A DNA stretch of 36,494 nucleotides, from positions 1 through 36,494 of the forward strand of contig CAZNDW010000003.1 in the NCBI GenBank assembly GCA_964571895.1, written 5' to 3'. Shown here one piece after another: positions 1-36,494 of this stretch. A model generated the notes under the pieces. It searched no databases and was not told where the DNA came from. It saw only the letters and a list, made by a program, of their open reading frames with translations. Source of the stretch: an uncultured Planctomycetales bacterium. Its GTDB lineage: Bacteria; Omnitrophota; Gorgyraeia; Zapsychrales; JAHFFX01. The translations under genes and the position numbers were made by a program. Each line of letters starts with the position of its first letter. Within the stretch, counting starts at the first letter, position 1.

Positions 1-98
1 CCTAGCCTTGCATGCGCAGGGTTTGGGATTTTTTCATCCGAAGACCACAAAATACCTTGAGTTTTCATCGGTGCCGCCTCCAGAATTTTTGTGAAACT

Positions 99-130
99 CC
101 ACGACCTGACGGTCGTGGTTTCTTTTGTTT
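99..130 (+). terminator. Rho-independent terminator-like hairpin
   Basis: Perfect 8-bp stem CCACGACC (99-106) / GGTCGTGG (111-118) with a TGAC loop, followed by TTTCTTTTGTTT. The + frame 1 is open from position 1 to TGA 58-60, so this may end a gene entering from the left edge. Confidence 0.5.
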
Positions 131-218
131 CAGGGTTTCACCCTGAGCCAGAAAGCCATTCATCCATGCCCTTACGGACATGGCTTTCTGGCGAATGGGT
201 AAATTTTCCAAGAATTCC

Positions 219-246
219 TTTACTTACAAGTCTTTTTCTTTATAAT
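219..246 (+). promoter_or_regulatory. Candidate sigma70-type promoter
   Basis: TTTACT (219-224), 16-nt spacer, TATAAT (241-246), upstream of the ATG at 312. Confidence 0.35.
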
Positions 247-311
247 ACCTATTACTCAAAAATTCTATGGCCCCCAATATCCTAATGATCCTTGAAAAAA
301 GGAGTTCAATC

Positions 312-1220
312 ATGAATACCGGAGGCAGAACACTCACAGTTTTCCTGGCGGTGATTACTATTGTCCTTTTGTCTTTGTCAGGAATTGCCTTGTTCTTTCT
401 ACAGAAAGAAACGGAATTAAGGAAAGTGGCTGAGGCCAGCCTCGAACAGTTGAAAACCCAGGAGGCCAAGCTGCAGGCGGAATTAAAAGAGGCCAAAAAG
501 CAGGCCTTTCTCCTGGAAGAGAAAAATAAAGAAGCGGACGAGAAAATCAATGATCTCATGGATAATCTCGAGCTGGAAAAGGGTTTAAGAGAAGAATCCA
601 AAAAAGAAAATGAAAACCTGCGCGAGGCCCTGGAGAATGAAAATAAATCCAAAGAAGGGATTCGAAATACCCTCACCCAGCAATTAAATTCTTATAAAGA
701 AAAAACCGCTTCTTTGGAAGCCCAACTGACCACCCACCAAAATAGGGTTAAGGAGCTGGAGGGTGCCAGTCAGGGCCTCCAGGAAAAGATTCAACAGCTT
801 CAGGGTGATTTAGAAAAGAAGATCCAGCAAGAGGCCGCTCCGCAGCCGGCTAGTCCCGAGGCTTCGGGGAGTGAGCCGTCATCTTCTCCTGAGATTCCTC
901 CCGCCCAACCCTTGCCCAGTACGCCCTCCGAAAACCGGGCCGTCAAAGAAATTGAATTGGAAAAGATTGTGGTCGCCCCCCAAGATCTTCCCGAAGGACG
1001 GGTGTTGAGCGTCGACAAGGAAAATGAGTTTCTCATTTTTAACCTCGGCGAAAAACAGGGCGTCGTGCAGGGGCTTGTCCTCTCGGTCTACCGCGGCAAA
1101 GAATATTTAGGAGATGTGAAAGTTTCTCGTGTCCAGCCCGAAATGTCTGCGGCAGATTTTATCTCCCCTTTTTCCACCGCGAAGGTCCGTAAAAACGATC
1201 AAGTCGTTCCCAAGAAATGA
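312..1220 (+). CDS. Membrane-anchored coiled-coil protein, function unknown
   Basis: From ORF 267..1220. The ATG at 312 is preceded by AAGGAG (299-304). The protein has an N-terminal hydrophobic helix (LTVFLAVITIVLLSLSGIALFF) and about 180 aa of K/E/L/Q-rich heptad-like sequence. A P/S-rich linker and a C-terminal domain of about 90 aa follow. No family was recognised. Confidence 0.8.
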   Translation: MNTGGRTLTVFLAVITIVLLSLSGIALFFLQKETELRKVAEASLEQLKTQEAKLQAELKEAKKQAFLLEEKNKEADEKINDLMDNLELEKGLREESKKENENLREALENENKSKEGIRNTLTQQLNSYKEKTASLEAQLTTHQNRVKELEGASQGLQEKIQQLQGDLEKKIQQEAAPQPASPEASGSEPSSSPEIPPAQPLPSTPSENRAVKEIELEKIVVAPQDLPEGRVLSVDKENEFLIFNLGEKQGVVQGLVLSVYRGKEYLGDVKVSRVQPEMSAADFISPFSTAKVRKNDQVVPKK

Positions 1221-2497
1221 TTTTAACGATTAAGAAGACGGATTCCTTAAAAGGGGAATTATCCGTACCTTCTTCGAAGTCCTATTCTATCCGGGCGTTT
1301 ATTGTGGCCTCTCGGGGGGGACATTCGACCATTGTGAATCCTTCCGATGGGGATGATGTCCGTGTGGCGATCGGCGTGGCAAAGGCCCTGGGGGTGCGGA
1401 TCAAGCGAAAGACCCCCCGCCTCTATCAGGTCGATGCCTTGAGGAATCCTTTGCGGATCAGAAAGATCAATGTCGGGGAATCCGGTACCGTTTTGCGCTT
1501 TCTTCTGCCGCTCATCTCTTTGTACGAAGGCAAGTCTTTGATCGTTGGGGAGGGGACCCTTCAAAGAAGGCCCAATCGTTATCTGATCCAAACCTTAAGG
1601 AACATGGGAGTTTCTATTAAGGGAAAGGGAGCCGAAGAAAGGGTGCCGATCCAAAAGCTGGAGGGGCGTCTGCGGGGCGGCTGTGTGGAGATCGATGGTT
1701 CTCTCAGCTCCCAGTTTATTTCTGCCTTTTTAATTGCCTGTCCGTCTCTTCCCAAAGATACGCTTCTTAAGGTGACCGGGAAGACCGTGGTCTCGGAACC
1801 GTATATCACGATGACTCAGCAGATCTTAAAAAAGGCCGGAGTCATCATAATCCCCAAAAACCGTTTTGGTTTTTATATTAAAGGAAACCAAAAATATCAG
1901 GGATTAAAGAATTTTATCGTCCCGGCCGATTATGGGCTGGCAGCGTTCTTTCTGGCGGCGGGGACGCTTGTGAAATCAAGGTTGGTCTTGAGGGGTTCTT
2001 TCAACGATGATCTTATTCAAGCGGATGGGCGTATCCTTGGATTCTTGCGCCGCATGGGCGTTAAGTTCGCCCAAACAAAACAGGGGATCACGATTATGGG
2101 ATCATTTCATCTCTGCGGAGGGAATTTTTCTCTGAAGGATTGTCCGGACCTTGTGCCCATTATGGCCATTCTGGCGCTCTTTGCCAAGGGGCCGACGCGG
2201 CTCTCGGATATTGGGCATGTGCGGATGAAGGAATCCGATCGCATGGGGGACCTCACTCAGGAACTTATCAAGATAGGGGCAAAAGTCATCCCGAAACCCG
2301 ACAGCCTGGTGATCCATCCCCAGCCCAATTATAAGGAAGGATGCCTTTTAGATCCTCATCGGGATCACCGCCTGGCCATGTCGTTTTGTGTCTTAGGCTT
2401 AAAAGTGGGTGTGAGGGTTAAAGATATAGAATGTATCCGCAAATCTTATCCACGTTTTGTCCGGGATCTTAGAGGGCTGGGCGCTAGCTTACGCTAA
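1217..2497 (+). CDS. aroA: 3-phosphoshikimate 1-carboxyvinyltransferase (EPSP synthase)
   Basis: 426 aa. Motifs: LKGELSVPSSKSYSIRA, GESGTVLRFLLP, RMKESDRMGDL, DHRLAMSFCVLGL. ATGA overlap with the upstream gene. Confidence 0.9.
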   Translation: MILTIKKTDSLKGELSVPSSKSYSIRAFIVASRGGHSTIVNPSDGDDVRVAIGVAKALGVRIKRKTPRLYQVDALRNPLRIRKINVGESGTVLRFLLPLISLYEGKSLIVGEGTLQRRPNRYLIQTLRNMGVSIKGKGAEERVPIQKLEGRLRGGCVEIDGSLSSQFISAFLIACPSLPKDTLLKVTGKTVVSEPYITMTQQILKKAGVIIIPKNRFGFYIKGNQKYQGLKNFIVPADYGLAAFFLAAGTLVKSRLVLRGSFNDDLIQADGRILGFLRRMGVKFAQTKQGITIMGSFHLCGGNFSLKDCPDLVPIMAILALFAKGPTRLSDIGHVRMKESDRMGDLTQELIKIGAKVIPKPDSLVIHPQPNYKEGCLLDPHRDHRLAMSFCVLGLKVGVRVKDIECIRKSYPRFVRDLRGLGASLR

Positions 2498-2520
2498 AGA
2501 TCGCCAAAGAAAATTTTGAA

Positions 2521-2549
2521 TTGACAGCAATTTTCTTTTCGTATATTAT
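2521..2549 (+). promoter_or_regulatory. Near-consensus sigma70-type promoter upstream of mreB
   Basis: TTGACA (2521-2526), 17-nt spacer, TATTAT (2544-2549). Confidence 0.55.
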
Positions 2550-2614
2550 GGGGTCTTACGTTATCCATACGCTATCCCGTCTTTAACCTCGAAAGCCAAA
2601 TCTTAAGGAATCTC

Positions 2615-3688
2615 ATGCCCCACAAAGCCGTTAAGCTCATCAAAAAATTAGTGAATTATATCTTAGGGCTTTTCTCCAATGACATGGGTATTGATCTGGG
2701 GACCGCCACAACCCTGGTGTACATCAAAGGCGAGGGAGTCGTTTTGTGTGAGCCTTCGGTGGTTGCCATCCAAAAAGAAACTAACCAAGTGATTGCTGTA
2801 GGAGATGAAGCCAAGAAGATGCTGGGCCGCACCCCGGGTAATATCGTGGCCATCCGTCCGATGAAGGACGGGGTCATTTCGGATTTTGAAGTCGTGGAGG
2901 CCATGCTGCGGTATTTTATGAGGAAGGCCCAGCCGCGGAAATTGCTGGTGCGTCCGGCGGTTGTCATTGCCGTGCCTTCGGGAATCACGGAGGTGGAAAA
3001 GAGGGCCGTGAAGGATTCGGCCGAGCGGGCCAATGCGCGGTCGGTGATGCTGATTGAGGAACCCAAGGCCGCGGCCATCGGGGTGGGGCTTCCGGTCGAT
3101 GAGCCGGCAGGGAATATGATTGTGGACATCGGCGGCGGCACGACGGAATTTGCCGTGATCTCGTTGGGGGGAATTGTGTACGCAAAATCCATCAAAGTGG
3201 CGGGTGATGAGATGGATGTGGCGATCATGGAGTATCTTCGAAAGACCTATAACCTTATGATCGGGGAACGCACGGCGGAGGAGATCAAGATCCGCATTGG
3301 TTCTGCTTATCCACTGGAGGAGGAATTGACCATGGATGTGCGCGGCCGGGATCTTATTGCCGGCTTACCGAAAACCATTACGATTACTTCGGTCGAGATT
3401 CGGGAGGCGCTGCATGATCCCATCCAGGCCATTGTGGATGCCTCGAAGGTGACCCTGGAACACACACCACCGGAGCTGGCGGCCGATCTTATTGACCGGG
3501 GCGTTGTGATGGCCGGCGGCGGGTCGTTGTTGCGGGGTCTTGATAAACGGATTGCTGAAGAGACCGGGCTCCCGGTCCATATTGCCGATGATCCCTTGAC
3601 CGCCGTTGTTTTAGGAACCGGCCAGACCTTGAATATGCCTCACCGCTTAAGAAAGCGGCTTCTTGTCCCTACGAAATTTGACTTTTGA
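2615..3688 (+). CDS. mreB: Rod shape-determining actin-like protein MreB
   Basis: 357 aa. Motifs: [53 protein letters not shown]. Confidence 0.95.
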
Positions 3689-3716
3689 AATCCATCCCCT
3701 TCTTGAGCGCTGAAGT

Positions 3717-4499
3717 GTGTCTAAAAGAAAACAAAAGTTATTAGTCTATGGGCTGATCCTTGTTATTCCCTTCCTTTTTGTTCTGAGACCTTCTCCCGCA
3801 TTCAACTCCTTCAAACTCCAACTCGTCGAAAAAATCAGCCTTCCTCTAAAGATCATCTCGTTTCCTTTACAAGAAATAAAAAAAATCATTTTCTACCACA
3901 AGACATTCCGCGACTACCAAGAGCTTAAAAAAGAATATGAGGCTTTGAAATCCCGTTTGGTCGGCCTGCAAGAGGTCTTGATTGAAAACAAACGCTACGA
4001 AAAACTTTTGGAGTTCAAACGGAATTTGATGTTTTCCTCTGTGGTGGCAACGGTGATTGGCCGTGATCCTTCCAATTGGAATGCGGTCCTGATCATTGAT
4101 AAGGGAAAGCGGGACGGCCTGGAAGTCGGGATGCCGGTTGTGAGTCCTTTGGGGGTTGTGGGAAAAATTGCCGAGGTGGCCTCCTCGACAGGCAAGGTGA
4201 TTCTCTTAAGCGATCCCAACTTCAGTGTGGCCGCTTTGGGGCAAACCTCCAGAGAGGGCGGTCTTGTGTCCGGATCTTTGCAGGGATTGTGTCGGATGCG
4301 GTATCTTTCCCCCAAAGCCGGTATCCAAAAAGGAGACAGTGTTATCACTTCGCATTTGAGCTCCTCTTTTCCGGAAGGTTTGTTAATCGGAACAGTTGTG
4401 GCGGTCTATGAGAGCCAGAGCTCGCCGGGCTTAGAGTGTCTGGTCGAGCCGGCGGTTGTGTTCTCGCAGCTGGAAGAAGTCATTGTGATCAAAAAATGA
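3717..4499 (+). CDS. mreC: Rod shape-determining protein MreC
   Basis: 260 aa with a GTG start. It has an N-terminal TM helix, a coiled-coil segment (YQELKKEYEALKSRLVGLQE) and MreC-like beta domains (GMPVVSPLGVVGKIAEV). It sits between mreB and mreD. Confidence 0.85.
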   Translation: MSKRKQKLLVYGLILVIPFLFVLRPSPAFNSFKLQLVEKISLPLKIISFPLQEIKKIIFYHKTFRDYQELKKEYEALKSRLVGLQEVLIENKRYEKLLEFKRNLMFSSVVATVIGRDPSNWNAVLIIDKGKRDGLEVGMPVVSPLGVVGKIAEVASSTGKVILLSDPNFSVAALGQTSREGGLVSGSLQGLCRMRYLSPKAGIQKGDSVITSHLSSSFPEGLLIGTVVAVYESQSSPGLECLVEPAVVFSQLEEVIVIKK

Positions 4500-4981
4500 G
4501 AAGAGTGCTTTGTATTGCCGGATTGACTTTGGGCTTTTTCTTTCTCGAGTTCTTTTTGTTCCATCTTTTAGGCTCATGGTTTAAGCCTAATTTTTTGCTC
4601 CTTTTGATTGTCTTCTTTAATCTCTATCTGGGGATACGCTACAGTCTGCTCACCGCTTTTACGGCGGGGGTCTTGAAAGACAGCTTTGGTTTACATGCCT
4701 TTGGCCTCTACACCTTTGCGTTTGTCCTCTGTGCCTTCCTGACGACCATTGTCCGGAAATATCTTTTTCATACCAGCGCGTATTCGTTCCGTATTCTTCT
4801 GGCCTTCTCCCTAAGCATGTTCCAGGTGCTTGTTGTGTGGGCGTTGTATTCCTTGTTCACACCCGTTGACCCCAATCAGGTCTTAAGGTACGTCCTGGCG
4901 CCGGAAGTGATACCGACGACGCTCATCGCCAGTTATACGTTTTTTTATCTTAAAAGATGCGTATTAAAATTCTCCGTGTAA
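4496..4981 (+). CDS. mreD: Rod shape-determining protein MreD
   Basis: Polytopic membrane protein of about 161 aa. The ATG at 4496 overlaps the mreC stop (ATGA). The longer 4436 ORF start lies inside mreC. Assigned by synteny between mreC and mrdA. Confidence 0.75.
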   Translation: MRRVLCIAGLTLGFFFLEFFLFHLLGSWFKPNFLLLLIVFFNLYLGIRYSLLTAFTAGVLKDSFGLHAFGLYTFAFVLCAFLTTIVRKYLFHTSAYSFRILLAFSLSMFQVLVVWALYSLFTPVDPNQVLRYVLAPEVIPTTLIASYTFFYLKRCVLKFSV

Positions 4982-6666
4982 TCATCATCGGCTTATTTGT
5001 CCTCGTTGCCTTTTACCTGGGCTACCTTCAGTTGATTCGGGGACCGTACTTTTATAGCTTAAGCAAAAATAATCATATTCGGGTTGTTTCCCTGGAGGGC
5101 CAGCGGGGACGTATCTTGGATCGTTATGGAGCCCTGCTGGCGGATAATCGCAAGGTGTTCGAGGTTGTGGTGATTCCCGGGGAACTGAAGGATCGCGAGG
5201 GATTATTTGATTTTTTGAGTCAGACTCTGCAGGTTGAGAAAGAAAAATTGCTGGAGACCTACAACCAGAAAATGTATGCCTCTTTTGCTCCGGTTGTTGT
5301 TCGAGAGGATATCACCCGCACCCAAGCCATTGTCATTGAAGAAAATAAATTCCGTTTTCCAGGATTGCTCGTGCAGGAAGATTATCGTCGGTTTTATCCC
5401 TATAAAGACACAGCAGCGCATCTTTTGGGATACGTCGGCAAGATCAGCCGTTCAAAAATCGAAGAATTAAAAAATTACGGATACAATCCTCAAAGTGTAA
5501 TTGGATATTCCGGCGTCGAAGAATTTTACGACCGATACCTCAAAGGGGAAGAGGGAGGCATGCAGATTGAGATCAACAGCCGGGGCGAACAAGTGAGGCT
5601 CTTAGGGTTGAAGGAGCCTGTAAAAGGCCAGGATGTGACCTTGACCATTGATCTTCGGATCCAGCAGGCCCTTACGGAATTATTGGGGAATCAGAGGGGA
5701 GTTATTATTGTGATGACGCTGGATTCAGGCGAAATTCTAGGGGTGGCCAGCAGCCCCAGCTATGATCCCAATATTTTTGTTCCAAAGACGAATCTAAGCA
5801 CTTCTTTGCCATTTTCGGATTCGGGCTCTCCCCTCTTGAACAGGGCCATCAGCGGTCAATACCCCCCGGGTTCGATCTTTAAGATTTCCGTGGCGCTGTG
5901 CGCTTTAAAGGAGGGCAGGATCAATCCCCATCGAACCTTTCATTGCAACGGTTATTATAAATTGGGAGAAAGAGAATTCCGCTGCACCCATGCGCATGGC
6001 GATCAAGATTTAATCCAGGCCATTGCCCATTCCTGCAATGTTTATTTTTATCATCTCGGTTTAATGGTCGGTCCGGAGTTAATGGAAAAATACGCCAGAC
6101 TGCTGGGACTCGGGGCCTTAAGCAGCGTGGATCTGCCTTATGAGGCCAGAGGATCGATCCCCAATCCCCGCGACCGGAAGATCGGTTATCCCAAGACGTG
6201 GTATCAAGGAGACACCTTGAATCTTTCTATTGGGCAAGGAGAGATGCTCACGACTCCCTTGCAACTGGTGCAGATGATGGCTACACTCGCCCAAAATGGC
6301 AAAAGGGTGCGTCCTCACGTGGTGAAATCCATAGGGGGTTTAGAAGTCTCCCAGAGCCCTTATCAGATGATTTCTGTTGATCAAAAATCTCTTCGGCCCC
6401 TTCAGCAGGGGCTGGAAGCGGTCGTGAGCGATGATTCCGGAACCGGCCATGTTTTAGCGATTCCGGGTCTTTTGACAGCCGGCAAGACCGGGACAGCCCA
6501 GGCGGGAGAGGGCCGCAGTCCGCATGCCTGGTTTGTTGGTTATAGTAGCTCCGGGAAAAACAGGATTGCCTTTGTTGTGTTTTTAGAGCACGGCGGAGCC
6601 AGCCAGAACGCCTGCCGTGTGGCAAGAGATTTATTAATGCGGCTTAAGGAGAAAGATATTTTATAA
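4957..6666 (+). CDS. mrdA: Penicillin-binding protein 2 (elongasome transpeptidase)
   Basis: 569 aa with an N-terminal TM anchor. Motifs: SxxK (GSIFK), SxN (HSCN), KTG (GKTGTAQ). Lies upstream of rodA. Confidence 0.9.
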   Translation: MRIKILRVIIIGLFVLVAFYLGYLQLIRGPYFYSLSKNNHIRVVSLEGQRGRILDRYGALLADNRKVFEVVVIPGELKDREGLFDFLSQTLQVEKEKLLETYNQKMYASFAPVVVREDITRTQAIVIEENKFRFPGLLVQEDYRRFYPYKDTAAHLLGYVGKISRSKIEELKNYGYNPQSVIGYSGVEEFYDRYLKGEEGGMQIEINSRGEQVRLLGLKEPVKGQDVTLTIDLRIQQALTELLGNQRGVIIVMTLDSGEILGVASSPSYDPNIFVPKTNLSTSLPFSDSGSPLLNRAISGQYPPGSIFKISVALCALKEGRINPHRTFHCNGYYKLGEREFRCTHAHGDQDLIQAIAHSCNVYFYHLGLMVGPELMEKYARLLGLGALSSVDLPYEARGSIPNPRDRKIGYPKTWYQGDTLNLSIGQGEMLTTPLQLVQMMATLAQNGKRVRPHVVKSIGGLEVSQSPYQMISVDQKSLRPLQQGLEAVVSDDSGTGHVLAIPGLLTAGKTGTAQAGEGRSPHAWFVGYSSSGKNRIAFVVFLEHGGASQNACRVARDLLMRLKEKDIL

Positions 6667-6667
6667 A

Positions 6668-7774
6668 ATGCACCGGCATTTACAAAAGATCATCTGGTCT
6701 GCGGTCTTGATGATTATGGGAATAGGGCTTCTCGCCCTGTACAGTGCGACCTATGGGAATGTCCGGGTCACACAGGAGGTCTTTTACGACCAGTCTTTGT
6801 GTGCCCTGGTGGGGGTGGGGCTCATGTTTATTTTAAGCCGGGTGGATTACAGGAAATTCTTTGATGCGGCTTATATTTTTTATGGCCTGAATGTTTTGTT
6901 GCTTTTGGGAGTGCTGGCCGCAGGACGCTACGCCATGGGAGCGAAACGGTGGATGGAGCTAGGGGCCTTCAGCTTTCAGCCATCGGAGCTGATGAAGCTG
7001 GCTCTCATTCTGGCCCTGGGGCGTTACTTCAGCAACCGTCGGCCGTCTTTATCCTTTAATCTGCGCAGCCGCGTGGGTGTTGTGTGGGGGGATTTGGTAT
7101 GTCCCTTTCTTATGGCAGCGTTGCCGATGGCTCTTGTTTTTAAACAACCGGATTTGGGCACGGCTTTTTTGATATTCGGAGTATTCCTCGTCATTCTTTT
7201 TGCCAGTGGGTTGGAATACAGATATCTTGTCTGGTTTATGATCCTGTGCGTTAGCGCTGTGCCGGTCATCTGGTATTTTCTTAAAGGATATCAGAAGATG
7301 AGGCTTTTGGTTTTTTTGAATCCCAATATCGACCCTTTGGGGGCCGGTTACACGATCATTCAATCGAAGATTGCGGTTGGTTCCGGAGGCCTGTTCGGCA
7401 AAGGGTGGTTGGCTGGAACCCAAAATCAATTAAATTTTTTGCCAGAGAGGCATACCGATTTTATTTTTTCAGTGATCGGTGAAGAATGGGGGCTGGTGGG
7501 AACCATCGTTACGATTGGGTGCTTCTTTATTTTGGCCCACAGCGGTTTGAATATTGCCCAAAACCAGAAAGATCGATTTGGGATGCTGGTGACGGCCGGG
7601 ATTGTTGCCATTTTAACGCTTCAGGTGGTTGTCAACGTGGGAATGGTGATGGGGTTATTCCCGGTTGTGGGGATCACGCTGCCCTTGATCAGCTATGGGC
7701 GCAGTTCTTTTATGGTCTTTGTCTTGATGGTTGGCTTTTTGCTTAACTTAAGCAAAAGACGGACCGTTTTTTAA
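6668..7774 (+). CDS. rodA: SEDS-family peptidoglycan glycosyltransferase RodA
   Basis: 368 aa polytopic protein with FtsW/RodA-like motifs (SFQPSELMKLALIL, LPERHTDFIFSVIGEEWG, PLISYGRSS). Directly follows mrdA. Confidence 0.9.
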   Translation: MHRHLQKIIWSAVLMIMGIGLLALYSATYGNVRVTQEVFYDQSLCALVGVGLMFILSRVDYRKFFDAAYIFYGLNVLLLLGVLAAGRYAMGAKRWMELGAFSFQPSELMKLALILALGRYFSNRRPSLSFNLRSRVGVVWGDLVCPFLMAALPMALVFKQPDLGTAFLIFGVFLVILFASGLEYRYLVWFMILCVSAVPVIWYFLKGYQKMRLLVFLNPNIDPLGAGYTIIQSKIAVGSGGLFGKGWLAGTQNQLNFLPERHTDFIFSVIGEEWGLVGTIVTIGCFFILAHSGLNIAQNQKDRFGMLVTAGIVAILTLQVVVNVGMVMGLFPVVGITLPLISYGRSSFMVFVLMVGFLLNLSKRRTVF

Positions 7775-7782
7775 TACGGGAA

Positions 7783-7926
7783 ATTTATTCTCCTTCGCCC
7801 CCCACCGTTTTGTTTCGCTTTGTCCCCTGAAATCGCTTCGCGATTTCAGGGGATTTAATCCCGGAAAGGCCTTGCCTTTCACGGGACGAAAGCAAAACGA
7901 AACAGTGGGGGCAAAGGATAATAAAT
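7783..7926. repeat. Nested palindromic element of about 144 bp (MITE/REP-like)
   Basis: Imperfect outer arms of about 44 bp (7783-7826 / 7883-7926) enclose two hairpins. One is a perfect 13-bp stem, CCCCTGAAATCGC-TTC-GCGATTTCAGGGG (7824-7852). The other is CCCGGAAAGGC / GCCTTTCACGGG (7860-7885). The termini resemble those of the 14021-14163 element. Confidence 0.8.
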
Positions 7927-7936
7927 CCATTCCAAA

Positions 7937-7965
7937 TTGACAAAGAAATAACGTTTCAGTATAGT
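7937..7965 (+). promoter_or_regulatory. Near-consensus sigma70-type promoter at the head of the pilus locus
   Basis: TTGACA (7937-7942), 17-nt spacer, TATAGT (7960-7965). Confidence 0.55.
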
Positions 7966-7998
7966 GGAAAAGTGAGCCAAGAAAGGAGGCCGAACGCC

Positions 7999-9432
7999 AT
8001 GAGCAGTGTTTTTGATAAAAAACTTTTATCGACATACGCCATTAAAAATCAACTGGGCATAGCCTTGGGCTTGATTGGGGTCGCCTTTTTAGTTTTTCTG
8101 GGATATCTTTTGCCCGGGGTCTCCTCCTGGTTCGAGAATAAGACCCTTTTTTATGCGGTGATCTTCATTGTTTTTTTTATTTTGGTTTTGGGTTTTTTGA
8201 TCATTTGCCACATCGTGGAACCGATGGTCAAGATCAGCCAGGAAGCAAGATTTATCGCCGAGGGAGATTTCAACCGGGAGATCCAGCTATTTCGTGAAGA
8301 CGAGATTGGCCAATTGGGGGCGGCTTTAAACCACATGATCCATCGGATGAAAGCCAATGTCGAGGAATTAAAAAATTTTTCACAAACGACCGAAACCATT
8401 AATACGGAAATCAACCGGCGCGTTGTTACCCTGTCCAATCTTTTGGAGGTCAGTAACCTCATCGCCCAAAATGCCCAGCTTAAAGAAATTGTGGAAATCG
8501 GGGTGGGCAAATGCCTATCCTCAGGGATCATGACGTTTGCCGGACTGATCCTTAAGGATGAAAAGACGAGTGAGTATCACGTCTTTTATGTGAGTGGACA
8601 AAGAAGCGAGGAACTCCTTGCGCAAGGCATTCGGGATCTGAAAGTCACGCTTGGTTCCGGAGTCTTGGGTAAGGCGATTCTTAAACAAAAACCCATGGTC
8701 ATTGACAGCCAGACCGGCATGAGTCCCGAGATCAAAGAATTCAGGAATCAATTTGCGATCCCCAACGCTATCTTAGTTCCGATATCAGCCAAAGGAAATA
8801 TGTACGGATTGTTGATCGCGGGCAATGATGAAAAGAAATTCCTTTGTTCTAATGCGGAACGAGAGTTTTTGCAGTTGATTGCCAAACAGATTGCCATTGC
8901 TTACAGCAATGAGCTTCTGAAAAAAGAATTCGAGAGATCCGATACCCTGGACCGGCTGACCGGTCTTTTCAACACAACGTATATCGATCGGCATCTGCCG
9001 GAGGAGATCAAAAGGGCCGCGAGTTTTCAAAAGCCTTGTTCATTGGTCCTGATGGCCGTTGACCATTTCGAAGATTACCATACGGCCTTCGGCCATATGG
9101 CTGCGGAAAATGTTTTGACGAGGCTGGGATTTCTGCTGAAAGAAACGATGAGTGGTTTGGATCAGGCCGCGCGGTTTGGGGATCATACCTTTGTCTTGAT
9201 CCTGCCGGAAAAAAATAAACGCCACTCAATCGAAATAGCGGAAGGATTAAGAGGAAAAATAGAAGAACTTTTTTCCCCTGAGAAAGATCTCCACAAACGA
9301 TTAACCTCAAGCTTTGCGGTGACCGAGAACCCACTCGATGGGGCGAGTGCCCCAGAGCTCATCCGGAAGGCACAGGAGATTTTAAAAACGGCCCTCCAGC
9401 AAGGCGGAAACAGGGTCTGTCATAAGGCATAG
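7999..9432 (+). CDS. Membrane HAMP-GAF protein with a degenerate GGDEF domain
   Basis: From ORF 7972..9432. The ATG at 7999 follows AAGGAGG (7983-7989). The protein has two TM segments, a HAMP-like segment and a GAF-like middle region. The C-terminal GGDEF fold (DRLTGLFN...) has FGDHTF (9175-9192) in place of GG(D/E)EF. No RxxD I-site lies upstream of it. Confidence 0.8.
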   Translation: MSSVFDKKLLSTYAIKNQLGIALGLIGVAFLVFLGYLLPGVSSWFENKTLFYAVIFIVFFILVLGFLIICHIVEPMVKISQEARFIAEGDFNREIQLFREDEIGQLGAALNHMIHRMKANVEELKNFSQTTETINTEINRRVVTLSNLLEVSNLIAQNAQLKEIVEIGVGKCLSSGIMTFAGLILKDEKTSEYHVFYVSGQRSEELLAQGIRDLKVTLGSGVLGKAILKQKPMVIDSQTGMSPEIKEFRNQFAIPNAILVPISAKGNMYGLLIAGNDEKKFLCSNAEREFLQLIAKQIAIAYSNELLKKEFERSDTLDRLTGLFNTTYIDRHLPEEIKRAASFQKPCSLVLMAVDHFEDYHTAFGHMAAENVLTRLGFLLKETMSGLDQAARFGDHTFVLILPEKNKRHSIEIAEGLRGKIEELFSPEKDLHKRLTSSFAVTENPLDGASAPELIRKAQEILKTALQQGGNRVCHKA

Positions 9433-9482
9433 GGTGGGAAAGACAGCTCGGGAGATGTCCTTGATGATAGAGAGTTTAAAGC

Positions 9483-9944
9483 ATGAAACATTTTAAAAAG
9501 ACGACGAATAAGCCTTTGGGAGAACTTTTGGTAGAACGCGGCACGATCAATCGAGAAGAGTTGGAGATGGCCCTCAATTATCAAAAAGAGCAGGGGGGGC
9601 TCCTGGGAGATATTTTGGTGGAATTAAAATTTGCCCGGGAGGAAGATATTGCCCAAGCCTTAACGTGCCAATACGGGTTTCCTTATCTTCCTTTGTCCAA
9701 TTATGAGATCGATCCGGATGTGATCAATGCGATTCCCGAAAATGTGTGCCGGCAGTTTTGTCTGATTCCCATCGATAAAATCGGAAAGAGCTTGACCATG
9801 GCCATGGTGGATCCCCTGAACGTTCAGGCCATCGAAGACGTGGAGCTCGTCACCGGCTGCTCGGTCCAGACCTTCGTCAGCACCCCAACCGATATTAAAA
9901 ATTCCCTCAACAAGTACTATAAGACAAAATCATGTTCTCCTTAA
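9483..9944 (+). CDS. Standalone GspE/MshE N-terminal (T2SSE_N / MshEN-like) domain protein
   Basis: 153 aa. PLGELLVERGTINREELEMALNYQ is followed by LLGDILVELKFAREEDIAQAL and FCLIPIDK. There is no ATPase domain. Confidence 0.8.
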   Translation: MKHFKKTTNKPLGELLVERGTINREELEMALNYQKEQGGLLGDILVELKFAREEDIAQALTCQYGFPYLPLSNYEIDPDVINAIPENVCRQFCLIPIDKIGKSLTMAMVDPLNVQAIEDVELVTGCSVQTFVSTPTDIKNSLNKYYKTKSCSP

Positions 9945-11674
9945 AAGAACGCCTCAGAGAATTACTCATCGACACCCAGGTCATCAAAGAAGAAGATTTT
10001 CGCCGCGCTCTAGAAGAACACAAACAATTCGGCGGCGAATTCAGCAAAATTTTAGTCAAGCGAAATTTGATTCAGGAAGATCAGCTGACCTTGATCTTAA
10101 GTGAAGGATTGGATCTTCCTCCCGTTGATATCACCCGTCTTAAGATCAATCCAGAAATCCTGCGGAGTTTCCCCCAGGAATTGGCCCTCAAGTATCAGGT
10201 CATTCCTATTGCCAGAACAGGCGATCATTGGACTCTGGCCCTGTCCGATCCTCTCAATATTTTTGCCATTGAAGATTTAGACATCTTAAAAGGCCTGAAG
10301 ATCATCCCCATTATGAGCGACCCCAAAGGCATTGCCCAGGTCTTGGAGGTTTACTCCCTAGGGAGCACAGCGACAAAATTGGAAAAGATTATTCAAGACA
10401 GCAAGGAAACCGAGGAGGGCTCGTTGATCAAGGAGGCGATGGGGGATATGGATAAATCCGCCATCGAAAAACTGACCCAAGAGGCCCCGATCATTAAGCT
10501 CACCGATGCGATTATCAAACAAGCGGTTTTGGCCAAAGCGAGCGATGTCTTCATCGAGCCGATGGAGAAGACCTTGCGGATCCGCTATCGGATTGATGGG
10601 ATTATCCGGGAGATCGATCGCATGTCCAAGGTGTTGTATTTTCCGCTGGTATCGAGAATAAAAGTGATTTCCAATCTGGACATTTCCGAGCACCGTCTGC
10701 CCCAGGATGGACGGTTTAAGACGATCATGGAAGGAGAAAAGCAAGTGGATTTTCGGGTCAGTGTGCTTCCTACGATATTCGGAGAGAATGTTGTTTTTCG
10801 GATCTTGGATAAGAATTTGGAGATGCTCGATCTTCCCAAGCTGGGGTTTAATCAAAAATCCCTCAAGACCCTGCAGGAATGTTCCCAAAGACCCCATGGG
10901 ATGATTTTAACCTGCGGACCGACGGGTTCCGGCAAGACCACCACCTTGTATTCCGTCCTCAAATTCATTGACTCTCCCGAGAAGAATATCGTAACGGTCG
11001 AAGATCCTGTGGAATATCAAATGAAGGGGATCAACCAAGTGAACGTCAAGCCCCAGGTGGGGTTGACCTTTGCCAGCAGCCTTCGTTCCATCCTGAGGCA
11101 AGACCCCGATGTGATTCTGATTGGGGAAATCAGGGACACGGAGACCATGGACATTGCGGTGAAGGCGGCCTTAACCGGGCACCTCGTCTTAAGCTCCCTG
11201 CATACAACCACAGCGGCGGGATCGGTCATCCGGATGATGAATATGGGGGTTGAGCCCTTTCTGATGTGTTCTTCTGTGATTGCCGTCGTGGCGCAGCGGT
11301 TGGTGAGGAGAATCTGTGGTCCCTGCAAAGACTCTTATGCGGCGTCGCCGGTGTTGGTGGAGAAAGCAGGGTTTGAGAAGTTGTTTGGAAAAAAGAAAAT
11401 CGAATTATACCGGGGGCGGGGATGTCCGCATTGTTTTAATACCGGCTATAGCGGGCGGGTCATTATCAGTGAGATTCTTAAGCTCACCGCCAAGGTCAAG
11501 GAATTGATCCTGGGCCGTGTGGGGGAGCCCAAAATCAAACAAGCCGGGCGAGCCGAAGGGATGACCACCATGCGGGAAGACGGTCTTGCCAAGGCCTTGG
11601 AAGGAGTCACTTCGTTAGAAGAGGTGATGCGTGTCACGGCCCCCGATGAGGAGCTGGAGAAAGGCGCCTCTTAA
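9932..11674 (+). CDS. pilB: Type IV pilus assembly ATPase, PilB/GspE family (paralog 1)
   Basis: 580 aa with an N-terminal T2SSE_N domain. Motifs: Walker A GPTGSGKTT, Asp box VEDPVEY, Walker B DVILIGEIRD, His box TGHLVLSSLHT. Tetracysteine motif CGPC...CPHC. Confidence 0.9.
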   Translation: MFSLKERLRELLIDTQVIKEEDFRRALEEHKQFGGEFSKILVKRNLIQEDQLTLILSEGLDLPPVDITRLKINPEILRSFPQELALKYQVIPIARTGDHWTLALSDPLNIFAIEDLDILKGLKIIPIMSDPKGIAQVLEVYSLGSTATKLEKIIQDSKETEEGSLIKEAMGDMDKSAIEKLTQEAPIIKLTDAIIKQAVLAKASDVFIEPMEKTLRIRYRIDGIIREIDRMSKVLYFPLVSRIKVISNLDISEHRLPQDGRFKTIMEGEKQVDFRVSVLPTIFGENVVFRILDKNLEMLDLPKLGFNQKSLKTLQECSQRPHGMILTCGPTGSGKTTTLYSVLKFIDSPEKNIVTVEDPVEYQMKGINQVNVKPQVGLTFASSLRSILRQDPDVILIGEIRDTETMDIAVKAALTGHLVLSSLHTTTAAGSVIRMMNMGVEPFLMCSSVIAVVAQRLVRRICGPCKDSYAASPVLVEKAGFEKLFGKKKIELYRGRGCPHCFNTGYSGRVIISEILKLTAKVKELILGRVGEPKIKQAGRAEGMTTMREDGLAKALEGVTSLEEVMRVTAPDEELEKGAS

Positions 11675-11688
11675 GATGAGGTTCGAGG

Positions 11689-13395
11689 ATGAGTGAAACC
11701 TTAAAAGACCATATCATCAAAGCCTTGATCGAGCTGCGGCATCTGAAAAAAGAAGATATCGATGAGGCCTTGGCTTTACAGAAACAAAAAGGACTTCCTC
11801 TGGAGAAGGCCTTCATTGAGAAGGGCCTGATCACGGAGAAGGACTTGTTGATTTTGCTCATTAAAGAACTCAGAATCCCATCGATCAATTTGACGAAATA
11901 TAAAATTGATCCCGGCCTCAAAGCCGTCATTCCCGAACGGCTCGCCCGACAATACCACATTATCCCGATTTCCCAGCTGGGGGATACAATCACAATCGCC
12001 TTATCGAATCCTTGGAATATCTTTGCCATCGATGATTTGAGAAATATCACCGGTAAAGATATCGATGCCATCATGAGCACAGATTCCGAGATCATGAAGG
12101 CGATCGACCATTACTATGGGAGAAAGGCCACCAGCACGGTTGCGGAAATCAGCAAGGATATCTCTGTCGAGGGTTTGGAAATTATCTCCGAGCAAGAACA
12201 GGAAACGCTCGATACCACGGTCGATGCCAGTGAACAGGCCCCGATTATTCGCATGGTGGATTTGGTCATCACCGAGGCCATCAAGCAGAGGGCCTCGGAT
12301 ATCCATCTTGAGCCCACAGCAGAAAATATGCGCGTGCGCTACCGGATCGACGGAGTTTTGCAGGATATCCTGAATATTCCTAAAGAAAATCAGAATGCAA
12401 TTATTGTCCGGATCAAGATCATGTCGCGGCTGGATATCACCGCCTCCCGCATCCCTCAGGACGGGCGGTTCAAATTGCGTCTCGAGGAGAAAGAAATCGA
12501 TTTTCGGGTTTCCCTTTTGCCTACAACCTACGGCCAAAAGATCGTCATGCGGGTTTTGGACAAAAAGAATCTGGGGATCGGTTTGGATGGCTTGGGTTTT
12601 TCGAAAGAGGCCGTAGCGCAACTCCAAGAGGCGAGCACGAAACCTTTTGGGATGATCCTCGTCACGGGACCGACCGGCAGCGGAAAATCCACGACCCTTT
12701 ATTCGATCGTCAATCGGTTGAATACCGTTGATAAGAATATTATCACGGTCGAGGACCCGGTAGAGTACTTGATGGAAGGATTCACCCAGATTCAAGTCCG
12801 TCCCGAGATCGGGCTCAGTTTTGCCGCTGGATTGAGGTCCATTCTCCGCCAGAGCCCGGACATCGTGATGGTTGGAGAGATCCGGGACTCTGAAACCGCC
12901 GACATCGCCATCAAAGCCGCCTTGACTGGCCAGTTGGTTTTCTCGACCCTCCACACCAACGATGCCGCCGGCGCCCTCACCCGCTTGGTGGACATGGGGG
13001 TTGAGTCCTTTTTGGTTGCCTCCAGCCTCGTGACCGTCACGGCCCAGCGTCTGTGCCGGCAGATCTGTTCGCATTGCAAGGAACCGGTCGATATCCCATC
13101 CCCGGTCATTAAGGATTTGGGAATCAAAGTGCTGGCGGGGACAAAGTTTTATAAAGGAAAGGGGTGTGAGACGTGCCGAAAGACCGGATACCTGGGACGG
13201 CTCGGGATAACAGAAATCTTAAATGTGGATGACACGATCCGTGAGATGCTCCTTAAGGGTGATTCCTCCGACGAGATCAAGCGGTACGCTTGCCAGCACA
13301 ATCATATGACCACTTTAAGAGAAGATATCTTTCAGAAATTTACCTCGGGACTGACCACTCTGGAGGAAGTCCTCCGGATCACCACGGGTGATTAG
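11689..13395 (+). CDS. PilB/GspE-family ATPase (paralog 2, His-box variant)
   Basis: 568 aa with the same architecture as paralog 1. Motifs: GPTGSGKST, VEDPVEY, DIVMVGEIRD, CSHC...CETC. The His box reads TGQLVFSTLHT (first His replaced by Gln). Confidence 0.9.
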   Translation: MSETLKDHIIKALIELRHLKKEDIDEALALQKQKGLPLEKAFIEKGLITEKDLLILLIKELRIPSINLTKYKIDPGLKAVIPERLARQYHIIPISQLGDTITIALSNPWNIFAIDDLRNITGKDIDAIMSTDSEIMKAIDHYYGRKATSTVAEISKDISVEGLEIISEQEQETLDTTVDASEQAPIIRMVDLVITEAIKQRASDIHLEPTAENMRVRYRIDGVLQDILNIPKENQNAIIVRIKIMSRLDITASRIPQDGRFKLRLEEKEIDFRVSLLPTTYGQKIVMRVLDKKNLGIGLDGLGFSKEAVAQLQEASTKPFGMILVTGPTGSGKSTTLYSIVNRLNTVDKNIITVEDPVEYLMEGFTQIQVRPEIGLSFAAGLRSILRQSPDIVMVGEIRDSETADIAIKAALTGQLVFSTLHTNDAAGALTRLVDMGVESFLVASSLVTVTAQRLCRQICSHCKEPVDIPSPVIKDLGIKVLAGTKFYKGKGCETCRKTGYLGRLGITEILNVDDTIREMLLKGDSSDEIKRYACQHNHMTTLREDIFQKFTSGLTTLEEVLRITTGD

Positions 13396-13403
13396 GAAGC
13401 TGT

Positions 13404-13448
13404 CCCCCTCCCTAGCCATCCCCCATTTGGGGGGAGGGGAGGTGGGGG
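13404..13448. repeat. C-run / G-run imperfect hairpin
   Basis: CCCCCTCCCTAGCCATCCCCC-ATTT-GGGGGGAGGGGAGGTGGGGG, starting 9 nt after the paralog-2 stop codon. Confidence 0.7.
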
Positions 13449-13538
13449 AAAGATTTTAAAGTATTTGAAATTTTTGCAGGGACAGGTTACATTTAAAGTG
13501 GGGGGTCGGGCAGTCGTCCTCCTAGAGGAGAGAATTTT

Positions 13539-14000
13539 ATGGGCTCAGCAGAGAAACCCAATATCCCAAGACCATTGATTGGGGAGATTCTGATCAAAAG
13601 GAATATGATCACCCCCAAGCAATTGGCGGAAGCCTTGGAGATTCAAAAGAAACAGGATGGCTTTATCGGAGAGATTTTGGTCAACCTCGGATACCTTGAG
13701 GAGAGGGACATCGTGGTTGCCTTGGTTGTCCAGTGCGGCCTTCCCTACATCGCCGTCAACAAATACGATATCGATCCTGGTGTCCTCAAACTCATCCCCA
13801 CGGAGGTCGCCCGGAATCTGCATGTGATTCCCTTGGATCGCGTGGGGGATGTGCTCAGTGTGGTCATGATCAATCCCTTGAATGAACCGTTAAAAGAACA
13901 ACTGAAGCAAATCACGGGCTGTCGCATCGCCCCCTTCATTGCCACAAAAACAGAGATCGATGAGACGATCGCTCGATTTTATCCCATCACGGCGGGATGA
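13539..14000 (+). CDS. Second standalone T2SSE_N / MshEN-like domain protein
   Basis: 153 aa. LIGEILIKRNMITPKQLAEALEIQ is followed by FIGEILVNLGYLEERDIVVAL and LHVIPLDR. A GGAGAG ribosome-binding site precedes the ATG. Confidence 0.8.
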   Translation: MGSAEKPNIPRPLIGEILIKRNMITPKQLAEALEIQKKQDGFIGEILVNLGYLEERDIVVALVVQCGLPYIAVNKYDIDPGVLKLIPTEVARNLHVIPLDRVGDVLSVVMINPLNEPLKEQLKQITGCRIAPFIATKTEIDETIARFYPITAG

Positions 14001-14020
14001 GCTTTCCAATCATAGGATCG

Positions 14021-14163
14021 CTTATTCTCCTACGCCCCCACTGCTTTCTTGCGAAAGCAAGAAGCGGGGGCTTCGGAGCAATTATTCTGCATGGAGAATT
14101 CCTGCCTGTCGGCAGACAGGATTGCTGCGAAGCCCCACCTTTAGCGGGGCGTAGCAGAATAAG
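14021..14163. repeat. Nested palindromic element of about 143 bp, same family as 7783-7926
   Basis: The 18-bp outer stem CTTATTCTCCTACGCCCC (14021-14038) / GGGGCGTAGCAGAATAAG (14146-14163) has one mismatch. Inner hairpins: CCCCCACTGCTTTCTTGC-GAAA-GCAAGAAGCGGGGG, GGGGCTTCGGAGCAAT / ATTGCTGCGAAGCCCC and CCTGTC-GGCA-GACAGG. Confidence 0.8.
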
Positions 14164-14179
14164 ACAAGGACGACGGGAT

Positions 14180-15388
14180 ATGATCATCTTTAAATACGTG
14201 GCCAAAGATCCTAATGCCAAAACTGTCACCGGCAAGATGGCCGCTGAGAATCAGATGACTGTGCTCGAGGAGCTCAGAAAGCGCAAGCTCATTGTGATTT
14301 CTATTTCTGAGATTAAAGGAATAACTCTCTTCAAGCCAGGGACAGGCAAGAAGAAGGTTAAACCCGATGACGTTGTGATCTTTGCCAGACAATTGAGCAC
14401 CATGGTGGAGGCCGGGATCCCCATCCTGCAGGCCTTGGATGCCTTGCAGGAGCAGATGACCAGTTCTCATTTTCAGAGTGTCATTGCCTCTATGCGAGAT
14501 GACATTCAGATGGGAAGCAGCCTTTCGGCGGCCTTTGCCAAACACCCAAGGGTCTTTGGAGCGTTTTTTATCAACATGGTGAAGGTCGGGGAAACGGGCG
14601 GAATTTTAAGCGCGATCCTGGATCGGGTTTCAACCTATATGGAAAAGATCCTGAAATTGCGGCGGAAGGTCCAATCTGCCATGGTGTATCCGATGGTTGT
14701 GATTTCCATGGCCGGTATTATTACGGTGGTTCTGCTGGTGAAGGTTGTCCCGACTTTTGCGACCATCTATCAATCTTTTAATAAAGATCTGCCGGCTATG
14801 ACGCAGTTTCTCATAAATATCAGCACGGTTTTGAAACAACAGCTCCTTTGGTATATCGCGGCAATTGTTATCCTCATTTTTATCATGTCCCGTTGGTATT
14901 GCACCCCCAAAGGGGCCTTGACCATTGATCGGATGAAATTGAGGATGCCCATTTTTGGTGAGCTGATTCGAAAAGTCGCCATCAGCCGTTTTTGCCGGAC
15001 TTTGGGCACCTTGATTCAAAGCGGAGTCCCCATCTTAGAATCGTTGGATATCGTCGGCAAGACCTCGGGAAATAAAGTGATCGAGGTCGTCACCGAGAAT
15101 ATTAAAAACAATGTCCGCGAAGGGGAAAGCATCGCCGTGCCGCTGGTTCGAAGCGGGGTTTTCCCTCCTATGGTTACCCGTATGATTGCGATCGGAGAGA
15201 AATCGGGACAGATGGAGAAGATGTTGACAAAGATCGCGGAATTTTATGATGATCAGGTGGACGCGGCTGTGGCCGGCTTGACCAGTATCATTGAACCGGT
15301 CATCATTGGATTTTTGGGGATTGTGGTGGGATTTATTGTGATCGCGTTATTTTTACCGATTCTGAGCATCACTCAGCTTCTCAAATAA
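14180..15388 (+). CDS. pilC: Type IV pilus platform protein PilC (GspF family)
   Basis: About 402 aa starting at MIIFKYVAKDPNAKTVTGKM, a typical PilC N-terminus. It has two GspF repeats and three TM segments. The ORF is also open from ATG 13997, which forms an ATGA overlap with the upstream stop. Those 61 extra codons are mostly the palindromic element. Confidence 0.85.
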   Translation: MIIFKYVAKDPNAKTVTGKMAAENQMTVLEELRKRKLIVISISEIKGITLFKPGTGKKKVKPDDVVIFARQLSTMVEAGIPILQALDALQEQMTSSHFQSVIASMRDDIQMGSSLSAAFAKHPRVFGAFFINMVKVGETGGILSAILDRVSTYMEKILKLRRKVQSAMVYPMVVISMAGIITVVLLVKVVPTFATIYQSFNKDLPAMTQFLINISTVLKQQLLWYIAAIVILIFIMSRWYCTPKGALTIDRMKLRMPIFGELIRKVAISRFCRTLGTLIQSGVPILESLDIVGKTSGNKVIEVVTENIKNNVREGESIAVPLVRSGVFPPMVTRMIAIGEKSGQMEKMLTKIAEFYDDQVDAAVAGLTSIIEPVIIGFLGIVVGFIVIALFLPILSITQLLK

Positions 15389-15417
15389 CCGAGGCCCCAG
15401 CGGATCAATAGGCAATC

Positions 15418-16239
15418 ATGGGAAAAATGAGAAAATCGGTTTTTTTCTTATCTTTGATGATAGGTCTTATTCTATGGTCAACCGATATTTATGCCGAAAC
15501 AGAAGCACCCTCATTGGAGGGTAGTTTGAAACAGAGTCTCACCAATTTTAGAAAGAGCGTTGAAGAATTAAAGAAAAACAATGATCTCTTAAGGGAGCAG
15601 ATTAAGGCATTGCGGCTTGAGGCACTGAAATTCCAGGAAACTCTTAAGTCTTTATCGTCTGAGGAGCCGACACGCCAGCGAGAGGAATTCCAGGGCTTAG
15701 AGAAAACAATCAGAGAGCTCAAAGAAAAAGAGAATCATTTGATGGAAGAACTCTCCCACAGACAAACCGCTGCCGAAGGGTTAAAACAAGAATATCATCA
15801 GTTGAATGAACCTTTGGCCGCCATCGAACACAATGCCAACCCCCTTCAGCGTAGTCGAAAGGTTGATCCTAAAAGCCTCTCCGGAAAGCGGGAACAATTA
15901 AAAAAAGAATATCTGAAAGGAAATCAAGAATTGGATGTTTTGTTAAACGAAGAGAAGACTCTGCAGCAAGAGATATCCCGTATCGAACAGCCCCGGGATC
16001 AGAAGCTCATGGCTCTTGAGAAAGAAATCCAAGATTTAAGATCAAAAGGCGAGGCCTTTGCCAGCGCTTTGACACAGATTCGCCAGAGCTTTGACGAGGA
16101 CGAATTTCTCAGTGCCCGATCCTTAAGAGACGAAAAAAAGCTGCAGGAGACTCTGGATCTTTTACAAAAAGAGAATGAGGTTCTGACCGAAAAACTGTTA
16201 AGGTTATTGATGCAGACAAGGAATGGCTTAGACCGATGA
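15418..16239 (+). CDS. Secreted coiled-coil protein, function unknown
   Basis: 273 aa with a signal peptide (FFLSLMIGLILWSTDIYA/ET). The remainder is E/K/L/Q-rich coiled coil. It lies between pilC and the pilin gene. Confidence 0.75.
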   Translation: MGKMRKSVFFLSLMIGLILWSTDIYAETEAPSLEGSLKQSLTNFRKSVEELKKNNDLLREQIKALRLEALKFQETLKSLSSEEPTRQREEFQGLEKTIRELKEKENHLMEELSHRQTAAEGLKQEYHQLNEPLAAIEHNANPLQRSRKVDPKSLSGKREQLKKEYLKGNQELDVLLNEEKTLQQEISRIEQPRDQKLMALEKEIQDLRSKGEAFASALTQIRQSFDEDEFLSARSLRDEKKLQETLDLLQKENEVLTEKLLRLLMQTRNGLDR

Positions 16240-16257
16240 TTATTTAGGCTACTCGGT

Positions 16258-16287
16258 TTGACACTGAGTCTTTGGGCATGTTATACT
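16258..16287 (+). promoter_or_regulatory. Candidate sigma70-type promoter upstream of the riboswitch-like element
   Basis: TTGACA (16258-16263), 18-nt spacer, TATACT (16282-16287). Confidence 0.45.
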
Positions 16288-16304
16288 TACATTGACTCTT
16301 CGAT

Positions 16305-16374
16305 GGCGCCCCCGCCTTTGGCGGGGGGCGCCTCTCAGAGTTGCCCTGAGCAAGCCCCGCCCTGAAGGGCGGGG
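16305..16374. repeat. Pair of GC-rich hairpins
   Basis: GGCGCCCCCGCC-TTT-GGCGGGGGGCGCC (16305-16332) and GCCCCGCCC-TGAA-GGGCGGGGC (16353-16374). No T-run follows either one. Confidence 0.7.
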
Positions 16375-16400
16375 CGAGTCGAAGGGTTGACAATTGAGAA

Positions 16401-16510
16401 GATCATGATAAAGGTAAACCATTCGTAAGAATGGGGCACAAAGCTAGAGGGTTCTGCTTTGCCCCGATTGAAAACGTCGGGACTTTGCAGGACAGCCAGT
16501 TACCATGATG
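16401..16510 (+). promoter_or_regulatory. c-di-GMP-I (GEMM) riboswitch-like aptamer
   Basis: GGUAAACCAUUCGUAAGAAUGGGGCACAAAGC (16413-16444) matches the remembered V. cholerae Vc2 core at 27 of 32 positions. It has a GNRA-capped hairpin and a second hairpin, GUUCUGC / GCAGGAC. The closing segment is AGCCAGUUACC. P1 is AUCAU / AUGAU. Confidence 0.7.
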
Positions 16511-16533
16511 AAGAAGGGCGTTTGAGGCTTTGA

Positions 16534-16575
16534 CCTATTCTACGGGTGTGCGGGTTGGTAGAATAGGTTTTTTTA
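16534..16575 (+). terminator. Intrinsic terminator (likely riboswitch expression platform)
   Basis: 10-bp perfect stem CCTATTCTAC (16534-16543) / GTAGAATAGG (16558-16567) with a 14-nt loop, followed by TTTTTTT. Confidence 0.8.
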
Positions 16576-16588
16576 TTTGGGAAAGAAA

Positions 16589-16616
16589 TTGACAAGACAT
16601 TGGGTAATGATACAAT
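16589..16616 (+). promoter_or_regulatory. Sigma70-type promoter with extended -10, upstream of the pilin gene
   Basis: TTGACA (16589-16594), 16-nt spacer ending in TGA, TACAAT (16611-16616). It would give a 5' UTR of about 155 nt. Confidence 0.5.
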
Positions 16617-16776
16617 CGACTTAAGAATGTGATCCGAGTCGAAGAGCCATCAATAGGCCGGGAAGATGTGAGAGAGTAAAGAAGCAACCGTCATCATCCT
16701 TATTGGACGCCTCTTCTCTTCTGGGTCTGCAGTTTCGGCGAAAGCGGCTTAATCACGATCCAGAAAGGGGGGAAAG

Positions 16777-17181
16777 ATGATGAAGAGAATAAGAAAGAAC
16801 CATCGGGGATTCACCTTGGTCGAGATTATGATCGTTGTGGCGATCATTGCGCTCTTGGCCGCGATTGCGATCCCGAACCTGCTGAGGGCGAAGATATCGG
16901 CCAACGATGCCTCTGCACGGGCGACCTTAAGAGCGTTGTCCACCGCATCCGAAACCTTCGCGACCTCCAACAACGGCAATTATCCTGCGACCATGACCGA
17001 TCTGACGGGCGCGACACCACCGTACATCAACACCGACTACTGTGGCGCGACCGTATCGGGGTATGCGTTCACCTGCACAAACGCGGCGGGAAGCTATACG
17101 TATGTCGCCACGCCGGTGACGGTCGGGACCTCAGGAACCACAACGTACACCATCACGACCGGAGGTGTTTTGACACCATAG
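16777..17181 (+). CDS. pilA: Type IV major pilin
   Basis: 134 aa. The canonical prepilin signal is KNHRG/FTLVEIMIVVAIIALLAAIAIPNLL. The C-terminal half is small and T/G/A-rich. The start is ATG 16777 or 16780. Confidence 0.9.
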   Translation: MMKRIRKNHRGFTLVEIMIVVAIIALLAAIAIPNLLRAKISANDASARATLRALSTASETFATSNNGNYPATMTDLTGATPPYINTDYCGATVSGYAFTCTNAAGSYTYVATPVTVGTSGTTTYTITTGGVLTP

Positions 17182-17228
17182 GCTGATTGGAGTTTTAGGT
17201 TACTTAGGTTAGAAAGTAGATTAGTTGT

Positions 17229-17296
17229 AAAGGAAAGGGGGCGGAGAGCCCCGTTGGGGGCAGCACCCCTCGACGGGTTTGACGCCCCTTTTCCTT
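17229..17296 (+). terminator. Branched GC-rich hairpin after the pilin gene (candidate terminator/attenuator)
   Basis: The outer stem AAAGGAAAGGGGGCG (17229-17243) / CGCCCCTTTTCCTTT (17282-17296) has one G-T position. Inside is GCCCC-GTT-GGGGC. The 3' side is T-rich (TTTTCCTTTT). Confidence 0.5.
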
Positions 17297-17330
17297 TTGG
17301 GTGGTCTTCGGCAAGAAATGGATGGGAATC

Positions 17331-17732
17331 ATGGTCAAAAAACTTTTATCTAAGGCGTTTACTCTGCCCGAGCTTTTACTTGTGGCTGCGATCTTGGGTT
17401 ATGCGGTGTCGGTCGTGCTGCTGACCTTTATTAATAGTGCGGCGCTTAATGAAGCCAGCCGTAATTTAACCGCGGCCACGACCCACGCCGAATTTGTCAT
17501 GGAAAATATCAAGAATACCACTTTTCCCAGTATCGCAACCAATATCAGCAACGGCACCTGGACCTGGGATACAGCAGCCGTGACGAGTCATGGGTTAACG
17601 GCTTTAAATACGGAAAGCATCTCTACAATTTCGACAGGAACCAATCCGTTGGATATTACCGTGACGGTGGCTTGGAACGACACCCGAGGAAGGAGCCGGT
17701 CCAAAATCTTAAGGACTTTGATCTCAGGATGA
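17331..17732 (+). CDS. Minor pilin / pseudopilin with prepilin-like N-terminus
   Basis: From ORF 17301..17732. MVKKLLSKA/FTLPELLLVAAILGYAVSVVLL carries the FTLxE hydrophobic N-terminal motif, with Ala rather than Gly at -1. The start is uncertain (GTG 17301, ATG 17322 or ATG 17331). Confidence 0.75.
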   Translation: MVKKLLSKAFTLPELLLVAAILGYAVSVVLLTFINSAALNEASRNLTAATTHAEFVMENIKNTTFPSIATNISNGTWTWDTAAVTSHGLTALNTESISTISTGTNPLDITVTVAWNDTRGRSRSKILRTLISG

Positions 17733-18199
17733 TGAATACAAAAGCTTATACCTTAGTTGAGGCCTTGGTCAGTCTCCTGATCCTTTCTTTTGTCCTATTA
17801 GGAGTGTATGGGGTTTTATTGACAGGTAATACCGTTTTTATCAAAGATACAACGTTGCTCGATATGCAGCAACAAACGAGAAACGCAGGGGATCGCATCG
17901 TCCGGGAGGTTCGCCAAGCGTCCTCTCAGACGATTACGGCGAATTATAACAGCACAACCAATGACAAGATCGTTTTCACGATTCCCACGGCCACGGGAAT
18001 CCAATATTATTTAAGCGGTACCAATTTGATCAGGGAATATCCCGCAGGAACAACCCGAACCATCGCCAGCAATATCGGGGTTTTGAAATTCACGTTGACC
18101 GGGTCGCTTTTAACGATTCAAATCAGGGCCGATCAAACGATCTATGCGCAAACCACGTCTTTCGCGCTCACACAGAACGTGAGGTTAAGAAATGAATAA
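17729..18199 (+). CDS. Minor pilin / pseudopilin
   Basis: From ORF 17672..18199. The ATG at 17729 overlaps the upstream stop codon. MMNTKA/YTLVEALVSLLILSFVLLGVYGVLL also has Ala at -1. Confidence 0.75.
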   Translation: MMNTKAYTLVEALVSLLILSFVLLGVYGVLLTGNTVFIKDTTLLDMQQQTRNAGDRIVREVRQASSQTITANYNSTTNDKIVFTIPTATGIQYYLSGTNLIREYPAGTTRTIASNIGVLKFTLTGSLLTIQIRADQTIYAQTTSFALTQNVRLRNE

Positions 18200-19430
18200 A
18201 AGGGGCTCCATCGTCTTTGCTTTTTTACTCACTCTGGTTCTAACCGTTCTGGGCGCAGCCATTTTTTCAAGAAGCGTTAACGAAAATTTGTCGGCCCAGC
18301 GCATGGCCAATTCTTCTGCCGCTTTCTGGGCGTCTGAGGCCGGGCTGCAAAAAGTATTGTGGGAATATAATTACAATAACTGTCAAGGCATGGTGCAGGA
18401 GGGAACAAGCACGGCTTGTGCCAGCTGCACCAGCTGTGGCGGCGGCAATAAAGCTGTGGCGGGAATTTTGACCGGCTATGGGGATTATGACGTGACGCTC
18501 AATAACGCCAACACAACGATTCAGTCCATCGGTTCGATCCCCCACCGCAATTCCACCCAGAAAATTCAGCGCAAGGTTCAAGCGACCCTTGGCAAACCGG
18601 CTATTTTCAGCAATGGTATTTTTGCCCAAGGGCAGGTGAATTTATCGAATAATGCGCTGGTGGATTCTTATAATTCTAATGACGGCCCTTATGGCGGATC
18701 GAATATTCACAGCAATGGAAATGTAGGGAGTAACGGGACAAGCACCGGTATCATTACAATTAGCAATAATGCCGTGGTCAACGGCAATGTTTCCACTGGC
18801 CCCAACGGGACTGTGACCCTGGGCAATAACGCAACGATTTCTGGCACGACCACGCATAATAATAGTGTGGCCTTGCCGGCGGTCGTTGTTCCGTCTACTT
18901 TAACGGCGCTCTCGAGCAGCGGGACATTGAGTCTTAGCAATGGCGCCTCCGGCACAATCAATGCCGGGGATTACAAATACAGCAGTATCAGTTTATCCAA
19001 CGACAGCTTCTTGACCATTAATGGGGATGTGCGTCTGTATTTGACGGCCAGCGATACCTTAAGCACGGGAAACAACGCGGCGATCACGATCGCCAGCGGT
19101 GCCAGCTTAACGGTTTATACGGACGGGGTGATCACCTTCGCCAACAATATCAGCATTAATACAGTTTCGCAGCTTCCGTCAAAATTTCAGATTTATAGCA
19201 CTTATACGGGGAGTGACGGCGTAACTCTGAATAACAATGGGACGAGTTATGCCTCTATTTATGCCCCACAGACAGATGTTGATATTAGTAATAACAATCA
19301 ATTTTATGGAGCGGTCGTCGGCAAGACAGTCGACTTGAACAACAACGGTCAAATCCATTATGATGAAGCCTTAGCGACGATGGCCAATCCGTTTGAAAAT
19401 GCGATTTTGAGCAATTGGCAGGAATATTAA
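18192..19430 (+). CDS. PilX-N-like pilus protein with N/S/T/G-rich C-terminal repeat region
   Basis: 412 aa. The N-terminus KRGSIVFAFLLTLVLTVLGAAIF plus ANSSAAFWASEAGL resembles PilX N-terminal domains. The remainder has degenerate repeats such as SNNALV, SNNAVVNGNVS and GNNATISG. It follows the minor pilins. Confidence 0.7.
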   Translation: MNKRGSIVFAFLLTLVLTVLGAAIFSRSVNENLSAQRMANSSAAFWASEAGLQKVLWEYNYNNCQGMVQEGTSTACASCTSCGGGNKAVAGILTGYGDYDVTLNNANTTIQSIGSIPHRNSTQKIQRKVQATLGKPAIFSNGIFAQGQVNLSNNALVDSYNSNDGPYGGSNIHSNGNVGSNGTSTGIITISNNAVVNGNVSTGPNGTVTLGNNATISGTTTHNNSVALPAVVVPSTLTALSSSGTLSLSNGASGTINAGDYKYSSISLSNDSFLTINGDVRLYLTASDTLSTGNNAAITIASGASLTVYTDGVITFANNISINTVSQLPSKFQIYSTYTGSDGVTLNNNGTSYASIYAPQTDVDISNNNQFYGAVVGKTVDLNNNGQIHYDEALATMANPFENAILSNWQEY

Positions 19431-19481
19431 ACAGCCCTCCCAAAGAAATTATTTATGAATTGCCCTTAAGCGAAAAAATTT

Positions 19482-19490
19482 TGATACAAT
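19482..19490 (+). promoter_or_regulatory. Candidate extended -10 element upstream of pilM
   Basis: TGATACAAT is the same 9-mer as the pilin promoter extended -10 (16608-16616). The only -35-like hexamer, TTGCCC, lies 19 nt upstream. Confidence 0.35.
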
Positions 19491-19554
19491 AATGTTTGTC
19501 AAGATGTCTTTCCCATCGCTGGGTTTTATTTAAGGAAAAGAAAAGCCCAATCGC

Positions 19555-20628
19555 ATGCATTTATTATTAGAAAAGTACCTCCAAACCATCAAGAGCTTTA
19601 TCCCCTCCAAGAGTGCTGTTTCTTCGGTCGGATTAGATATCGAGCCGGAATCCTGCAAGGCCGTTGAGTTGGTGAAAAGCGGAGACTCCTTTGAGATCCT
19701 CAATTGGACGGTTGAGCCTGTGGACAATGCCGATCTTGAGAGTGCCATAAAAAAAATATTCGCCCGGTTAAACCTCTCCTCCAAGGCCCCCTATACGGCG
19801 GTCTCCGGTAAAGGGGCTCTCGTCCGGTATATCGACATGCCCCGCATGCCCCGGGAAGACCTCAAGAAGTCTTTTGATCTTGAGGCGGACCGCTACTTTC
19901 CCTTCGCCCATGACCAGATTTATACGGACTGTTATGTTCTTAATCCCGAGGCCCCGGAGAAACAGATGTCGGTTCTGGTGGCCGCGGCCAAGAAAGAAAT
20001 CATTCATGAGCGAATGGAGCTTTTGACTCGTCTGGGGTTTATCTCGTCTTTCATCGGGATCAATTCCCTGGCCATTGCCAATGTCTTTCACACTTATGGG
20101 AAGCGGATTGCGACCGACACCTCTGCGGAGGGCAGCCAGCCGACCGCCTGGGCGGTTTTGGACATGGAAGAGACCGGGAGCAGTCTCTTGGTTCTCGTGG
20201 ATCATCTCCCGCGGTTTAACCGCGACATCTTTGTGGGGGGGAAAGATTTAACCAAAAAGATCAGCAATCTCTTAGGGTTAAGCCTCGGCGAGGCCCAAAA
20301 ACTGCGGCAGGAACCGCACGATCGGCTCGCGGACGTCCTGAATATCTGTGAGTCGGTTTTAATGAATCTGGTCTCCGAGGTGAGGTTTTCCTTTGATTAT
20401 TTCACGACCGAGCACAATATCCCGATCTCAAAATTATTCTTAAGCGGCGGATCGTCTTTATTATCGGGAGTTCTGGAGAGTTTTTCCAAAAATTTAGACA
20501 TCCCCGTCGAACGATGGGACCCCGTTCAATATTTCCAATTAGCCCCGAGTATCTCGGGTGTGGAAATCCATAAAAATGCCGGTCAGTTGGGCGTGGCTTT
20601 AGGGCTGGCCTTATACGAATATGATTGA
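19555..20628 (+). CDS. pilM: Type IV pilus assembly protein PilM (actin-like)
   Basis: 357 aa. It begins VGLDIEPESCKAVEL and has an ASKHA-like fold signature (LSGGSSLLSG). It precedes pilNOPQ. Confidence 0.85.
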   Translation: MHLLLEKYLQTIKSFIPSKSAVSSVGLDIEPESCKAVELVKSGDSFEILNWTVEPVDNADLESAIKKIFARLNLSSKAPYTAVSGKGALVRYIDMPRMPREDLKKSFDLEADRYFPFAHDQIYTDCYVLNPEAPEKQMSVLVAAAKKEIIHERMELLTRLGFISSFIGINSLAIANVFHTYGKRIATDTSAEGSQPTAWAVLDMEETGSSLLVLVDHLPRFNRDIFVGGKDLTKKISNLLGLSLGEAQKLRQEPHDRLADVLNICESVLMNLVSEVRFSFDYFTTEHNIPISKLFLSGGSSLLSGVLESFSKNLDIPVERWDPVQYFQLAPSISGVEIHKNAGQLGVALGLALYEYD

Positions 20629-21208
20629 GATCAATCTCATCCCTTCCCAGTTAAGGAAAAAACGCAAGGGAACCACGTTCTCTGGCTTTAATTTAAATTT
20701 TCCGCCGGAGGCTGTGGTGGGCTTTGTGGGAGGGTTGATTGTTGCATTGGCGCTCATTCACGTTTTGCTTTTAGGTCTTCTTTGGAGTAAGGTGGCTCAA
20801 AAAAACAGGCTGGAGAAATCCTGGCAGAATTTCCTTCCCCAAAAGCAAAGGGCCGATCGGCTGCTCAATGAATGGCGCGGCCTCCAGAGTAAAAAAACCG
20901 CCATTGAAAAGATGACCATCGAGCGCAGGATCCTGTGGGCTCCCAAACTCAATGCCTTAACCGACAGCATTCCCCGGGGGGTATGGCTTAATAAAGTCCG
21001 TCTGGAGGGCGGGATCCTGATGATTGAGGGAAGTGTGATCTCTAAGATGGCTGATGAGATGGGCAGTGTGGGGGCGTTCACAACGAATCTCAAAACCCAG
21101 AAGCAGTTCCTGGGCAACTTAAAAAATATTGAAGTCGGGCCGCTCCAAAGAAGGAAAATTCAAACAACCGAGATTGCCGACTTTTCCATCACCGCCAAAG
21201 TGCAATGA
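20621..21208 (+). CDS. pilN: Type IV pilus assembly protein PilN
   Basis: 195 aa. IEINLIPSQLRKKRK is followed by a single TM helix. It overlaps pilM by 8 nt. Confidence 0.8.
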   Translation: MIEINLIPSQLRKKRKGTTFSGFNLNFPPEAVVGFVGGLIVALALIHVLLLGLLWSKVAQKNRLEKSWQNFLPQKQRADRLLNEWRGLQSKKTAIEKMTIERRILWAPKLNALTDSIPRGVWLNKVRLEGGILMIEGSVISKMADEMGSVGAFTTNLKTQKQFLGNLKNIEVGPLQRRKIQTTEIADFSITAKVQ

Positions 21209-21822
21209 AAATTCTAGGTCCTCTTTATAATCTGATCCCCAAGATCGACGATAAAAACCGTTATTATATTCTGGGGGCCGTGCTGATTGTCATTTTATTG
21301 CTTTATTATTTCCTTTTGATGCACCCCTGTCTGAGCAATTGGGGTACGCTCAATGCCAAGATAGCAACGCTCAAAGGAGCTCTGGAGCAGACCCAAGAGA
21401 GTATTGCGAAAATGGGTTTCTACCAGTCGCAGATTGCGGGCCTTCAGGAGGTGTTGCAGAAATCCGAGTATGAGATTCCGATGCAAGAAGAGATCCCTCT
21501 TATTTTAGGAGGGATCTCTCATCTGGCGAATCAAAATGATGTTAAAATAGATCAAATGGTACCCGACAAGTCTTTCCAGGAATTGCTCCTGACCGATAAA
21601 GATGGGAAATATTATTCTTTCCCTATCCAGGTGCAGGCCCGGGCGGGTTATCATGATATCGGCCGCTTTATCGACCAGCTAGAAAAGGACAAAACTTTTA
21701 AGAATGTCACTCTATTCGCGATTGCTGCGAATCCAGATGATCCCCTGCGCCACTCTTTGAATCTGACGATCAGAGTCGTGATTTTGGAGAAACAAGAAGG
21801 AGCGGATCCAGCGGGCCCATGA
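21205..21822 (+). CDS. pilO: Type IV pilus assembly protein PilO
   Basis: 205 aa with an N-terminal TM helix, a coiled coil and a ferredoxin-like C-terminus. ATGA overlap with pilN. Assigned by synteny. Confidence 0.75.
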   Translation: MKILGPLYNLIPKIDDKNRYYILGAVLIVILLLYYFLLMHPCLSNWGTLNAKIATLKGALEQTQESIAKMGFYQSQIAGLQEVLQKSEYEIPMQEEIPLILGGISHLANQNDVKIDQMVPDKSFQELLLTDKDGKYYSFPIQVQARAGYHDIGRFIDQLEKDKTFKNVTLFAIAANPDDPLRHSLNLTIRVVILEKQEGADPAGP

Positions 21823-22163
21823 ACATTTTTATCATTCTTATGCTTCTTGGAATCGTCCCTTTAGGGTGGGCCGAGGAGCCGCCTTTTGTTTATCAGGATC
21901 ACGGCAAAAGGGATCCCTTCTGGAAGCTGGTGACCCCCAGTGGAGCGGTTATGAATTATGACACCGATATCTCGATTTCGGATATGCTGCTGGAAGGCAT
22001 TATCGCGGGTCCGGAAGGCAGCAACTTAGCCATCGTGAATAACACCATCGTCAAACCTAATGATCGAATTGGCCCTTTTATTATTGAGAAGATCGAGAAC
22101 GACAAAGTCTTTTTGAGGAATGGTGATGAGAATTTTGTCCTCAAACTGCAAAAGGAGGAATAG
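21819..22163 (+). CDS. PilP-like small periplasmic pilus assembly protein
   Basis: 114 aa with a signal peptide and the RDPF motif (GKRDPFWK). It lies between pilO and the secretin gene. Confidence 0.65.
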   Translation: MNIFIILMLLGIVPLGWAEEPPFVYQDHGKRDPFWKLVTPSGAVMNYDTDISISDMLLEGIIAGPEGSNLAIVNNTIVKPNDRIGPFIIEKIENDKVFLRNGDENFVLKLQKEE

Positions 22164-22164
22164 A

Positions 22165-23595
22165 ATGCTCAAAATTGCGGTCCCAGCGCTTATCGGTGTG
22201 GGGTTGGCGTTTGTTTGTGCTTATGCGCAAGTCCCTCCCGATAGCCCCTTAATGAATTCCGAGATTCCTATTGAGGGGACGCCATCGGGGGCACAGATCC
22301 CGCAGGCTGCCGATATGACCTCAGCCTCATCTTCAGAGAGTCGAGAAACATCGGTCTCTCGGCCGGGCAATGTCACTTTGGATCTTCGTGACGCCGATAT
22401 CAGAAATGTCCTTAGGATTCTGGCTTATAAAAGCGGAGTCAATATCGTGGCGGGGCCGGAGGTTGTGGGTTTGGTGACGATCCACTTGAGGGATGTGCCT
22501 TGGCAACGGGCCCTGGATGTGATCCTTTCCACCTACGGATATGGCTATGACCGCCAAGCCAATATCATCACGGTGACAACGATTGAAAACTTGAAGAAAC
22601 GCCGCGAAGACGCTCAGCTCCTTGCGGAACAAGAGCCCTTAACCACCAAGACCTTCACCTTAAATTTTGCGAAGGCCTCCCTTGTGATCGCTTCGATTGA
22701 AAAAATGAAAACGTCCCGCGGCTCGATCAACTTTGATGAGCGAACCAATACCCTGATCGTGCGGGACATCTCCAGCAATGTCGATTTGTTCGGAGAGGTG
22801 ATTTCTACCTTGGATACAACCACCCCGCAGGTCTTGATTGAAGCCAAAGTGATTGAGACGACCCTCAACAATACAGAAAATTTGGGAATCGACTGGGTGA
22901 TCAAGGCCACAACCACCGGCGCCAAGAGACCCCACATCTGGCCGTTTGCCAGCCGAGAAACCTCTAACAAATTTCTGCCGGACGCTATCCCCGCCGCCTC
23001 CTCAACGGAGTTCTCCTATGGAACAATAAATTTTGCCCAGTTGCAGGCGGTCTTGGAATTGCTGAGGACCAGAAGCAACACCAATATCCTTTCCAATCCC
23101 AGGATTGTGACGCTCGATAACCAACAGGCCAAGATTGTGGTGGGGTCGCAGTATCCCATCCCCACGTACACCTACAATGAGCAGCAGGCCAGGCTTCAGG
23201 TCTCGGGTTGGGAGTATAAGGATATCGGCATCATTTTTGATGTGACGCCCCACGTCAACCAGGCAGGTTTTGTGACGCTCGATATCGAGCCTCAGATAAC
23301 GGATATCCTCGATTTTGTGACGGTAGAAAACACACAGCTGCCCCGTTTAAGCAATGAGACAGCAAAAACCCAGGTGATGATTAAAGACGGAGAGACCTTG
23401 GTCATCGCCGGTCTCATCAAGGATAAGTTGACGGACACTAAGAAAAAAGTGCCTCTCTTAGGGGATGTGCCGATCTTGGGCCTTTTATTCCAGAAGTCAG
23501 AAAAGACGAAGGTCAAAACCGATCTTTTGATTTTCCTGACACCCCACATCATTACGCCCAATCCAGAGTCCGCGGGGCCCCCGGCCACTCAATAA
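22165..23595 (+). CDS. pilQ: Type IV pilus secretin PilQ
   Basis: From ORF 22120..23595. The ATG at 22165 follows AAGGAGG (22152-22158). It has a signal peptide (AFVCAYA/Q) and a secretin N-domain (VTLDLRDADIRNVLRILA). The C-terminal secretin core includes SNPRIVTLDNQQAKI, VPLLGDVPILGLLF and LLIFLTPHI. Confidence 0.9.
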   Translation: MLKIAVPALIGVGLAFVCAYAQVPPDSPLMNSEIPIEGTPSGAQIPQAADMTSASSSESRETSVSRPGNVTLDLRDADIRNVLRILAYKSGVNIVAGPEVVGLVTIHLRDVPWQRALDVILSTYGYGYDRQANIITVTTIENLKKRREDAQLLAEQEPLTTKTFTLNFAKASLVIASIEKMKTSRGSINFDERTNTLIVRDISSNVDLFGEVISTLDTTTPQVLIEAKVIETTLNNTENLGIDWVIKATTTGAKRPHIWPFASRETSNKFLPDAIPAASSTEFSYGTINFAQLQAVLELLRTRSNTNILSNPRIVTLDNQQAKIVVGSQYPIPTYTYNEQQARLQVSGWEYKDIGIIFDVTPHVNQAGFVTLDIEPQITDILDFVTVENTQLPRLSNETAKTQVMIKDGETLVIAGLIKDKLTDTKKKVPLLGDVPILGLLFQKSEKTKVKTDLLIFLTPHIITPNPESAGPPATQ

Positions 23596-23688
23596 TCATG
23601 ACTTTGTGTTGGCACTCTCCACCCGTATCGATCAATCGAATTTTTTCAAGCAACGGCGTTTTCAATCTTTGTGAATTGAGGTTAAACG

Positions 23689-24981
23689 ATGTCTAAAGAG
23701 ATCCTGATTCATATTCTGGAAGACGAAAGGCGTGTGGCCATCCTGGAAGATGGCAAACTGGATGATTTGTATATCGAGGTGGACCGGCACCAGTCGATTT
23801 TGGGAAACATTTATAAAGGGAAAGTGGAATCCATCCTTCCCTCCATTAACGGGGCCTTCGTTGATATCGGGCTTGGGAAAAATGGTTTTTTATATCTGAC
23901 CGATACCATCAACCCCCTTCTTGAAGAAGAGATCTCAACCCCCCAACGATTTCTCAATAAATTTTTCCGCAGGCCCGAGAAGAAAGAAAAAAAAGACACC
24001 AACCCCCTTCCGCTCGCCCCCGGGCAGGAAGTTTTGGTGCAGGTTGTCAAAGAACCTTTCGGCACAAAAGGAGCCAGGCTCACGACCCATGTGACCTTGG
24101 CGGGGCGGTTCGTGGTCTTTATGCCGTACGATCAGCATCTGGGGGTTTCCAAGAGGATCGAGGCCCACGAAGAGCGCCAGAGGCTGAAGAATATTTTGAC
24201 GGAGCTTAAGTTTGCGAAGGGCGGTTTTATTGTCCGGACGGCCTCCTCCCAGCAGAATAAACGCGATCTTATTCGGGATGCCCGATTTTTATCCGCCCTC
24301 TGGCAGCGGATTAAGAAATTGGCCGATGAGAAAAAAGCCCCGGCTTTAATCTATAAGGAATACGATCTGATTTGGAAGATCGTACGGGACTTCTTGACCG
24401 AGAGCGTGGACAAGCTGATCATCGACTCCGAGGAAGAGTTTATCAAGATGCGCAAGTTCGTCCACACCCTGATCGGCCGGCATATGGTCGGCAAGATTCA
24501 CTGCTATAAAGGCGAGGTGCCGTTATTCGATGCCAAGAACGTCACTCCCGAGCTCAACAAGATTTATGACCAGCGGGTTTATTTGAAAAGCGGGGCTTAT
24601 ATCGTGATTGAACCCACCGAAGGCCTGATTGTGGTGGATGTCAACAGCGGAAAGTTCAAGACCTCGGCCCGGCCGGAGGAGGCGGCCTTTATGGTCAATC
24701 TCGAGGCCGCCCCCGAGATTGCCCGGCAGTTGCGTTTGCGGGATTTAGGTGGTATCATTGTCATCGATTTTATCGACATGGGCCGGGAGGGGCACAAAAG
24801 AAAGGTCCTGGAGGCTTTGGAAGGGGCCTTGAGCAAAGACCATGCCAAAACCGAAGTGGATAGAATATCCAATCTCGGGCTGGTTGAAATGACCCGGGCC
24901 AGAACCGGCAAGACGCTGGAGGCCATCACCTTCACCGACTGTCCTTACTGCGGCGGCCGGGGCCGGGTGAAGATTGGCTGA
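23689..24981 (+). CDS. rng: Rne/Rng-family ribonuclease (RNase G-like)
   Basis: 430 aa. It has an S1 domain (GNIYKGKVESILPSINGAFVDIG) and a catalytic region (VVDVNSGKF, GIIVIDFIDM). The C-terminus carries CPYCGGRG. Confidence 0.85.
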   Translation: MSKEILIHILEDERRVAILEDGKLDDLYIEVDRHQSILGNIYKGKVESILPSINGAFVDIGLGKNGFLYLTDTINPLLEEEISTPQRFLNKFFRRPEKKEKKDTNPLPLAPGQEVLVQVVKEPFGTKGARLTTHVTLAGRFVVFMPYDQHLGVSKRIEAHEERQRLKNILTELKFAKGGFIVRTASSQQNKRDLIRDARFLSALWQRIKKLADEKKAPALIYKEYDLIWKIVRDFLTESVDKLIIDSEEEFIKMRKFVHTLIGRHMVGKIHCYKGEVPLFDAKNVTPELNKIYDQRVYLKSGAYIVIEPTEGLIVVDVNSGKFKTSARPEEAAFMVNLEAAPEIARQLRLRDLGGIIVIDFIDMGREGHKRKVLEALEGALSKDHAKTEVDRISNLGLVEMTRARTGKTLEAITFTDCPYCGGRGRVKIG

Positions 24982-25011
24982 CGGGCAGCACTCATAAAAA
25001 TGGAGGATTAT

Positions 25012-25338
25012 ATGTTTGCGGTTGTGCAAGTGGGTTCTTCCCAGTATAAAATTTCTGAAGGGAATATGATTGAGACACAGCTTTTGGAGGGAAAAAAAGG
25101 AGACCGTATCATTCTGGATAAGGTGCTCTTGTGGGCTGACGGCTCCAGTGTCAGGATCGGTCAGCCCTTTCTTAACGATGTCAAGATTGCCGCTTATGTT
25201 CTAACCCCGCATTTGGGGCCTAAGCTTATCTCCTACAAGTATCGTCGTCGGAAAAACTCGGCCTGGAAGAAGGGACATCGCCAGAAGCTCACCTGCCTTC
25301 GGATCGATAAGATTGAAACCCATTCCCCCCAAGCATAA
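25012..25338 (+). CDS. rplU: 50S ribosomal protein L21
   Basis: MFAVVQVGSSQYKISEG... and YKYRRRKNSAWKKGHRQ. The ATG at 25012 follows GGAGG (25004-25008). Confidence 0.9.
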   Translation: MFAVVQVGSSQYKISEGNMIETQLLEGKKGDRIILDKVLLWADGSSVRIGQPFLNDVKIAAYVLTPHLGPKLISYKYRRRKNSAWKKGHRQKLTCLRIDKIETHSPQA

Positions 25339-25343
25339 AAGGT

Positions 25344-26390
25344 ATGATCTTTGTTGATGAGGCCAGGATTTTTCTTAAAGCGGGTTCCGGCGGGAAAGGC
25401 TGTGAGAGCTTCTACTCCGATAAATTCAGCCGGCACCCCCGGCCCGATGGCGGGGACGGCGGAGGCGGTGGAGATGTCGTCTTTGTTGCGGACAAAGGGA
25501 TCCAGACCTTACTCGATTACCGTTTTAAACAGCATTATCAAGCCCCCAAAGGCGGCAACGCAAGCAGCAAAGGGAAAAAAGGGAAAGTCGGCGAGGATTT
25601 GGTTCTGAGGGTTCCGGTCGGCACCCTGATCAAAGACGAGAAGACGGGATTATCGATTAAGGATTTGGTTTCCGACCAACAGTCGGTGATCGTTGCCAAA
25701 GGCGGCCAGGGGGGCCATGGCAATGCCCACCGCAGGACCGCCCCCCCTGCTTTGCTTCGCAAAGCAAAACGGGGGGGCCAGCCCTGTCCCATGCTGGGAC
25801 AGGGCTGGCCCGGCGAAGAACGGTGCATTCGTCTTCAGTTAAAGCTGATCGCGGATGTGGGGCTCGTGGGCTTTCCCAATGCCGGGAAATCCACCTTAAT
25901 TTCCAGCATCTCTAAAGTCAAATCCAAGATTGCCAGCTATCCTTTTACCACCAAAAGCCCGATTTTAGGAATCGTTGCCGCCAACTCCGAGCAAAATGAG
26001 GGGTCGGGGAATTTTGTGGTGGCGGATTTGCCGGGCTTGATCGAGGGCGCCCACCGGGGACGAGGACTGGGGGACCGCTTTTTGAAACACGCCGAGCGCA
26101 CGAAGATTTTGGTGCACGTTGTGGACATGGCCGGAACCGAAGGACGGGATCCTGGGGAGGATTTTGAAAAGATCAATCTTGAGCTCAAAGAGTACAGTGA
26201 AGATCTCTTTTTTAAACACACTATCGTTGCGGCCAACAAAATGGATTTGCCGGGGGCCTCGGCCAACCTGCGTCGGTTTGAGAGTCGATATCAAGAGGAA
26301 AAGATCTTTCCGGTGTCGGCTTTGAAACGGAAGGGCTTGGACGAGCTCGTCGCATTTATCCGAAAGCTGTTGTCGACCCTCGTCCCTTAA
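25344..26390 (+). CDS. obg: GTPase Obg/CgtA
   Basis: 348 aa. It has a glycine-rich Obg fold (GGDGGGGGDV, GGQGGHGN). G motifs: GFPNAGKST, DLPGLIEGA, NKMD. A palindromic repeat is translated in the linker. Confidence 0.9.
   Translation: MIFVDEARIFLKAGSGGKGCESFYSDKFSRHPRPDGGDGGGGGDVVFVADKGIQTLLDYRFKQHYQAPKGGNASSKGKKGKVGEDLVLRVPVGTLIKDEKTGLSIKDLVSDQQSVIVAKGGQGGHGNAHRRTAPPALLRKAKRGGQPCPMLGQGWPGEERCIRLQLKLIADVGLVGFPNAGKSTLISSISKVKSKIASYPFTTKSPILGIVAANSEQNEGSGNFVVADLPGLIEGAHRGRGLGDRFLKHAERTKILVHVVDMAGTEGRDPGEDFEKINLELKEYSEDLFFKHTIVAANKMDLPGASANLRRFESRYQEEKIFPVSALKRKGLDELVAFIRKLLSTLVP
25740..25808. repeat. Two adjacent palindromes translated in frame inside obg
   Basis: GCCCCCCCTGCTTTGCTTCGCAAAGCAAAACGGGGGGGC (25740-25778) and a perfect 14-bp stem, CCAGCCCTGTCCCA-TGC-TGGGACAGGGCTGG (25778-25808). 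Together they encode APPALLRKAKRGGQPCPMLGQGW. Confidence 0.8.
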
Positions 26391-26399
26391 GGAGGATTG

Positions 26400-27488
26400 A
26401 TGTTGAGAAAATTTCCCCGCGAAATCAAACGGATCGTCGTGAAACTCGGCTCAAGCCTCATCGCCACCTATGCGATGAAGCCGCAAAGGGCGCGCTTGCG
26501 CTCGCTGGTCGAACAGATGAGCGAGCTTAAGAAGCAAGACAAAGACATTGTGCTCGTCAGCTCCGGCGCCATTGTCTTGGGGATGGGCCAGTTAAAGGAG
26601 AGGCTCCGGCCGCACGATGTGGTCGCCTTGCAGGCACGGGCGGCCATCGGTCAGGCGGTCTTGATGCGCACTTACAGCGATCTTTTCAAAAAAAACGGAG
26701 TGCGTTGCGCCCAGGTTCTTTTGACCTGGGATGATTTCGACAACCGCATTCGTTACAACAATGCGCGCTCGACACTTTTAGCCCTTTTGAAATTAGGCGT
26801 AGTCCCGGTCGTCAATGAAAACGACACGATTTCCACACAAGAAATCAAGTTTGGGGACAACGACCGGCTTTCGGCCTTGGTGGCGGGTTTGATCCACGCG
26901 GATTTGCTAGTCATCCTCTCGGATGTAGAGGGCCTCTATGATCTCAAGGATTCCGAAAAAAAGATTTTTGATGAGATCTCGGAGGTGACCGACGAGATCA
27001 GGGGATTGGCTCGGGGCACCAATAAAAGGCATATCGCCAAAGGGGGCATGACCACGAAGCTCGAGGCCGTCAGGATCGCCACCCAAGCCAACGTCCCCTG
27101 CGTCATTGCCCACGGAGAAACCCCGGACGTCTTAAAACGCATCCTTAAGGGAGAGCGAATCGGGACGTTTTTCGTCGAGAAAGAAGAGAGGCTGCTTTCT
27201 AAGAAGCACTGGATTTCGCTCGGCGCGAAACCCAAAGGGCAATTGATTGTGGATGAGGGCGCTCAAGCCGCGCTGCTGAAAGGGGGCAGGAGCCTTCTTC
27301 TGCCGGGGATCGTCGGCTGGGAAGGGCACTTTAAGGTGCATGATGTGGTCGTTGTGGCGGACAAAAATCGTCAAGAGATCGCCCGCGGCATTACGAATTA
27401 TTCGGTGGCGGATCTCGAGAAGATCGAGGACAAAAAAGGAAAGCCGGAGGCGATCCACTGTGATAATCTTGTTTTGTGTAAGAGATAA
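26400..27488 (+). CDS. proB: Glutamate 5-kinase with PUA domain
   Basis: Motifs: IVVKLGSSLI, VLVSSGAI, VPVVNENDT, and a C-terminal PUA-like region (GITNYSVADLEKI). The ATG at 26400 was preferred over TTG 26397. AAGGAGG lies at 26389-26395. Confidence 0.9.
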   Translation: MLRKFPREIKRIVVKLGSSLIATYAMKPQRARLRSLVEQMSELKKQDKDIVLVSSGAIVLGMGQLKERLRPHDVVALQARAAIGQAVLMRTYSDLFKKNGVRCAQVLLTWDDFDNRIRYNNARSTLLALLKLGVVPVVNENDTISTQEIKFGDNDRLSALVAGLIHADLLVILSDVEGLYDLKDSEKKIFDEISEVTDEIRGLARGTNKRHIAKGGMTTKLEAVRIATQANVPCVIAHGETPDVLKRILKGERIGTFFVEKEERLLSKKHWISLGAKPKGQLIVDEGAQAALLKGGRSLLLPGIVGWEGHFKVHDVVVVADKNRQEIARGITNYSVADLEKIEDKKGKPEAIHCDNLVLCKR

Positions 27489-27500
27489 ACAGGAGCAGGG

Positions 27501-28157
27501 ATGATGAAACCGACATTGACACTTGGCGCTCTAAAAACCGAGGCGCGAACTTTCGCTAAGCTCGAAACAGCGGACCGTGAACCGTCGTTGTACGGTGTTA
27601 CCGATGGAAAGGCGGTAGGCACATATTTCGAGCACAAGTTCCGCAACCATCTGCATGAAAAGTACGAGTTTGAGGAGGGTTCATCGGCCCAAGGCATCGA
27701 CTTTCTCCATCTCAACGTGGACATGAAGGTGACGAGTATCAGGCAGCCACAGTCCTCGTGCCCCTACAGGTCAGCTAGACAGAAGATTTACGGTCTCGGG
27801 TACTCCGTCCTCGTATTCGTCTACGAAAAGACGGATGACCCAGCGAGTTCAACGGGCAATCTTAACGTTCTTCACGTCATCTTTGTTGAGAAAGAGAGGA
27901 CAGCAGATTTCCAGACCACAACGGGCATTAGGAAGATTCTTGAAAATCAGGGCAATAAGGACGATCTCCTGGCGTTTATGCAGGATCGGATGCTTCCTGT
28001 GGAGGAGATTGAGGCATCAGCTATTGCCAACGAGCTTCTCGAAAAGCCTCCTGAGATCGGCTATCTGACAATCTCCAACGCGCTTCAATGGAGACTTCAG
28101 TATCGCCGCGTCATTGAGAACGCAGGGGCGGTTCCTGGAGTCCTCCGCTTGAAATAG
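27501..28157 (+). CDS. Candidate type II restriction endonuclease (PD-(D/E)XK-like), family not recognised
   Basis: 218 aa, ending 2 nt before the methyltransferase gene. A possible D...DxK catalytic motif is GIDFLHLNVDMK (D67, D74, K76; nt 27699-27728). The call rests mainly on context. Confidence 0.5.
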   Translation: MMKPTLTLGALKTEARTFAKLETADREPSLYGVTDGKAVGTYFEHKFRNHLHEKYEFEEGSSAQGIDFLHLNVDMKVTSIRQPQSSCPYRSARQKIYGLGYSVLVFVYEKTDDPASSTGNLNVLHVIFVEKERTADFQTTTGIRKILENQGNKDDLLAFMQDRMLPVEEIEASAIANELLEKPPEIGYLTISNALQWRLQYRRVIENAGAVPGVLRLK

Positions 28158-28159
28158 CT

Positions 28160-29701
28160 ATGGCACTTCACGATAAAACCCAAATCGAATTCGGCGATTT
28201 CCAAACGCCGCTCAATCTGGCCTGGGACGTATGCACCGTCGTCAGGCGGACTGGATTTCAGCCGCGATCTGTCCTTGAGCCTACCTGTGGTCGAGGAACC
28301 TTTCTTCAGGCCGCGGTTTCTGAGTTCCCCTGTGCATCTCGTGTTCTCGGCTTCGAACGGGACCCCCGCTATGTGGAACTCGCCCGCGCTGCAGTGGAAG
28401 CATGTCCCCACGAAGCGCAGGTTGAGGTGATCGCGGCAGATTTCTTCTCAACCAACTGGAAGCAGGTAATCGATAGCTTGCCGGATCCGATCCTAGTGAT
28501 CGGCAATCCGCCATGGGTTACCAATGCCACGCTGGGTGGTCTGGGTAGCCGCAATCTTCCTGTGAAATCGAATATTGACAACCTTCGAGGTATCGAAGCC
28601 ATTACTGGACGGTCTAATTTTGATATCTCTGAGTGGATGCTTCGTGAGAGCATCCAGTGGCTTGCTTCACGTACGGGCGTGCTCGCCGTCCTCTGCAAGA
28701 CAGCGGTCGCTAGGAAGGTGCTCGCTTTTGCCTGGTCACGAGATATTCCCATGGAGTCTACGTCTATTTTTCGGATTGACGCGAAGACGCACTTTGGCGC
28801 TTCTGTTGACGCCTGCCTGTTGTTGGTTAGGACGCGCCCCGGTGGCGATACCAGGAAATGCGAGGACTACGACTCGCTCTCTGCGTCGCAGGCGCGCCGC
28901 ACATTCGGTTTCCGTCAAGGTGAACTCGTTGCGGACGTGAAGCTCTTCGAGCGTTGGAAGTCGCTGTATAGAACGGGACTCAACGGCTGGAGGTCAGGAG
29001 TCAAACATGATTGTAGTAGGGTCTTCGAGCTCGAGCCTATGGCAGGAGGCTTCCAAAACGGTCTACGAGAACACATCGAGATCGAACTGGAGGTTGTCTT
29101 CCCCCTTATGAAGAGCTCGGACCTTGCGGCAGGCCGGGCATCCAGGAAGTGGCTGCTCATGCCGCAGCGTTCTATGACGGAATCCCCCAACCGCCTGCAG
29201 ACTGTAGCACCCAGGACCTGGGGGTACTTGGTGCAGCACCAGCAACTACTGGAGAGACGCGGTAGCTCGATCTATCGGAATCGGCCACAGTTCACGGTTT
29301 TCGGTGTTGGACCATATTCTTTTTCTCCATGGAAGGTGGCTATCTCAGGGCTGTACAAGAAGCTGGACTTCAGATGTGTTGGCCCCGTTGGAACGAAACC
29401 CGTGGTCTTCGACGATACCTGCTATTTTTTTCCTTGTGACTCCGAGGAACAGGCCAGCGTCCTGCATCGCCTGGTGACCTCAGATGTTGCCACAGAGTTT
29501 TGGACGGGGTTGGTTTTTTGGGATTGTAAGCGACCGATTACGGCTAGACTTCTCAATGCGCTCGACCTAGCAAAGCTAGCGCGGGCGATTGGTGCTTGGG
29601 ACGAGACGACGCGCCTCATCGCAGAGAGGCAGATCATCGACTATGCCGAGCAAGCGCACCAGTGGTTTCTTTTCCATGAGTCAGCGCCCCCCTATGGTTA
29701 A
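28160..29701 (+). CDS. N6-adenine DNA methyltransferase (gamma-class, TaqI/Eco57I-like)
   Basis: 513 aa. Motifs: GDFQTP, motif I LEPTCGRGTFL (28274-28306), motif IV NPPW (28505-28516). The long C-terminal region is a candidate target-recognition domain. Confidence 0.8.
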   Translation: MALHDKTQIEFGDFQTPLNLAWDVCTVVRRTGFQPRSVLEPTCGRGTFLQAAVSEFPCASRVLGFERDPRYVELARAAVEACPHEAQVEVIAADFFSTNWKQVIDSLPDPILVIGNPPWVTNATLGGLGSRNLPVKSNIDNLRGIEAITGRSNFDISEWMLRESIQWLASRTGVLAVLCKTAVARKVLAFAWSRDIPMESTSIFRIDAKTHFGASVDACLLLVRTRPGGDTRKCEDYDSLSASQARRTFGFRQGELVADVKLFERWKSLYRTGLNGWRSGVKHDCSRVFELEPMAGGFQNGLREHIEIELEVVFPLMKSSDLAAGRASRKWLLMPQRSMTESPNRLQTVAPRTWGYLVQHQQLLERRGSSIYRNRPQFTVFGVGPYSFSPWKVAISGLYKKLDFRCVGPVGTKPVVFDDTCYFFPCDSEEQASVLHRLVTSDVATEFWTGLVFWDCKRPITARLLNALDLAKLARAIGAWDETTRLIAERQIIDYAEQAHQWFLFHESAPPYG

Positions 29702-29925
29702 GCTCGTATTGTTAAAAGGTTTATGAAAAGTCATTAAGCGTGCGCCAGGAAGGTATTCGGTATTCGGTTGCGTAGCTGGAAAACGGTAGCCGTTAAAGGG
29801 GAATCGTCGAAAATGACGATTAACGAAAACCGAAAAACGTTTCGAGTTACGTCACCGTTCAACGATCAACGCATCATGAAAGCATTACTTTTGACAATAC
29901 ATACAATTAAAGCAGGAGAGAAAAT

Positions 29926-30138
29926 ATGGCCCAGGTAAAAGTATTCTACGATCATACGGGAAATACCTTGACGGTTTGGTTCGGCGATCCTCAACAGGAA
30001 TATGTCTGTGAGGAAACGGCGGAAGAAATCGTTCTTATGAAGGACAAGGCCGGGCACGTTTTGGGGTTTGAGAAGCTGAATTTTGAAGTGGCCAAATCGG
30101 ATCAGCTTCGTGTAGCCTTTGAAACGATCACCGAATAA
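29926..30138 (+). CDS. Small DUF2283-like protein
   Basis: 70 aa. MAQVKVFYDHTGNTLTVWFGD...EEIVLMKDKAGHVLGFEKLNF resembles the DUF2283 pattern as remembered. An AGGAGA ribosome-binding site lies upstream. Confidence 0.55.
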   Translation: MAQVKVFYDHTGNTLTVWFGDPQQEYVCEETAEEIVLMKDKAGHVLGFEKLNFEVAKSDQLRVAFETITE

Positions 30139-30235
30139 GGTTGAGTGGCTTCTAACAGCTGAGTTTCACGCCAACTCTTCCACGCGGCTCGTTAACTCTT
30201 CAGTAGCTTGTTGGATGGGAGTTTCAATAAGAACA

Positions 30236-31495
30236 ATGAATCTGGAAAAACAAATCCTTAATATCGCTCAAGCGGCCCATACGGATGCCTTAAAGGTGGC
30301 CTTGTGTTCGACCCGAGAGAAGAATGAGGCCTTGAAGCGAATGGCCCAAGCCCTTTTGTTGCATCAGATCTCCCTGATCGAGGAGAACAAAAAAGACTTG
30401 GCGGCCGCCCGTTGGGAAGGATATTCCAAAGCCCTGGTGGAGCGTTTGCGGCTCACTCCCAAAACCATCCAGGAGATGGCCGAATGCCTCCGGGACACCG
30501 CCCGGCTGAAAGATCCCGTTGGAGAGGTCATCCGTTCCTTTCAAAGGCCCAACGGCCTCGTCATCCGCAAGGTGCGCAGCCCCATTGGCGTCATTGGCAT
30601 TGTGTACGAATCCCGTCCCAATGTCACCAGCGACTGCATTGGGTTGTGCTTAAAATCCGGCAATGCCGTGATTCTCAAAGGAGGACGGGAGGCGCACCAT
30701 TCCAACCGGGCGATTTTTAGGATTTTGCAAGCCGAGCTTAAAAAAACCGCGATCCCCCCGGGGGCCGTTCATCTGATTTCCTCGAAAGACCGGAAGGCCT
30801 TTCAGATCCTTCTGAAGCTGGATCAATATATTGATATGATTATTCCCCGCGGGGGAGAGGAGTTGATCGGATATGTGACGGCGAATACCCGGATTCCGGT
30901 CGTTAAGCACGAGAAGGGCCTCTGCCACACCTACGTCAGCGACCGCGCCGATTTGGAGATGGCGCGCCGGATCTGCCTGAACGCCAAGGTAGAGAAGCCG
31001 GCGGTGTGCAATGCCATGGAGACGATGCTCGTCAATAAGAAGATCGCAGGGAAATTTTTGCCGGTGATCATCGAAGACATGAAAAAGGCGGGTGTGGAAA
31101 TTCGGGGTTGTCCTGTGACCAGACGGATTATAAGAGGCGGCATTCAGGCCGCCACCCCGAAAGACTGGGATACGGAATATCTGGATTTGATCCTCTCGGT
31201 CAAAGTCGTCCCAGACCTCGCAGAGGCGATCGATCATATCAACCGCCACGGGTCTCATCATTCGGATGCGATCGTGACCCAAGACAAAAAAGAGGCCGAG
31301 GTGTTTTTAAAATCCGTGGATTCGGCCTGCCTTTATGCGAATGCCTCCACCCGTTTTACCGACGGACACCAGTTCGGTTTCGGGGCGGAGGTCGGCATCT
31401 CAACCGACAAGCTCCATGCCCGCGGTCCTATGGCCTTGGAGGAACTGACGACGTATAAATACTTAGTTTATGGAAAAGGACAGATACGATCATGA
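30236..31495 (+). CDS. proA: Gamma-glutamyl phosphate reductase
   Basis: About 419 aa from ATG 30236, a typical ProA length. Motifs: PIGVIGIVYESRPNVT, ILKGGREA, CNAMETMLV, ASTRFTDG. The 30119 ORF start would add 39 unrelated residues. Confidence 0.9.
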   Translation: MNLEKQILNIAQAAHTDALKVALCSTREKNEALKRMAQALLLHQISLIEENKKDLAAARWEGYSKALVERLRLTPKTIQEMAECLRDTARLKDPVGEVIRSFQRPNGLVIRKVRSPIGVIGIVYESRPNVTSDCIGLCLKSGNAVILKGGREAHHSNRAIFRILQAELKKTAIPPGAVHLISSKDRKAFQILLKLDQYIDMIIPRGGEELIGYVTANTRIPVVKHEKGLCHTYVSDRADLEMARRICLNAKVEKPAVCNAMETMLVNKKIAGKFLPVIIEDMKKAGVEIRGCPVTRRIIRGGIQAATPKDWDTEYLDLILSVKVVPDLAEAIDHINRHGSHHSDAIVTQDKKEAEVFLKSVDSACLYANASTRFTDGHQFGFGAEVGISTDKLHARGPMALEELTTYKYLVYGKGQIRS

Positions 31496-32067
31496 AGCGC
31501 CTTGGCATTCTCGGAGGAACGTTTGATCCCATTCATCTGGGGCATCTGGCCATGGCCCAGATCGTTTTGGAGAAGATGAAGCTGGATAAGATTTTTTTCG
31601 TGCCGTGCCAGCTTCCTCCCCATAAGAGCGCCCGCGGGGTAACTCCGGCGTTTCATCGCTACGAGATGGTCCATCGGGCCATCCAGGGAAATCCCGGTTT
31701 TGCTGTTTCGCCTTTCGAGATCGAGAAACCAGGAAAGTCCTATACGATTGATACGGTACGGTATTTCAGCGGTTTTTTCCCGGGAGCCAGGCTGTTTTTT
31801 ATCGTGGGTTTCGACAGCTTTGTGACGCTCAAAGATTGGAGGAAGATCGAAGAGATTTTAAAAATCGTTGATTTCGTTGTCGTGAATCGGCCGGGAAGCT
31901 TCCACAATCGTCAGGCGATCAAACATCATACGATCGTCATGCCGGGCATGGATGTCTCGTCCTCTTATATCCGTCAGTGTCTCCGGCAGCAAAAAAGCAT
32001 CCGTTATTTTGTCCCGCAAGGTGTCCTGAGATATATTGAGAATCATAAGCTCTATCAAGCCCGGTGA
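31492..32067 (+). CDS. nadD: Nicotinate-nucleotide adenylyltransferase
   Basis: 191 aa. Motifs: GILGGTFDPIHLGHL and SSSYIR. ATGA overlap with proA. Confidence 0.9.
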   Translation: MKRLGILGGTFDPIHLGHLAMAQIVLEKMKLDKIFFVPCQLPPHKSARGVTPAFHRYEMVHRAIQGNPGFAVSPFEIEKPGKSYTIDTVRYFSGFFPGARLFFIVGFDSFVTLKDWRKIEEILKIVDFVVVNRPGSFHNRQAIKHHTIVMPGMDVSSSYIRQCLRQQKSIRYFVPQGVLRYIENHKLYQAR

Positions 32068-32107
32068 AATGCGAAAAGGAGGAAGAGGATTGGAGAAGAA
32101 AACAGGC

Positions 32108-33559
32108 ATGAAAAATCAGATCATGGAAAACCAGCCCAGCGAAATCCGATTCGGCACCGATGGATGGCGGGGGGTGATCTCCGAGGCCTTTACGTTTAAG
32201 AATGTTTCGGTTGTGGCGCAGGCGATCAGTGAATGGATTATTCGCAGTGCAAGACGAAGAGGTTCGGCGCTCAATCGAGTTGCGGTGGGTTATGATACGC
32301 GGTTCTTGTCAGCGGAGTATGCTCAACATCTCAGTTGTGTCTTGGCGGCGAATGGCCTCGAGGTCTATCTTTCGGATGCCAGCATCCCCACGCCGGCTTT
32401 GAGCTTCGGCGTCTTGAAAACCCAGAGCGCGGCCGGGGTCATGATTACGGCGAGCCACAACCCGGCGAGATTTAACGGGATCAAGATTAAAACCGCCCAA
32501 GGCGGCGGCGCCTCGAGAGAGATCACGGATGAAGTGGAGGGCTGTCTTTATCAGAGCGACGTGAAAAAGATGGACTTTGAAGGCGCTCTCCAAGAAAAAA
32601 GAATCGTTTTCCATGATTACCGGGAAGCCTATGTCCGGTTTCTTCGACGGTATATCGATTTTAAAAGGATTAAGGATTCGCGGCTCAAGGTCTTAACCGA
32701 TGTGATGCACGGAAGCGGCAACGGCCTGATGGCCCGGATTCTCCAAGGGACCAGGGTTCGTCTTTCTTTGATGCGCGATACAATCGATCCCACCTTCGAG
32801 GGCAGCAAGCCCGAACCCGTGGCGGAGCTTTTGACGGTCCTGATGGCCAGAATGAAAAAAGAGAAGTTCGATTTGGGGCTGGTTTTAGACGGAGACGCCG
32901 ATCGTGTTGCCGCGGTGACCGCCGACGGCGAGTTCATCCCCCCCCAGAAGATTTTGGGACTCTTGATTCTGCATCTTTTTCGCAACCGTGGCCAAAAAGG
33001 CGGCATCGTCAAGACCATCTGCGGGACGACGATGATCGATCATATCGCCGAGAGCTTGAACCTTAAACTGTATGAGACCCCCGTTGGATTTAAGTACATC
33101 TCGGATTTGATGACCTCCGAGGAGATCCTGATCGGAGGAGAAGAAGCCGGCGGCATCGGTTTTCCCGGATACATCCCCGAGCGGGACGGCACCCTGGCGG
33201 GTTTGCTTCTTTTGGAGATGATGGTCTATCATAAAAAGACTATCAAGAAAATCATCCGCCAGATGGAAAAAGAATTCGGGCGGTATTATTATGAGCGCCT
33301 GGATCTTAAGTTGGACCGCAAGGGTGCGGATCAGGGAGTTGATCTCGATAAGCTCAAAGCGATCCGAAGGATTTTGGAAAAGAAGGTGGTCGAAACAAAG
33401 GATTTTGACGGCTTGAAGCTCATCTGCGAAGACGAAAGCTGGCTGATGTTCCGGCCCTCCGGGACCGAACCCTTGGTGCGGATCTACGCCGAGGCCGCAT
33501 CCGCGACGAAAGCAAGACAGTTGATTCAATACGGGAAGTCGTTGATTATAAAATCCTAA
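32108..33559 (+). CDS. Phosphoglucomutase/phosphomannomutase family protein
   Basis: Motifs: FGTDGWRG, active-site TASHNPARFNGIK, Mg-binding DGDADR, and GGEEAGG. The start is ATG 32108 (alternative 32123). The 32036 ORF start overlaps nadD. Confidence 0.85.
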   Translation: MKNQIMENQPSEIRFGTDGWRGVISEAFTFKNVSVVAQAISEWIIRSARRRGSALNRVAVGYDTRFLSAEYAQHLSCVLAANGLEVYLSDASIPTPALSFGVLKTQSAAGVMITASHNPARFNGIKIKTAQGGGASREITDEVEGCLYQSDVKKMDFEGALQEKRIVFHDYREAYVRFLRRYIDFKRIKDSRLKVLTDVMHGSGNGLMARILQGTRVRLSLMRDTIDPTFEGSKPEPVAELLTVLMARMKKEKFDLGLVLDGDADRVAAVTADGEFIPPQKILGLLILHLFRNRGQKGGIVKTICGTTMIDHIAESLNLKLYETPVGFKYISDLMTSEEILIGGEEAGGIGFPGYIPERDGTLAGLLLLEMMVYHKKTIKKIIRQMEKEFGRYYYERLDLKLDRKGADQGVDLDKLKAIRRILEKKVVETKDFDGLKLICEDESWLMFRPSGTEPLVRIYAEAASATKARQLIQYGKSLIIKS

Positions 33560-33586
33560 GAAGACCGTGTGCGATTTTTCCCTGCT

Positions 33587-33686
33587 GTGTCATTGCGAGG
33601 CCGTTTTTGGGCCGAAGCAATCTTTTATTAATAGTAAAAAGATTGCTTCGCTCTCCCGACAAAGTCGGGATCGCTCGCAATGACAC
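33587..33686. repeat. Nested palindromic element of about 100 bp
   Basis: A perfect 13-bp outer stem, GTGTCATTGCGAG (33587-33599) / CTCGCAATGACAC (33674-33686). Inside are GAAGCAATCTTTT...AAAAGATTGCTTC and CCCGAC-AAA-GTCGGG. Confidence 0.8.
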
Positions 33687-33716
33687 GAAAGGTGCGCATG
33701 GCGTTATCTATTAAAA

Positions 33717-34307
33717 ATGATCTACTGGATTGGGTATTTTTTCTGGAAACTGGCCAGTTGGATTTTTTTCCCCCTCACCATTCGAGGGTCCCAGGGACTT
33801 CCTCCAGCAGGCGGTTTTATTCTGGCCAGCAATCATGCGAGCTTTCTGGATCCGATGATTATTGGGATATGCTTTTGGCGGCAGCTGCGGTATGTGGCAA
33901 GGGATTGTCTTTTTAAAAACAGGGTCTTTGATTTTGTCCTTCATCAAGTCGGGGCCTTCCCGATTAAGAGGGAGTCCGCCGACATCGCCGGGATCAAAGA
34001 GATTCTGAAAAAACTCCAAAAAGGATACCCGGTTGTGATTTTCCCCGAGGGCACGAGGATTCAAGAACGCAAAGAGATTCACGGCGGGGTGGGCCTGGTT
34101 GCGGTTAAAAGCGGTCTGCCGGTTGTGCCGGTTTTTATCCGGGGTTCCGACAAGGTCCTCGGCCCGGGAGCCAAGTTCCCCCGGCGCCACCCGGTGACCG
34201 TTTCCTTCGGCAGCCCTAAGACTTATTCCAAAATAACATCCTACCAAGACATCGCCCGCCAGATTATGCAGGATATCAATTCGCTACGGCTGGATTTTTC
34301 CCCATAA
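33717..34307 (+). CDS. plsC: 1-acyl-sn-glycerol-3-phosphate acyltransferase
   Basis: 196 aa with the HX4D motif (NHASFLD), FPEGTR and an N-terminal hydrophobic segment. Confidence 0.85.
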   Translation: MIYWIGYFFWKLASWIFFPLTIRGSQGLPPAGGFILASNHASFLDPMIIGICFWRQLRYVARDCLFKNRVFDFVLHQVGAFPIKRESADIAGIKEILKKLQKGYPVVIFPEGTRIQERKEIHGGVGLVAVKSGLPVVPVFIRGSDKVLGPGAKFPRRHPVTVSFGSPKTYSKITSYQDIARQIMQDINSLRLDFSP

Positions 34308-35475
34308 CTTTCAGCACTTCCTGGGCCGCGCGGCGGCTCGCGTGCGGCTCGCCCAAGGTTTCCTTGACTTTCTTTAACTGGGCTCGGATGTTTTTCATTT
34401 TGAACTCGTCTTTGTACAGCGACTTGGCTTCGGAAGCGATCTTTCCGGAGGTGGCCTGAAACTGAACACACTCGGGAACGATCTTCTTTTGGGCGACCAC
34501 GTTGACCAGCCCGATATAAGGGATGCGGATCAGAAGCCTGGCCAAGATCCAAGTGAGAAGAGAGGTTTTATAGACGATGACCATGGGCTTCTGTAGAATG
34601 GCGGCCTCCAGGGTGGCGGTGCCCGAGGCCACCAAACACAGCGTCGCGGCGTTGAGGGCGTTATAGCGCTCTTCGGTTATGATCTTTAAAGGAAAGGGGA
34701 CATTCGTCGCATACCGTTCGATGGTCCGCATCTCGACGGTGGGCGCCTTAATCAGAACAAACTGCAGCCTGCGGTTGTCTTGATAAAGCAAAGAGGCGGC
34801 CTTGAGCATGACTGGAAGAAGCCTCTCGATTTCTCTTTGCCGGGATCCCGGAAGAAGGGCCACAACCGGCCTGCCCGCCATCTTCACGACCTGGCAGGCG
34901 GGCTTCTCGGGAGAAAGACCAATGGACGATAAAAAATCTTCCGGCGGCCGGGTCACTTGAATCTCATCCAAAAGGGGATGGCCCACGAACGTAACATCGA
35001 GGTCCCGGCGACCGTAAAATTCTTTCTCAAAAGGCAGGATCACCAGCATTTTGTCAACGAAATTTTTGATGACTCTGACCCGATTTTCTTTCCAGGCCCA
35101 GACCTGCGGGCTGATGTAGTAAATCACTTTGGTCGGCAGGCCGCGCCTTTTGATTTCCCTGGCCAGACGCAGATTAAAGCCGGGATAGTCGATCAGGACG
35201 ACCCCCGCGGCCCGGGTTTCCTCGATTTTATTTAAGATCATATCAAACATTCGTTGAAACTTCCCCAAGTGTCGGATGACCTCCGCAAATCCCACGACTG
35301 CGAGATCGACGAGATTCTCATACAGAGGAACGCCGCTTTTTTGCATGAGCTCCCCGCCTAAGCCGGAGAACGTGATGGCGCCATCGAGCCGCTTGATCTC
35401 ATCGACCAAAAAGGAGGCGTGGAGATCCCCCGAGGCCTCGCCGGCGACGATGATCAGATGCTCGGATTTTTCCAT
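34276..35475 (-). CDS. lpxB: Lipid-A-disaccharide synthase
   Basis: 399 aa. Motifs: IIVAGEASGDLHAS, YISPQVWAWK, SGTATLEAA. Confidence 0.9.
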   Translation of the reverse strand: MEKSEHLIIVAGEASGDLHASFLVDEIKRLDGAITFSGLGGELMQKSGVPLYENLVDLAVVGFAEVIRHLGKFQRMFDMILNKIEETRAAGVVLIDYPGFNLRLAREIKRRGLPTKVIYYISPQVWAWKENRVRVIKNFVDKMLVILPFEKEFYGRRDLDVTFVGHPLLDEIQVTRPPEDFLSSIGLSPEKPACQVVKMAGRPVVALLPGSRQREIERLLPVMLKAASLLYQDNRRLQFVLIKAPTVEMRTIERYATNVPFPLKIITEERYNALNAATLCLVASGTATLEAAILQKPMVIVYKTSLLTWILARLLIRIPYIGLVNVVAQKKIVPECVQFQATSGKIASEAKSLYKDEFKMKNIRAQLKKVKETLGEPHASRRAAQEVLKVMGKNPAVAN

Positions 35476-36452
35476 AGGGTCTGGGTGATCTTTAAGGCCA
35501 CCTCAAGGGCCATTCGCCCTTCCACTCCCGAGACCAGGGGCTGGGTGTCCTGGAGGATACAGTCGAGGAAAGATTCGAGCTCTTTCTTGAGGGGTTCTTC
35601 TTTTTCGATGGGAAGGCTGGTTTTGGAAATGGAGGCGCCGTTTTTTTTATAGAGGAAGGCCTCCTGCTTGACGTAATCCAGCGAGATATAGGTGTCTTTG
35701 AGGAAAATGCGGATCTTGCGCATCACTTCATCCGACACCCGGCTCGCCGTCAGGTTGCAGACGCAGCCGTTCTGGAAGGTGAGCCGCGCATTGGCGATAT
35801 CTTCCAAGTCCGTCAAGACGTTAACCCCGACGGCCTGGATGTCTTGGATAGGGGAATCCACCAATCCCAGAACGATGTCGATGTCGTGGATCATGAGGTC
35901 GGTCACCACGTTTAAGTCCAGAGAGCGGTTGGGAAAATGATTCAGGCGGTGGCATTCCACAAACAAGGGATTGAGGGCCCGCCCCCGCTGCTTCGCTTTG
36001 CGAAGCAAAGCGACGGGGGCCAGAGAGCGGATCGCTTGGAAAGCCGCATTGAAGCGCTCCACATGCCCCACCTGGAGCTTGAGATTTTTCTTTTGCGCGA
36101 GCCCGATTAAGATGTCGGCTTCTTTCAGGGTCAAGGTGATGGGCTTTTCGATGAAGGTGTGGACGCCCTGCTTAAGAAAAAATCGGGCGATCTCGAAGTG
36201 GGAAGAAGTCGGCGTGCAGATATTGACCGCTTCAATCTCACTGGTTAGCTGACGATAATCTTCCAGGACCTTGATGCGGTAAGGTTGGGAGGCTTTCTCA
36301 GCGGCCGCTCGATTGATGTCGCAGACGGTCACCACCTGGGCTTTGGCGGCCAACTGGCCGCAGTAAACCTTCAGGTGCTTGGAGCCCAGATGGCCGACAC
36401 CCACGATGGCGAGGTTGACTCTTCGAGGGCGCTTAGGGCTGATTTTGCGCAT
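35454..36452 (-). CDS. Gfo/Idh/MocA-family NAD-dependent oxidoreductase
   Basis: It has a Rossmann motif (NLAIVGVGHLGSKH) and EKP (FIEKPITL). The ATG at 36452 is taken as the start. The ORF stays open to a TTG at 36479. It overlaps the lpxB start by 22 nt. Confidence 0.8.
   Translation of the reverse strand: MRKISPKRPRRVNLAIVGVGHLGSKHLKVYCGQLAAKAQVVTVCDINRAAAEKASQPYRIKVLEDYRQLTSEIEAVNICTPTSSHFEIARFFLKQGVHTFIEKPITLTLKEADILIGLAQKKNLKLQVGHVERFNAAFQAIRSLAPVALLRKAKQRGRALNPLFVECHRLNHFPNRSLDLNVVTDLMIHDIDIVLGLVDSPIQDIQAVGVNVLTDLEDIANARLTFQNGCVCNLTASRVSDEVMRKIRIFLKDTYISLDYVKQEAFLYKKNGASISKTSLPIEKEEPLKKELESFLDCILQDTQPLVSGVEGRMALEVALKITQTLWKNPSI
35979..36020. repeat. GC-clamped palindrome translated in frame inside the oxidoreductase gene
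   Basis: On the coding (-) strand it reads GCCCCCGTCGCTTTGCTTCGCAAAGCGAAGCAGCGGGGGC. It shares a 17-nt core, GCTTTGCTTCGCAAAGC, with the obg copy. It encodes APVALLRKAKQRG. Confidence 0.8.
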
Positions 36453-36494
36453 GAGGAATGGTAACAAATCCCTCGACAAAAGTCAACGGATATG

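Follow-up and report, generated by a model that had tools for sequence, protein, structure and literature searches.

Free-standing MshEN domains as probable c-di-GMP receptor subunits of a two-ATPase type IV pilus motor in Omnitrophota

Where would c-di-GMP be perceived in a type IV pilus motor whose ATPases carry degenerate ligand-binding domains and are bracketed by small proteins made of that same domain alone? The question is raised by a locus in an Omnitrophota genome of an uncultured bacterium, analysed here within a window of 36,494 nucleotides (the whole stretch of DNA under study). Widespread c-di-GMP receptor domains number only two or three, MshEN among them, and how ligand binding is transmitted from the N-domain to PilB-type motors is still unclear (PMC11656802). 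Omnitrophota are uncultured, ultra-small and probably host-dependent, with type IV pili thought to mediate attachment to host or prey cells (PMC10066038); that study makes no mention of c-di-GMP.

The first-pass annotation had reported a pilus locus in which two 153-aa MshEN proteins bracket two PilB-like ATPases, and ORF translation and Pfam searches located all of its features where it had placed them. The order of elements in the window, beginning with five plus-strand ORFs, is as follows.

7972..9432, + strand: membrane HAMP-GAF-GGDEF protein with a degenerate GGDEF domain, 486 aa (Pfam HAMP 41.1, GAF_2 43.0, GAF, GGDEF 89.4 bits)
9483..9944, + strand: MshEN-A, free-standing complete MshEN domain, 153 aa (Pfam MshEN 71.8, NF053729 63.9 bits)
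9932..11674, + strand: PilB1, PilB-like ATPase, 580 aa (MshEN 60.3, T2SSE 450.7, TIGR02538 612.4 bits)
11689..13395, + strand: PilB2, second PilB-like ATPase, 568 aa (MshEN 72.6, T2SSE 449.8, TIGR02538 622.6 bits)
13403..13449, + strand: G+C-rich hairpin between PilB2 and MshEN-B (fold energy -36.4 kcal/mol, z -2.2)
13539..14000, + strand: MshEN-B, second free-standing MshEN domain, 153 aa (Pfam MshEN 70.7, NF053729 57.7 bits)
14180..15388, + strand: PilC platform protein (T2SSF 216 bits)
16403..16507, + strand: c-di-GMP-I riboswitch aptamer upstream of the pilin gene (RF01051, 54.6 bits; gathering score 35)
16533..16575, + strand: intrinsic-terminator-like hairpin (12-bp stem followed by seven U in the minimum-free-energy fold)
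16777..17181, + strand: major pilin with an N-methylation motif (Pfam N_methyl, NCBIfam PilA/GspG N-terminus)
downstream of the major pilin, to 23595: minor pilins and pilMNOPQ (ORF translations)

The two 153-aa proteins matched Pfam MshEN (PF05157, T2SSE_N; gathering score 23.1 bits) alone, and the ATPases matched MshEN together with T2SSE. We dismiss a chance pattern because the domain matches have E-values of 1e-16 to 1e-135 and the same arrangement recurs in at least 80 species. The PilC ORF opens at 13997, and its true start is probably Met62 at 14180; NCBIfam PilC alignments begin at residue 62, and orthologues have about 401 aa. Between PilB2 and MshEN-B, the G+C-rich hairpin is directly followed by an A/U hairpin (13450-13474), and a weak sigma-70-like site lies at 13465-13493.

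Each MshEN domain contains two tandem 24-residue motifs joined by a 5-residue spacer, as described by Wang et al. 2016, giving a full site of 53 residues. These sites map to the following positions.

9513..9671, + strand: predicted c-di-GMP site of MshEN-A (motif I residues 11-34, spacer 35-39, motif II 40-63)
13575..13733, + strand: predicted c-di-GMP site of MshEN-B (motif I residues 13-36, spacer 37-41, motif II 42-65)
9950..10108, + strand: degenerate motif pair of PilB1 (position 3 R/S, position 24 H/G; NF053729 34.2 bits)
11710..11868, + strand: degenerate motif pair of PilB2 (position 3 I/E, position 24 Q/E; NF053729 31.7 bits)

Motif I of MshEN-A, which had been said to fit the consensus at nt 9513-9584, does translate to PLGELLVERGTINREELEMALNYQ. 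For MshEN-B the motif is likewise present, but the span assigned to it (nt 13569-13646) encodes 26 residues, RPLIGEILIKRNMITPKQLAEALEIQ; the quoted 24-mer starts at 13575. In each protein the two motifs have retained Gly at position 3 and Gln at position 24, the residues through which MshEN domains contact the ligand: backbone amides of Gly form bonds to O6/N7 of guanine, and Gln forms them to the ribose-phosphate ring (PMC11731258, PMC12002112). In Vibrio cholerae MshE, binding is lost in the G11L mutant and 72-fold weaker in G40I (PMC5013675 supplement). Orthologues of MshEN-A retain G13 in 80/81, G42 in 81/81, Q34 in 74/81 and Q63 in 81/81 sequences, and these four are among the 25 invariant columns in an alignment of 103 MshEN-A homologues; in MshEN-B orthologues all four positions are kept in 40/40. 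The NCBIfam model NF053729 ('c-di-GMP_motif', cut-off 38 bits) matched all 121 standalones from related loci (E <= 1e-9).

Even in its relaxed form, the search pattern of Wang et al. is not matched by the standalones, which deviate at position 1 and at a single position 10. Position 1 (Arg, relaxed to R/K/P/N) is P (Q/H in most orthologues) and L in MshEN-A, and L and F in MshEN-B. Position 10 (G/A/S) is K in MshEN-A motif II and N in MshEN-B motif I (N/K in orthologues). A missing position-1 Arg is not disqualifying, because PilF GSPII-B, NfrB and PA14_29490 all bind c-di-GMP without one: GSPII-B, with K and L there, binds at 6 nM (PMC11731258), and the other two have Pro, NfrB also carrying Q at position 10. 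Judged from the residues, these deviations lower certainty and would still be compatible with binding. Conformity to the motif is in turn no proof of binding, because PilF GSPII-A stays non-binding even after its motif has been restored to consensus, owing to an N-cap helix extension and inter-subdomain contacts (PMC12002112).

Structure prediction places MshEN-A within the same fold family. Its AlphaFold2 model (pLDDT 89.2) has helices over residues 12-64 followed by a beta-alpha-beta region, that is, an N-terminal four-helix bundle and a C-terminal alpha/beta subdomain, and its closest match in the PDB is c-di-GMP-bound MshE, 5HTL (Foldseek E 5e-12, TM 0.77/0.84, rmsd 2.3 A). In pairwise BLAST, MshEN-B shares 39% identity with MshEN-A and 30-31% with the ATPase N-domains. 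By domain match and motif, MshEN-A and MshEN-B are both complete MshEN domains that keep the c-di-GMP-contact residues, and they probably bind the ligand.

The two ATPases are related (48% identity over the ATPase part, tblastn) and differentiated. PilB1 has Walker A, Asp box, Walker B, His box (TGH) and Cys4 motifs; PilB2 has the catalytic motifs and Cys4, with a His box that reads TGQ in 55/55 orthologues. Their TIGR02538 scores lie below the equivalog cut-off of 675.65 bits, making them PilB-like rather than certified equivalogs. At motif I position 3, PilB1 orthologues have K/Q/L/R and Gly in 0/70; at motif II position 3 they have S in 61/70 and Gly in 3/70, with G/S/A at motif II position 24. 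The Ser might be partly tolerated. PilB2 orthologues have I/L and D/E/V at position 3 (Gly in 0/65 for both motifs) and E at motif II position 24 in 64/65. The proposal that the ATPase N-segments are degenerate therefore holds in the window, where both fall below the NF053729 cut-off, and in the phylum-wide loss of Gly; it does not extend to the model as a discriminator, which fails to separate the two classes across the phylum. Because NF053729 (E <= 1e-9) matches 68/135 ATPase N-domains from related loci, at about its cut-off, we use 'degenerate' of the Gly and Gln positions and not of overall similarity.

This division, with binding residues kept in the standalones and lost from the ATPase N-domains, holds in about 80 Omnitrophota species. 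MshEN-A was found in 80/80 seeded loci at a mean identity of 70%, the highest of any locus protein (62-65% for PilB1, PilB2 and PilC). MshEN-B was present in 34/56 loci holding both PilB2 and PilC. The standalones are thus not equivalent, MshEN-A being universal and MshEN-B an accessory paralogue. MshEN-A lies immediately upstream of PilB1 in all 69 loci that hold both, its stop codon and the PilB1 start overlapping or no more than 8 nt apart in 47/69 and overlapping by 13 nt in the window; the two are usually translationally coupled. A 765-aa metagenomic relative (P0131) joins an MshEN-A-like domain with intact motifs, through a linker, to a PilB1-like ATPase (46% identity to PilB1 vs 41% to PilB2), and PilB2 and PilC follow it in the same gene order. 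In another lineage (locus L085), a 212-aa variant duplicates the ligand-binding bundle alone and has four intact motifs.

Upstream of MshEN-A, the 486-aa protein has two N-terminal hydrophobic helices separated by a very short loop, and its GGDEF domain carries one further feature.

9175..9192, + strand: FGDHTF, with GDHTF replacing GG(D/E)EF (translation of the window)

This domain had been judged unlikely to make c-di-GMP on the strength of FGDHTF and a missing RxxD I-site, and the translation and alignments agree. The aligned motif is G-D-H-T-F, preceded by the leading F; the substrate-site FKxxND region reads FEDYHT, although the GGDEF fold itself is present (89.4 bits). The I-site, five residues upstream of the active-site motif, is S-G-L-D, with Asp kept and Arg lost (SxxD or similar in orthologues). 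Degeneracy extends to 27/27 orthologues, with GDHEF, AEHEF, GDNDF or SDTEF at the active site, and neither GG(D/E)EF nor RxxD occurs in any of the 27 examined. The protein, its active site dead, cannot make c-di-GMP; most likely it would be a membrane-bound sensor or scaffold feeding the pilus module. Orthologues lie directly upstream of MshEN-A in 23/73 close loci, and also in the distant loci L081/L082 and L085/L086. Both this protein and MshEN-B are inessential to the module, because they are absent from 50/73 close loci and 22/56 loci, respectively.

An RNA-level input lies further downstream. The riboswitch match spans the full RF01051 model (1-87), and the terminator-like hairpin begins 25 nt past the aptamer. 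Since the riboswitch is found here and in 6/7 other loci, c-di-GMP signalling acts on the pilus locus, and its position upstream of the pilin gene would place pilin subunit supply under c-di-GMP too. The riboswitch of Clostridioides difficile belongs to class II. The suggestion that protein-level and RNA-level inputs combine here is borne out on the RNA side by this conserved element, but such dual control is already known in clostridia (PMC11656802).

We consider it probable, with some reserve, that MshEN-A serves a type IV pilus motor with two ATPases as a c-di-GMP receptor subunit that is detached and acts in trans, and that MshEN-B, where present, probably has the same role. A detached sensing domain is the most likely reading because no protein of the locus is better conserved than MshEN-A, which is usually coupled to PilB1 and, in a relative, fused to it. 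In each small protein, the two tandem motifs would form a four-helix bundle that binds a single c-di-GMP, as in MshE and PilF GSPII-B/C. The ligand-bound protein would then use its C-terminal subdomain to dock on PilB1, with PilB2 or the PilM/PilC platform as further possible sites, and docking would license or stimulate pilus assembly. The N-domains of the ATPases, having lost ligand binding, would remain purely structural and platform-contacting. The motor would in effect match the (MshEN)2-ATPase design of clostridia and Thermus, except that its sensing domain is made as a polypeptide of its own under translational coupling. Domain identities, conserved residues, gene order, the fusion and the riboswitch are direct observations; ligand binding, the partner and the sign of regulation are inferred, sequence giving no indication of whether c-di-GMP activates or inhibits.

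The first-pass annotation had proposed that sensing moved from the ATPases to free-standing receptors. The residue split in the window and in about 80 species agrees with this, but we prefer to describe MshEN-A as the distal MshEN domain of a multi-MshEN PilB encoded separately, because the two occur naturally as one fused protein (MshEN-A::PilB1) with the gene order unchanged. As the annotation had supposed, the arrangement seems not to have been characterised: a literature search found no description of a free-standing MshEN regulator of type IV pili, and the arrangement, though made of known parts, is apparently new. Annotation pipelines name standalone MshEN proteins 'hypothetical' or 'PilB'. 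With the sensor a separate small soluble protein and the motor N-domain devoid of binding residues, perception would be cleanly apart from ATPase mechanics, and the coupling step, if this is true, would become accessible by simple mixing experiments. Omnitrophota would gain a concrete, phylum-wide regulatory module.

A more far-reaching version, which we hold to be possible at rather long odds, takes the near-universal Omnitrophota type IV pilus to have a heteromeric PilB1/PilB2 motor whose sensitivity to c-di-GMP is confined to exchangeable free-standing MshEN subunits wired to lineage-specific inputs. The subunits would comprise types A and B plus the duplicated-bundle and 249-aa variants, and the upstream inputs would differ by lineage, the HAMP-GAF-GGDEF protein serving in some and a REC protein in others. 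MshEN-A would have the dead GGDEF protein as its docking or sensing partner at the membrane, and the whole would be a modular trans-acting receptor-adaptor system, analogous to FimX-PilZ-PilB and made from the MshEN fold.

Two other readings, each unlikely, deny the standalones the part of positive sensor. They may no longer bind c-di-GMP and may act as extra N-domains bridging PilB1 and PilB2 to each other or to the PilM/PilC platform, an option we think improbable. It would accommodate the loss of the position-1 Arg from all four motifs, the precedent of GSPII-A as a near-consensus MshEN that does not bind, and the conservation of the C-terminal subdomain and inter-subdomain linker (QYGFPYLPLxNYEID) even above that of the motif region, which points to protein-protein contacts. 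A structural role alone would nevertheless not account for the selective retention of G13, Q34, G42 and Q63, residues that the paralogous ATPase N-domains, with the same fold, have lost. The L085 variant duplicates just the ligand-binding bundle with its motifs intact, and helix alpha-1 of MshEN-A begins at residue 12 in the AlphaFold2 model, without an N-terminal extension. It is similarly doubtful that the free domains act as decoys or brakes, competing with the ATPase N-domains for PilM/PilC docking or capping an ATPase, with c-di-GMP-dependent inhibition or switching between PilB1 and PilB2 as the outcome. The standalones are homologues of the N1 domain of the ATPase, for which contact with the stator or platform is presumed (PMC11656802), MshEN-B adjoins pilC, and differentiated ATPases (TGH vs TGQ) with no PilT found in the window leave space for a switch; yet the PilB1 fusion and translational coupling suit a stoichiometric subunit better than a competitor, and c-di-GMP promotes assembly in all characterised MshEN ATPases (PMC11656802). 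That the small ORFs are pieces of a longer pilB split by assembly error, frameshift or pseudogenisation, as the 13-nt overlap in different frames and the fused P0131 could suggest, is effectively refuted by conservation of the split, which yields a 145-153-aa product in at least 80 independently assembled species and thousands of metagenomic proteins, with junctions that vary between loci (1-nt and 4-nt overlaps, short gaps) and a PilB1 that has its own complete N-domain and start codon.

The preferred reading, a receptor subunit acting in trans, can be set beside several known systems. The N-domain of V. cholerae MshE (5HTL), the prototype receptor of T2SS/T4P ATPases, shares the two-subdomain fold, the tandem 24-residue motifs with their 5-residue spacer, Gly at position 3, Gln at position 24 and the hydrophobic positions common to both. 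There, however, MshEN is the ATPase N-terminus, whereas here it is a separate 153-aa protein accompanying ATPases with a second, degenerate copy, and P/Q/H and L stand where MshE has the position-1 Arg. Thermus thermophilus PilF, a (GSPII)3-ATPase and the best PDB sequence match (E 2e-48), likewise has several MshEN/GSPII domains per motor, of which B and C bind and A does not, and GSPII-B shares with MshEN-A a Leu at motif II position 1. All PilF copies sit in one chain; here the putatively binding-competent copy is separate and the ATPase-proximal copy degenerate. Small MshEN proteins without an ATPase domain have precedents in Pseudomonas aeruginosa PA3740 (MshEN plus a divergent T2SSE_N1) and cyanobacterial cce_1044 ((MshEN_N)2), both listed in Supplementary Table 4 of Wang et al. 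2016, PA3740 among the experimentally characterised c-di-GMP-binding proteins. Neither is described within a pilus motor operon, and the PA3740 C-subdomain is highly diverged and cce_1044 has none, whereas the proteins of Omnitrophota comprise a full, canonical MshEN domain and are coupled to pilB. In the FimX-PilZ-PilB system of Xanthomonas and Pseudomonas there is also a degenerate-GGDEF protein (PMC8389850, PMC11656802), but its receptor is a degenerate EAL domain and its adaptor PilZ, where the presumed receptor here is MshEN; no EAL or PilZ domain was found among the locus proteins scanned against Pfam, and the resemblance is functional only. Acinetobacter baylyi, with PilB and TfpB, also uses two PilB-type ATPases for one machine (PMC11656802), but the window ATPases fall under both the TfpB cut-off (444 and 484 bits; cut-off 850) and the PilB equivalog cut-off, and the Omnitrophota pair is tandem and split between TGH and TGQ. 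In clostridial type IV pili, as proposed here, c-di-GMP acts both through a riboswitch ahead of the pilus operon and through an MshEN-PilB (PMC11656802, PMC9765702), with the difference that the clostridial MshEN is fused to its ATPase and binding-competent there.

Two free-standing 153-aa proteins consisting only of an MshEN domain (MshEN-A and MshEN-B; together, the standalones) bracket two tandem PilB-like ATPases (PilB1 and PilB2) in a plus-strand array.

Layout of the pilus locus in the window.
Upstream part of the array, + strand: mreB, mreC and mreD
4957-6666, + strand: PBP2
6668-7774, + strand: rodA
7972-9432, + strand: membrane HAMP-GAF-GGDEF protein, 486 aa (the GGDEF protein)
9483-9944, + strand: MshEN-A, MshEN-only protein, 153 aa
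9932-11674, + strand: PilB1, PilB-like ATPase
11689-13395, + strand: PilB2, PilB-like ATPase
13539-14000, + strand: MshEN-B, MshEN-only protein, 153 aa
3' of MshEN-B and 5' of the riboswitch, + strand: PilC, then a coiled-coil protein
16403-16507, + strand: c-di-GMP-I riboswitch
16777-17181, + strand: pilin gene, then minor pilins, pilMNOPQ and RNase G

Close homologues all belong to Candidatus Omnitrophota. Neither a PilT-type retraction ATPase nor further MshEN copies were found within the window, and two long ORFs (267-1220, 317 aa; 28160-29701, 513 aa) match no Pfam family at E <= 1e-4. The pilC ORF encodes 463 aa versus ~401 aa in orthologues, with family alignments beginning at residue 62; its true start is probably at ~14180, leaving the first 61 codons (13997-14179) untranslated. 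Between pilC and the riboswitch, a 273-aa protein (15418-16239) combines an N-terminal hydrophobic segment with a long coiled coil and has weak SMC- and GAS-like matches. The intergenic region between PilB2 and MshEN-B (13396-13538) contains a strong hairpin rich in G+C (13403-13449, -36 kcal/mol) with an A/U hairpin after it, and a sigma-70-like site of weak match (13465-13493); MshEN-B and pilC may constitute their own transcription unit or an attenuated one.

Every peptide quoted in the first-pass annotation occurs in the window where it was placed, except that the MshEN-B peptide, correct in sequence, was assigned a span (13569-13646) that takes in two extra codons. Its domain assignments were borne out by Pfam, with MshEN the sole family in MshEN-A (71.8 bits) and MshEN-B (70.7 bits; cut-off 23.1), and MshEN plus T2SSE in the ATPases. 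The claim that the standalones fit the c-di-GMP motif while the ATPases are degenerate likewise holds in the window: against NCBIfam NF053729, a model of the 53-residue c-di-GMP site (two tandem 24-residue motifs, I and II, with a 5-residue spacer; cut-off 38 bits), MshEN-A scores 63.9, MshEN-B 57.7, PilB1 34.2 and PilB2 31.7 bits. As a class discriminator, this score works in the window but fails across orthologues, where 121/121 standalones and also 68/135 ATPase N-domains match at E <= 1e-9, and we therefore relied on the contact residues. In a public gene call for MshEN-A (P0002; 138 aa, 100% identity at 90% coverage), the start is placed 15 codons further on, which would remove the beginning of motif I (window 9483-9527); orthologues conserve residues 5-15, which shows the real start to be the ATG at 9483. 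MshEN-A pairs most closely with MshEN-B (39% identity), and the two ATPase N-domains pair most closely with one another (38%). Neither these pairs nor the order A-B1-B2-B fits an origin by tandem duplication of an MshEN-PilB unit, which was rejected.

In MshE and PilF GSPII-B, the backbone amides of the position-3 Gly and the next residue bond guanine, the position-24 Gln bonds the ribose-phosphate ring and Leu triangles stack on the bases (PMC5013675, PMC11731258, PMC12002112); in MshE, binding is abolished by G11L and is 72-fold weaker with G40I (PMC5013675).

Contact residues in the window proteins (motif I / motif II).
MshEN-A: position 3, G / G; position 24, Q / Q
MshEN-B: position 3, G / G; position 24, Q / Q
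PilB1: position 3, R / S; position 24, H / G
PilB2: position 3, I / E; position 24, Q / E

We aligned the four protein groups across 80 related loci, each from another Omnitrophota species. The position-3 Gly is present in 80/81 (motif I) and 81/81 (motif II) MshEN-A orthologues and in 40/40 MshEN-B orthologues for both motifs. PilB1 orthologues have K/Q/L/R and never Gly at this position in motif I, and Ser in 61 of 70 in motif II; PilB2 orthologues have I/L and D/E/V, respectively. The motif II position-24 Gln is likewise found in all MshEN-A (81/81) and MshEN-B (40/40) orthologues, with G/S/A instead in PilB1 and E in PilB2. Just 25 columns are invariant across 103 MshEN-A homologues (57-93% identity), and these include G13, Q34, G42 and Q63. 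Even the relaxed Wang et al. 2016 search pattern is not matched by the standalones, because the position-1 Arg is missing (P/Q/H and L in MshEN-A; L and F in MshEN-B) and each has one non-Gly at position 10. PilF GSPII-B, whose position-1 residues are K and L, binds c-di-GMP at 6 nM, and Arg substitution there weakens its binding (PMC11731258); Pro occupies position 1 in the verified binders NfrB and PA14_29490. As PilF shows, matching the motif does not suffice for binding: GSPII-A restored to consensus is still non-binding, its site being blocked by an N-capped helix 1 extension (PMC12002112).

An AlphaFold2 model of MshEN-A built from a 103-sequence alignment (pLDDT 89.2) comprises a four-helix bundle (residues 12-64), with helix 1 starting at residue 12, and an alpha/beta C-subdomain. 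Its top PDB structure match is V. cholerae MshE with c-di-GMP (5HTL; TM 0.77/0.84, rmsd 2.3 Å), followed by the PilF GSPII domains, the X. citri PilB N-domain and XpsE; by sequence, the top PDB match is PilF (E 2e-48 over the GSPII repeats). An earlier model from 25 close homologues, all-helical with a poor C-subdomain (pLDDT 68.7), was discarded. MshEN-A of the window's sublineage has four cysteines (C62, C89, C93 and C126, including a CxxxC), which we considered as a metal site and dropped: phylum-wide, C126 alone is >=90% conserved and C93 is merely the majority residue, making a general metal site unlikely.

The gene-order survey of relatives proposed in the first-pass annotation showed PilB1 following MshEN-A in 69 of the 80 loci, PilB2 in 64 and PilC in 57, and this order is kept wherever the contig is long enough, with RodA 5' of the core in most close relatives. 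Conservation at the locus is highest in MshEN-A (70% mean identity to the window, versus 62% for PilB1, 65% for PilB2, 65% for PilC and 62% for RodA). MshEN-B occurs in 34 of the 56 loci holding both PilB2 and PilC, and is truly absent from the other 22 because the gap there is at most 212 nt; on a further metagenomic contig, a B-type copy lies between a truncated upstream gene and pilC. Three large protein searches gave named matches from Omnitrophota or Omnitrophica alone, with no standalone relative from outside the phylum among them. In one lineage, MshEN-A has 212 aa and two copies of the ligand-binding bundle, with all four motifs intact. A third kind of MshEN-only protein, absent from the window, is encoded in another Omnitrophota locus (L083, 8001-8750); it has 249 aa and carries an additional MshEN_N bundle at its N-terminus. 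Its gene lies away from the motor cluster, downstream of pilMNOPQ and rng, with a histone-deacetylase-family gene on one side and rplU on the other.

In 47 of 69 loci, the MshEN-A stop and the PilB1 start overlap or are at most 8 nt apart, 25 of these 47 junctions being 1-nt or 4-nt overlaps of the kind typical of translational coupling; the overlap in the window is 13 nt. A programmed frameshift joining MshEN-A to PilB1 was rejected: 9932-9944 lacks a slippery heptamer, and junctions vary from species to species. Many multi-MshEN proteins emerged from an exhaustive search of 1.8 billion representatives, among them a 765-aa fusion (P0131) in which an N-terminal MshEN-A-like domain (39% identity, motifs intact) is joined by a Gly/Lys-rich linker of ~40 residues to a full-length PilB1-like part (46% identity to PilB1 over 570 residues versus 41% to PilB2), whose own N-domain is degenerate in the manner of PilB1; PilB2-like and PilC genes follow (L087). 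Together with translational coupling, this fusion indicates that MshEN-A works physically with PilB1; in function it would be the distal domain of a (MshEN)2-ATPase. Another protein from the representative search (P0162, 723 aa) joins an MshEN-A-like domain (51% identity) to a segment that by eye looks PilZ-type (RRxxxR ... DxSxxG); a long Gly/Asp/Thr-rich region resembling the window's 412-aa PilX-like protein comes next.

Both ATPases have Walker A, Asp box, Walker B and Cys4 motifs. The His box is the canonical TGH in 63/63 PilB1 orthologues versus TGQ in 55/55 PilB2 orthologues (window 12925-12933, PilB2 residues 413-415), a split that marks them as differentiated paralogues, possibly with different catalytic behaviour.

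The GGDEF domain is degenerate, as first described, and reads GDHTF for GG(D/E)EF, SGLD for RxxD and, at the substrate site, FEDYHT for FKxxND. In 23 of 73 close loci, the gene for this protein is flanked by rodA and MshEN-A; it is again directly 5' of MshEN-A, always degenerate, in lineages further away (L081/L082 and L085/L086). In L088 (5489-11051), likewise from a more distant lineage, a single-domain REC protein takes its place directly 5' of MshEN, PilB, PilB and PilC, which suggests that the upstream input modules are interchangeable. The annotated c-di-GMP-I riboswitch was also confirmed: the aptamer (16403-16507) matches the full RF01051 model and is followed, 25 nt on, by a 12-bp hairpin and seven-U run (16533-16575), with no convincing antiterminator identified. 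A riboswitch lies upstream of the pilin gene in six of seven other loci; the equivalent in L063 (16552-16638) scores higher with the c-di-GMP-I-GGC variant model (RF03167, 64.1 bits) than with standard class I. Two near-consensus sigma-70-like promoters (11/12 matches) lie 5' of the riboswitch (16258-16287) and between the terminator and the pilin gene (16589-16616), and two G+C-rich hairpins (~16306-16333 and ~16354-16377) separate the first promoter from the aptamer.

We consider it reasonably probable that MshEN-A is a detached, c-di-GMP-binding sensor domain working in trans on the PilB1/PilB2 motor. The ATPases' own N-domains would then be structural, MshEN-B an optional second receptor beside PilC and the GGDEF protein an enzymatically dead membrane sensor or scaffold, and the riboswitch would add RNA-level control of pilin supply. 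It is unlikely that the standalones are instead a ligand-independent adaptor, and we give equally little credence to a c-di-GMP-dependent decoy or brake. An assembly error or pseudogene is rejected because the split is conserved across related loci.

Omnitrophota are reported in their main genomics paper to have near-universal type IVa pili, with c-di-GMP and PilB unmentioned there (PMC10066038). Wang et al. 2016 described MshEN fused to ATPase, glycosyltransferase, REC, HD-GYP, kinase and other domains, and their list has just two small ATPase-less forms, PA3740 and cce_1044 (PMC5013675). The searched passages of the 2024 PilB cofactor review list FimX, PilZ and other effectors, with no free MshEN protein and no 'stand-alone' term (PMC11656802), and full-text searching for MshEN turned up no account of the present arrangement. 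The MshEN receptor, degenerate GGDEF domains, multiple PilB paralogues and the riboswitch are already known, as are outsourced c-di-GMP sensing (FimX-PilZ-PilB) and dual RNA and protein control of type IV pili. MshEN-A with PilB1 resembles the (MshEN)2-ATPase architecture of clostridia, and a triple MshEN form is known in Thermus and Deinococcus (PMC5013675 Supplementary Table 4). What is new here is the phylum-wide, strictly syntenic separation of the sensing MshEN domain from the ATPase, with systematic loss of the contact glycines in both ATPases and a fusion supporting the link to PilB1.

Follow-up and report, generated by a model that had tools for sequence, protein, structure and literature searches.

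A class I c-di-GMP aptamer and intrinsic terminator ahead of a type IV pilin gene in uncultivated Omnitrophota, proposed as a transcriptional off-switch

The window, meaning the whole stretch of 36,494 nucleotides that was analysed, carries a cluster of type IV pilus genes. Homologues of its PilC protein belong to Candidatus Omnitrophota. The genes surrounding the element under study are arranged as follows.

7972-9432: HAMP-GAF-GGDEF protein
9483-9944: MshEN-only protein
9932-11674 and 11689-13395: two PilB-type ATPases with MshEN domains
13539-14000: second MshEN-only protein
14180-15388: PilC
15526-16239: coiled-coil protein
16240-16776: intergenic region of 537 nt
16777-17181, forward strand: type IV pilin gene, 134 aa, with a prepilin N-terminal methylation motif (PF07963, E 3.6e-10)
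17301-19430: two further prepilin-like genes and a DUF7305 gene
19555-23595: pilMNOPQ

A previous, sequence-only reading of this DNA had placed the element between pilC and the pilin gene. Its nearest upstream neighbour is the gene for the coiled-coil protein, and pilC lies one further up. On the other side, the pilin gene heads a block of pilin, minor-pilin and pilMNOPQ genes. The pilus cluster encodes four MshEN domains and one GGDEF-domain protein, and MshEN is listed among the c-di-GMP-binding domains (PMC12448109). The two free-standing MshEN-only proteins, each of about 150 aa (PF05157, E ~1e-20), flank the two MshEN-bearing PilB ATPases. Read by eye, the HAMP-GAF-GGDEF protein, whose gene heads the cluster, has RFGDHTF at the expected GGDEF motif and SGLD at the would-be RxxD inhibitory site. 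The protein probably lacks cyclase activity and may serve as a receptor. The intergenic region upstream of the pilin gene is identical in three metagenome contigs and, read on the forward strand, holds the following features.

16258-16287, forward strand: promoter P1 of the riboswitch transcript, TTGACA-18-TATACT with TG before the -10 element, 11/12
16297-16391, forward strand: 95-nt insertion in the leader, outside the conserved cassette and absent from the nearest relative (L004)
16402-16509, forward strand: c-di-GMP-I aptamer, from RF01051 and structure kept in relatives
16419-16446, forward strand: proposed antiterminator strand on the aptamer side, covering the P1a hairpin and the CACAAAGCU junction (RNAduplex)
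16525-16548, forward strand: proposed downstream antiterminator strand, covering the bases before the terminator, its 5' arm and part of its loop (RNAduplex)
16533-16574, forward strand: intrinsic terminator with an 11-bp perfect stem, a 14-nt loop and seven U
16589-16616, forward strand: promoter P2, 3' of the terminator, TTGACA-16-TACAAT with TG before the -10 element, 11/12
16623-16776, forward strand: pilin leader, about 155 nt from P2, with a CGUCAUCAU-like motif at 16689-16701 and a CU-rich tract at 16707-16721

The aptamer belongs to a well-known family. An Rfam scan matched RF01051 (c-di-GMP-I) at 16403-16507 on the forward strand with 54.6 bits against a gathering score of 35 (E 3.8e-8), and the alignment spans the full model, positions 1-87 of 87. 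This is the sole Rfam match above gathering score in the whole 36.5-kb window. The comparison had been proposed beforehand as a check on the class I assignment, which it upheld, and the sequences and coordinates then quoted for the aptamer, its hairpins, the terminator and the P2 site are all correct. An E-value scan of 16200-16850 returned no credible match aside from the aptamer. The class II model (RF01786) had no match either in the gathering-score scan of the whole window or in the E-value scan of 16200-16850 up to E = 5. We regard it as nearly certain that the element is a c-di-GMP-I aptamer with a terminator. It is a fresh example of the family, in a new lineage and ahead of a pilin gene.

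The aptamer core at 16413-16444 reads GGTAAACCATTCGTAAGAATGGGGCACAAAGC. Helix P1 is formed by AUCAUG (16402-16407) and CAUGAU (16504-16509). P1a extends over 16414-16439, with an inner hairpin made by CCATTC (16419-16424) and GAATGG (16429-16434) around a GTAA loop, the GUAA tetraloop of the RNA at 16425-16428. P1b covers 16442-16501, within which GTTCTGC (16451-16457) pairs with GCAGGAC (16487-16493). Class I aptamers dock a GNRA tetraloop of P1a into P1b, and GUAA is a sequence of the GNRA type. Relative to the RF01051 model, P1b of the window carries a 28-nt insertion, and the consensus CUAA receptor segment is deleted in the alignment, which we take to be as expected for the GYRA-loop subtype. 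The closing strand AGCCAGTTACC is found at 16494-16504, where UUACC (16500-16504) contains C92. G20, A47 and C92 (Vc2 numbering) are the ligand contacts in the Vc2 crystal structures, and all three are canonical in the alignment to the Rfam consensus. A47 is A16440, the first A once the P1a helix closes, and C92 is C16503. G20, already thought to be retained, is G16413, the unpaired G ahead of the first P1a pair. We infer from the sequence that the window aptamer would bind c-di-GMP. The lowest-energy fold of 16395-16580 has the P1, P1a and P1b stems as well as a 12-bp terminator hairpin.

Related loci carry the same arrangement. When 38 PilC-linked loci were scanned with Rfam, matches to the c-di-GMP-I clan were found in many of them, 1-2 kb downstream of PilC. 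Adding a pattern search and visual inspection to the Rfam matches led to 26 cassettes, from 22 related loci and the window, including copies with very long insertions that were truncated or missed by the Rfam model. The cassettes are conserved across loci with PilC proteins only 60-81% identical. Their order comprises a sigma-70-like promoter P1, the aptamer, a spacer of 15-38 nt, a hairpin followed by 5-9 U, usually P2, a leader of 120-270 nt and the pilin gene. A pilin gene with the GFTLVEIM motif follows the T run at 125-517 nt in every one of the 26 cassettes. Where two tandem pilin genes are present (L005, L007, L011), each has its own cassette. The switch thus comes with a promoter of its own and is bound to pilin genes, and P2 belongs to the conserved design.

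The aptamer structure is maintained by sequence changes among the relatives. Across 16 compact relatives, 99.3% of cells are paired in the canonical structure compared with 31-49% in shifted registers, and four aptamer pairs change on both sides in the same 16 sequences. Compensatory changes are seen in P1, P1a and P1b alike. Helix P1 covaries across cassettes, with CAUG/CAUG, UGUG/CACA, UUUUUUG/CAAAAAG (UUUG/CAAA) and UGCAGU/GCUGCG (GCAG/CUGC) all represented. In some aptamers, C44 is immediately followed by an insertion of some 40 to 250 nt (GGGGC, insertion, ACAAAGC); others have long P1b insertions. Insertion-bearing examples are L004:7363-7707, L011:8220-8395 and 8888-9063, and L038:4263-4374, together with aptamers in L006, L009, L010, L016 and L020. 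A CCCGA...UCGGGAC hairpin module recurs in such insertions, including P1b of the window (16463-16482).

Promoter equivalents were scored against an E. coli-like sigma-70 consensus, which may not be that of Omnitrophota. At a score of at least 10/12, 22 of the 25 related cassettes have an equivalent of promoter P1 (TTGACA / TATACT type) whose end lies 15-45 nt ahead of the aptamer core; the window's promoter P1 was scored apart from this count and is displaced from the usual distance because of the 95-nt insertion. The riboswitch's own promoter had been missed in the sequence-only reading, which suggested that the switch might gate only read-through from upstream genes. Such a role is less likely because a conserved promoter directly precedes the aptamer. 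The same reading had noted a promoter between the terminator and the pilin gene as an oddity. The site is there, but it is no oddity: equivalents of P2 (TTGACA / TAGAAT type) reach at least 10/12 in 20 of the 26 cassettes, often 9-16 nt past the T run. A promoter scan of the 26 cassettes found no recognisable P2 in L005a, L007a, L022 and L037. The site is weak elsewhere, with only a 9/12 site in L012 and a distant 10/12 site with a poor -35 element in L008. The pilin transcript of the four cassettes without a recognisable P2, and of L012, must therefore pass the terminator. Both promoters are presumably active.

In about ten relatives (L009, L011, L014, L015, L016, L019, L020, L026, L030, L038 and others), the spacer between the -35 and -10 elements of P2 includes a conserved purine-rich motif, AAAGGAGGUG, that looks like a ribosome-binding site. 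Promoter spacers are normally not conserved, in contrast to this motif. The window is without it.

The 95-nt insertion is specific to the window's leader, and the sequence of L004 joins precisely across the insertion point. It consists of a 90-nt GC-rich palindromic element plus a repeated TTGAC, whose two direct copies (16292-16296 and 16387-16391) flank the element. The insertion folds independently as a three-way junction, and 16294-16580 has a z-score of -6.5. It looks like a small inserted element. A multi-copy mobile element was considered and rejected, as no second copy is present in the window or in 41 loci. A scan of metagenomes for the insertion recovered the bare first hairpin only; it forms a terminator-like stem in L043, a locus that shares its metagenome of origin with L003.

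The terminator too recurs in every cassette. Its stem in the window (16533-16543 with 16558-16568) is 11 nt long and 100% complementary, and seven T follow at 16568-16574. An intrinsic terminator had been proposed from the letters, and a hairpin with a run of 5-9 T is indeed found in 26 of 26 cassettes. It begins 24 nt past the aptamer in the window and 15-38 nt past it in relatives. The stem reads CCUAUUC...GAAUAGG in most cassettes, and the sequence of the preceding spacer is not conserved. Resemblance of this stem to the aptamer hairpin had raised the idea of strand exchange, and the comparison of cassettes supports it. In the proper register, pairing between the first eight positions of the terminator and the aptamer positions opposite them holds in 89% of cells, compared with 36-67% in shifted registers; the stem is conserved and the spacer is not. 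Conservation of the terminator stem could have some cause other than antitermination.

A specific alternative pairing emerges from duplex predictions. The best partner of 16419-16446 in the window is 16525-16548 (22 bp, -26.4 kcal/mol by RNAduplex), in three segments: CAAAGCU/GGCUUUG, AGAAUGGG/CCUAUUCU and CAUUCGU/ACGGGUG. In about 18 of the 26 cassettes, RNAduplex likewise pairs the terminator 5' arm and the preceding 12 nt best with aptamer positions 9-37, that is, the P1a 3' arm and the ACAAAGCU junction holding A47. In 13 of 26 cassettes, the window among them, a transcript cut before the terminator 3' arm has the antiterminator as its lowest-energy fold, with P1a disrupted. Full-length transcripts have the terminator in their lowest-energy fold in 22 of 26. 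The energy gained by interaction of aptamer and tail averages -7.3 kcal/mol, compared with -3.3 for shuffled tails; 8 of 23 cassettes are at the 5% level or lower. The window itself gains -6.0 kcal/mol versus -2.4, a value that 8% of shuffles reach or beat. Taken one cassette at a time, the second antiterminator helix reaches significance in just 4 of 26. A clear antiterminator was not found in several of the cassettes, most plainly L010, L019, L027 and L038, and it is weak in L015 and L022 as well. No both-sided changes in the antiterminator pairing were seen among the cassettes compared. The aptamer side is almost invariant, so the complementarity is kept only via one-sided changes and G-U pairs. 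The aptamer arm is altered in the window and in L011, where a G-U pair becomes A-U.

The two states of the window transcript differ in stability depending on how much RNA has been made. Before the terminator 3' arm exists, the antiterminator fold reaches -48.2 kcal/mol compared with -42.2 when the parts fold separately. In the full-length transcript, the terminator state (-58.0 kcal/mol) is more stable than the forced antiterminator state (-48.8 kcal/mol). The choice would thus be kinetic and made during transcription, as in other terminator-based riboswitches.

We suggest that the element acts as a transcriptional off-switch on the main type IV pilin gene. Transcription would start at promoter P1, and the aptamer would fold while being made. 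Without c-di-GMP, the downstream strand would invade the P1a hairpin and the ligand-binding junction to form an antiterminator. The terminator 5' arm would then be tied up, and the polymerase could read through into the pilin gene. With c-di-GMP bound, P1a and the junction would be locked, the terminator could form, and read-through from P1 would stop. The terminated transcript would measure about 280 nt, or about 185 nt if the genome-specific insertion were removed. Transcripts from P2 would yield pilin mRNA that bypasses the switch. The off direction follows from folding models: the terminator shares no bases with the aptamer, so that a folded aptamer leaves the terminator free, and the only conserved alternative pairing consumes aptamer elements. 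The strong P2 just past the terminator limits how far the switch can change pilin levels. We hold the full model, a class I c-di-GMP riboswitch repressing pilin transcription by termination, to be moderately probable.

Several known systems bear on this model. The Vc2 riboswitch in the tfoY leader of Vibrio cholerae contains an aptamer of the same c-di-GMP-I family and is a reported off-switch, and class I c-di-GMP riboswitches of Clostridioides difficile are reported to be mainly off-switches (10.1101/617340). The tfoY locus also has promoters both upstream and downstream of the aptamer, such that some transcripts bypass the switch, and its riboswitch transcripts accumulate as short RNAs through c-di-GMP-dependent stability (10.1101/617340). 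Vc2 differs in that it is reported without termination in vitro, whereas the window aptamer is followed by a textbook intrinsic terminator. The gene 3' of Vc2 is a regulator and not a pilin. The Cd1 riboswitch at C. difficile flgB likewise combines a class I aptamer with a terminator, and c-di-GMP causes termination (PMC6366702). Cd1 controls flagellar genes with no second promoter described past the terminator, while the window has a pilin gene and P2. The antiterminator predicted for the window from its sequence would, unlike that of Cd1, use an internal P1a arm and the junction. Similar in gene context is Cdi-2-4 at C. difficile pilA1: there, too, the major type IV pilin gene directly follows a c-di-GMP riboswitch and its terminator (PMC6366702). 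Cdi-2-4 is however a class II aptamer and an on-switch in which c-di-GMP promotes read-through, whereas the window holds a class I aptamer for which the opposite direction is proposed. Repression of a pilin gene by c-di-GMP would run counter to the pilA1 case, in which c-di-GMP turns pilin on (PMC6366702).

Alternative explanations have to be weighed against the off-switch. Chance resemblance or a decayed, functionless relic is exceedingly improbable given the E-value for RF01051, the conservation of the cassette despite the divergence of PilC and the compensatory changes in all helices. A more serious alternative is a stand-alone small RNA. Here, the RNA made from promoter P1 through aptamer and terminator would always end, P2 would be the sole real pilin promoter, and c-di-GMP would alter the stability or activity of the RNA. 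The greater stability of the terminator state at full length, by about 9 kcal/mol, would fit such a scenario, as would the near-consensus P2 kept close behind the U run in most cassettes. The tfoY riboswitch offers a precedent, as its transcripts mostly end as small RNAs and mRNA arises from downstream promoters (10.1101/617340). The cassettes with no recognisable P2 (L005a, L007a, L022, L037), or with only the 9/12 site of L012, are difficult to reconcile with P2 as the sole pilin promoter. All 26 cassettes also lie directly upstream of a pilin gene, with one cassette per tandem pilin in L005, L007 and L011. Furthermore, the conserved complementarity between terminator arm and aptamer would have no role in a small RNA. 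The short RNA showed no conserved pairing with the pilin leader, and the ribosome site is equally accessible in P1 and P2 transcripts. We consider the stand-alone RNA somewhat unlikely on balance. In a related reading, which we think doubtful, the unit is less a leader than a conserved small RNA of Omnitrophota that stands free and binds c-di-GMP, with a strong promoter and a constant terminator stem. Its abundance, or read-through across P2, would set pilin output indirectly. If true, control would take an indirect route such as ligand-dependent stability or promoter interference, and the conserved terminator sequence would reflect the small RNA's own function.

The direction of switching could also be the reverse of the proposed off-switch, with c-di-GMP preventing termination and raising pilin expression, as happens at pilA1 of C. 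difficile. An on-switch would be the expectation from other type IV pilus systems (PMC6366702), and MshEN-domain ATPases are encoded in the same cluster. Yet the spacing of the terminator, 24 nt from the aptamer and 15-38 nt in relatives, and the lack of bases in common with helix P1 mean that a ligand-bound aptamer cannot sequester the terminator. The only conserved alternative pairing moreover takes away aptamer elements and not terminator elements. An on-switch is accordingly quite unlikely in our judgement.

The ligand itself might be different, either another cyclic dinucleotide such as 3'3'-cGAMP or the unknown ligand of the GGC variant class. The variant model RF03167 (c-di-GMP-I-GGC) scores 56.9 bits on the window, near but below its gathering score of 59. 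Rfam labels the aptamers of nine relatives as RF03167 (L005, L007, L008, L015, L019, L027, L030, L037, L040). The meaning of the GGC variant was taken from the RF03167 consensus, GCGAA with G at position 47. The window, unlike that consensus, has A at 47 within CACAAAGC; so do the three RF03167 matches whose alignments were inspected (L037 and the two L005 copies), in line with the canonical class. The remaining relatives with this label fit the A47 core pattern, and the pattern search returned ACAAAGC sequences only. GGC-variant identity was hence rejected, on the basis of A47 in the three aligned relatives and the sub-threshold score of the window. The RF03167 label is an artefact of competition between clan models because the aligned sequences have A at 47. 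Such labels, which do not reflect altered ligand contacts, could mislead automated annotation.

Recognition of c-AMP-GMP is the other variant to consider. The changed contact nucleotide of GEMM-Ib riboswitches is A at position 20, and those of Geobacter are placed directly at pilus genes. They share the same fold, carry the changed ligand-contact nucleotide and are tied to exoelectrogenesis, a process in which conductive pili take part (PMC9481103). At position 20 the window has G (16413) and lacks the A expected of a GEMM-Ib aptamer. One relative, L029 (5463-5580), and no other, has A instead of G at G20 (AGUAAACC). This is the mark of GEMM-Ib riboswitches that sense c-AMP-GMP, yet the L029 aptamer belongs to the same pilin cassette. 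The L029 record is labelled Lysobacterales, and the locus looks like Omnitrophota. The near-threshold RF03167 score and the A in L029 leave some room for a different ligand. Against it stand G20, A47 and C92 of the window, the missing G47 in the window and the three aligned relatives, and neighbouring genes related to c-di-GMP. We regard a ligand other than c-di-GMP as very unlikely.

The proposed off-switch would link c-di-GMP signalling directly to a type IV pilin gene through an RNA sensor in an uncultivated Omnitrophota lineage. The locus provides a concrete and testable handle on pilus regulation in bacteria that are very small and possibly depend on a host. The conserved arrangement of a terminator between two promoters carries the tfoY/Vc2 precedent to a distant phylum, and an antiterminator invading the ligand-binding junction, as predicted here, would extend that precedent likewise.

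The pilin leader has features of its own. A CGUCAUCAU-like motif lies about 75-95 nt ahead of the start codon in pilin leaders, followed by a CU-rich tract able to pair with the ribosome-binding site, and both are present too in loci without a riboswitch (L028, L031, L034, L041). The window leader has UCAUCAUCCUU at 16691-16701, with its complement AAAGAUGAUGA at the start codon (16773-16783). For 17 leaders, RNAalifold gave a consensus without any pairs, and the window's leader folds no better than shuffled sequence (z +0.5). A decoy mechanism, in which read-through RNA frees the ribosome-binding site of the pilin gene, was rejected: the unpaired probability of the site and start codon is about equal in P2 and P1 read-through transcripts across 17 cassettes. 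The ribosome-binding site of the window is less accessible in the P1 read-through transcript. An exact 10-nt repeat, ATGATGAAGA, occurs at 16505-16514, at the 3' strand of aptamer helix P1, and at 16777-16786, at the pilin start codon, with a complement at 16691-16701. Chance alone would give about 0.6 exact 10-mer repeats in 1.1 kb. Of relevance to this repeat, helix P1 sequences vary in relatives, whereas the leader motif does not.

Follow-up and report, generated by a model that had tools for sequence, protein, structure and literature searches.

A palindromic repeat probably inserted in frame in the essential GTPase gene obg of a Candidatus Omnitrophota bacterium

How does an essential gene come to carry two strong palindromes within its coding sequence, and what are these palindromes? 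The question is raised by obg, the gene of GTPase Obg/CgtA, in the window analysed here (a stretch of 36,494 nucleotides), whose obg locus belongs to a Candidatus Omnitrophota bacterium. The gene occupies positions 25344..26390 of the + strand as an intact ORF of 348 aa; it is identified by homologues with PF01018 and PF01926 and by a match to PDB 1LNZ (E = 1.5e-95), the Obg fold is present, and the G1 (GFPNAGKST), G3 (DLPG) and G4 (NKMD) motifs all lie downstream of the palindromic segment. The first-pass annotation had placed two strong palindromes at 25740-25808, and the sequence is as it described. Hairpin 1 (25741..25777, + strand) has the C-run/G-run clamp attributed to it, C7-T-GCTTTGC-TTC-GCAAAGC-AAAAC-G7, and translates as (A)PPALLRKAKRGG. 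Hairpin 2 (25775..25811, + strand), GGGCCAGCCCTGTCCCA-TGC-TGGGACAGGGCTGGCCC, is a perfect stem with the loop TGC, as had been claimed, although the stem is of 17 bp with the flanking GGG/CCC and not of 14 bp. The two palindromes abut and have one GGG in common (25741-25811), the codons LGQGWP carry the right arm of hairpin 2, and the obg frame runs on through the entire stretch, again as first proposed, giving APPALLRKAKRGGQPCPMLGQGW. The predicted RNA fold of 25725-25825 reaches -68.2 kcal/mol, versus -42.3 +/- 3.6 in shuffled sequences (z = -7.1; 0/200 shuffles as good), and the 17-mer core, with up to three mismatches allowed, has six matches against 0.19 expected; thus, the palindromic stretch in obg is not a matter of chance.

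Comparison with related proteins delimits the segment. Exactly 18 residues (54 nt) are missing at this site from 27/27 aligned Omnitrophota Obg relatives, the closest of which reach 71-76% identity at best, and the linker between GN and PG comprises 28 residues here versus an invariant 10 in all of these relatives. The DNA alignment agrees with the protein alignment. The linker lengths given by the first-pass annotation, about 16 residues in model species and 26 here, were roughly right, the distance from GN to PG being 18 residues in Bacillus subtilis and Escherichia coli; the inserted part has no similarity to their canonical linker. The most economical parse is a net insertion of 54 nt (18 codons) at 25741..25794 (+ strand), comprised of hairpin 1 (37 nt), a 14-nt reverse complement of the codons that come next, and the loop TGC. 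The boundaries were reasoned directly from the sequence, in which 25749-25802 is an equally valid register, and are therefore approximate. When the 54 nt are taken out, RTVGQGWPGEER is left, a linker of 10 residues as in every relative. The AlphaFold model is in keeping with a surface loop: its pLDDT is below 50 at insert residues 137-149, and the two blocks that make up residues 131-150 average 53 and 44, whereas the flanking blocks have values of 82-83, which suggests a disordered segment. A composite palindrome of another kind lies in frame in the G-domain part of a second Omnitrophota obg (P0016).

Hairpin 1 is a member of a dispersed palindromic family, here called F1, and is recognized by a covariance model of the family (R1) with 52.4 bits (E = 9e-6). 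The F1 unit is about 36-41 nt long and consists of a C4-7/G4-7 clamp, two to three covarying base pairs and a near-invariant core, GCTTYGCTTYGCRAAGC-AAAGC, which fold into a stem of about 15 bp with a 5-nt bulge and a 3-nt loop, in either of two equivalent stem registers. Its variable stem positions covary: 79/120 copies are fully paired, versus a mean of 32.6 (maximum 41) in shuffles, and an alignment of the family (A4) contains 48 cells with two-sided changes versus 21.9 in shuffles, none of 500 of which reached 48. The expectation that further copies exist was borne out: the motif recurs in this genome and in hundreds of contigs besides, and the scans list F1 in no fewer than 120 contigs from metagenomes and no fewer than 118 from genomes. 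Among the matches listed, the carriers are mainly metagenome-assembled genomes (MAGs) of Omnitrophota and Planctomycetota, some of which have 6-8 F1 loci; the labels of F1-bearing MAGs also include Elusimicrobiota, Nitrospirota, Desantisbacteria and NPL-UPA2. F1 is also present in two closed genomes, CP070837.1 (Omnitrophota) and OY970359.1 (Phycisphaerales). Most copies look intergenic, about 80-90% of them not being deep inside ORFs, and about 10-20% lie in long open frames. The share of matches with at least 60 open codons on each side (40/209) is well under ordinary bacterial coding density, a pattern expected from selection against disruptive insertions. F1 contains no stop codon in any of the six frames, and all six are used among its copies. 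A T-run, as expected of a Rho-independent terminator, follows only 8/246 copies on either strand (3%). Rfam 15 holds no F1 family and returned only sub-threshold matches to generic hairpins (miRNA precursors), neither hairpin was matched in 2.9 million viral contigs, leading us to reject carriage by phages, and a literature search by sequence found neither form of the 17-mer in any paper.

Within the window, the R1 model detects two strong copies and one weak copy of F1. The second strong copy (35982-36019; 64.6 bits) confirms that the core recurs in frame in an unrelated gene, namely a Gfo/Idh/MocA-family oxidoreductase gene (35454..36452, - strand; PF01408, PF22725) beside lpxB. It is contained in a clean in-frame insertion of 42 nt (14 codons), PVALLRKAKQRGRA, at 35976..36017 (- strand), which 21 homologues lack (alignments A2 and A5); read from the sequence, no more than an ambiguous direct repeat, GGCC(C), flanks the copy. 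The copies in obg and in the oxidoreductase gene have the same orientation and frame, AP(P/V)ALLRKAK. The intergenic variant noted earlier is real and divergent: it is a weak F1-like match (14035-14070; 25 bits, E about 0.06) within a composite palindromic element (14022..14163, + strand) located between a gene ending at 14000 and a T2SS-F gene starting at 14181 according to the gene calls. This element has the inverted ends TTATTCTCCTACGCCCC and GGGGCGTAGCAGAATAA, folds with -83 kcal/mol (z = -8.0), and also contains the palindrome CCTGCCTGTCGGCAGACAGG (14101-14120), which resembles a second family, F2 (consensus CCTGCCTGCC/GGCAGGCAGG). A further F1 copy lies just outside the window on the same contig (L004:5117-5174), making four copies within about 46 kb of this genome.

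Other conserved genes also carry F1 in frame. The long open frames with copies include asnS, ppc, larC and priA, and at least 12 host families beyond obg and Gfo/Idh/MocA are backed by Pfam or PDB matches, among them LarC, AsnRS, radical-SAM/DUF2344 proteins, PriA, an AIR-synthase-family protein, PEP carboxylase, aminotransferases, an aconitase-family protein, a sulfatase and a TPP enzyme, with the copies within or between domains. LarC is the one of these hosts that was compared residue by residue with an insert-free homologue, over which it has 12 extra residues. The insertions in obg, the oxidoreductase gene and LarC are all multiples of three.

The origin of hairpin 2 is a separate matter. 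Searches by exact and near-exact sequence do not support its treatment as a repeat in the first-pass annotation: copies of CCAGCCCTGTCCCA...TGGGACAGGGCTGG, whether identical or nearly so, turned up neither in the window nor in viral contigs, nor in the related loci, of which first 682 kb and later about 1.5 Mb were covered. Hairpin 2 may have arisen locally as an inverted duplication, or it may be a divergent F2 unit. We give slightly less than an even chance to the former, in which the linker codons of obg were duplicated in inverted orientation, by template switching at a quasi-palindrome, at or soon after the insertion of hairpin 1. Besides the lack of near-identical copies, the perfect stem suggests a recent origin, the lengths of hairpin 1 (37 nt), the inverted copy (14 nt) and the loop (3 nt) add up to exactly 54, their removal restores the length found in all 27 relatives, and the motifs RTV and GQG are present in relatives P0010 and P0012. 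However, the inner 6-bp stem of hairpin 2, CCTGTC/GACAGG, also occurs in two F2-type palindromes of this genome (14101-14120 and L004:5138-5157). Moreover, F1 and F2 units are joined or nested in other loci (L160, L219 and L004), which points to a mosaic insert of two units. The nested insertions observed comprise F1 inside F1, F1 inside F2 and F2 inside F1, and F1 also combines with a GCTTTCTTGC palindrome.

Taken together, it is probable that the 54 nt in obg arose by insertion of F1, a selfish or neutral GC-clamped palindrome of 36-41 nt, of REP/MITE type, that is present in multiple copies here and in many genomes. The insertion would have survived in this essential gene because its net length is divisible by three, the element is free of stops in all six frames, and the site that it entered is the hinge connecting the Obg fold to the G domain, where it is most likely translated as a small, basic, disordered surface loop of 18 residues, ALLRKAKRGGQPCPMLGQ. 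We infer that the insert is translated and that it is selectively near-neutral. Hairpin 2 would be a by-product or companion of the F1 event: 14-17 nt of the neighbouring linker codons could have been duplicated in inverted orientation, through template switching at the new hairpin for instance, or a divergent F2 unit could have been joined at a microhomology. F1 itself may have spread via a single-strand hairpin intermediate with an enzyme acting in trans. The lack of a linked transposase in the loci covered and of a fixed target-site duplication, the near-identity of the core in MAGs with labels of several phyla, and a second hairpin that F1 alone does not explain are points against this account.

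As for mobilization, the F1 loci (8-kb neighbourhoods, about 1.5 Mb) yielded 3,182 ORFs, and clustering of these revealed no enrichment of transposases near F1; the clusters comprise only large paralogous families (ABC ATPases, response regulators, TPR proteins and GspE) at no fixed distance. IS200/IS605/RAYT-like probes for Y1 transposases detected one Y1_Tnp gene in these loci (L190:1603-2235; PF01797, E = 3e-12). The palindrome that flanks it, GTGACAGTCAC, is unrelated to F1. No target-site duplication of fixed length was found at F1 copies, and the intragenic lengths fall into all three classes modulo 3. Inverted copies of the flanks were rejected as a general insertion signature: about 85% of copies have no palindromic extension past the clamp, and the 13% that exceed the 99th percentile of control flanks owe this to being located at the tips of larger palindromes. 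A search for empty sites among the F1 loci returned nested and un-nested versions of longer repeats only, and no empty gene site. It is tempting to speculate, with considerable doubt, that F1, F2 and the GCTTTCTTGC palindrome represent an undescribed miniature mobile hairpin, which remains almost unchanged across phyla, is stop-free in six frames, lacks REP tags, prefers hairpin tips and coding DNA, and is moved by an enzyme specific for single-strand hairpins. If this were true, such hairpins would be a general and ongoing source of new loops in the core proteins of these lineages.

Rival accounts either keep the hairpins but give them a role in RNA or deny that the segment is an addition to the protein. 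The hairpins might be a functional RNA element of the obg mRNA (a signal for translational pausing or attenuation, a target of RNase III or of another processing activity, or a site at which a bound protein tunes the level of Obg), with their coding capacity incidental. The great stability of the structure, the covariation of the F1 stem across the family, and the location of several intergenic copies directly upstream of ribosome-binding sites or right after stop codons are consistent with such an element, but we consider it improbable: F1 occurs in both orientations and in six frames, it is found within genes that are unrelated as well as in intergenic DNA and lacks a consistent neighbour, the obg of none of the 27 relatives has the hairpins, and neither an Rfam family nor a regular T-run accompanies them. 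Removal of the segment as an RNA-level intervening sequence, or its skipping by translational bypass, would leave Obg without the extra residues. Hairpins assist bypass in phage T4 gene 60, and two strong hairpins stand side by side here; nevertheless, skipping is unnecessary for an insert that is in frame and stop-free, the insertions in obg, the oxidoreductase gene and LarC are all multiples of three, a pattern expected only with translation, and there are no intron or intein features and nothing in Rfam. We consider this account very improbable.

Least credible is the notion that the segment is an artefact of assembly or sequencing, or an ancestral long linker that the relatives have lost. 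Palindromes can arise as chimeric artefacts, and the 18-residue linker of B. subtilis and E. coli is longer than that of the relatives. However, the same obg locus is present at 99.96-100% identity in ENA ERZ27245685, JGI 3300025157, JGI 3300022563 and Logan SRR5747861, four assemblies from different pipelines and at least two JGI samples, and it is thus not the product of one assembler. Upstream of the window, the only contig retrieved was the JGI one, which stops close to where the window begins. The frame is preserved, the inserted part is unlike the canonical linker, and it is a dispersed repeat.

The preferred reading, an F1 insertion, provides a documented case outside Rickettsia and Proteobacteria of repetitive palindromic DNA in essential proteins (Obg, AsnRS, PriA and PEP carboxylase), and a route by which disordered loops may originate in conserved proteins. 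For annotation, F1 inserts are neither errors nor pseudogenes, and they can mislead domain calls and alignments in MAGs of Omnitrophota and Planctomycetota. The near-identical core in MAGs with labels of several phyla and the nesting at hairpin tips are not explained by current REP/RAYT models and offer a handle for finding the mobilizing activity.

Several known systems resemble F1 in part. It was not classed as a MITE: the whole unit is a single hairpin, with no fixed target-site duplication and no parent IS found. Like BIMEs and REPINs, which are mobilized by RAYTs (Y1 HUH transposases), F1 combines with different palindromic units (F2 and the GCTTTCTTGC palindrome), and its hairpins have an asymmetric bulge; HUH enzymes recognize irregular hairpins on single strands. 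By contrast, its units are nested in each other's tips instead of being regularly spaced in alternating orientation, and about 1.5 Mb of loci contained no cognate RAYT. IS1397 and ISKpn1 insert into the loops of palindromic units, and F1 and F2 similarly lie at the loop or centre of palindromes already in place. Those two are complete insertion sequences longer than 1 kb that encode a transposase, but the inserted unit here is itself a palindrome of 20-40 nt.

The first-pass annotation had likened the obg segment to Rickettsia palindromic elements (RPEs), which lie in frame in Rickettsia genes (Ogata et al., 2000, 2002, via PMC10969869); RPE-1 measures about 100-150 bp and each RPE family has a conserved peptide frame. 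The likeness holds for the in-frame tolerance of palindromes in unrelated housekeeping genes, for the occurrence both within and between genes, and for the apparently tolerated surface additions. It does not extend to family membership: F1 is 36-41 nt long, uses all six frames rather than a family-specific peptide, and resides in free-living or episymbiotic Omnitrophota and Planctomycetota, and thus size, sequence and host all set the two apart. No sequence relationship is expected.

Intragenic REPs of 20-40 bp have been described inside ORFs of several phyla (Di Nocera et al., 2013, PMC3733652), including the PVC superphylum (Opitutus terrae and Planctomycetes). F1 is of the same size and shape (an imperfect palindrome of 20-40 nt that forms a stem-loop), and among the matches listed it appears likewise to be multi-copy and mostly intergenic, with a minority in frame in known genes; intragenic REPs encode about 12-30 extra residues and, as with F1, are often dimers or mosaics. 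On the other hand, F1 lacks the GTAG/CGTC end tag (among 246 copies, GTAG 0, CTAC 1, CGTC 15 and GACG 11, or 0 to 6%), no RAYT flanked by F1 was found in the 8-kb neighbourhoods, and F1 can pair in two equivalent stem registers and frequently sits nested in the tip of another palindrome. REP families are usually lineage-specific, whereas MAGs with labels of several phyla share an almost identical F1 core. F1 is a new REP/RPE-like family, and intragenic REPs, whose in-frame occurrence is already documented, are a closer precedent for the obg insert than the palindromic elements of Rickettsia.

The source of the window is a Candidatus Omnitrophota bacterium, as its best Obg and oxidoreductase homologues are so named. 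Its obg gene (25344-26390, plus strand; an ORF of 348 aa) directly follows rplU and is followed by proB. The common gene order is rplU-rpmA-obg; rpmA (L27) is absent between rplU (L21) and obg here (25000-25344) and in two relatives (loci L246 and L247). Two abutting palindromes occupy the linker that joins the glycine-rich Obg fold to the G domain: hairpin 1 (25741-25777, plus strand; C7-T-GCTTTGC-TTC-GCAAAGC-AAAAC-G7) and hairpin 2 (25775-25811, plus strand), which have a GGG in common. Hairpin 2, described in the first-pass annotation as a perfect 14-bp stem, is indeed perfectly paired, over 17 bp, with the loop TGC. The region 25725-25825 folds as RNA at -68.2 kcal/mol (z = -7.1), the obg reading frame is open through both palindromes, and the G-domain motifs downstream are all intact. 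The locus is 99.96-100% identical across four assemblies that were made with different pipelines and derive from two or more JGI samples, and this agreement rules out an assembler artefact as the origin of the insert.

In an alignment with 27 Omnitrophota Obg proteins that are 61-76% identical to the window Obg, the linker reads GN-x10-PGEER in 27/27 relatives and GN-x28-PGEER in the window, which bears out the earlier claim of a lengthened linker; the difference is 18 residues (54 nt), and the same gap is seen in a DNA alignment with the two nearest relatives. In B. subtilis and E. coli the Obg linker is 18 residues long and shows no similarity to the inserted part. In an AlphaFold prediction based on the Obg alignment (mean pLDDT 79.5), the insert is a low-confidence segment: residues 137-149 fall below 50, the two blocks over residues 131-150 have means of 53 and 44, and the flanking blocks 82-83. 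Such a profile would fit a flexible surface loop at the interdomain hinge; a surface loop is what the first-pass annotation had suggested testing for by modelling. The obg segment is a frame-preserving insertion of a dispersed palindromic repeat, and it is probably translated into a disordered loop that the protein tolerates.

Hairpin 1 belongs to a repeat family of 36-41 nt (F1), and its 17-mer is found again at 35995-36011. A covariance model built from 70 F1 members detects the obg copy (25741-25777, plus strand; 52.4 bits), a minus-strand copy at 35982-36019 (64.6 bits), a divergent intergenic copy at 14035-14070 (25 bits, E about 0.06), and a fourth that lies outside the window but on its contig, ~9 kb past the window end and 3 nt behind the stop codon of frr (L004:5117-5174). 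The copy at 35982-36019 lies in a Gfo/Idh/MocA oxidoreductase gene adjoining lpxB, as a clean 14-codon insertion, PVALLRKAKQRGRA, that is missing from 21/21 aligned homologues; it has the same orientation and frame as the copy in obg. The in-frame recurrence of the 17-nt core in an unrelated gene is therefore upheld, and the intergenic variant previously placed at 14036-14070 is present as a weak, divergent match. Three of the oxidoreductase homologues (P0129, P0133 and P0134) have in common a short additional stretch (LSADKAGG or LPAGKAGG) elsewhere in the protein, which may be another in-frame repeat insertion.

The F1 consensus is C4-7, NN, CGCTTTGC-TTC-GCAAAGCG, AAGCA, NN, G4-7. Its core consists of a tandem pentamer (GCTTY x2) followed by the inverted tandem, because of which the 8-bp inner stem can pair in either of two equivalent registers that leave a 5-nt bulge on one arm or the other. 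The hairpin is conserved and covarying: the NN positions are fully paired in 79 of 120 copies (mean 32.6 and maximum 41 in 500 shuffles), in 15 distinct paired types, and in the F1 alignment 48 cells are changed on both sides against 21.9 in shuffles, with a covariation score of 0.097 against 0.043; neither value is reached in any of 500 shuffles, and every slid control scores lower. Read directly, the core is free of stop codons in all six frames. The ends of F1 bear neither a GTAG nor a CGTC tag, a T-run follows only 3% of copies, the Rfam search gave no family like F1, and a literature search did not recover the sequence.

F1 recurs in frame in many conserved genes. Of 209 testable copies, 40 by plain count are flanked on each side by 60 or more open codons, and 20 by 100 or more. 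Pfam or PDB matches place copies inside or between the domains of LarC, AsnRS, radical-SAM/DUF2344 proteins (in two genomes, one with two copies), PriA, an AIR-synthase-family protein, PEP carboxylase, class I/II and class V aminotransferases, an aconitase-family protein, a sulfatase and a TPP enzyme; of these hosts, LarC is the one that was compared residue by residue with an insert-free homologue (a 12-residue insert relative to PDB 12bi). Copies occur in both orientations and all six frames, and intragenic copies fall into all length classes modulo 3; a target duplication of fixed length is therefore absent, and the additional bases by which the frame is restored vary from case to case. Copies outside such ORF contexts look intergenic, several lying immediately before a ribosome-binding site or directly behind a stop codon. 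Usual bacterial coding density is well above the genic share of F1, a pattern expected if selection removes most genic insertions and spares those that keep the frame and fall in tolerant loops. In-frame insertion characterizes the family as a whole, and the obg finding is solid and broader than first described. A different composite palindrome, of ~100 nt and from an unrelated family, lies in frame in the G domain of a second Omnitrophota Obg (P0016; L248:~1100-1200), so that palindromic decoration of obg is recurrent in the phylum. In-frame inserts of 10-40 residues occur in the G domain after ILGIV, not at the site of the window insert, in P0009, P0012, P0027 and P0061 as well as P0016.

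Pattern scans found F1 in at least 120 JGI metagenome contigs and at least 118 GTDB species-genome contigs, including megabase contigs and closed chromosomes, and in no viral contigs. By record labels, the genome matches listed are for the most part MAGs of Omnitrophota and Planctomycetota (Planctomycetia, Pirellulales, Phycisphaerae, Ca. Scalindua), together with NPL-UPA2, Desantisbacteria, Ratteibacteria, Elusimicrobia and Thermodesulfovibrionia/Nitrospirales, and single MAGs of Acidobacteriota, Pseudomonadota and Clostridia; several of those listed have at least 6-8 F1 loci each. A subfamily, CCCCCTCCGCTTCGCTTCGCGAAGCACCCTGAGGGCCGGGG, translated as PNNSMEPPPLRFAKHPEGRGSSTDPG, is embedded in a longer repeat (L015, L092, L120, L123 and other loci), with up to three copies per contig.

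Flank complementarity exceeds the 99th percentile of control flanks in 13% of F1 copies, each of which sits at the tip of a larger palindrome. The loci also contain a second family, F2 (CCTGCCTGCC/GGCAGGCAGG), with 43 occurrences compared with 8 in shuffled sequence. F1 lies at the centre of F2 at L160, inside PEP carboxylase, and at L219; conversely, in the window's own genome the F2 palindrome CCTGTCTGCCGACAGGCAGG is nested in the F1 tip at L004:5117-5174. F1 also lies in the tip of an F1-like hairpin at L010, L036 and L125, and an un-nested paralogue of this longer repeat exists for comparison. This nesting suggests that hairpin tips may be preferred targets of insertion. The composite palindromic element at 14022-14163 (~142 nt, with inverted ends; -83 kcal/mol, z = -8), which almost fills the intergenic space before the T2SS-F gene, contains the divergent F1 hairpin and an F2-like palindrome. 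Strong intergenic hairpins at 7823-7853, 16305-16375 and 33613-33650, comprising TCCCCTGAAATCGC-TTC-GCGATTTCAGGGGA, two GC-only hairpins and an AT-rich 14-bp stem between convergent genes, do not reach significance with the F1 model; they may be terminators or belong to other types of repeat.

Hairpin 2 has no identical or near-identical copy in the window, the related loci or viral contigs, and two accounts of its origin are about equally probable. It may be a local inverted duplication: 25741-25794 comprises hairpin 1 (37 nt), 14 nt and the loop TGC, exactly 54 nt; the 14 nt are the reverse complement of the next obg codons, and without the segment the linker would read RTVGQGWPGEER, with 10 residues as in all relatives. 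It may equally be a divergent F2 unit, as its inner stem CCTGTC/GACAGG is present in both F2 copies of the window's genome and F1-F2 mosaics are known at other loci; however, 37 + 31 = 68 nt then needs an overlap or loss of 14 nt. Microhomology of the Pro-Pro codons with the C clamp, and of the Gly-Gln-Gly codons with GACAGG, could reconcile the two.

F1 would spread via a single-strand hairpin intermediate, probably with an enzyme supplied in trans; no mobilising enzyme was found in the loci around F1 matches, and clustering of the adjacent genes brought up no specific candidate. The one Y1 transposase gene in these loci (RAYT-like, PF01797; L190:1603-2235, minus strand, in the Omnitrophota MAG JACPSQ01) is bracketed by its own, different palindromes, GGTGACAGTCACC, a separate REP-type system in a genome with at least eight F1 loci. 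F1 or the obg hairpins could conceivably have a regulatory RNA role instead, although the promiscuous contexts of F1 argue against it. Elsewhere in the window, a c-di-GMP-I riboswitch (RF01051; 16403-16507, plus strand), whose 54.6 bits exceed the gathering score, precedes a pilin-like gene (16777-17181) that encodes an N_methyl domain, within a type IV pilus/type II secretion cluster.

Notable features of F1 are a core that is nearly identical among MAGs whose labels span several phyla, the two-register hairpin design and the nesting at hairpin tips. The likeness to Rickettsia palindromic elements noted in the first-pass annotation holds for behaviour; F1 differs from them in size, host and fixed frame and is not a member of that family, in agreement with the earlier impression of a different host and sequence family. 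Its behaviour is even closer to that of the intragenic REPs that Di Nocera et al. catalogued (PMC3733652; reviewed in PMC10969869), although F1 lacks the tag that characterizes the REP superfamily. Given these two precedents, in-frame palindromic decoration of proteins is already known, and F1 is a new family of a known type.

Follow-up and report, generated by a model that had tools for sequence, protein, structure and literature searches.

Near the end of the window, the whole stretch of 36,494 nt that was analysed, a gene for a GnnA-like UDP-GlcNAc 3-dehydrogenase (P0001, 332 aa, 35454..36452, minus strand) lies directly upstream of lpxB (34276-35475, minus strand). The open reading frame 35454-36479(-) matched the N- and C-terminal GFO_IDH_MocA domains of Pfam and included SLAPVALLRKAKQRGRALNPLF. 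The closest solved structure was GnnA (7BVJ; phmmer E 1e-56, 36% identity), and a Foldseek comparison between 7BVJ and the model of the GnnA-like protein gave a TM score of 0.83-0.91. The Gfo/Idh/MocA fold, closest to GnnA, and the location in a lipid A gene cluster beside lpxB identify the host protein as GnnA-like, with a predicted activity. Within this gene we found a 40-nt GC-clamped imperfect palindrome, here called c3 (35981..36020, minus strand), with the organisation GCCCCCG-TC-[GCTTTGCTTCGCAAAGCGAAGC]-AG-CGGGGGC. On the minus strand, 36020..35981 reads GCCCCCGTCGCTTTGCTTCGCAAAGCGAAGCAGCGGGGGC and is translated as APVALLRKAKQRG. Compared to orthologs, the net in-frame gain was 42 nt (35979-36020), coding for PVALLRKAKQRGRA, and this is the interval in which a preliminary description of the locus had reported an in-frame palindrome in the lpxB-adjacent oxidoreductase.

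The covariance model R1 matched c3 with 65.4 bits (E 1e-13), and c3 folded at -19.6 kcal/mol as ssDNA (z -4.2) and at -34 kcal/mol as RNA. With up to 3 mismatches, the 22-nt core of the palindrome had 2 matches in the window and none in 100 dinucleotide shuffles. The flanks of c3 in the gnnA-like gene were collinear and in frame on either side. In read pile-ups the borders of the repeat fell at 35981/2 and 36019/20. The depth over 35981-36020 reached 1100-2400 in the source hot-spring run, whose flanks had about 10, and in groundwater runs it was 260-730; in the source metagenomes this jump of 50-250 fold over the flanks occurred at exactly 35981-36020. The reads of the source hot-spring and groundwater runs carried varied, unrelated loose ends on either side of c3. 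The gnnA-like gene with the insert was found in 3 assemblies (1 from ENA and 2 from JGI) with 1-11 differences elsewhere, and the different origin of these assemblies argues against an assembly or sequencing artefact.

The insert corresponded to residues 146-159 of the GnnA-like protein. The ortholog alignment that had been proposed for detecting a lineage-specific indel (A1) showed a 14-column gap opposite the insert in 28 of 28 orthologs, which were 62-75% identical, and the peptide was present in none of them. GnnA (7BVJ) likewise lacks the 14 residues, with a 12-residue gap at the insert in the phmmer alignment. The AlphaFold model of the GnnA-like protein had a mean pLDDT of 85, and the sole segment below 50 was residues 146-158, located between a helix (136-144) and a strand (164-172). 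In this model, the position of the insert appears to be one that the fold would tolerate.

A second in-frame copy, c2 (25740..25778, plus strand), was located in obg (25344..26390, plus strand), which encodes the 348-aa GTPase ObgE with the Pfam domains GTP1_OBG and MMR_HSR1. As previously claimed, this copy was near-identical and encoded the same ALLRKAK peptide: c2 reads GCCCCCCCT-GCTTTGCTTCGCAAAGCAAAAC-GGGGGGGC and codes for (APP)ALLRKAKRGG, and the open reading frame 25344-26390(+) included APPALLRKAKRGG, coded by GCCCCCCCTGCTTTGCTTCGCAAAGCAAAACGGGGGGGC at 25740-25778. Its score with R1 was 49.4 bits. In a codon alignment with the ortholog L123, the part of c2 that was added relative to orthologs was 25749-25778 (30 nt), and the 5′ C-run of c2 coincided with native Ala-Pro-Pro codons. 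A second obg hairpin, unrelated to c2, was found at 25778..25808 (plus strand; CCAGCCCTGTCCCA-TGC-TGGGACAGGGCTGG), and it added 27 nt (25785-25811, CPMLGQGWP) right behind the native CAG CCC. The two hairpins folded jointly at -37.7 kcal/mol (z -8.7). A stem search for the second hairpin with GCCCTGTCCC-N3-7-GGGACAGGGC gave at least 120 metagenome matches, but their loops and flanks were unrelated and some had terminator-like adjacent A/T runs; we therefore regard it as a common stem and not as a demonstrated repeat family.

Together, the obg insert is a lineage-specific addition of 18 residues immediately N-terminal to the conserved PGEE...LELK segment that closes the Obg-fold domain, and alignment A2 showed an 18-column gap opposite it in 29 of 29 orthologs. 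Contigs from sister strains (runs X7 and X2), with flanks of about 96% DNA identity, had a native-length obg with RTPTDPQPGEE (NHNRTPTEARPGEE), and the net length difference was 54 nt. In X7, the empty site reads ...GAT CCC CAG CCC GGC GAA. The obg insert was thus gained recently and is a presence/absence polymorphism among close strains. For the gnnA-like gene, an anchored gapped pattern found no empty site in the JGI metagenomes, and the sister strains appear to have another hairpin, 15 nt shorter (reconstructed as 27 nt), at the same position. A different hairpin at the same position is not predicted by a simple story of a single insertion and counts against reading c3 as a mobile repeat.

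Two further copies in the window were intergenic. The copy upstream of pilC, c1 (14034..14071, plus strand), was a diverged variant, GCCCCCACT-GCTTTCTTGC-GAAA-GCAAGAAGC-GGGGGC, which scored 20 bits with R1 (E 0.018) and folded as ssDNA at -14 kcal/mol (z -4.1). It lies within a larger palindrome nest, about 14020-14166, between the stop of an ORF with an MshEN domain (14000) and the start of pilC (about 14180). The preliminary description had read c1 as HCFLAKARSGG in the open pilC frame, and this reading does exist in the long ORF 13997-15388. However, the Pfam domains of PilC begin at residue 129 of the long ORF and the pilC of the relative L123 encodes 402 aa, and the true start is likely Met62 of the long ORF, at about 14180. 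c1 is upstream of this likely start and hence intergenic. The remaining copy, c4 (7795..7915, plus strand; R1 36.8 bits, E 1e-6), was a nested variant with the clamp of the family, GCCCCCCACC...AGTGGGGGC, three-pentamer arms (GTTTTGTTTCGCTTTG / CGAAAGCAAAACGAAAC), and a loop that holds two further hairpins. Its left flank was common to c1, and an inverted repeat (I4) joins 7900-7924 with 14022-14046.

The repeat unit, 38-42 nt long, was a 4-7 bp C-run/G-run clamp around the 22-nt core GCTTT-GCTTCGC-AAA-GCGAAGC. It comprises a perfect 7-bp hairpin and an additional pentamer, and when this core folds the 5-nt bulge can form on either side. A census with an exact-match core pattern, which itself largely imposes the invariance of the 22-nt core among the matches, found the motif at at least 118 loci in at least 86 assemblies, compared to about 2 expected by chance according to our own calculation. 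About 40% of the loci listed were labelled Omnitrophota and about 30% Planctomycetota, and near-identical cores also occurred in Elusimicrobia, NPL-UPA2, Desantisbacteria and Thermodesulfovibrionia, although labels of metagenome-assembled genomes (MAGs) can err and mis-binning could explain part of this cross-phylum spread. Complete genomes with the element included CP070837.1 (Omnitrophota, 1.55 Mb) and OY970359.1 (Phycisphaerales, 2.6 Mb). Among features that the search pattern did not impose, at least 90% of copies had CCCC at -7..-4 and GGGG at +25..+28. A C at -1 and an AG at +22/+23 were also conserved, and at the degenerate positions the asymmetric choice was present in 87 of 119 copies. 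Mutual information in the clamp was 0.6-0.8 at -3/+24, -4/+25 and -8/+29, with none in slid registers. Double-change cells numbered 84, compared to 29 in shuffles, and 92.5% of cells were paired, compared to 40-56% in slid registers. The pairing of the clamp is thus maintained via compensatory changes. Some genomes had subfamilies of their own, each with a distinct clamp and flanks (L082 and L073 with four copies together, L040 with two, and groups G1-G3). Neither the core sequence nor five of the peptides were mentioned in the literature searched, and among the matches listed for Omnitrophota palindromic repeats nothing appeared related by title and abstract. This is an undescribed repeat family that is unusually widespread and spans several phyla.

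Most copies were intergenic; about 10 in-gene copies were validated, and crude ORF calling placed at most 27% in genes. In-frame copies elsewhere were found in genes for a MenD-like protein, QueA, PEP carboxylase, radical SAM/DUF2344 proteins (two), NadE, a HisC-like protein and a NifS-like protein. The coding copies used five of the six combinations of orientation and frame, and in other proteins the same DNA was read in other frames as RFASQSEA, LRFAKQS, LCFAKRS or ASLCEAK. Copies were also present in RNase P RNA (in helix P3, and as a short form at P12), nested inside other hairpins, and adjacent to a tRNA-Ala, where the clamp was CCACCG/CGGTGG and included the CCA end of the tRNA. The preliminary description had argued for repeat insertion rather than convergent protein evolution, and the orthologs lacking the insert, the dispersed loci and the variety of orientations and frames bear this out. 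Its expectation that the palindrome would give similar peptides in either orientation was partly true only, since a copy inverted in the same frame encodes ASLCEAK, with 4 of 7 residues identical; the two coding copies in the window share ALLRKAK because both lie the same way round with respect to the coding strand. The notion that ALLRKAK is an ancestral or convergent protein motif, or that the insert is an artefact, has nothing but the shared peptide in its favour. The peptide is missing in all orthologs and in GnnA, and elsewhere other frames of this DNA are used; as far as sequence tests allow, these explanations are refuted, and we give them practically no credence.

The very stable hairpin inside a coding sequence could also suggest that the insert is cut out of the mRNA or skipped by the ribosome, for which the hop in T4 gene 60 and the mitochondrial 'byp' elements are precedents. 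All coding insertions with a length measurable from an ortholog or a sister-strain sequence were stop-free multiples of 3 (42, 30 and 27 nt, and the reconstructed 27 nt of the sister strains). A stop-free in-frame reading is expected from selection on a translated insert and would be needless if the insert were skipped, which argues against bypass. In addition, neither a pair of take-off and landing codons nor splice-like boundaries were seen. A search among RNA runs found none that contain the gnnA-like gene. We consider an untranslated insert very improbable, and judging from the reading frames, translation of the insert is most likely. That all six frames are open may not be taken as an adaptation, because 19% of shuffles and 68-78% of palindromic shuffles were also open; the openness is ordinary for the composition and allows no claim of design.

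Both orientations of the repeat were equally frequent (57 and 55 copies), and the intergenic settings were 48 tandem, 9 convergent and 8 divergent, with stops no nearer than starts. The repeat did not behave as an intrinsic terminator, as there was no T-run behind the hairpin, the positions +30 to +41 were not T-rich and there was no 3′-end bias. An Rfam search of the window gave one match, a c-di-GMP-I riboswitch elsewhere, with the repeat itself falling in no family, and a permissive scan of 35900-36100 gave only microRNA-precursor (mir) models at 12-19 bits, compared to gathering scores of 74-100. A functional cis-element could stabilise the mRNA or mark where it is processed, make translation pause between domains, or bind a nucleoid or topology protein, a role that has been suggested for the REPs of E. 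coli; the many copies would then be due to function and not to selfish spread. The stable RNA fold (-30 to -34 kcal/mol), the compensatory changes in the clamp, and the location of both coding copies of the window at or near the end of an N-terminal domain would agree with such a role. So would the motifs at the hairpin tip: GCGNAGC and GCGNNAGC are extraordinarily stable mini-hairpin DNA motifs (PMC13037366), and one strand of the core has GCGAAGC while c1 has GCGAAAGC. A mini-hairpin of this kind is a physico-chemical motif, unlike a genetic element, and by analogy the GCGAAGC tip suggests that the single-stranded DNA form may be unusually stable. In contrast, the obg copy is missing from sister strains of about 96% identity and from all orthologs, the intergenic copies have no bias in position or orientation and no T-run, and the genes, frames and RNAs that contain the repeat are unrelated. 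A cis-acting function is therefore unlikely.

Among ORFs of at least 90 aa in 8-kb stretches around the at least 118 loci, no protein family recurred beside the copies as a linked transposase would; the widest ORF cluster comprised 8 loci, and the clusters inspected looked generic by eye (response regulators, ABC transporters and aminotransferases). Direct repeats at the borders of 116 copies were no more common than at control offsets, giving no sign of target-site duplications. A phage vector was rejected, with only 3 matches in 2.9 million viral contigs.

The closest parallel in behaviour is found in the Rickettsia palindromic elements (RPEs), which PMC10969869, relaying Ogata et al. 2000 and 2002, summarises as ten families of about 100-150 bp found only in Rickettsia. 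As with the RPEs, these are dispersed palindromes, in frame in unrelated housekeeping genes, with a peptide that the fold tolerates and that orthologs lack, with copies in intergenic DNA and RNA genes, and with no transposase in the element. In contrast, the unit is 38-42 nt, the hosts are Omnitrophota, Planctomycetota and others, and a minority of copies is genic; membership of an RPE family, which is defined by homology, length and a Rickettsia host, is contradicted by the length and the host. REP and REPIN sequences, which RAYT (HUH Y1) transposases mobilise, resemble the repeat in being imperfect GC-rich hairpins of 20-40 nt with conserved mismatches, multi-copy and mainly extragenic, clustered or nested with other hairpins in a BIME-like manner, and free of target-site duplications. 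Unlike REPs, the position-frequency table showed no conserved 5′ GTAG-type head and no conserved bases beyond the clamp, and the 8-kb stretches around the loci held no RAYT gene beside the copies. REP families are usually species-specific, whereas the core described here is common to several phyla, and to our knowledge in-frame coding copies are not usual for REPs.

Bacterial MITEs such as Correia, ERIC, BOX and Nezha are typically 100-400 bp with target-site duplications made by DDE transposases (PMC10969869, PMC3184786). The repeat shares with them that it is non-autonomous and multi-copy, with terminal inverted repeats and occasional in-frame fusions with host ORFs, but its entire unit is a single 40-nt hairpin and the duplication signal was not above the control. 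A classical MITE was therefore rejected: there was no target-site duplication of fixed length, and a GCCC repeat was not general, although it was seen in the four coding hairpins of the lineage, all of which have GCCC...GGGC followed by 2 nt and GCCC. The repeat is also like integron attC sites and the end hairpins of IS200/IS605 elements, which are single-stranded substrates of structure-specific recombination, as an imperfect hairpin in which unpaired bases are conserved while the stem varies with compensation; its conserved irregularities were the C(-1)xA(+22) mismatch, a T.G pair and the 5-nt bulge. This is a likeness of form only, as there was no R/L box, no similarity to the ends of the IS608 type, and no linked integrase or TnpA.

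Taken together, the lineage-specific insertions, the multiple copies at unrelated loci, the genome-specific subfamilies and the genic, RNA and nested copies are observed directly, and c3 is probably an in-frame copy of a dispersed mobile hairpin repeat, a confidence that applies to what c3 is and not to how it moves. The repeat would be a non-autonomous palindromic DNA repeat of the REP/MITE kind that is tolerated in coding DNA. In the proposed sequence of events, a copy entered the gnnA-like gene of an Omnitrophota lineage where the Rossmann domain meets the C-terminal domain, and it would have survived because it added a net 42 nt and is free of stops in every frame. The insert would be translated as a poorly ordered surface loop of 14 residues, to which the C-run contributes Pro and Ala, the core ALLRKAK, and the G-run Arg and Gly, and a second copy would have entered obg likewise, more recently. 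The element is presumably selfish DNA, neutral or slightly deleterious. As for its movement, HUH/Y1 enzymes mobilise REPs and the ends of IS200/IS605 elements, and IntI acts on attC. The mode that we prefer, with somewhat less than half of the weight, is that an ssDNA hairpin is moved in trans by an unlinked structure-specific recombinase, which would agree with the missing target duplications and with the asymmetry of mismatch and bulge that the copies conserve.

It is possible, if less probable, that the same family spreads without a dedicated enzyme, when template switching during replication or microhomology-mediated repair copies hairpins to new sites. A nascent C-run or GCCC end would pair with the clamp of another copy, copy the core and return, and quasipalindrome correction would keep the arms complementary. 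Hairpins already in place, for instance RNase P P3, other repeats or tRNA 3′ ends, would be preferred because they come with a clamp. Several junctions look like this. The native Ala-Pro-Pro codons that form the 5′ clamp of the obg copy, GCC CCN CCT, are present in the ortholog L123, the outer stem of the second obg hairpin uses the native CAGCCC with the inverse GGGCTG inside the added 27 nt, and the GCCC...GGGC-NN-GCCC pattern recurs in all four coding hairpins. Microhomology-guided or templated insertion accounts for the GCCC pattern, and for the native-codon clamp in obg, no less well than a cut-and-paste recombinase would. Furthermore, the clamp of the copy next to tRNA-Ala takes in the CCA end, the Rfam consensus of RNase P P3 is itself a C-run/G-run hairpin (L049 has the core in its P3 loop), hairpins lie within the loops of hairpins, and neither target duplications nor a linked transposase was found. 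On the other hand, the genome-specific subfamilies with identical clamps and flanks of 20-60 nt resemble the copying of a defined unit, palindrome correction would erase the C/A mismatch and the T.G asymmetry, which are kept in about 75% of copies, and empty sites are known for just two or three independent junctions.

Returning to the reading of c3 as a mobile repeat, the obg polymorphism between strains of about 96% identity and the two hairpins that apparently occupy one codon position of gnnA suggest an active process, which might be traced through metagenome time series. As the hairpins break short-read assemblies, Logan contigs stop at the borders of the repeat. The hairpins add spurious-looking loops to the proteins of MAGs and lengthen RNase P RNA helices, and as inserts they can confuse annotation by homology and phylogenetic markers that rely on indels. 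The conserved asymmetry and the extremely stable GCGAAGC tip make the repeat a plausible substrate of a structure-specific DNA enzyme. 'Protein-coding palindromes' have until now been characteristic of Rickettsia; the repeat extends them to candidate phyla with free-living and episymbiotic members, with a unit that is far smaller and a core common to phyla, which raises the question of what moves the repeat and how it crosses lineages. A tentative answer, which we put forward with low confidence, is an undescribed class of ultra-small (about 40 nt) cross-phylum mobile elements, spread either by an unknown ssDNA recombinase or by enzyme-free clamp-guided template switching ('hairpin contagion'). 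If true, such elements would insert without target duplication into coding sequences, P3 and P12 of RNase P and the loops of other hairpins, and new Pro-X7-Gly loops would be seeded continuously in the proteins of Omnitrophota and Planctomycetota.

On the minus strand, 36020..35981 reads GCCCCCGTCGCTTTGCTTCGCAAAGCGAAGCAGCGGGGGC and lies in the ORF 35454-36479(-), whose translation includes ...FQAIRSLAPVALLRKAKQRGRALNPLFVE... and in which both the N- and C-terminal Gfo/Idh/MocA domains were found; lpxB comes next. This bears out the preliminary description, which had placed an in-frame copy of a palindromic repeat in this gene. Ortholog alignment revealed a lineage-specific indel, with exactly 14 residues missing at this position in 28/28 of the closest proteins (62-75% identical; those with source names are from Omnitrophota). 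The best match to a solved structure was the lipid A biosynthesis enzyme GnnA, a UDP-GlcNAc 3-dehydrogenase (7BVJ; phmmer E-value 1e-56, Foldseek TM-score 0.83-0.91), and its alignment to the host protein has a gap where the insert sits. In an AlphaFold model with a mean pLDDT of 85, the insert (residues 146-159) was flanked by helix 136-144 and by the strand that opens the C-terminal domain, and residues 146-158 were the sole segment below 50. A codon alignment with an ortholog from the same hot-spring assembly (L122) placed 42 nt between ...CTG GCC and CTC AAT CCC..., with a junction that is ambiguous across a GGCCC direct repeat. The insert-bearing gene was present in three assemblies of different origin that differ at 1-11 other positions, and thus an assembly artefact was ruled out. 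In sister strains the site was 15 nt shorter, with every difference inside 35980-36016. Its approximate reconstruction from the difference table, GCC CGG TCC CGT TCT GGG ACA GGG CAG, would appear to be a different GC-rich hairpin that is also in frame.

The obg ORF (25344-26390, +) likewise contains an in-frame copy, as had been proposed; its product includes APPALLRKAKRGG, encoded by GCCCCCCCTGCTTTGCTTCGCAAAGCAAAACGGGGGGGC. This Obg has 18 additional residues that are missing from 29 orthologs. Behind native GCC CCC CCT there is a 30-nt addition (core and G-run), and behind native CAG CCC a 27-nt addition that forms a second, unrelated hairpin adjoining the first. Sister-strain contigs from groundwater runs have ~96% identical flanks and a native-length obg, with a net difference of 54 nt; the empty site in run X7 reads ...AGG ACT CCC ACC GAT CCC CAG CCC GGC GAA..., and run X2 encodes NHNRTPTEARPGEE. 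This presence and absence between close strains shows that the obg insertions were gained recently. The coding insertions of the lineage (42, 30 and 27 nt, and the reconstructed 27 nt in sister strains) are all stop-free multiples of 3, from which we infer that the insert is translated. A serious rival explanation for how such hairpins spread is template switching guided by the clamp, the C-run and G-run that flank the core. In its favor, proline codons already native to obg make up the 5′ clamp there, native CAGCCC serves in the outer stem of the second obg hairpin and has its inverse inside the added DNA, the lineage's four coding hairpins all have the form GCCC...GGGC-NN-GCCC, and the same gnnA position appears to hold two different hairpins. 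Lineage-specific inserts of 24-35 residues were also seen in other Omnitrophota Obg proteins (P0129, P0132, P0136 and P0147) at a different site, behind GIVE.ED.FD (alignment columns ~220-275). In the one checked at the DNA level (L247 587-1684), palindromes lie nested within each other and the ssDNA folds at -36.5 kcal/mol.

Allowing up to 3 mismatches, the window has two matches to the 22-nt core, compared to no match in 100/100 shuffles. An exact scan with GCTTYGCTTYGCRAAGCRAARC over one genome per species (596 Gb) matched at least 118 loci, where we calculated that ~2 would be expected by chance, and the listed loci were spread over 86 assemblies. Among the matches listed, 48 loci were labeled Omnitrophota, 37 Planctomycetota (including Phycisphaerae and Scalindua), 6 NPL-UPA2, 5 Elusimicrobia, 4 Thermodesulfovibrionia / Nitrospirales and 2 Desantisbacteria; other labels were singletons, several of them without a clamp and probably chance matches. 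The uniformity of the 22 nt was largely forced by the search pattern, whereas the clamp in at least 90% of copies, the preference for C at -1 and AG at +22/+23 relative to the core, and the asymmetric form at degenerate positions in 87/119 copies were not. Read depth at 35981-36020 was 50-250x that of the flanks in the source hot-spring run and the groundwater runs, and unrelated sequences joined the repeat on both sides. The repeat is thus dispersed, multi-copy hairpin DNA, and the gnnA copy is an ordinary consequence of the family. With the dispersed loci and the absence of the inserts from 28 and 29 orthologs, the initial finding is real, and reading the shared ALLRKAK peptide of two unrelated proteins as repeat insertion was right. 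A second depth peak at 35868-35909 (~130-290 compared to ~10), over the very conserved DLMIHDIDI coding segment, most likely reflects cross-mapped orthologs of many Omnitrophota in the same samples and not the repeat. Logan short-read contigs of the window organism (runs X1-X7) stop at or inside 35981-36020, so the family fragments assemblies of these genomes.

The core consists of a perfect short hairpin and one extra pentamer (GCTTT + GCTTCGC-AAA-GCGAAGC); in a few copies (L034, L089) each arm comprises three pentamers. The ssDNA fold of the core has a triloop and a 4-5-nt bulge (-18 to -20 kcal/mol, z about -4 to -5), and the element folds as RNA at -30 to -34 kcal/mol. One strand of the core carries GCGAAGC and the pilC-upstream copy carries GCGAAAGC, both known ultra-stable mini-hairpin DNA motifs (PMC13037366). 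In the clamp, the pair at -3/+24 switches between G-C, A-T and C-G (mutual information 0.82), a signal lost in slid registers. Over 65 copies, 92.5% of cells were paired compared to 40-56% in slid registers, and there were 84 double changes compared to 29 in shuffles; the stem is upheld by compensatory changes. In several subfamilies, 85-170 nt long, the hairpin is enclosed by other hairpins, and individual genomes tend to have amplified a variant of their own. Group G3 (L006, L017, L028, L009; MAGs labeled Omnitrophota, Desantisbacteria and NPL-UPA2) has near-identical 60-nt flanks around the core: one flank has the perfect hairpin GTATAGGAAAGTAT-AAA-ATACTTTCCTATAC, and the other has CAAGAAAATCG...CGATTTTCTTG. 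This is due either to a composite element having been transferred horizontally or to mis-binning.

Copies are under-represented in long open frames, with at least 150 open codons spanning 38% of them compared to 82% of random positions, and intergenic copies showed no preference for 3′ ends, 5′ ends or orientation. In other organisms, in-frame copies were found in genes for a MenD-like TPP enzyme, QueA, PEP carboxylase, a radical-SAM/DUF2344 protein (two copies), NadE, and HisC-like and NifS-like aminotransferases. All coding copies together use both orientations and 5/6 orientation/frame combinations, giving the peptides ALLRKAK, RFASQSEA, LRFAKQS, LCFAKRS and ASLCEAK. A Planctomycetia MAG has the element in its RNase P RNA (L049 2367-2708; RF00010, 221 bits): the loop of the P3 hairpin holds the long-form core as a 14-nt insertion, and P12 (2508-2548) corresponds to a short form, CCCCCACUGCUUCGCAAAGCGAAGCAGUGGGGG. 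The L010 copy (1681-1726) begins exactly at the encoded CCA end of tRNA-Ala 1720-1795 (-), with CCACCG/CGGTGG in place of the CCCCCG/CGGGGG clamp; L021 on the same contig (core 2674-2695) has CCACCG on one arm and CGGGGG on the other, a mismatch. Other copies are nested: the core loop of L119:5113-5178, 5 kb outside the window, encloses a second hairpin of 20 nt, and window 7795-7915 is a three-pentamer variant with two hairpins inside.

The third copy (14034-14071) does read HCFLAKARSGG in the long ORF 13997-15388, as first described. The T2SSF domains start only from residue 129 and a syntenic relative has a 402-aa pilC, so the real start is probably Met62 (~14180) and the copy is intergenic. 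The entire spacer between the MshEN-domain ORF and pilC (14020-14166) is a 146-nt nest of palindromes, in which outer arms CTTATTCT(C/G)CTACGCCCC and their inverse enclose this copy, a GCTTCGGAGCAAT/ATTGCTGCGAAGC hairpin and CCTGCCTGTCGGCAGACAGG. Within the loop of L119:5113-5178, CCTGCCTGTCGGCAGACAGG recurs in inverted form. Nearby, a C-run/G-run hairpin of different sequence, CCCCCTCCCTAGCCATCCCCCATTTGGGGGGAGGGGAGGTGGGGG, lies at 13404-13448, 9 nt past the stop of the pilB-like gene (11689-13395). The stand-alone 153-aa ORF 13539-14000 (+) has only an MshEN domain and sits between pilC and the pilB-like ATPase; the ATPase also carries an MshEN domain of its own. At 16403-16507 (+), a c-di-GMP-I riboswitch aptamer (RF01051; 54.6 bits, gathering score 35) lies ~270 nt upstream of ORF 16777-17181, a type IV pilin judging by synteny with a 131-aa N_methyl protein at the equivalent place in L123.

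The nearest known elements are Rickettsia palindromic elements in behavior (PMC10969869) and REP/REPIN and BIME in form. However, the repeat belongs to neither group: the former are larger and live in other hosts, and it lacks the GTAG head and a demonstrated RAYT of REPs; unlike MITEs, it has no target-site duplication. A terminator was rejected since there is no T-run at the repeat. No Rfam family matched, neither the repeat nor its peptides were found in the literature searched, and the family seems to be undescribed.

No target duplication was found at copies and no linked transposase in the neighborhoods sampled; the element is rare in viral contigs. We tentatively favor movement in which a single-stranded hairpin would be mobilized in trans by a structure-specific recombinase over template switching, because the mismatch and bulge are conserved, targets are not duplicated and subfamilies are defined. 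In proteins, in-frame copies are tolerated in poorly ordered regions or at or near a domain boundary, and the insert is presumably a neutral or slightly costly passenger. With a 5′ C-run and a 3′ G-run on either strand, every frame begins with Pro/Ala and ends with Gly/Arg, which plausibly helps the insert to act as a loop; six-frame openness was not statistically unusual. The family is unusual in its 40-nt unit, its core common to several phyla and its lack of a recognizable mobilizing gene, and also in its range of targets, which includes proteins, RNase P RNA and other hairpins.
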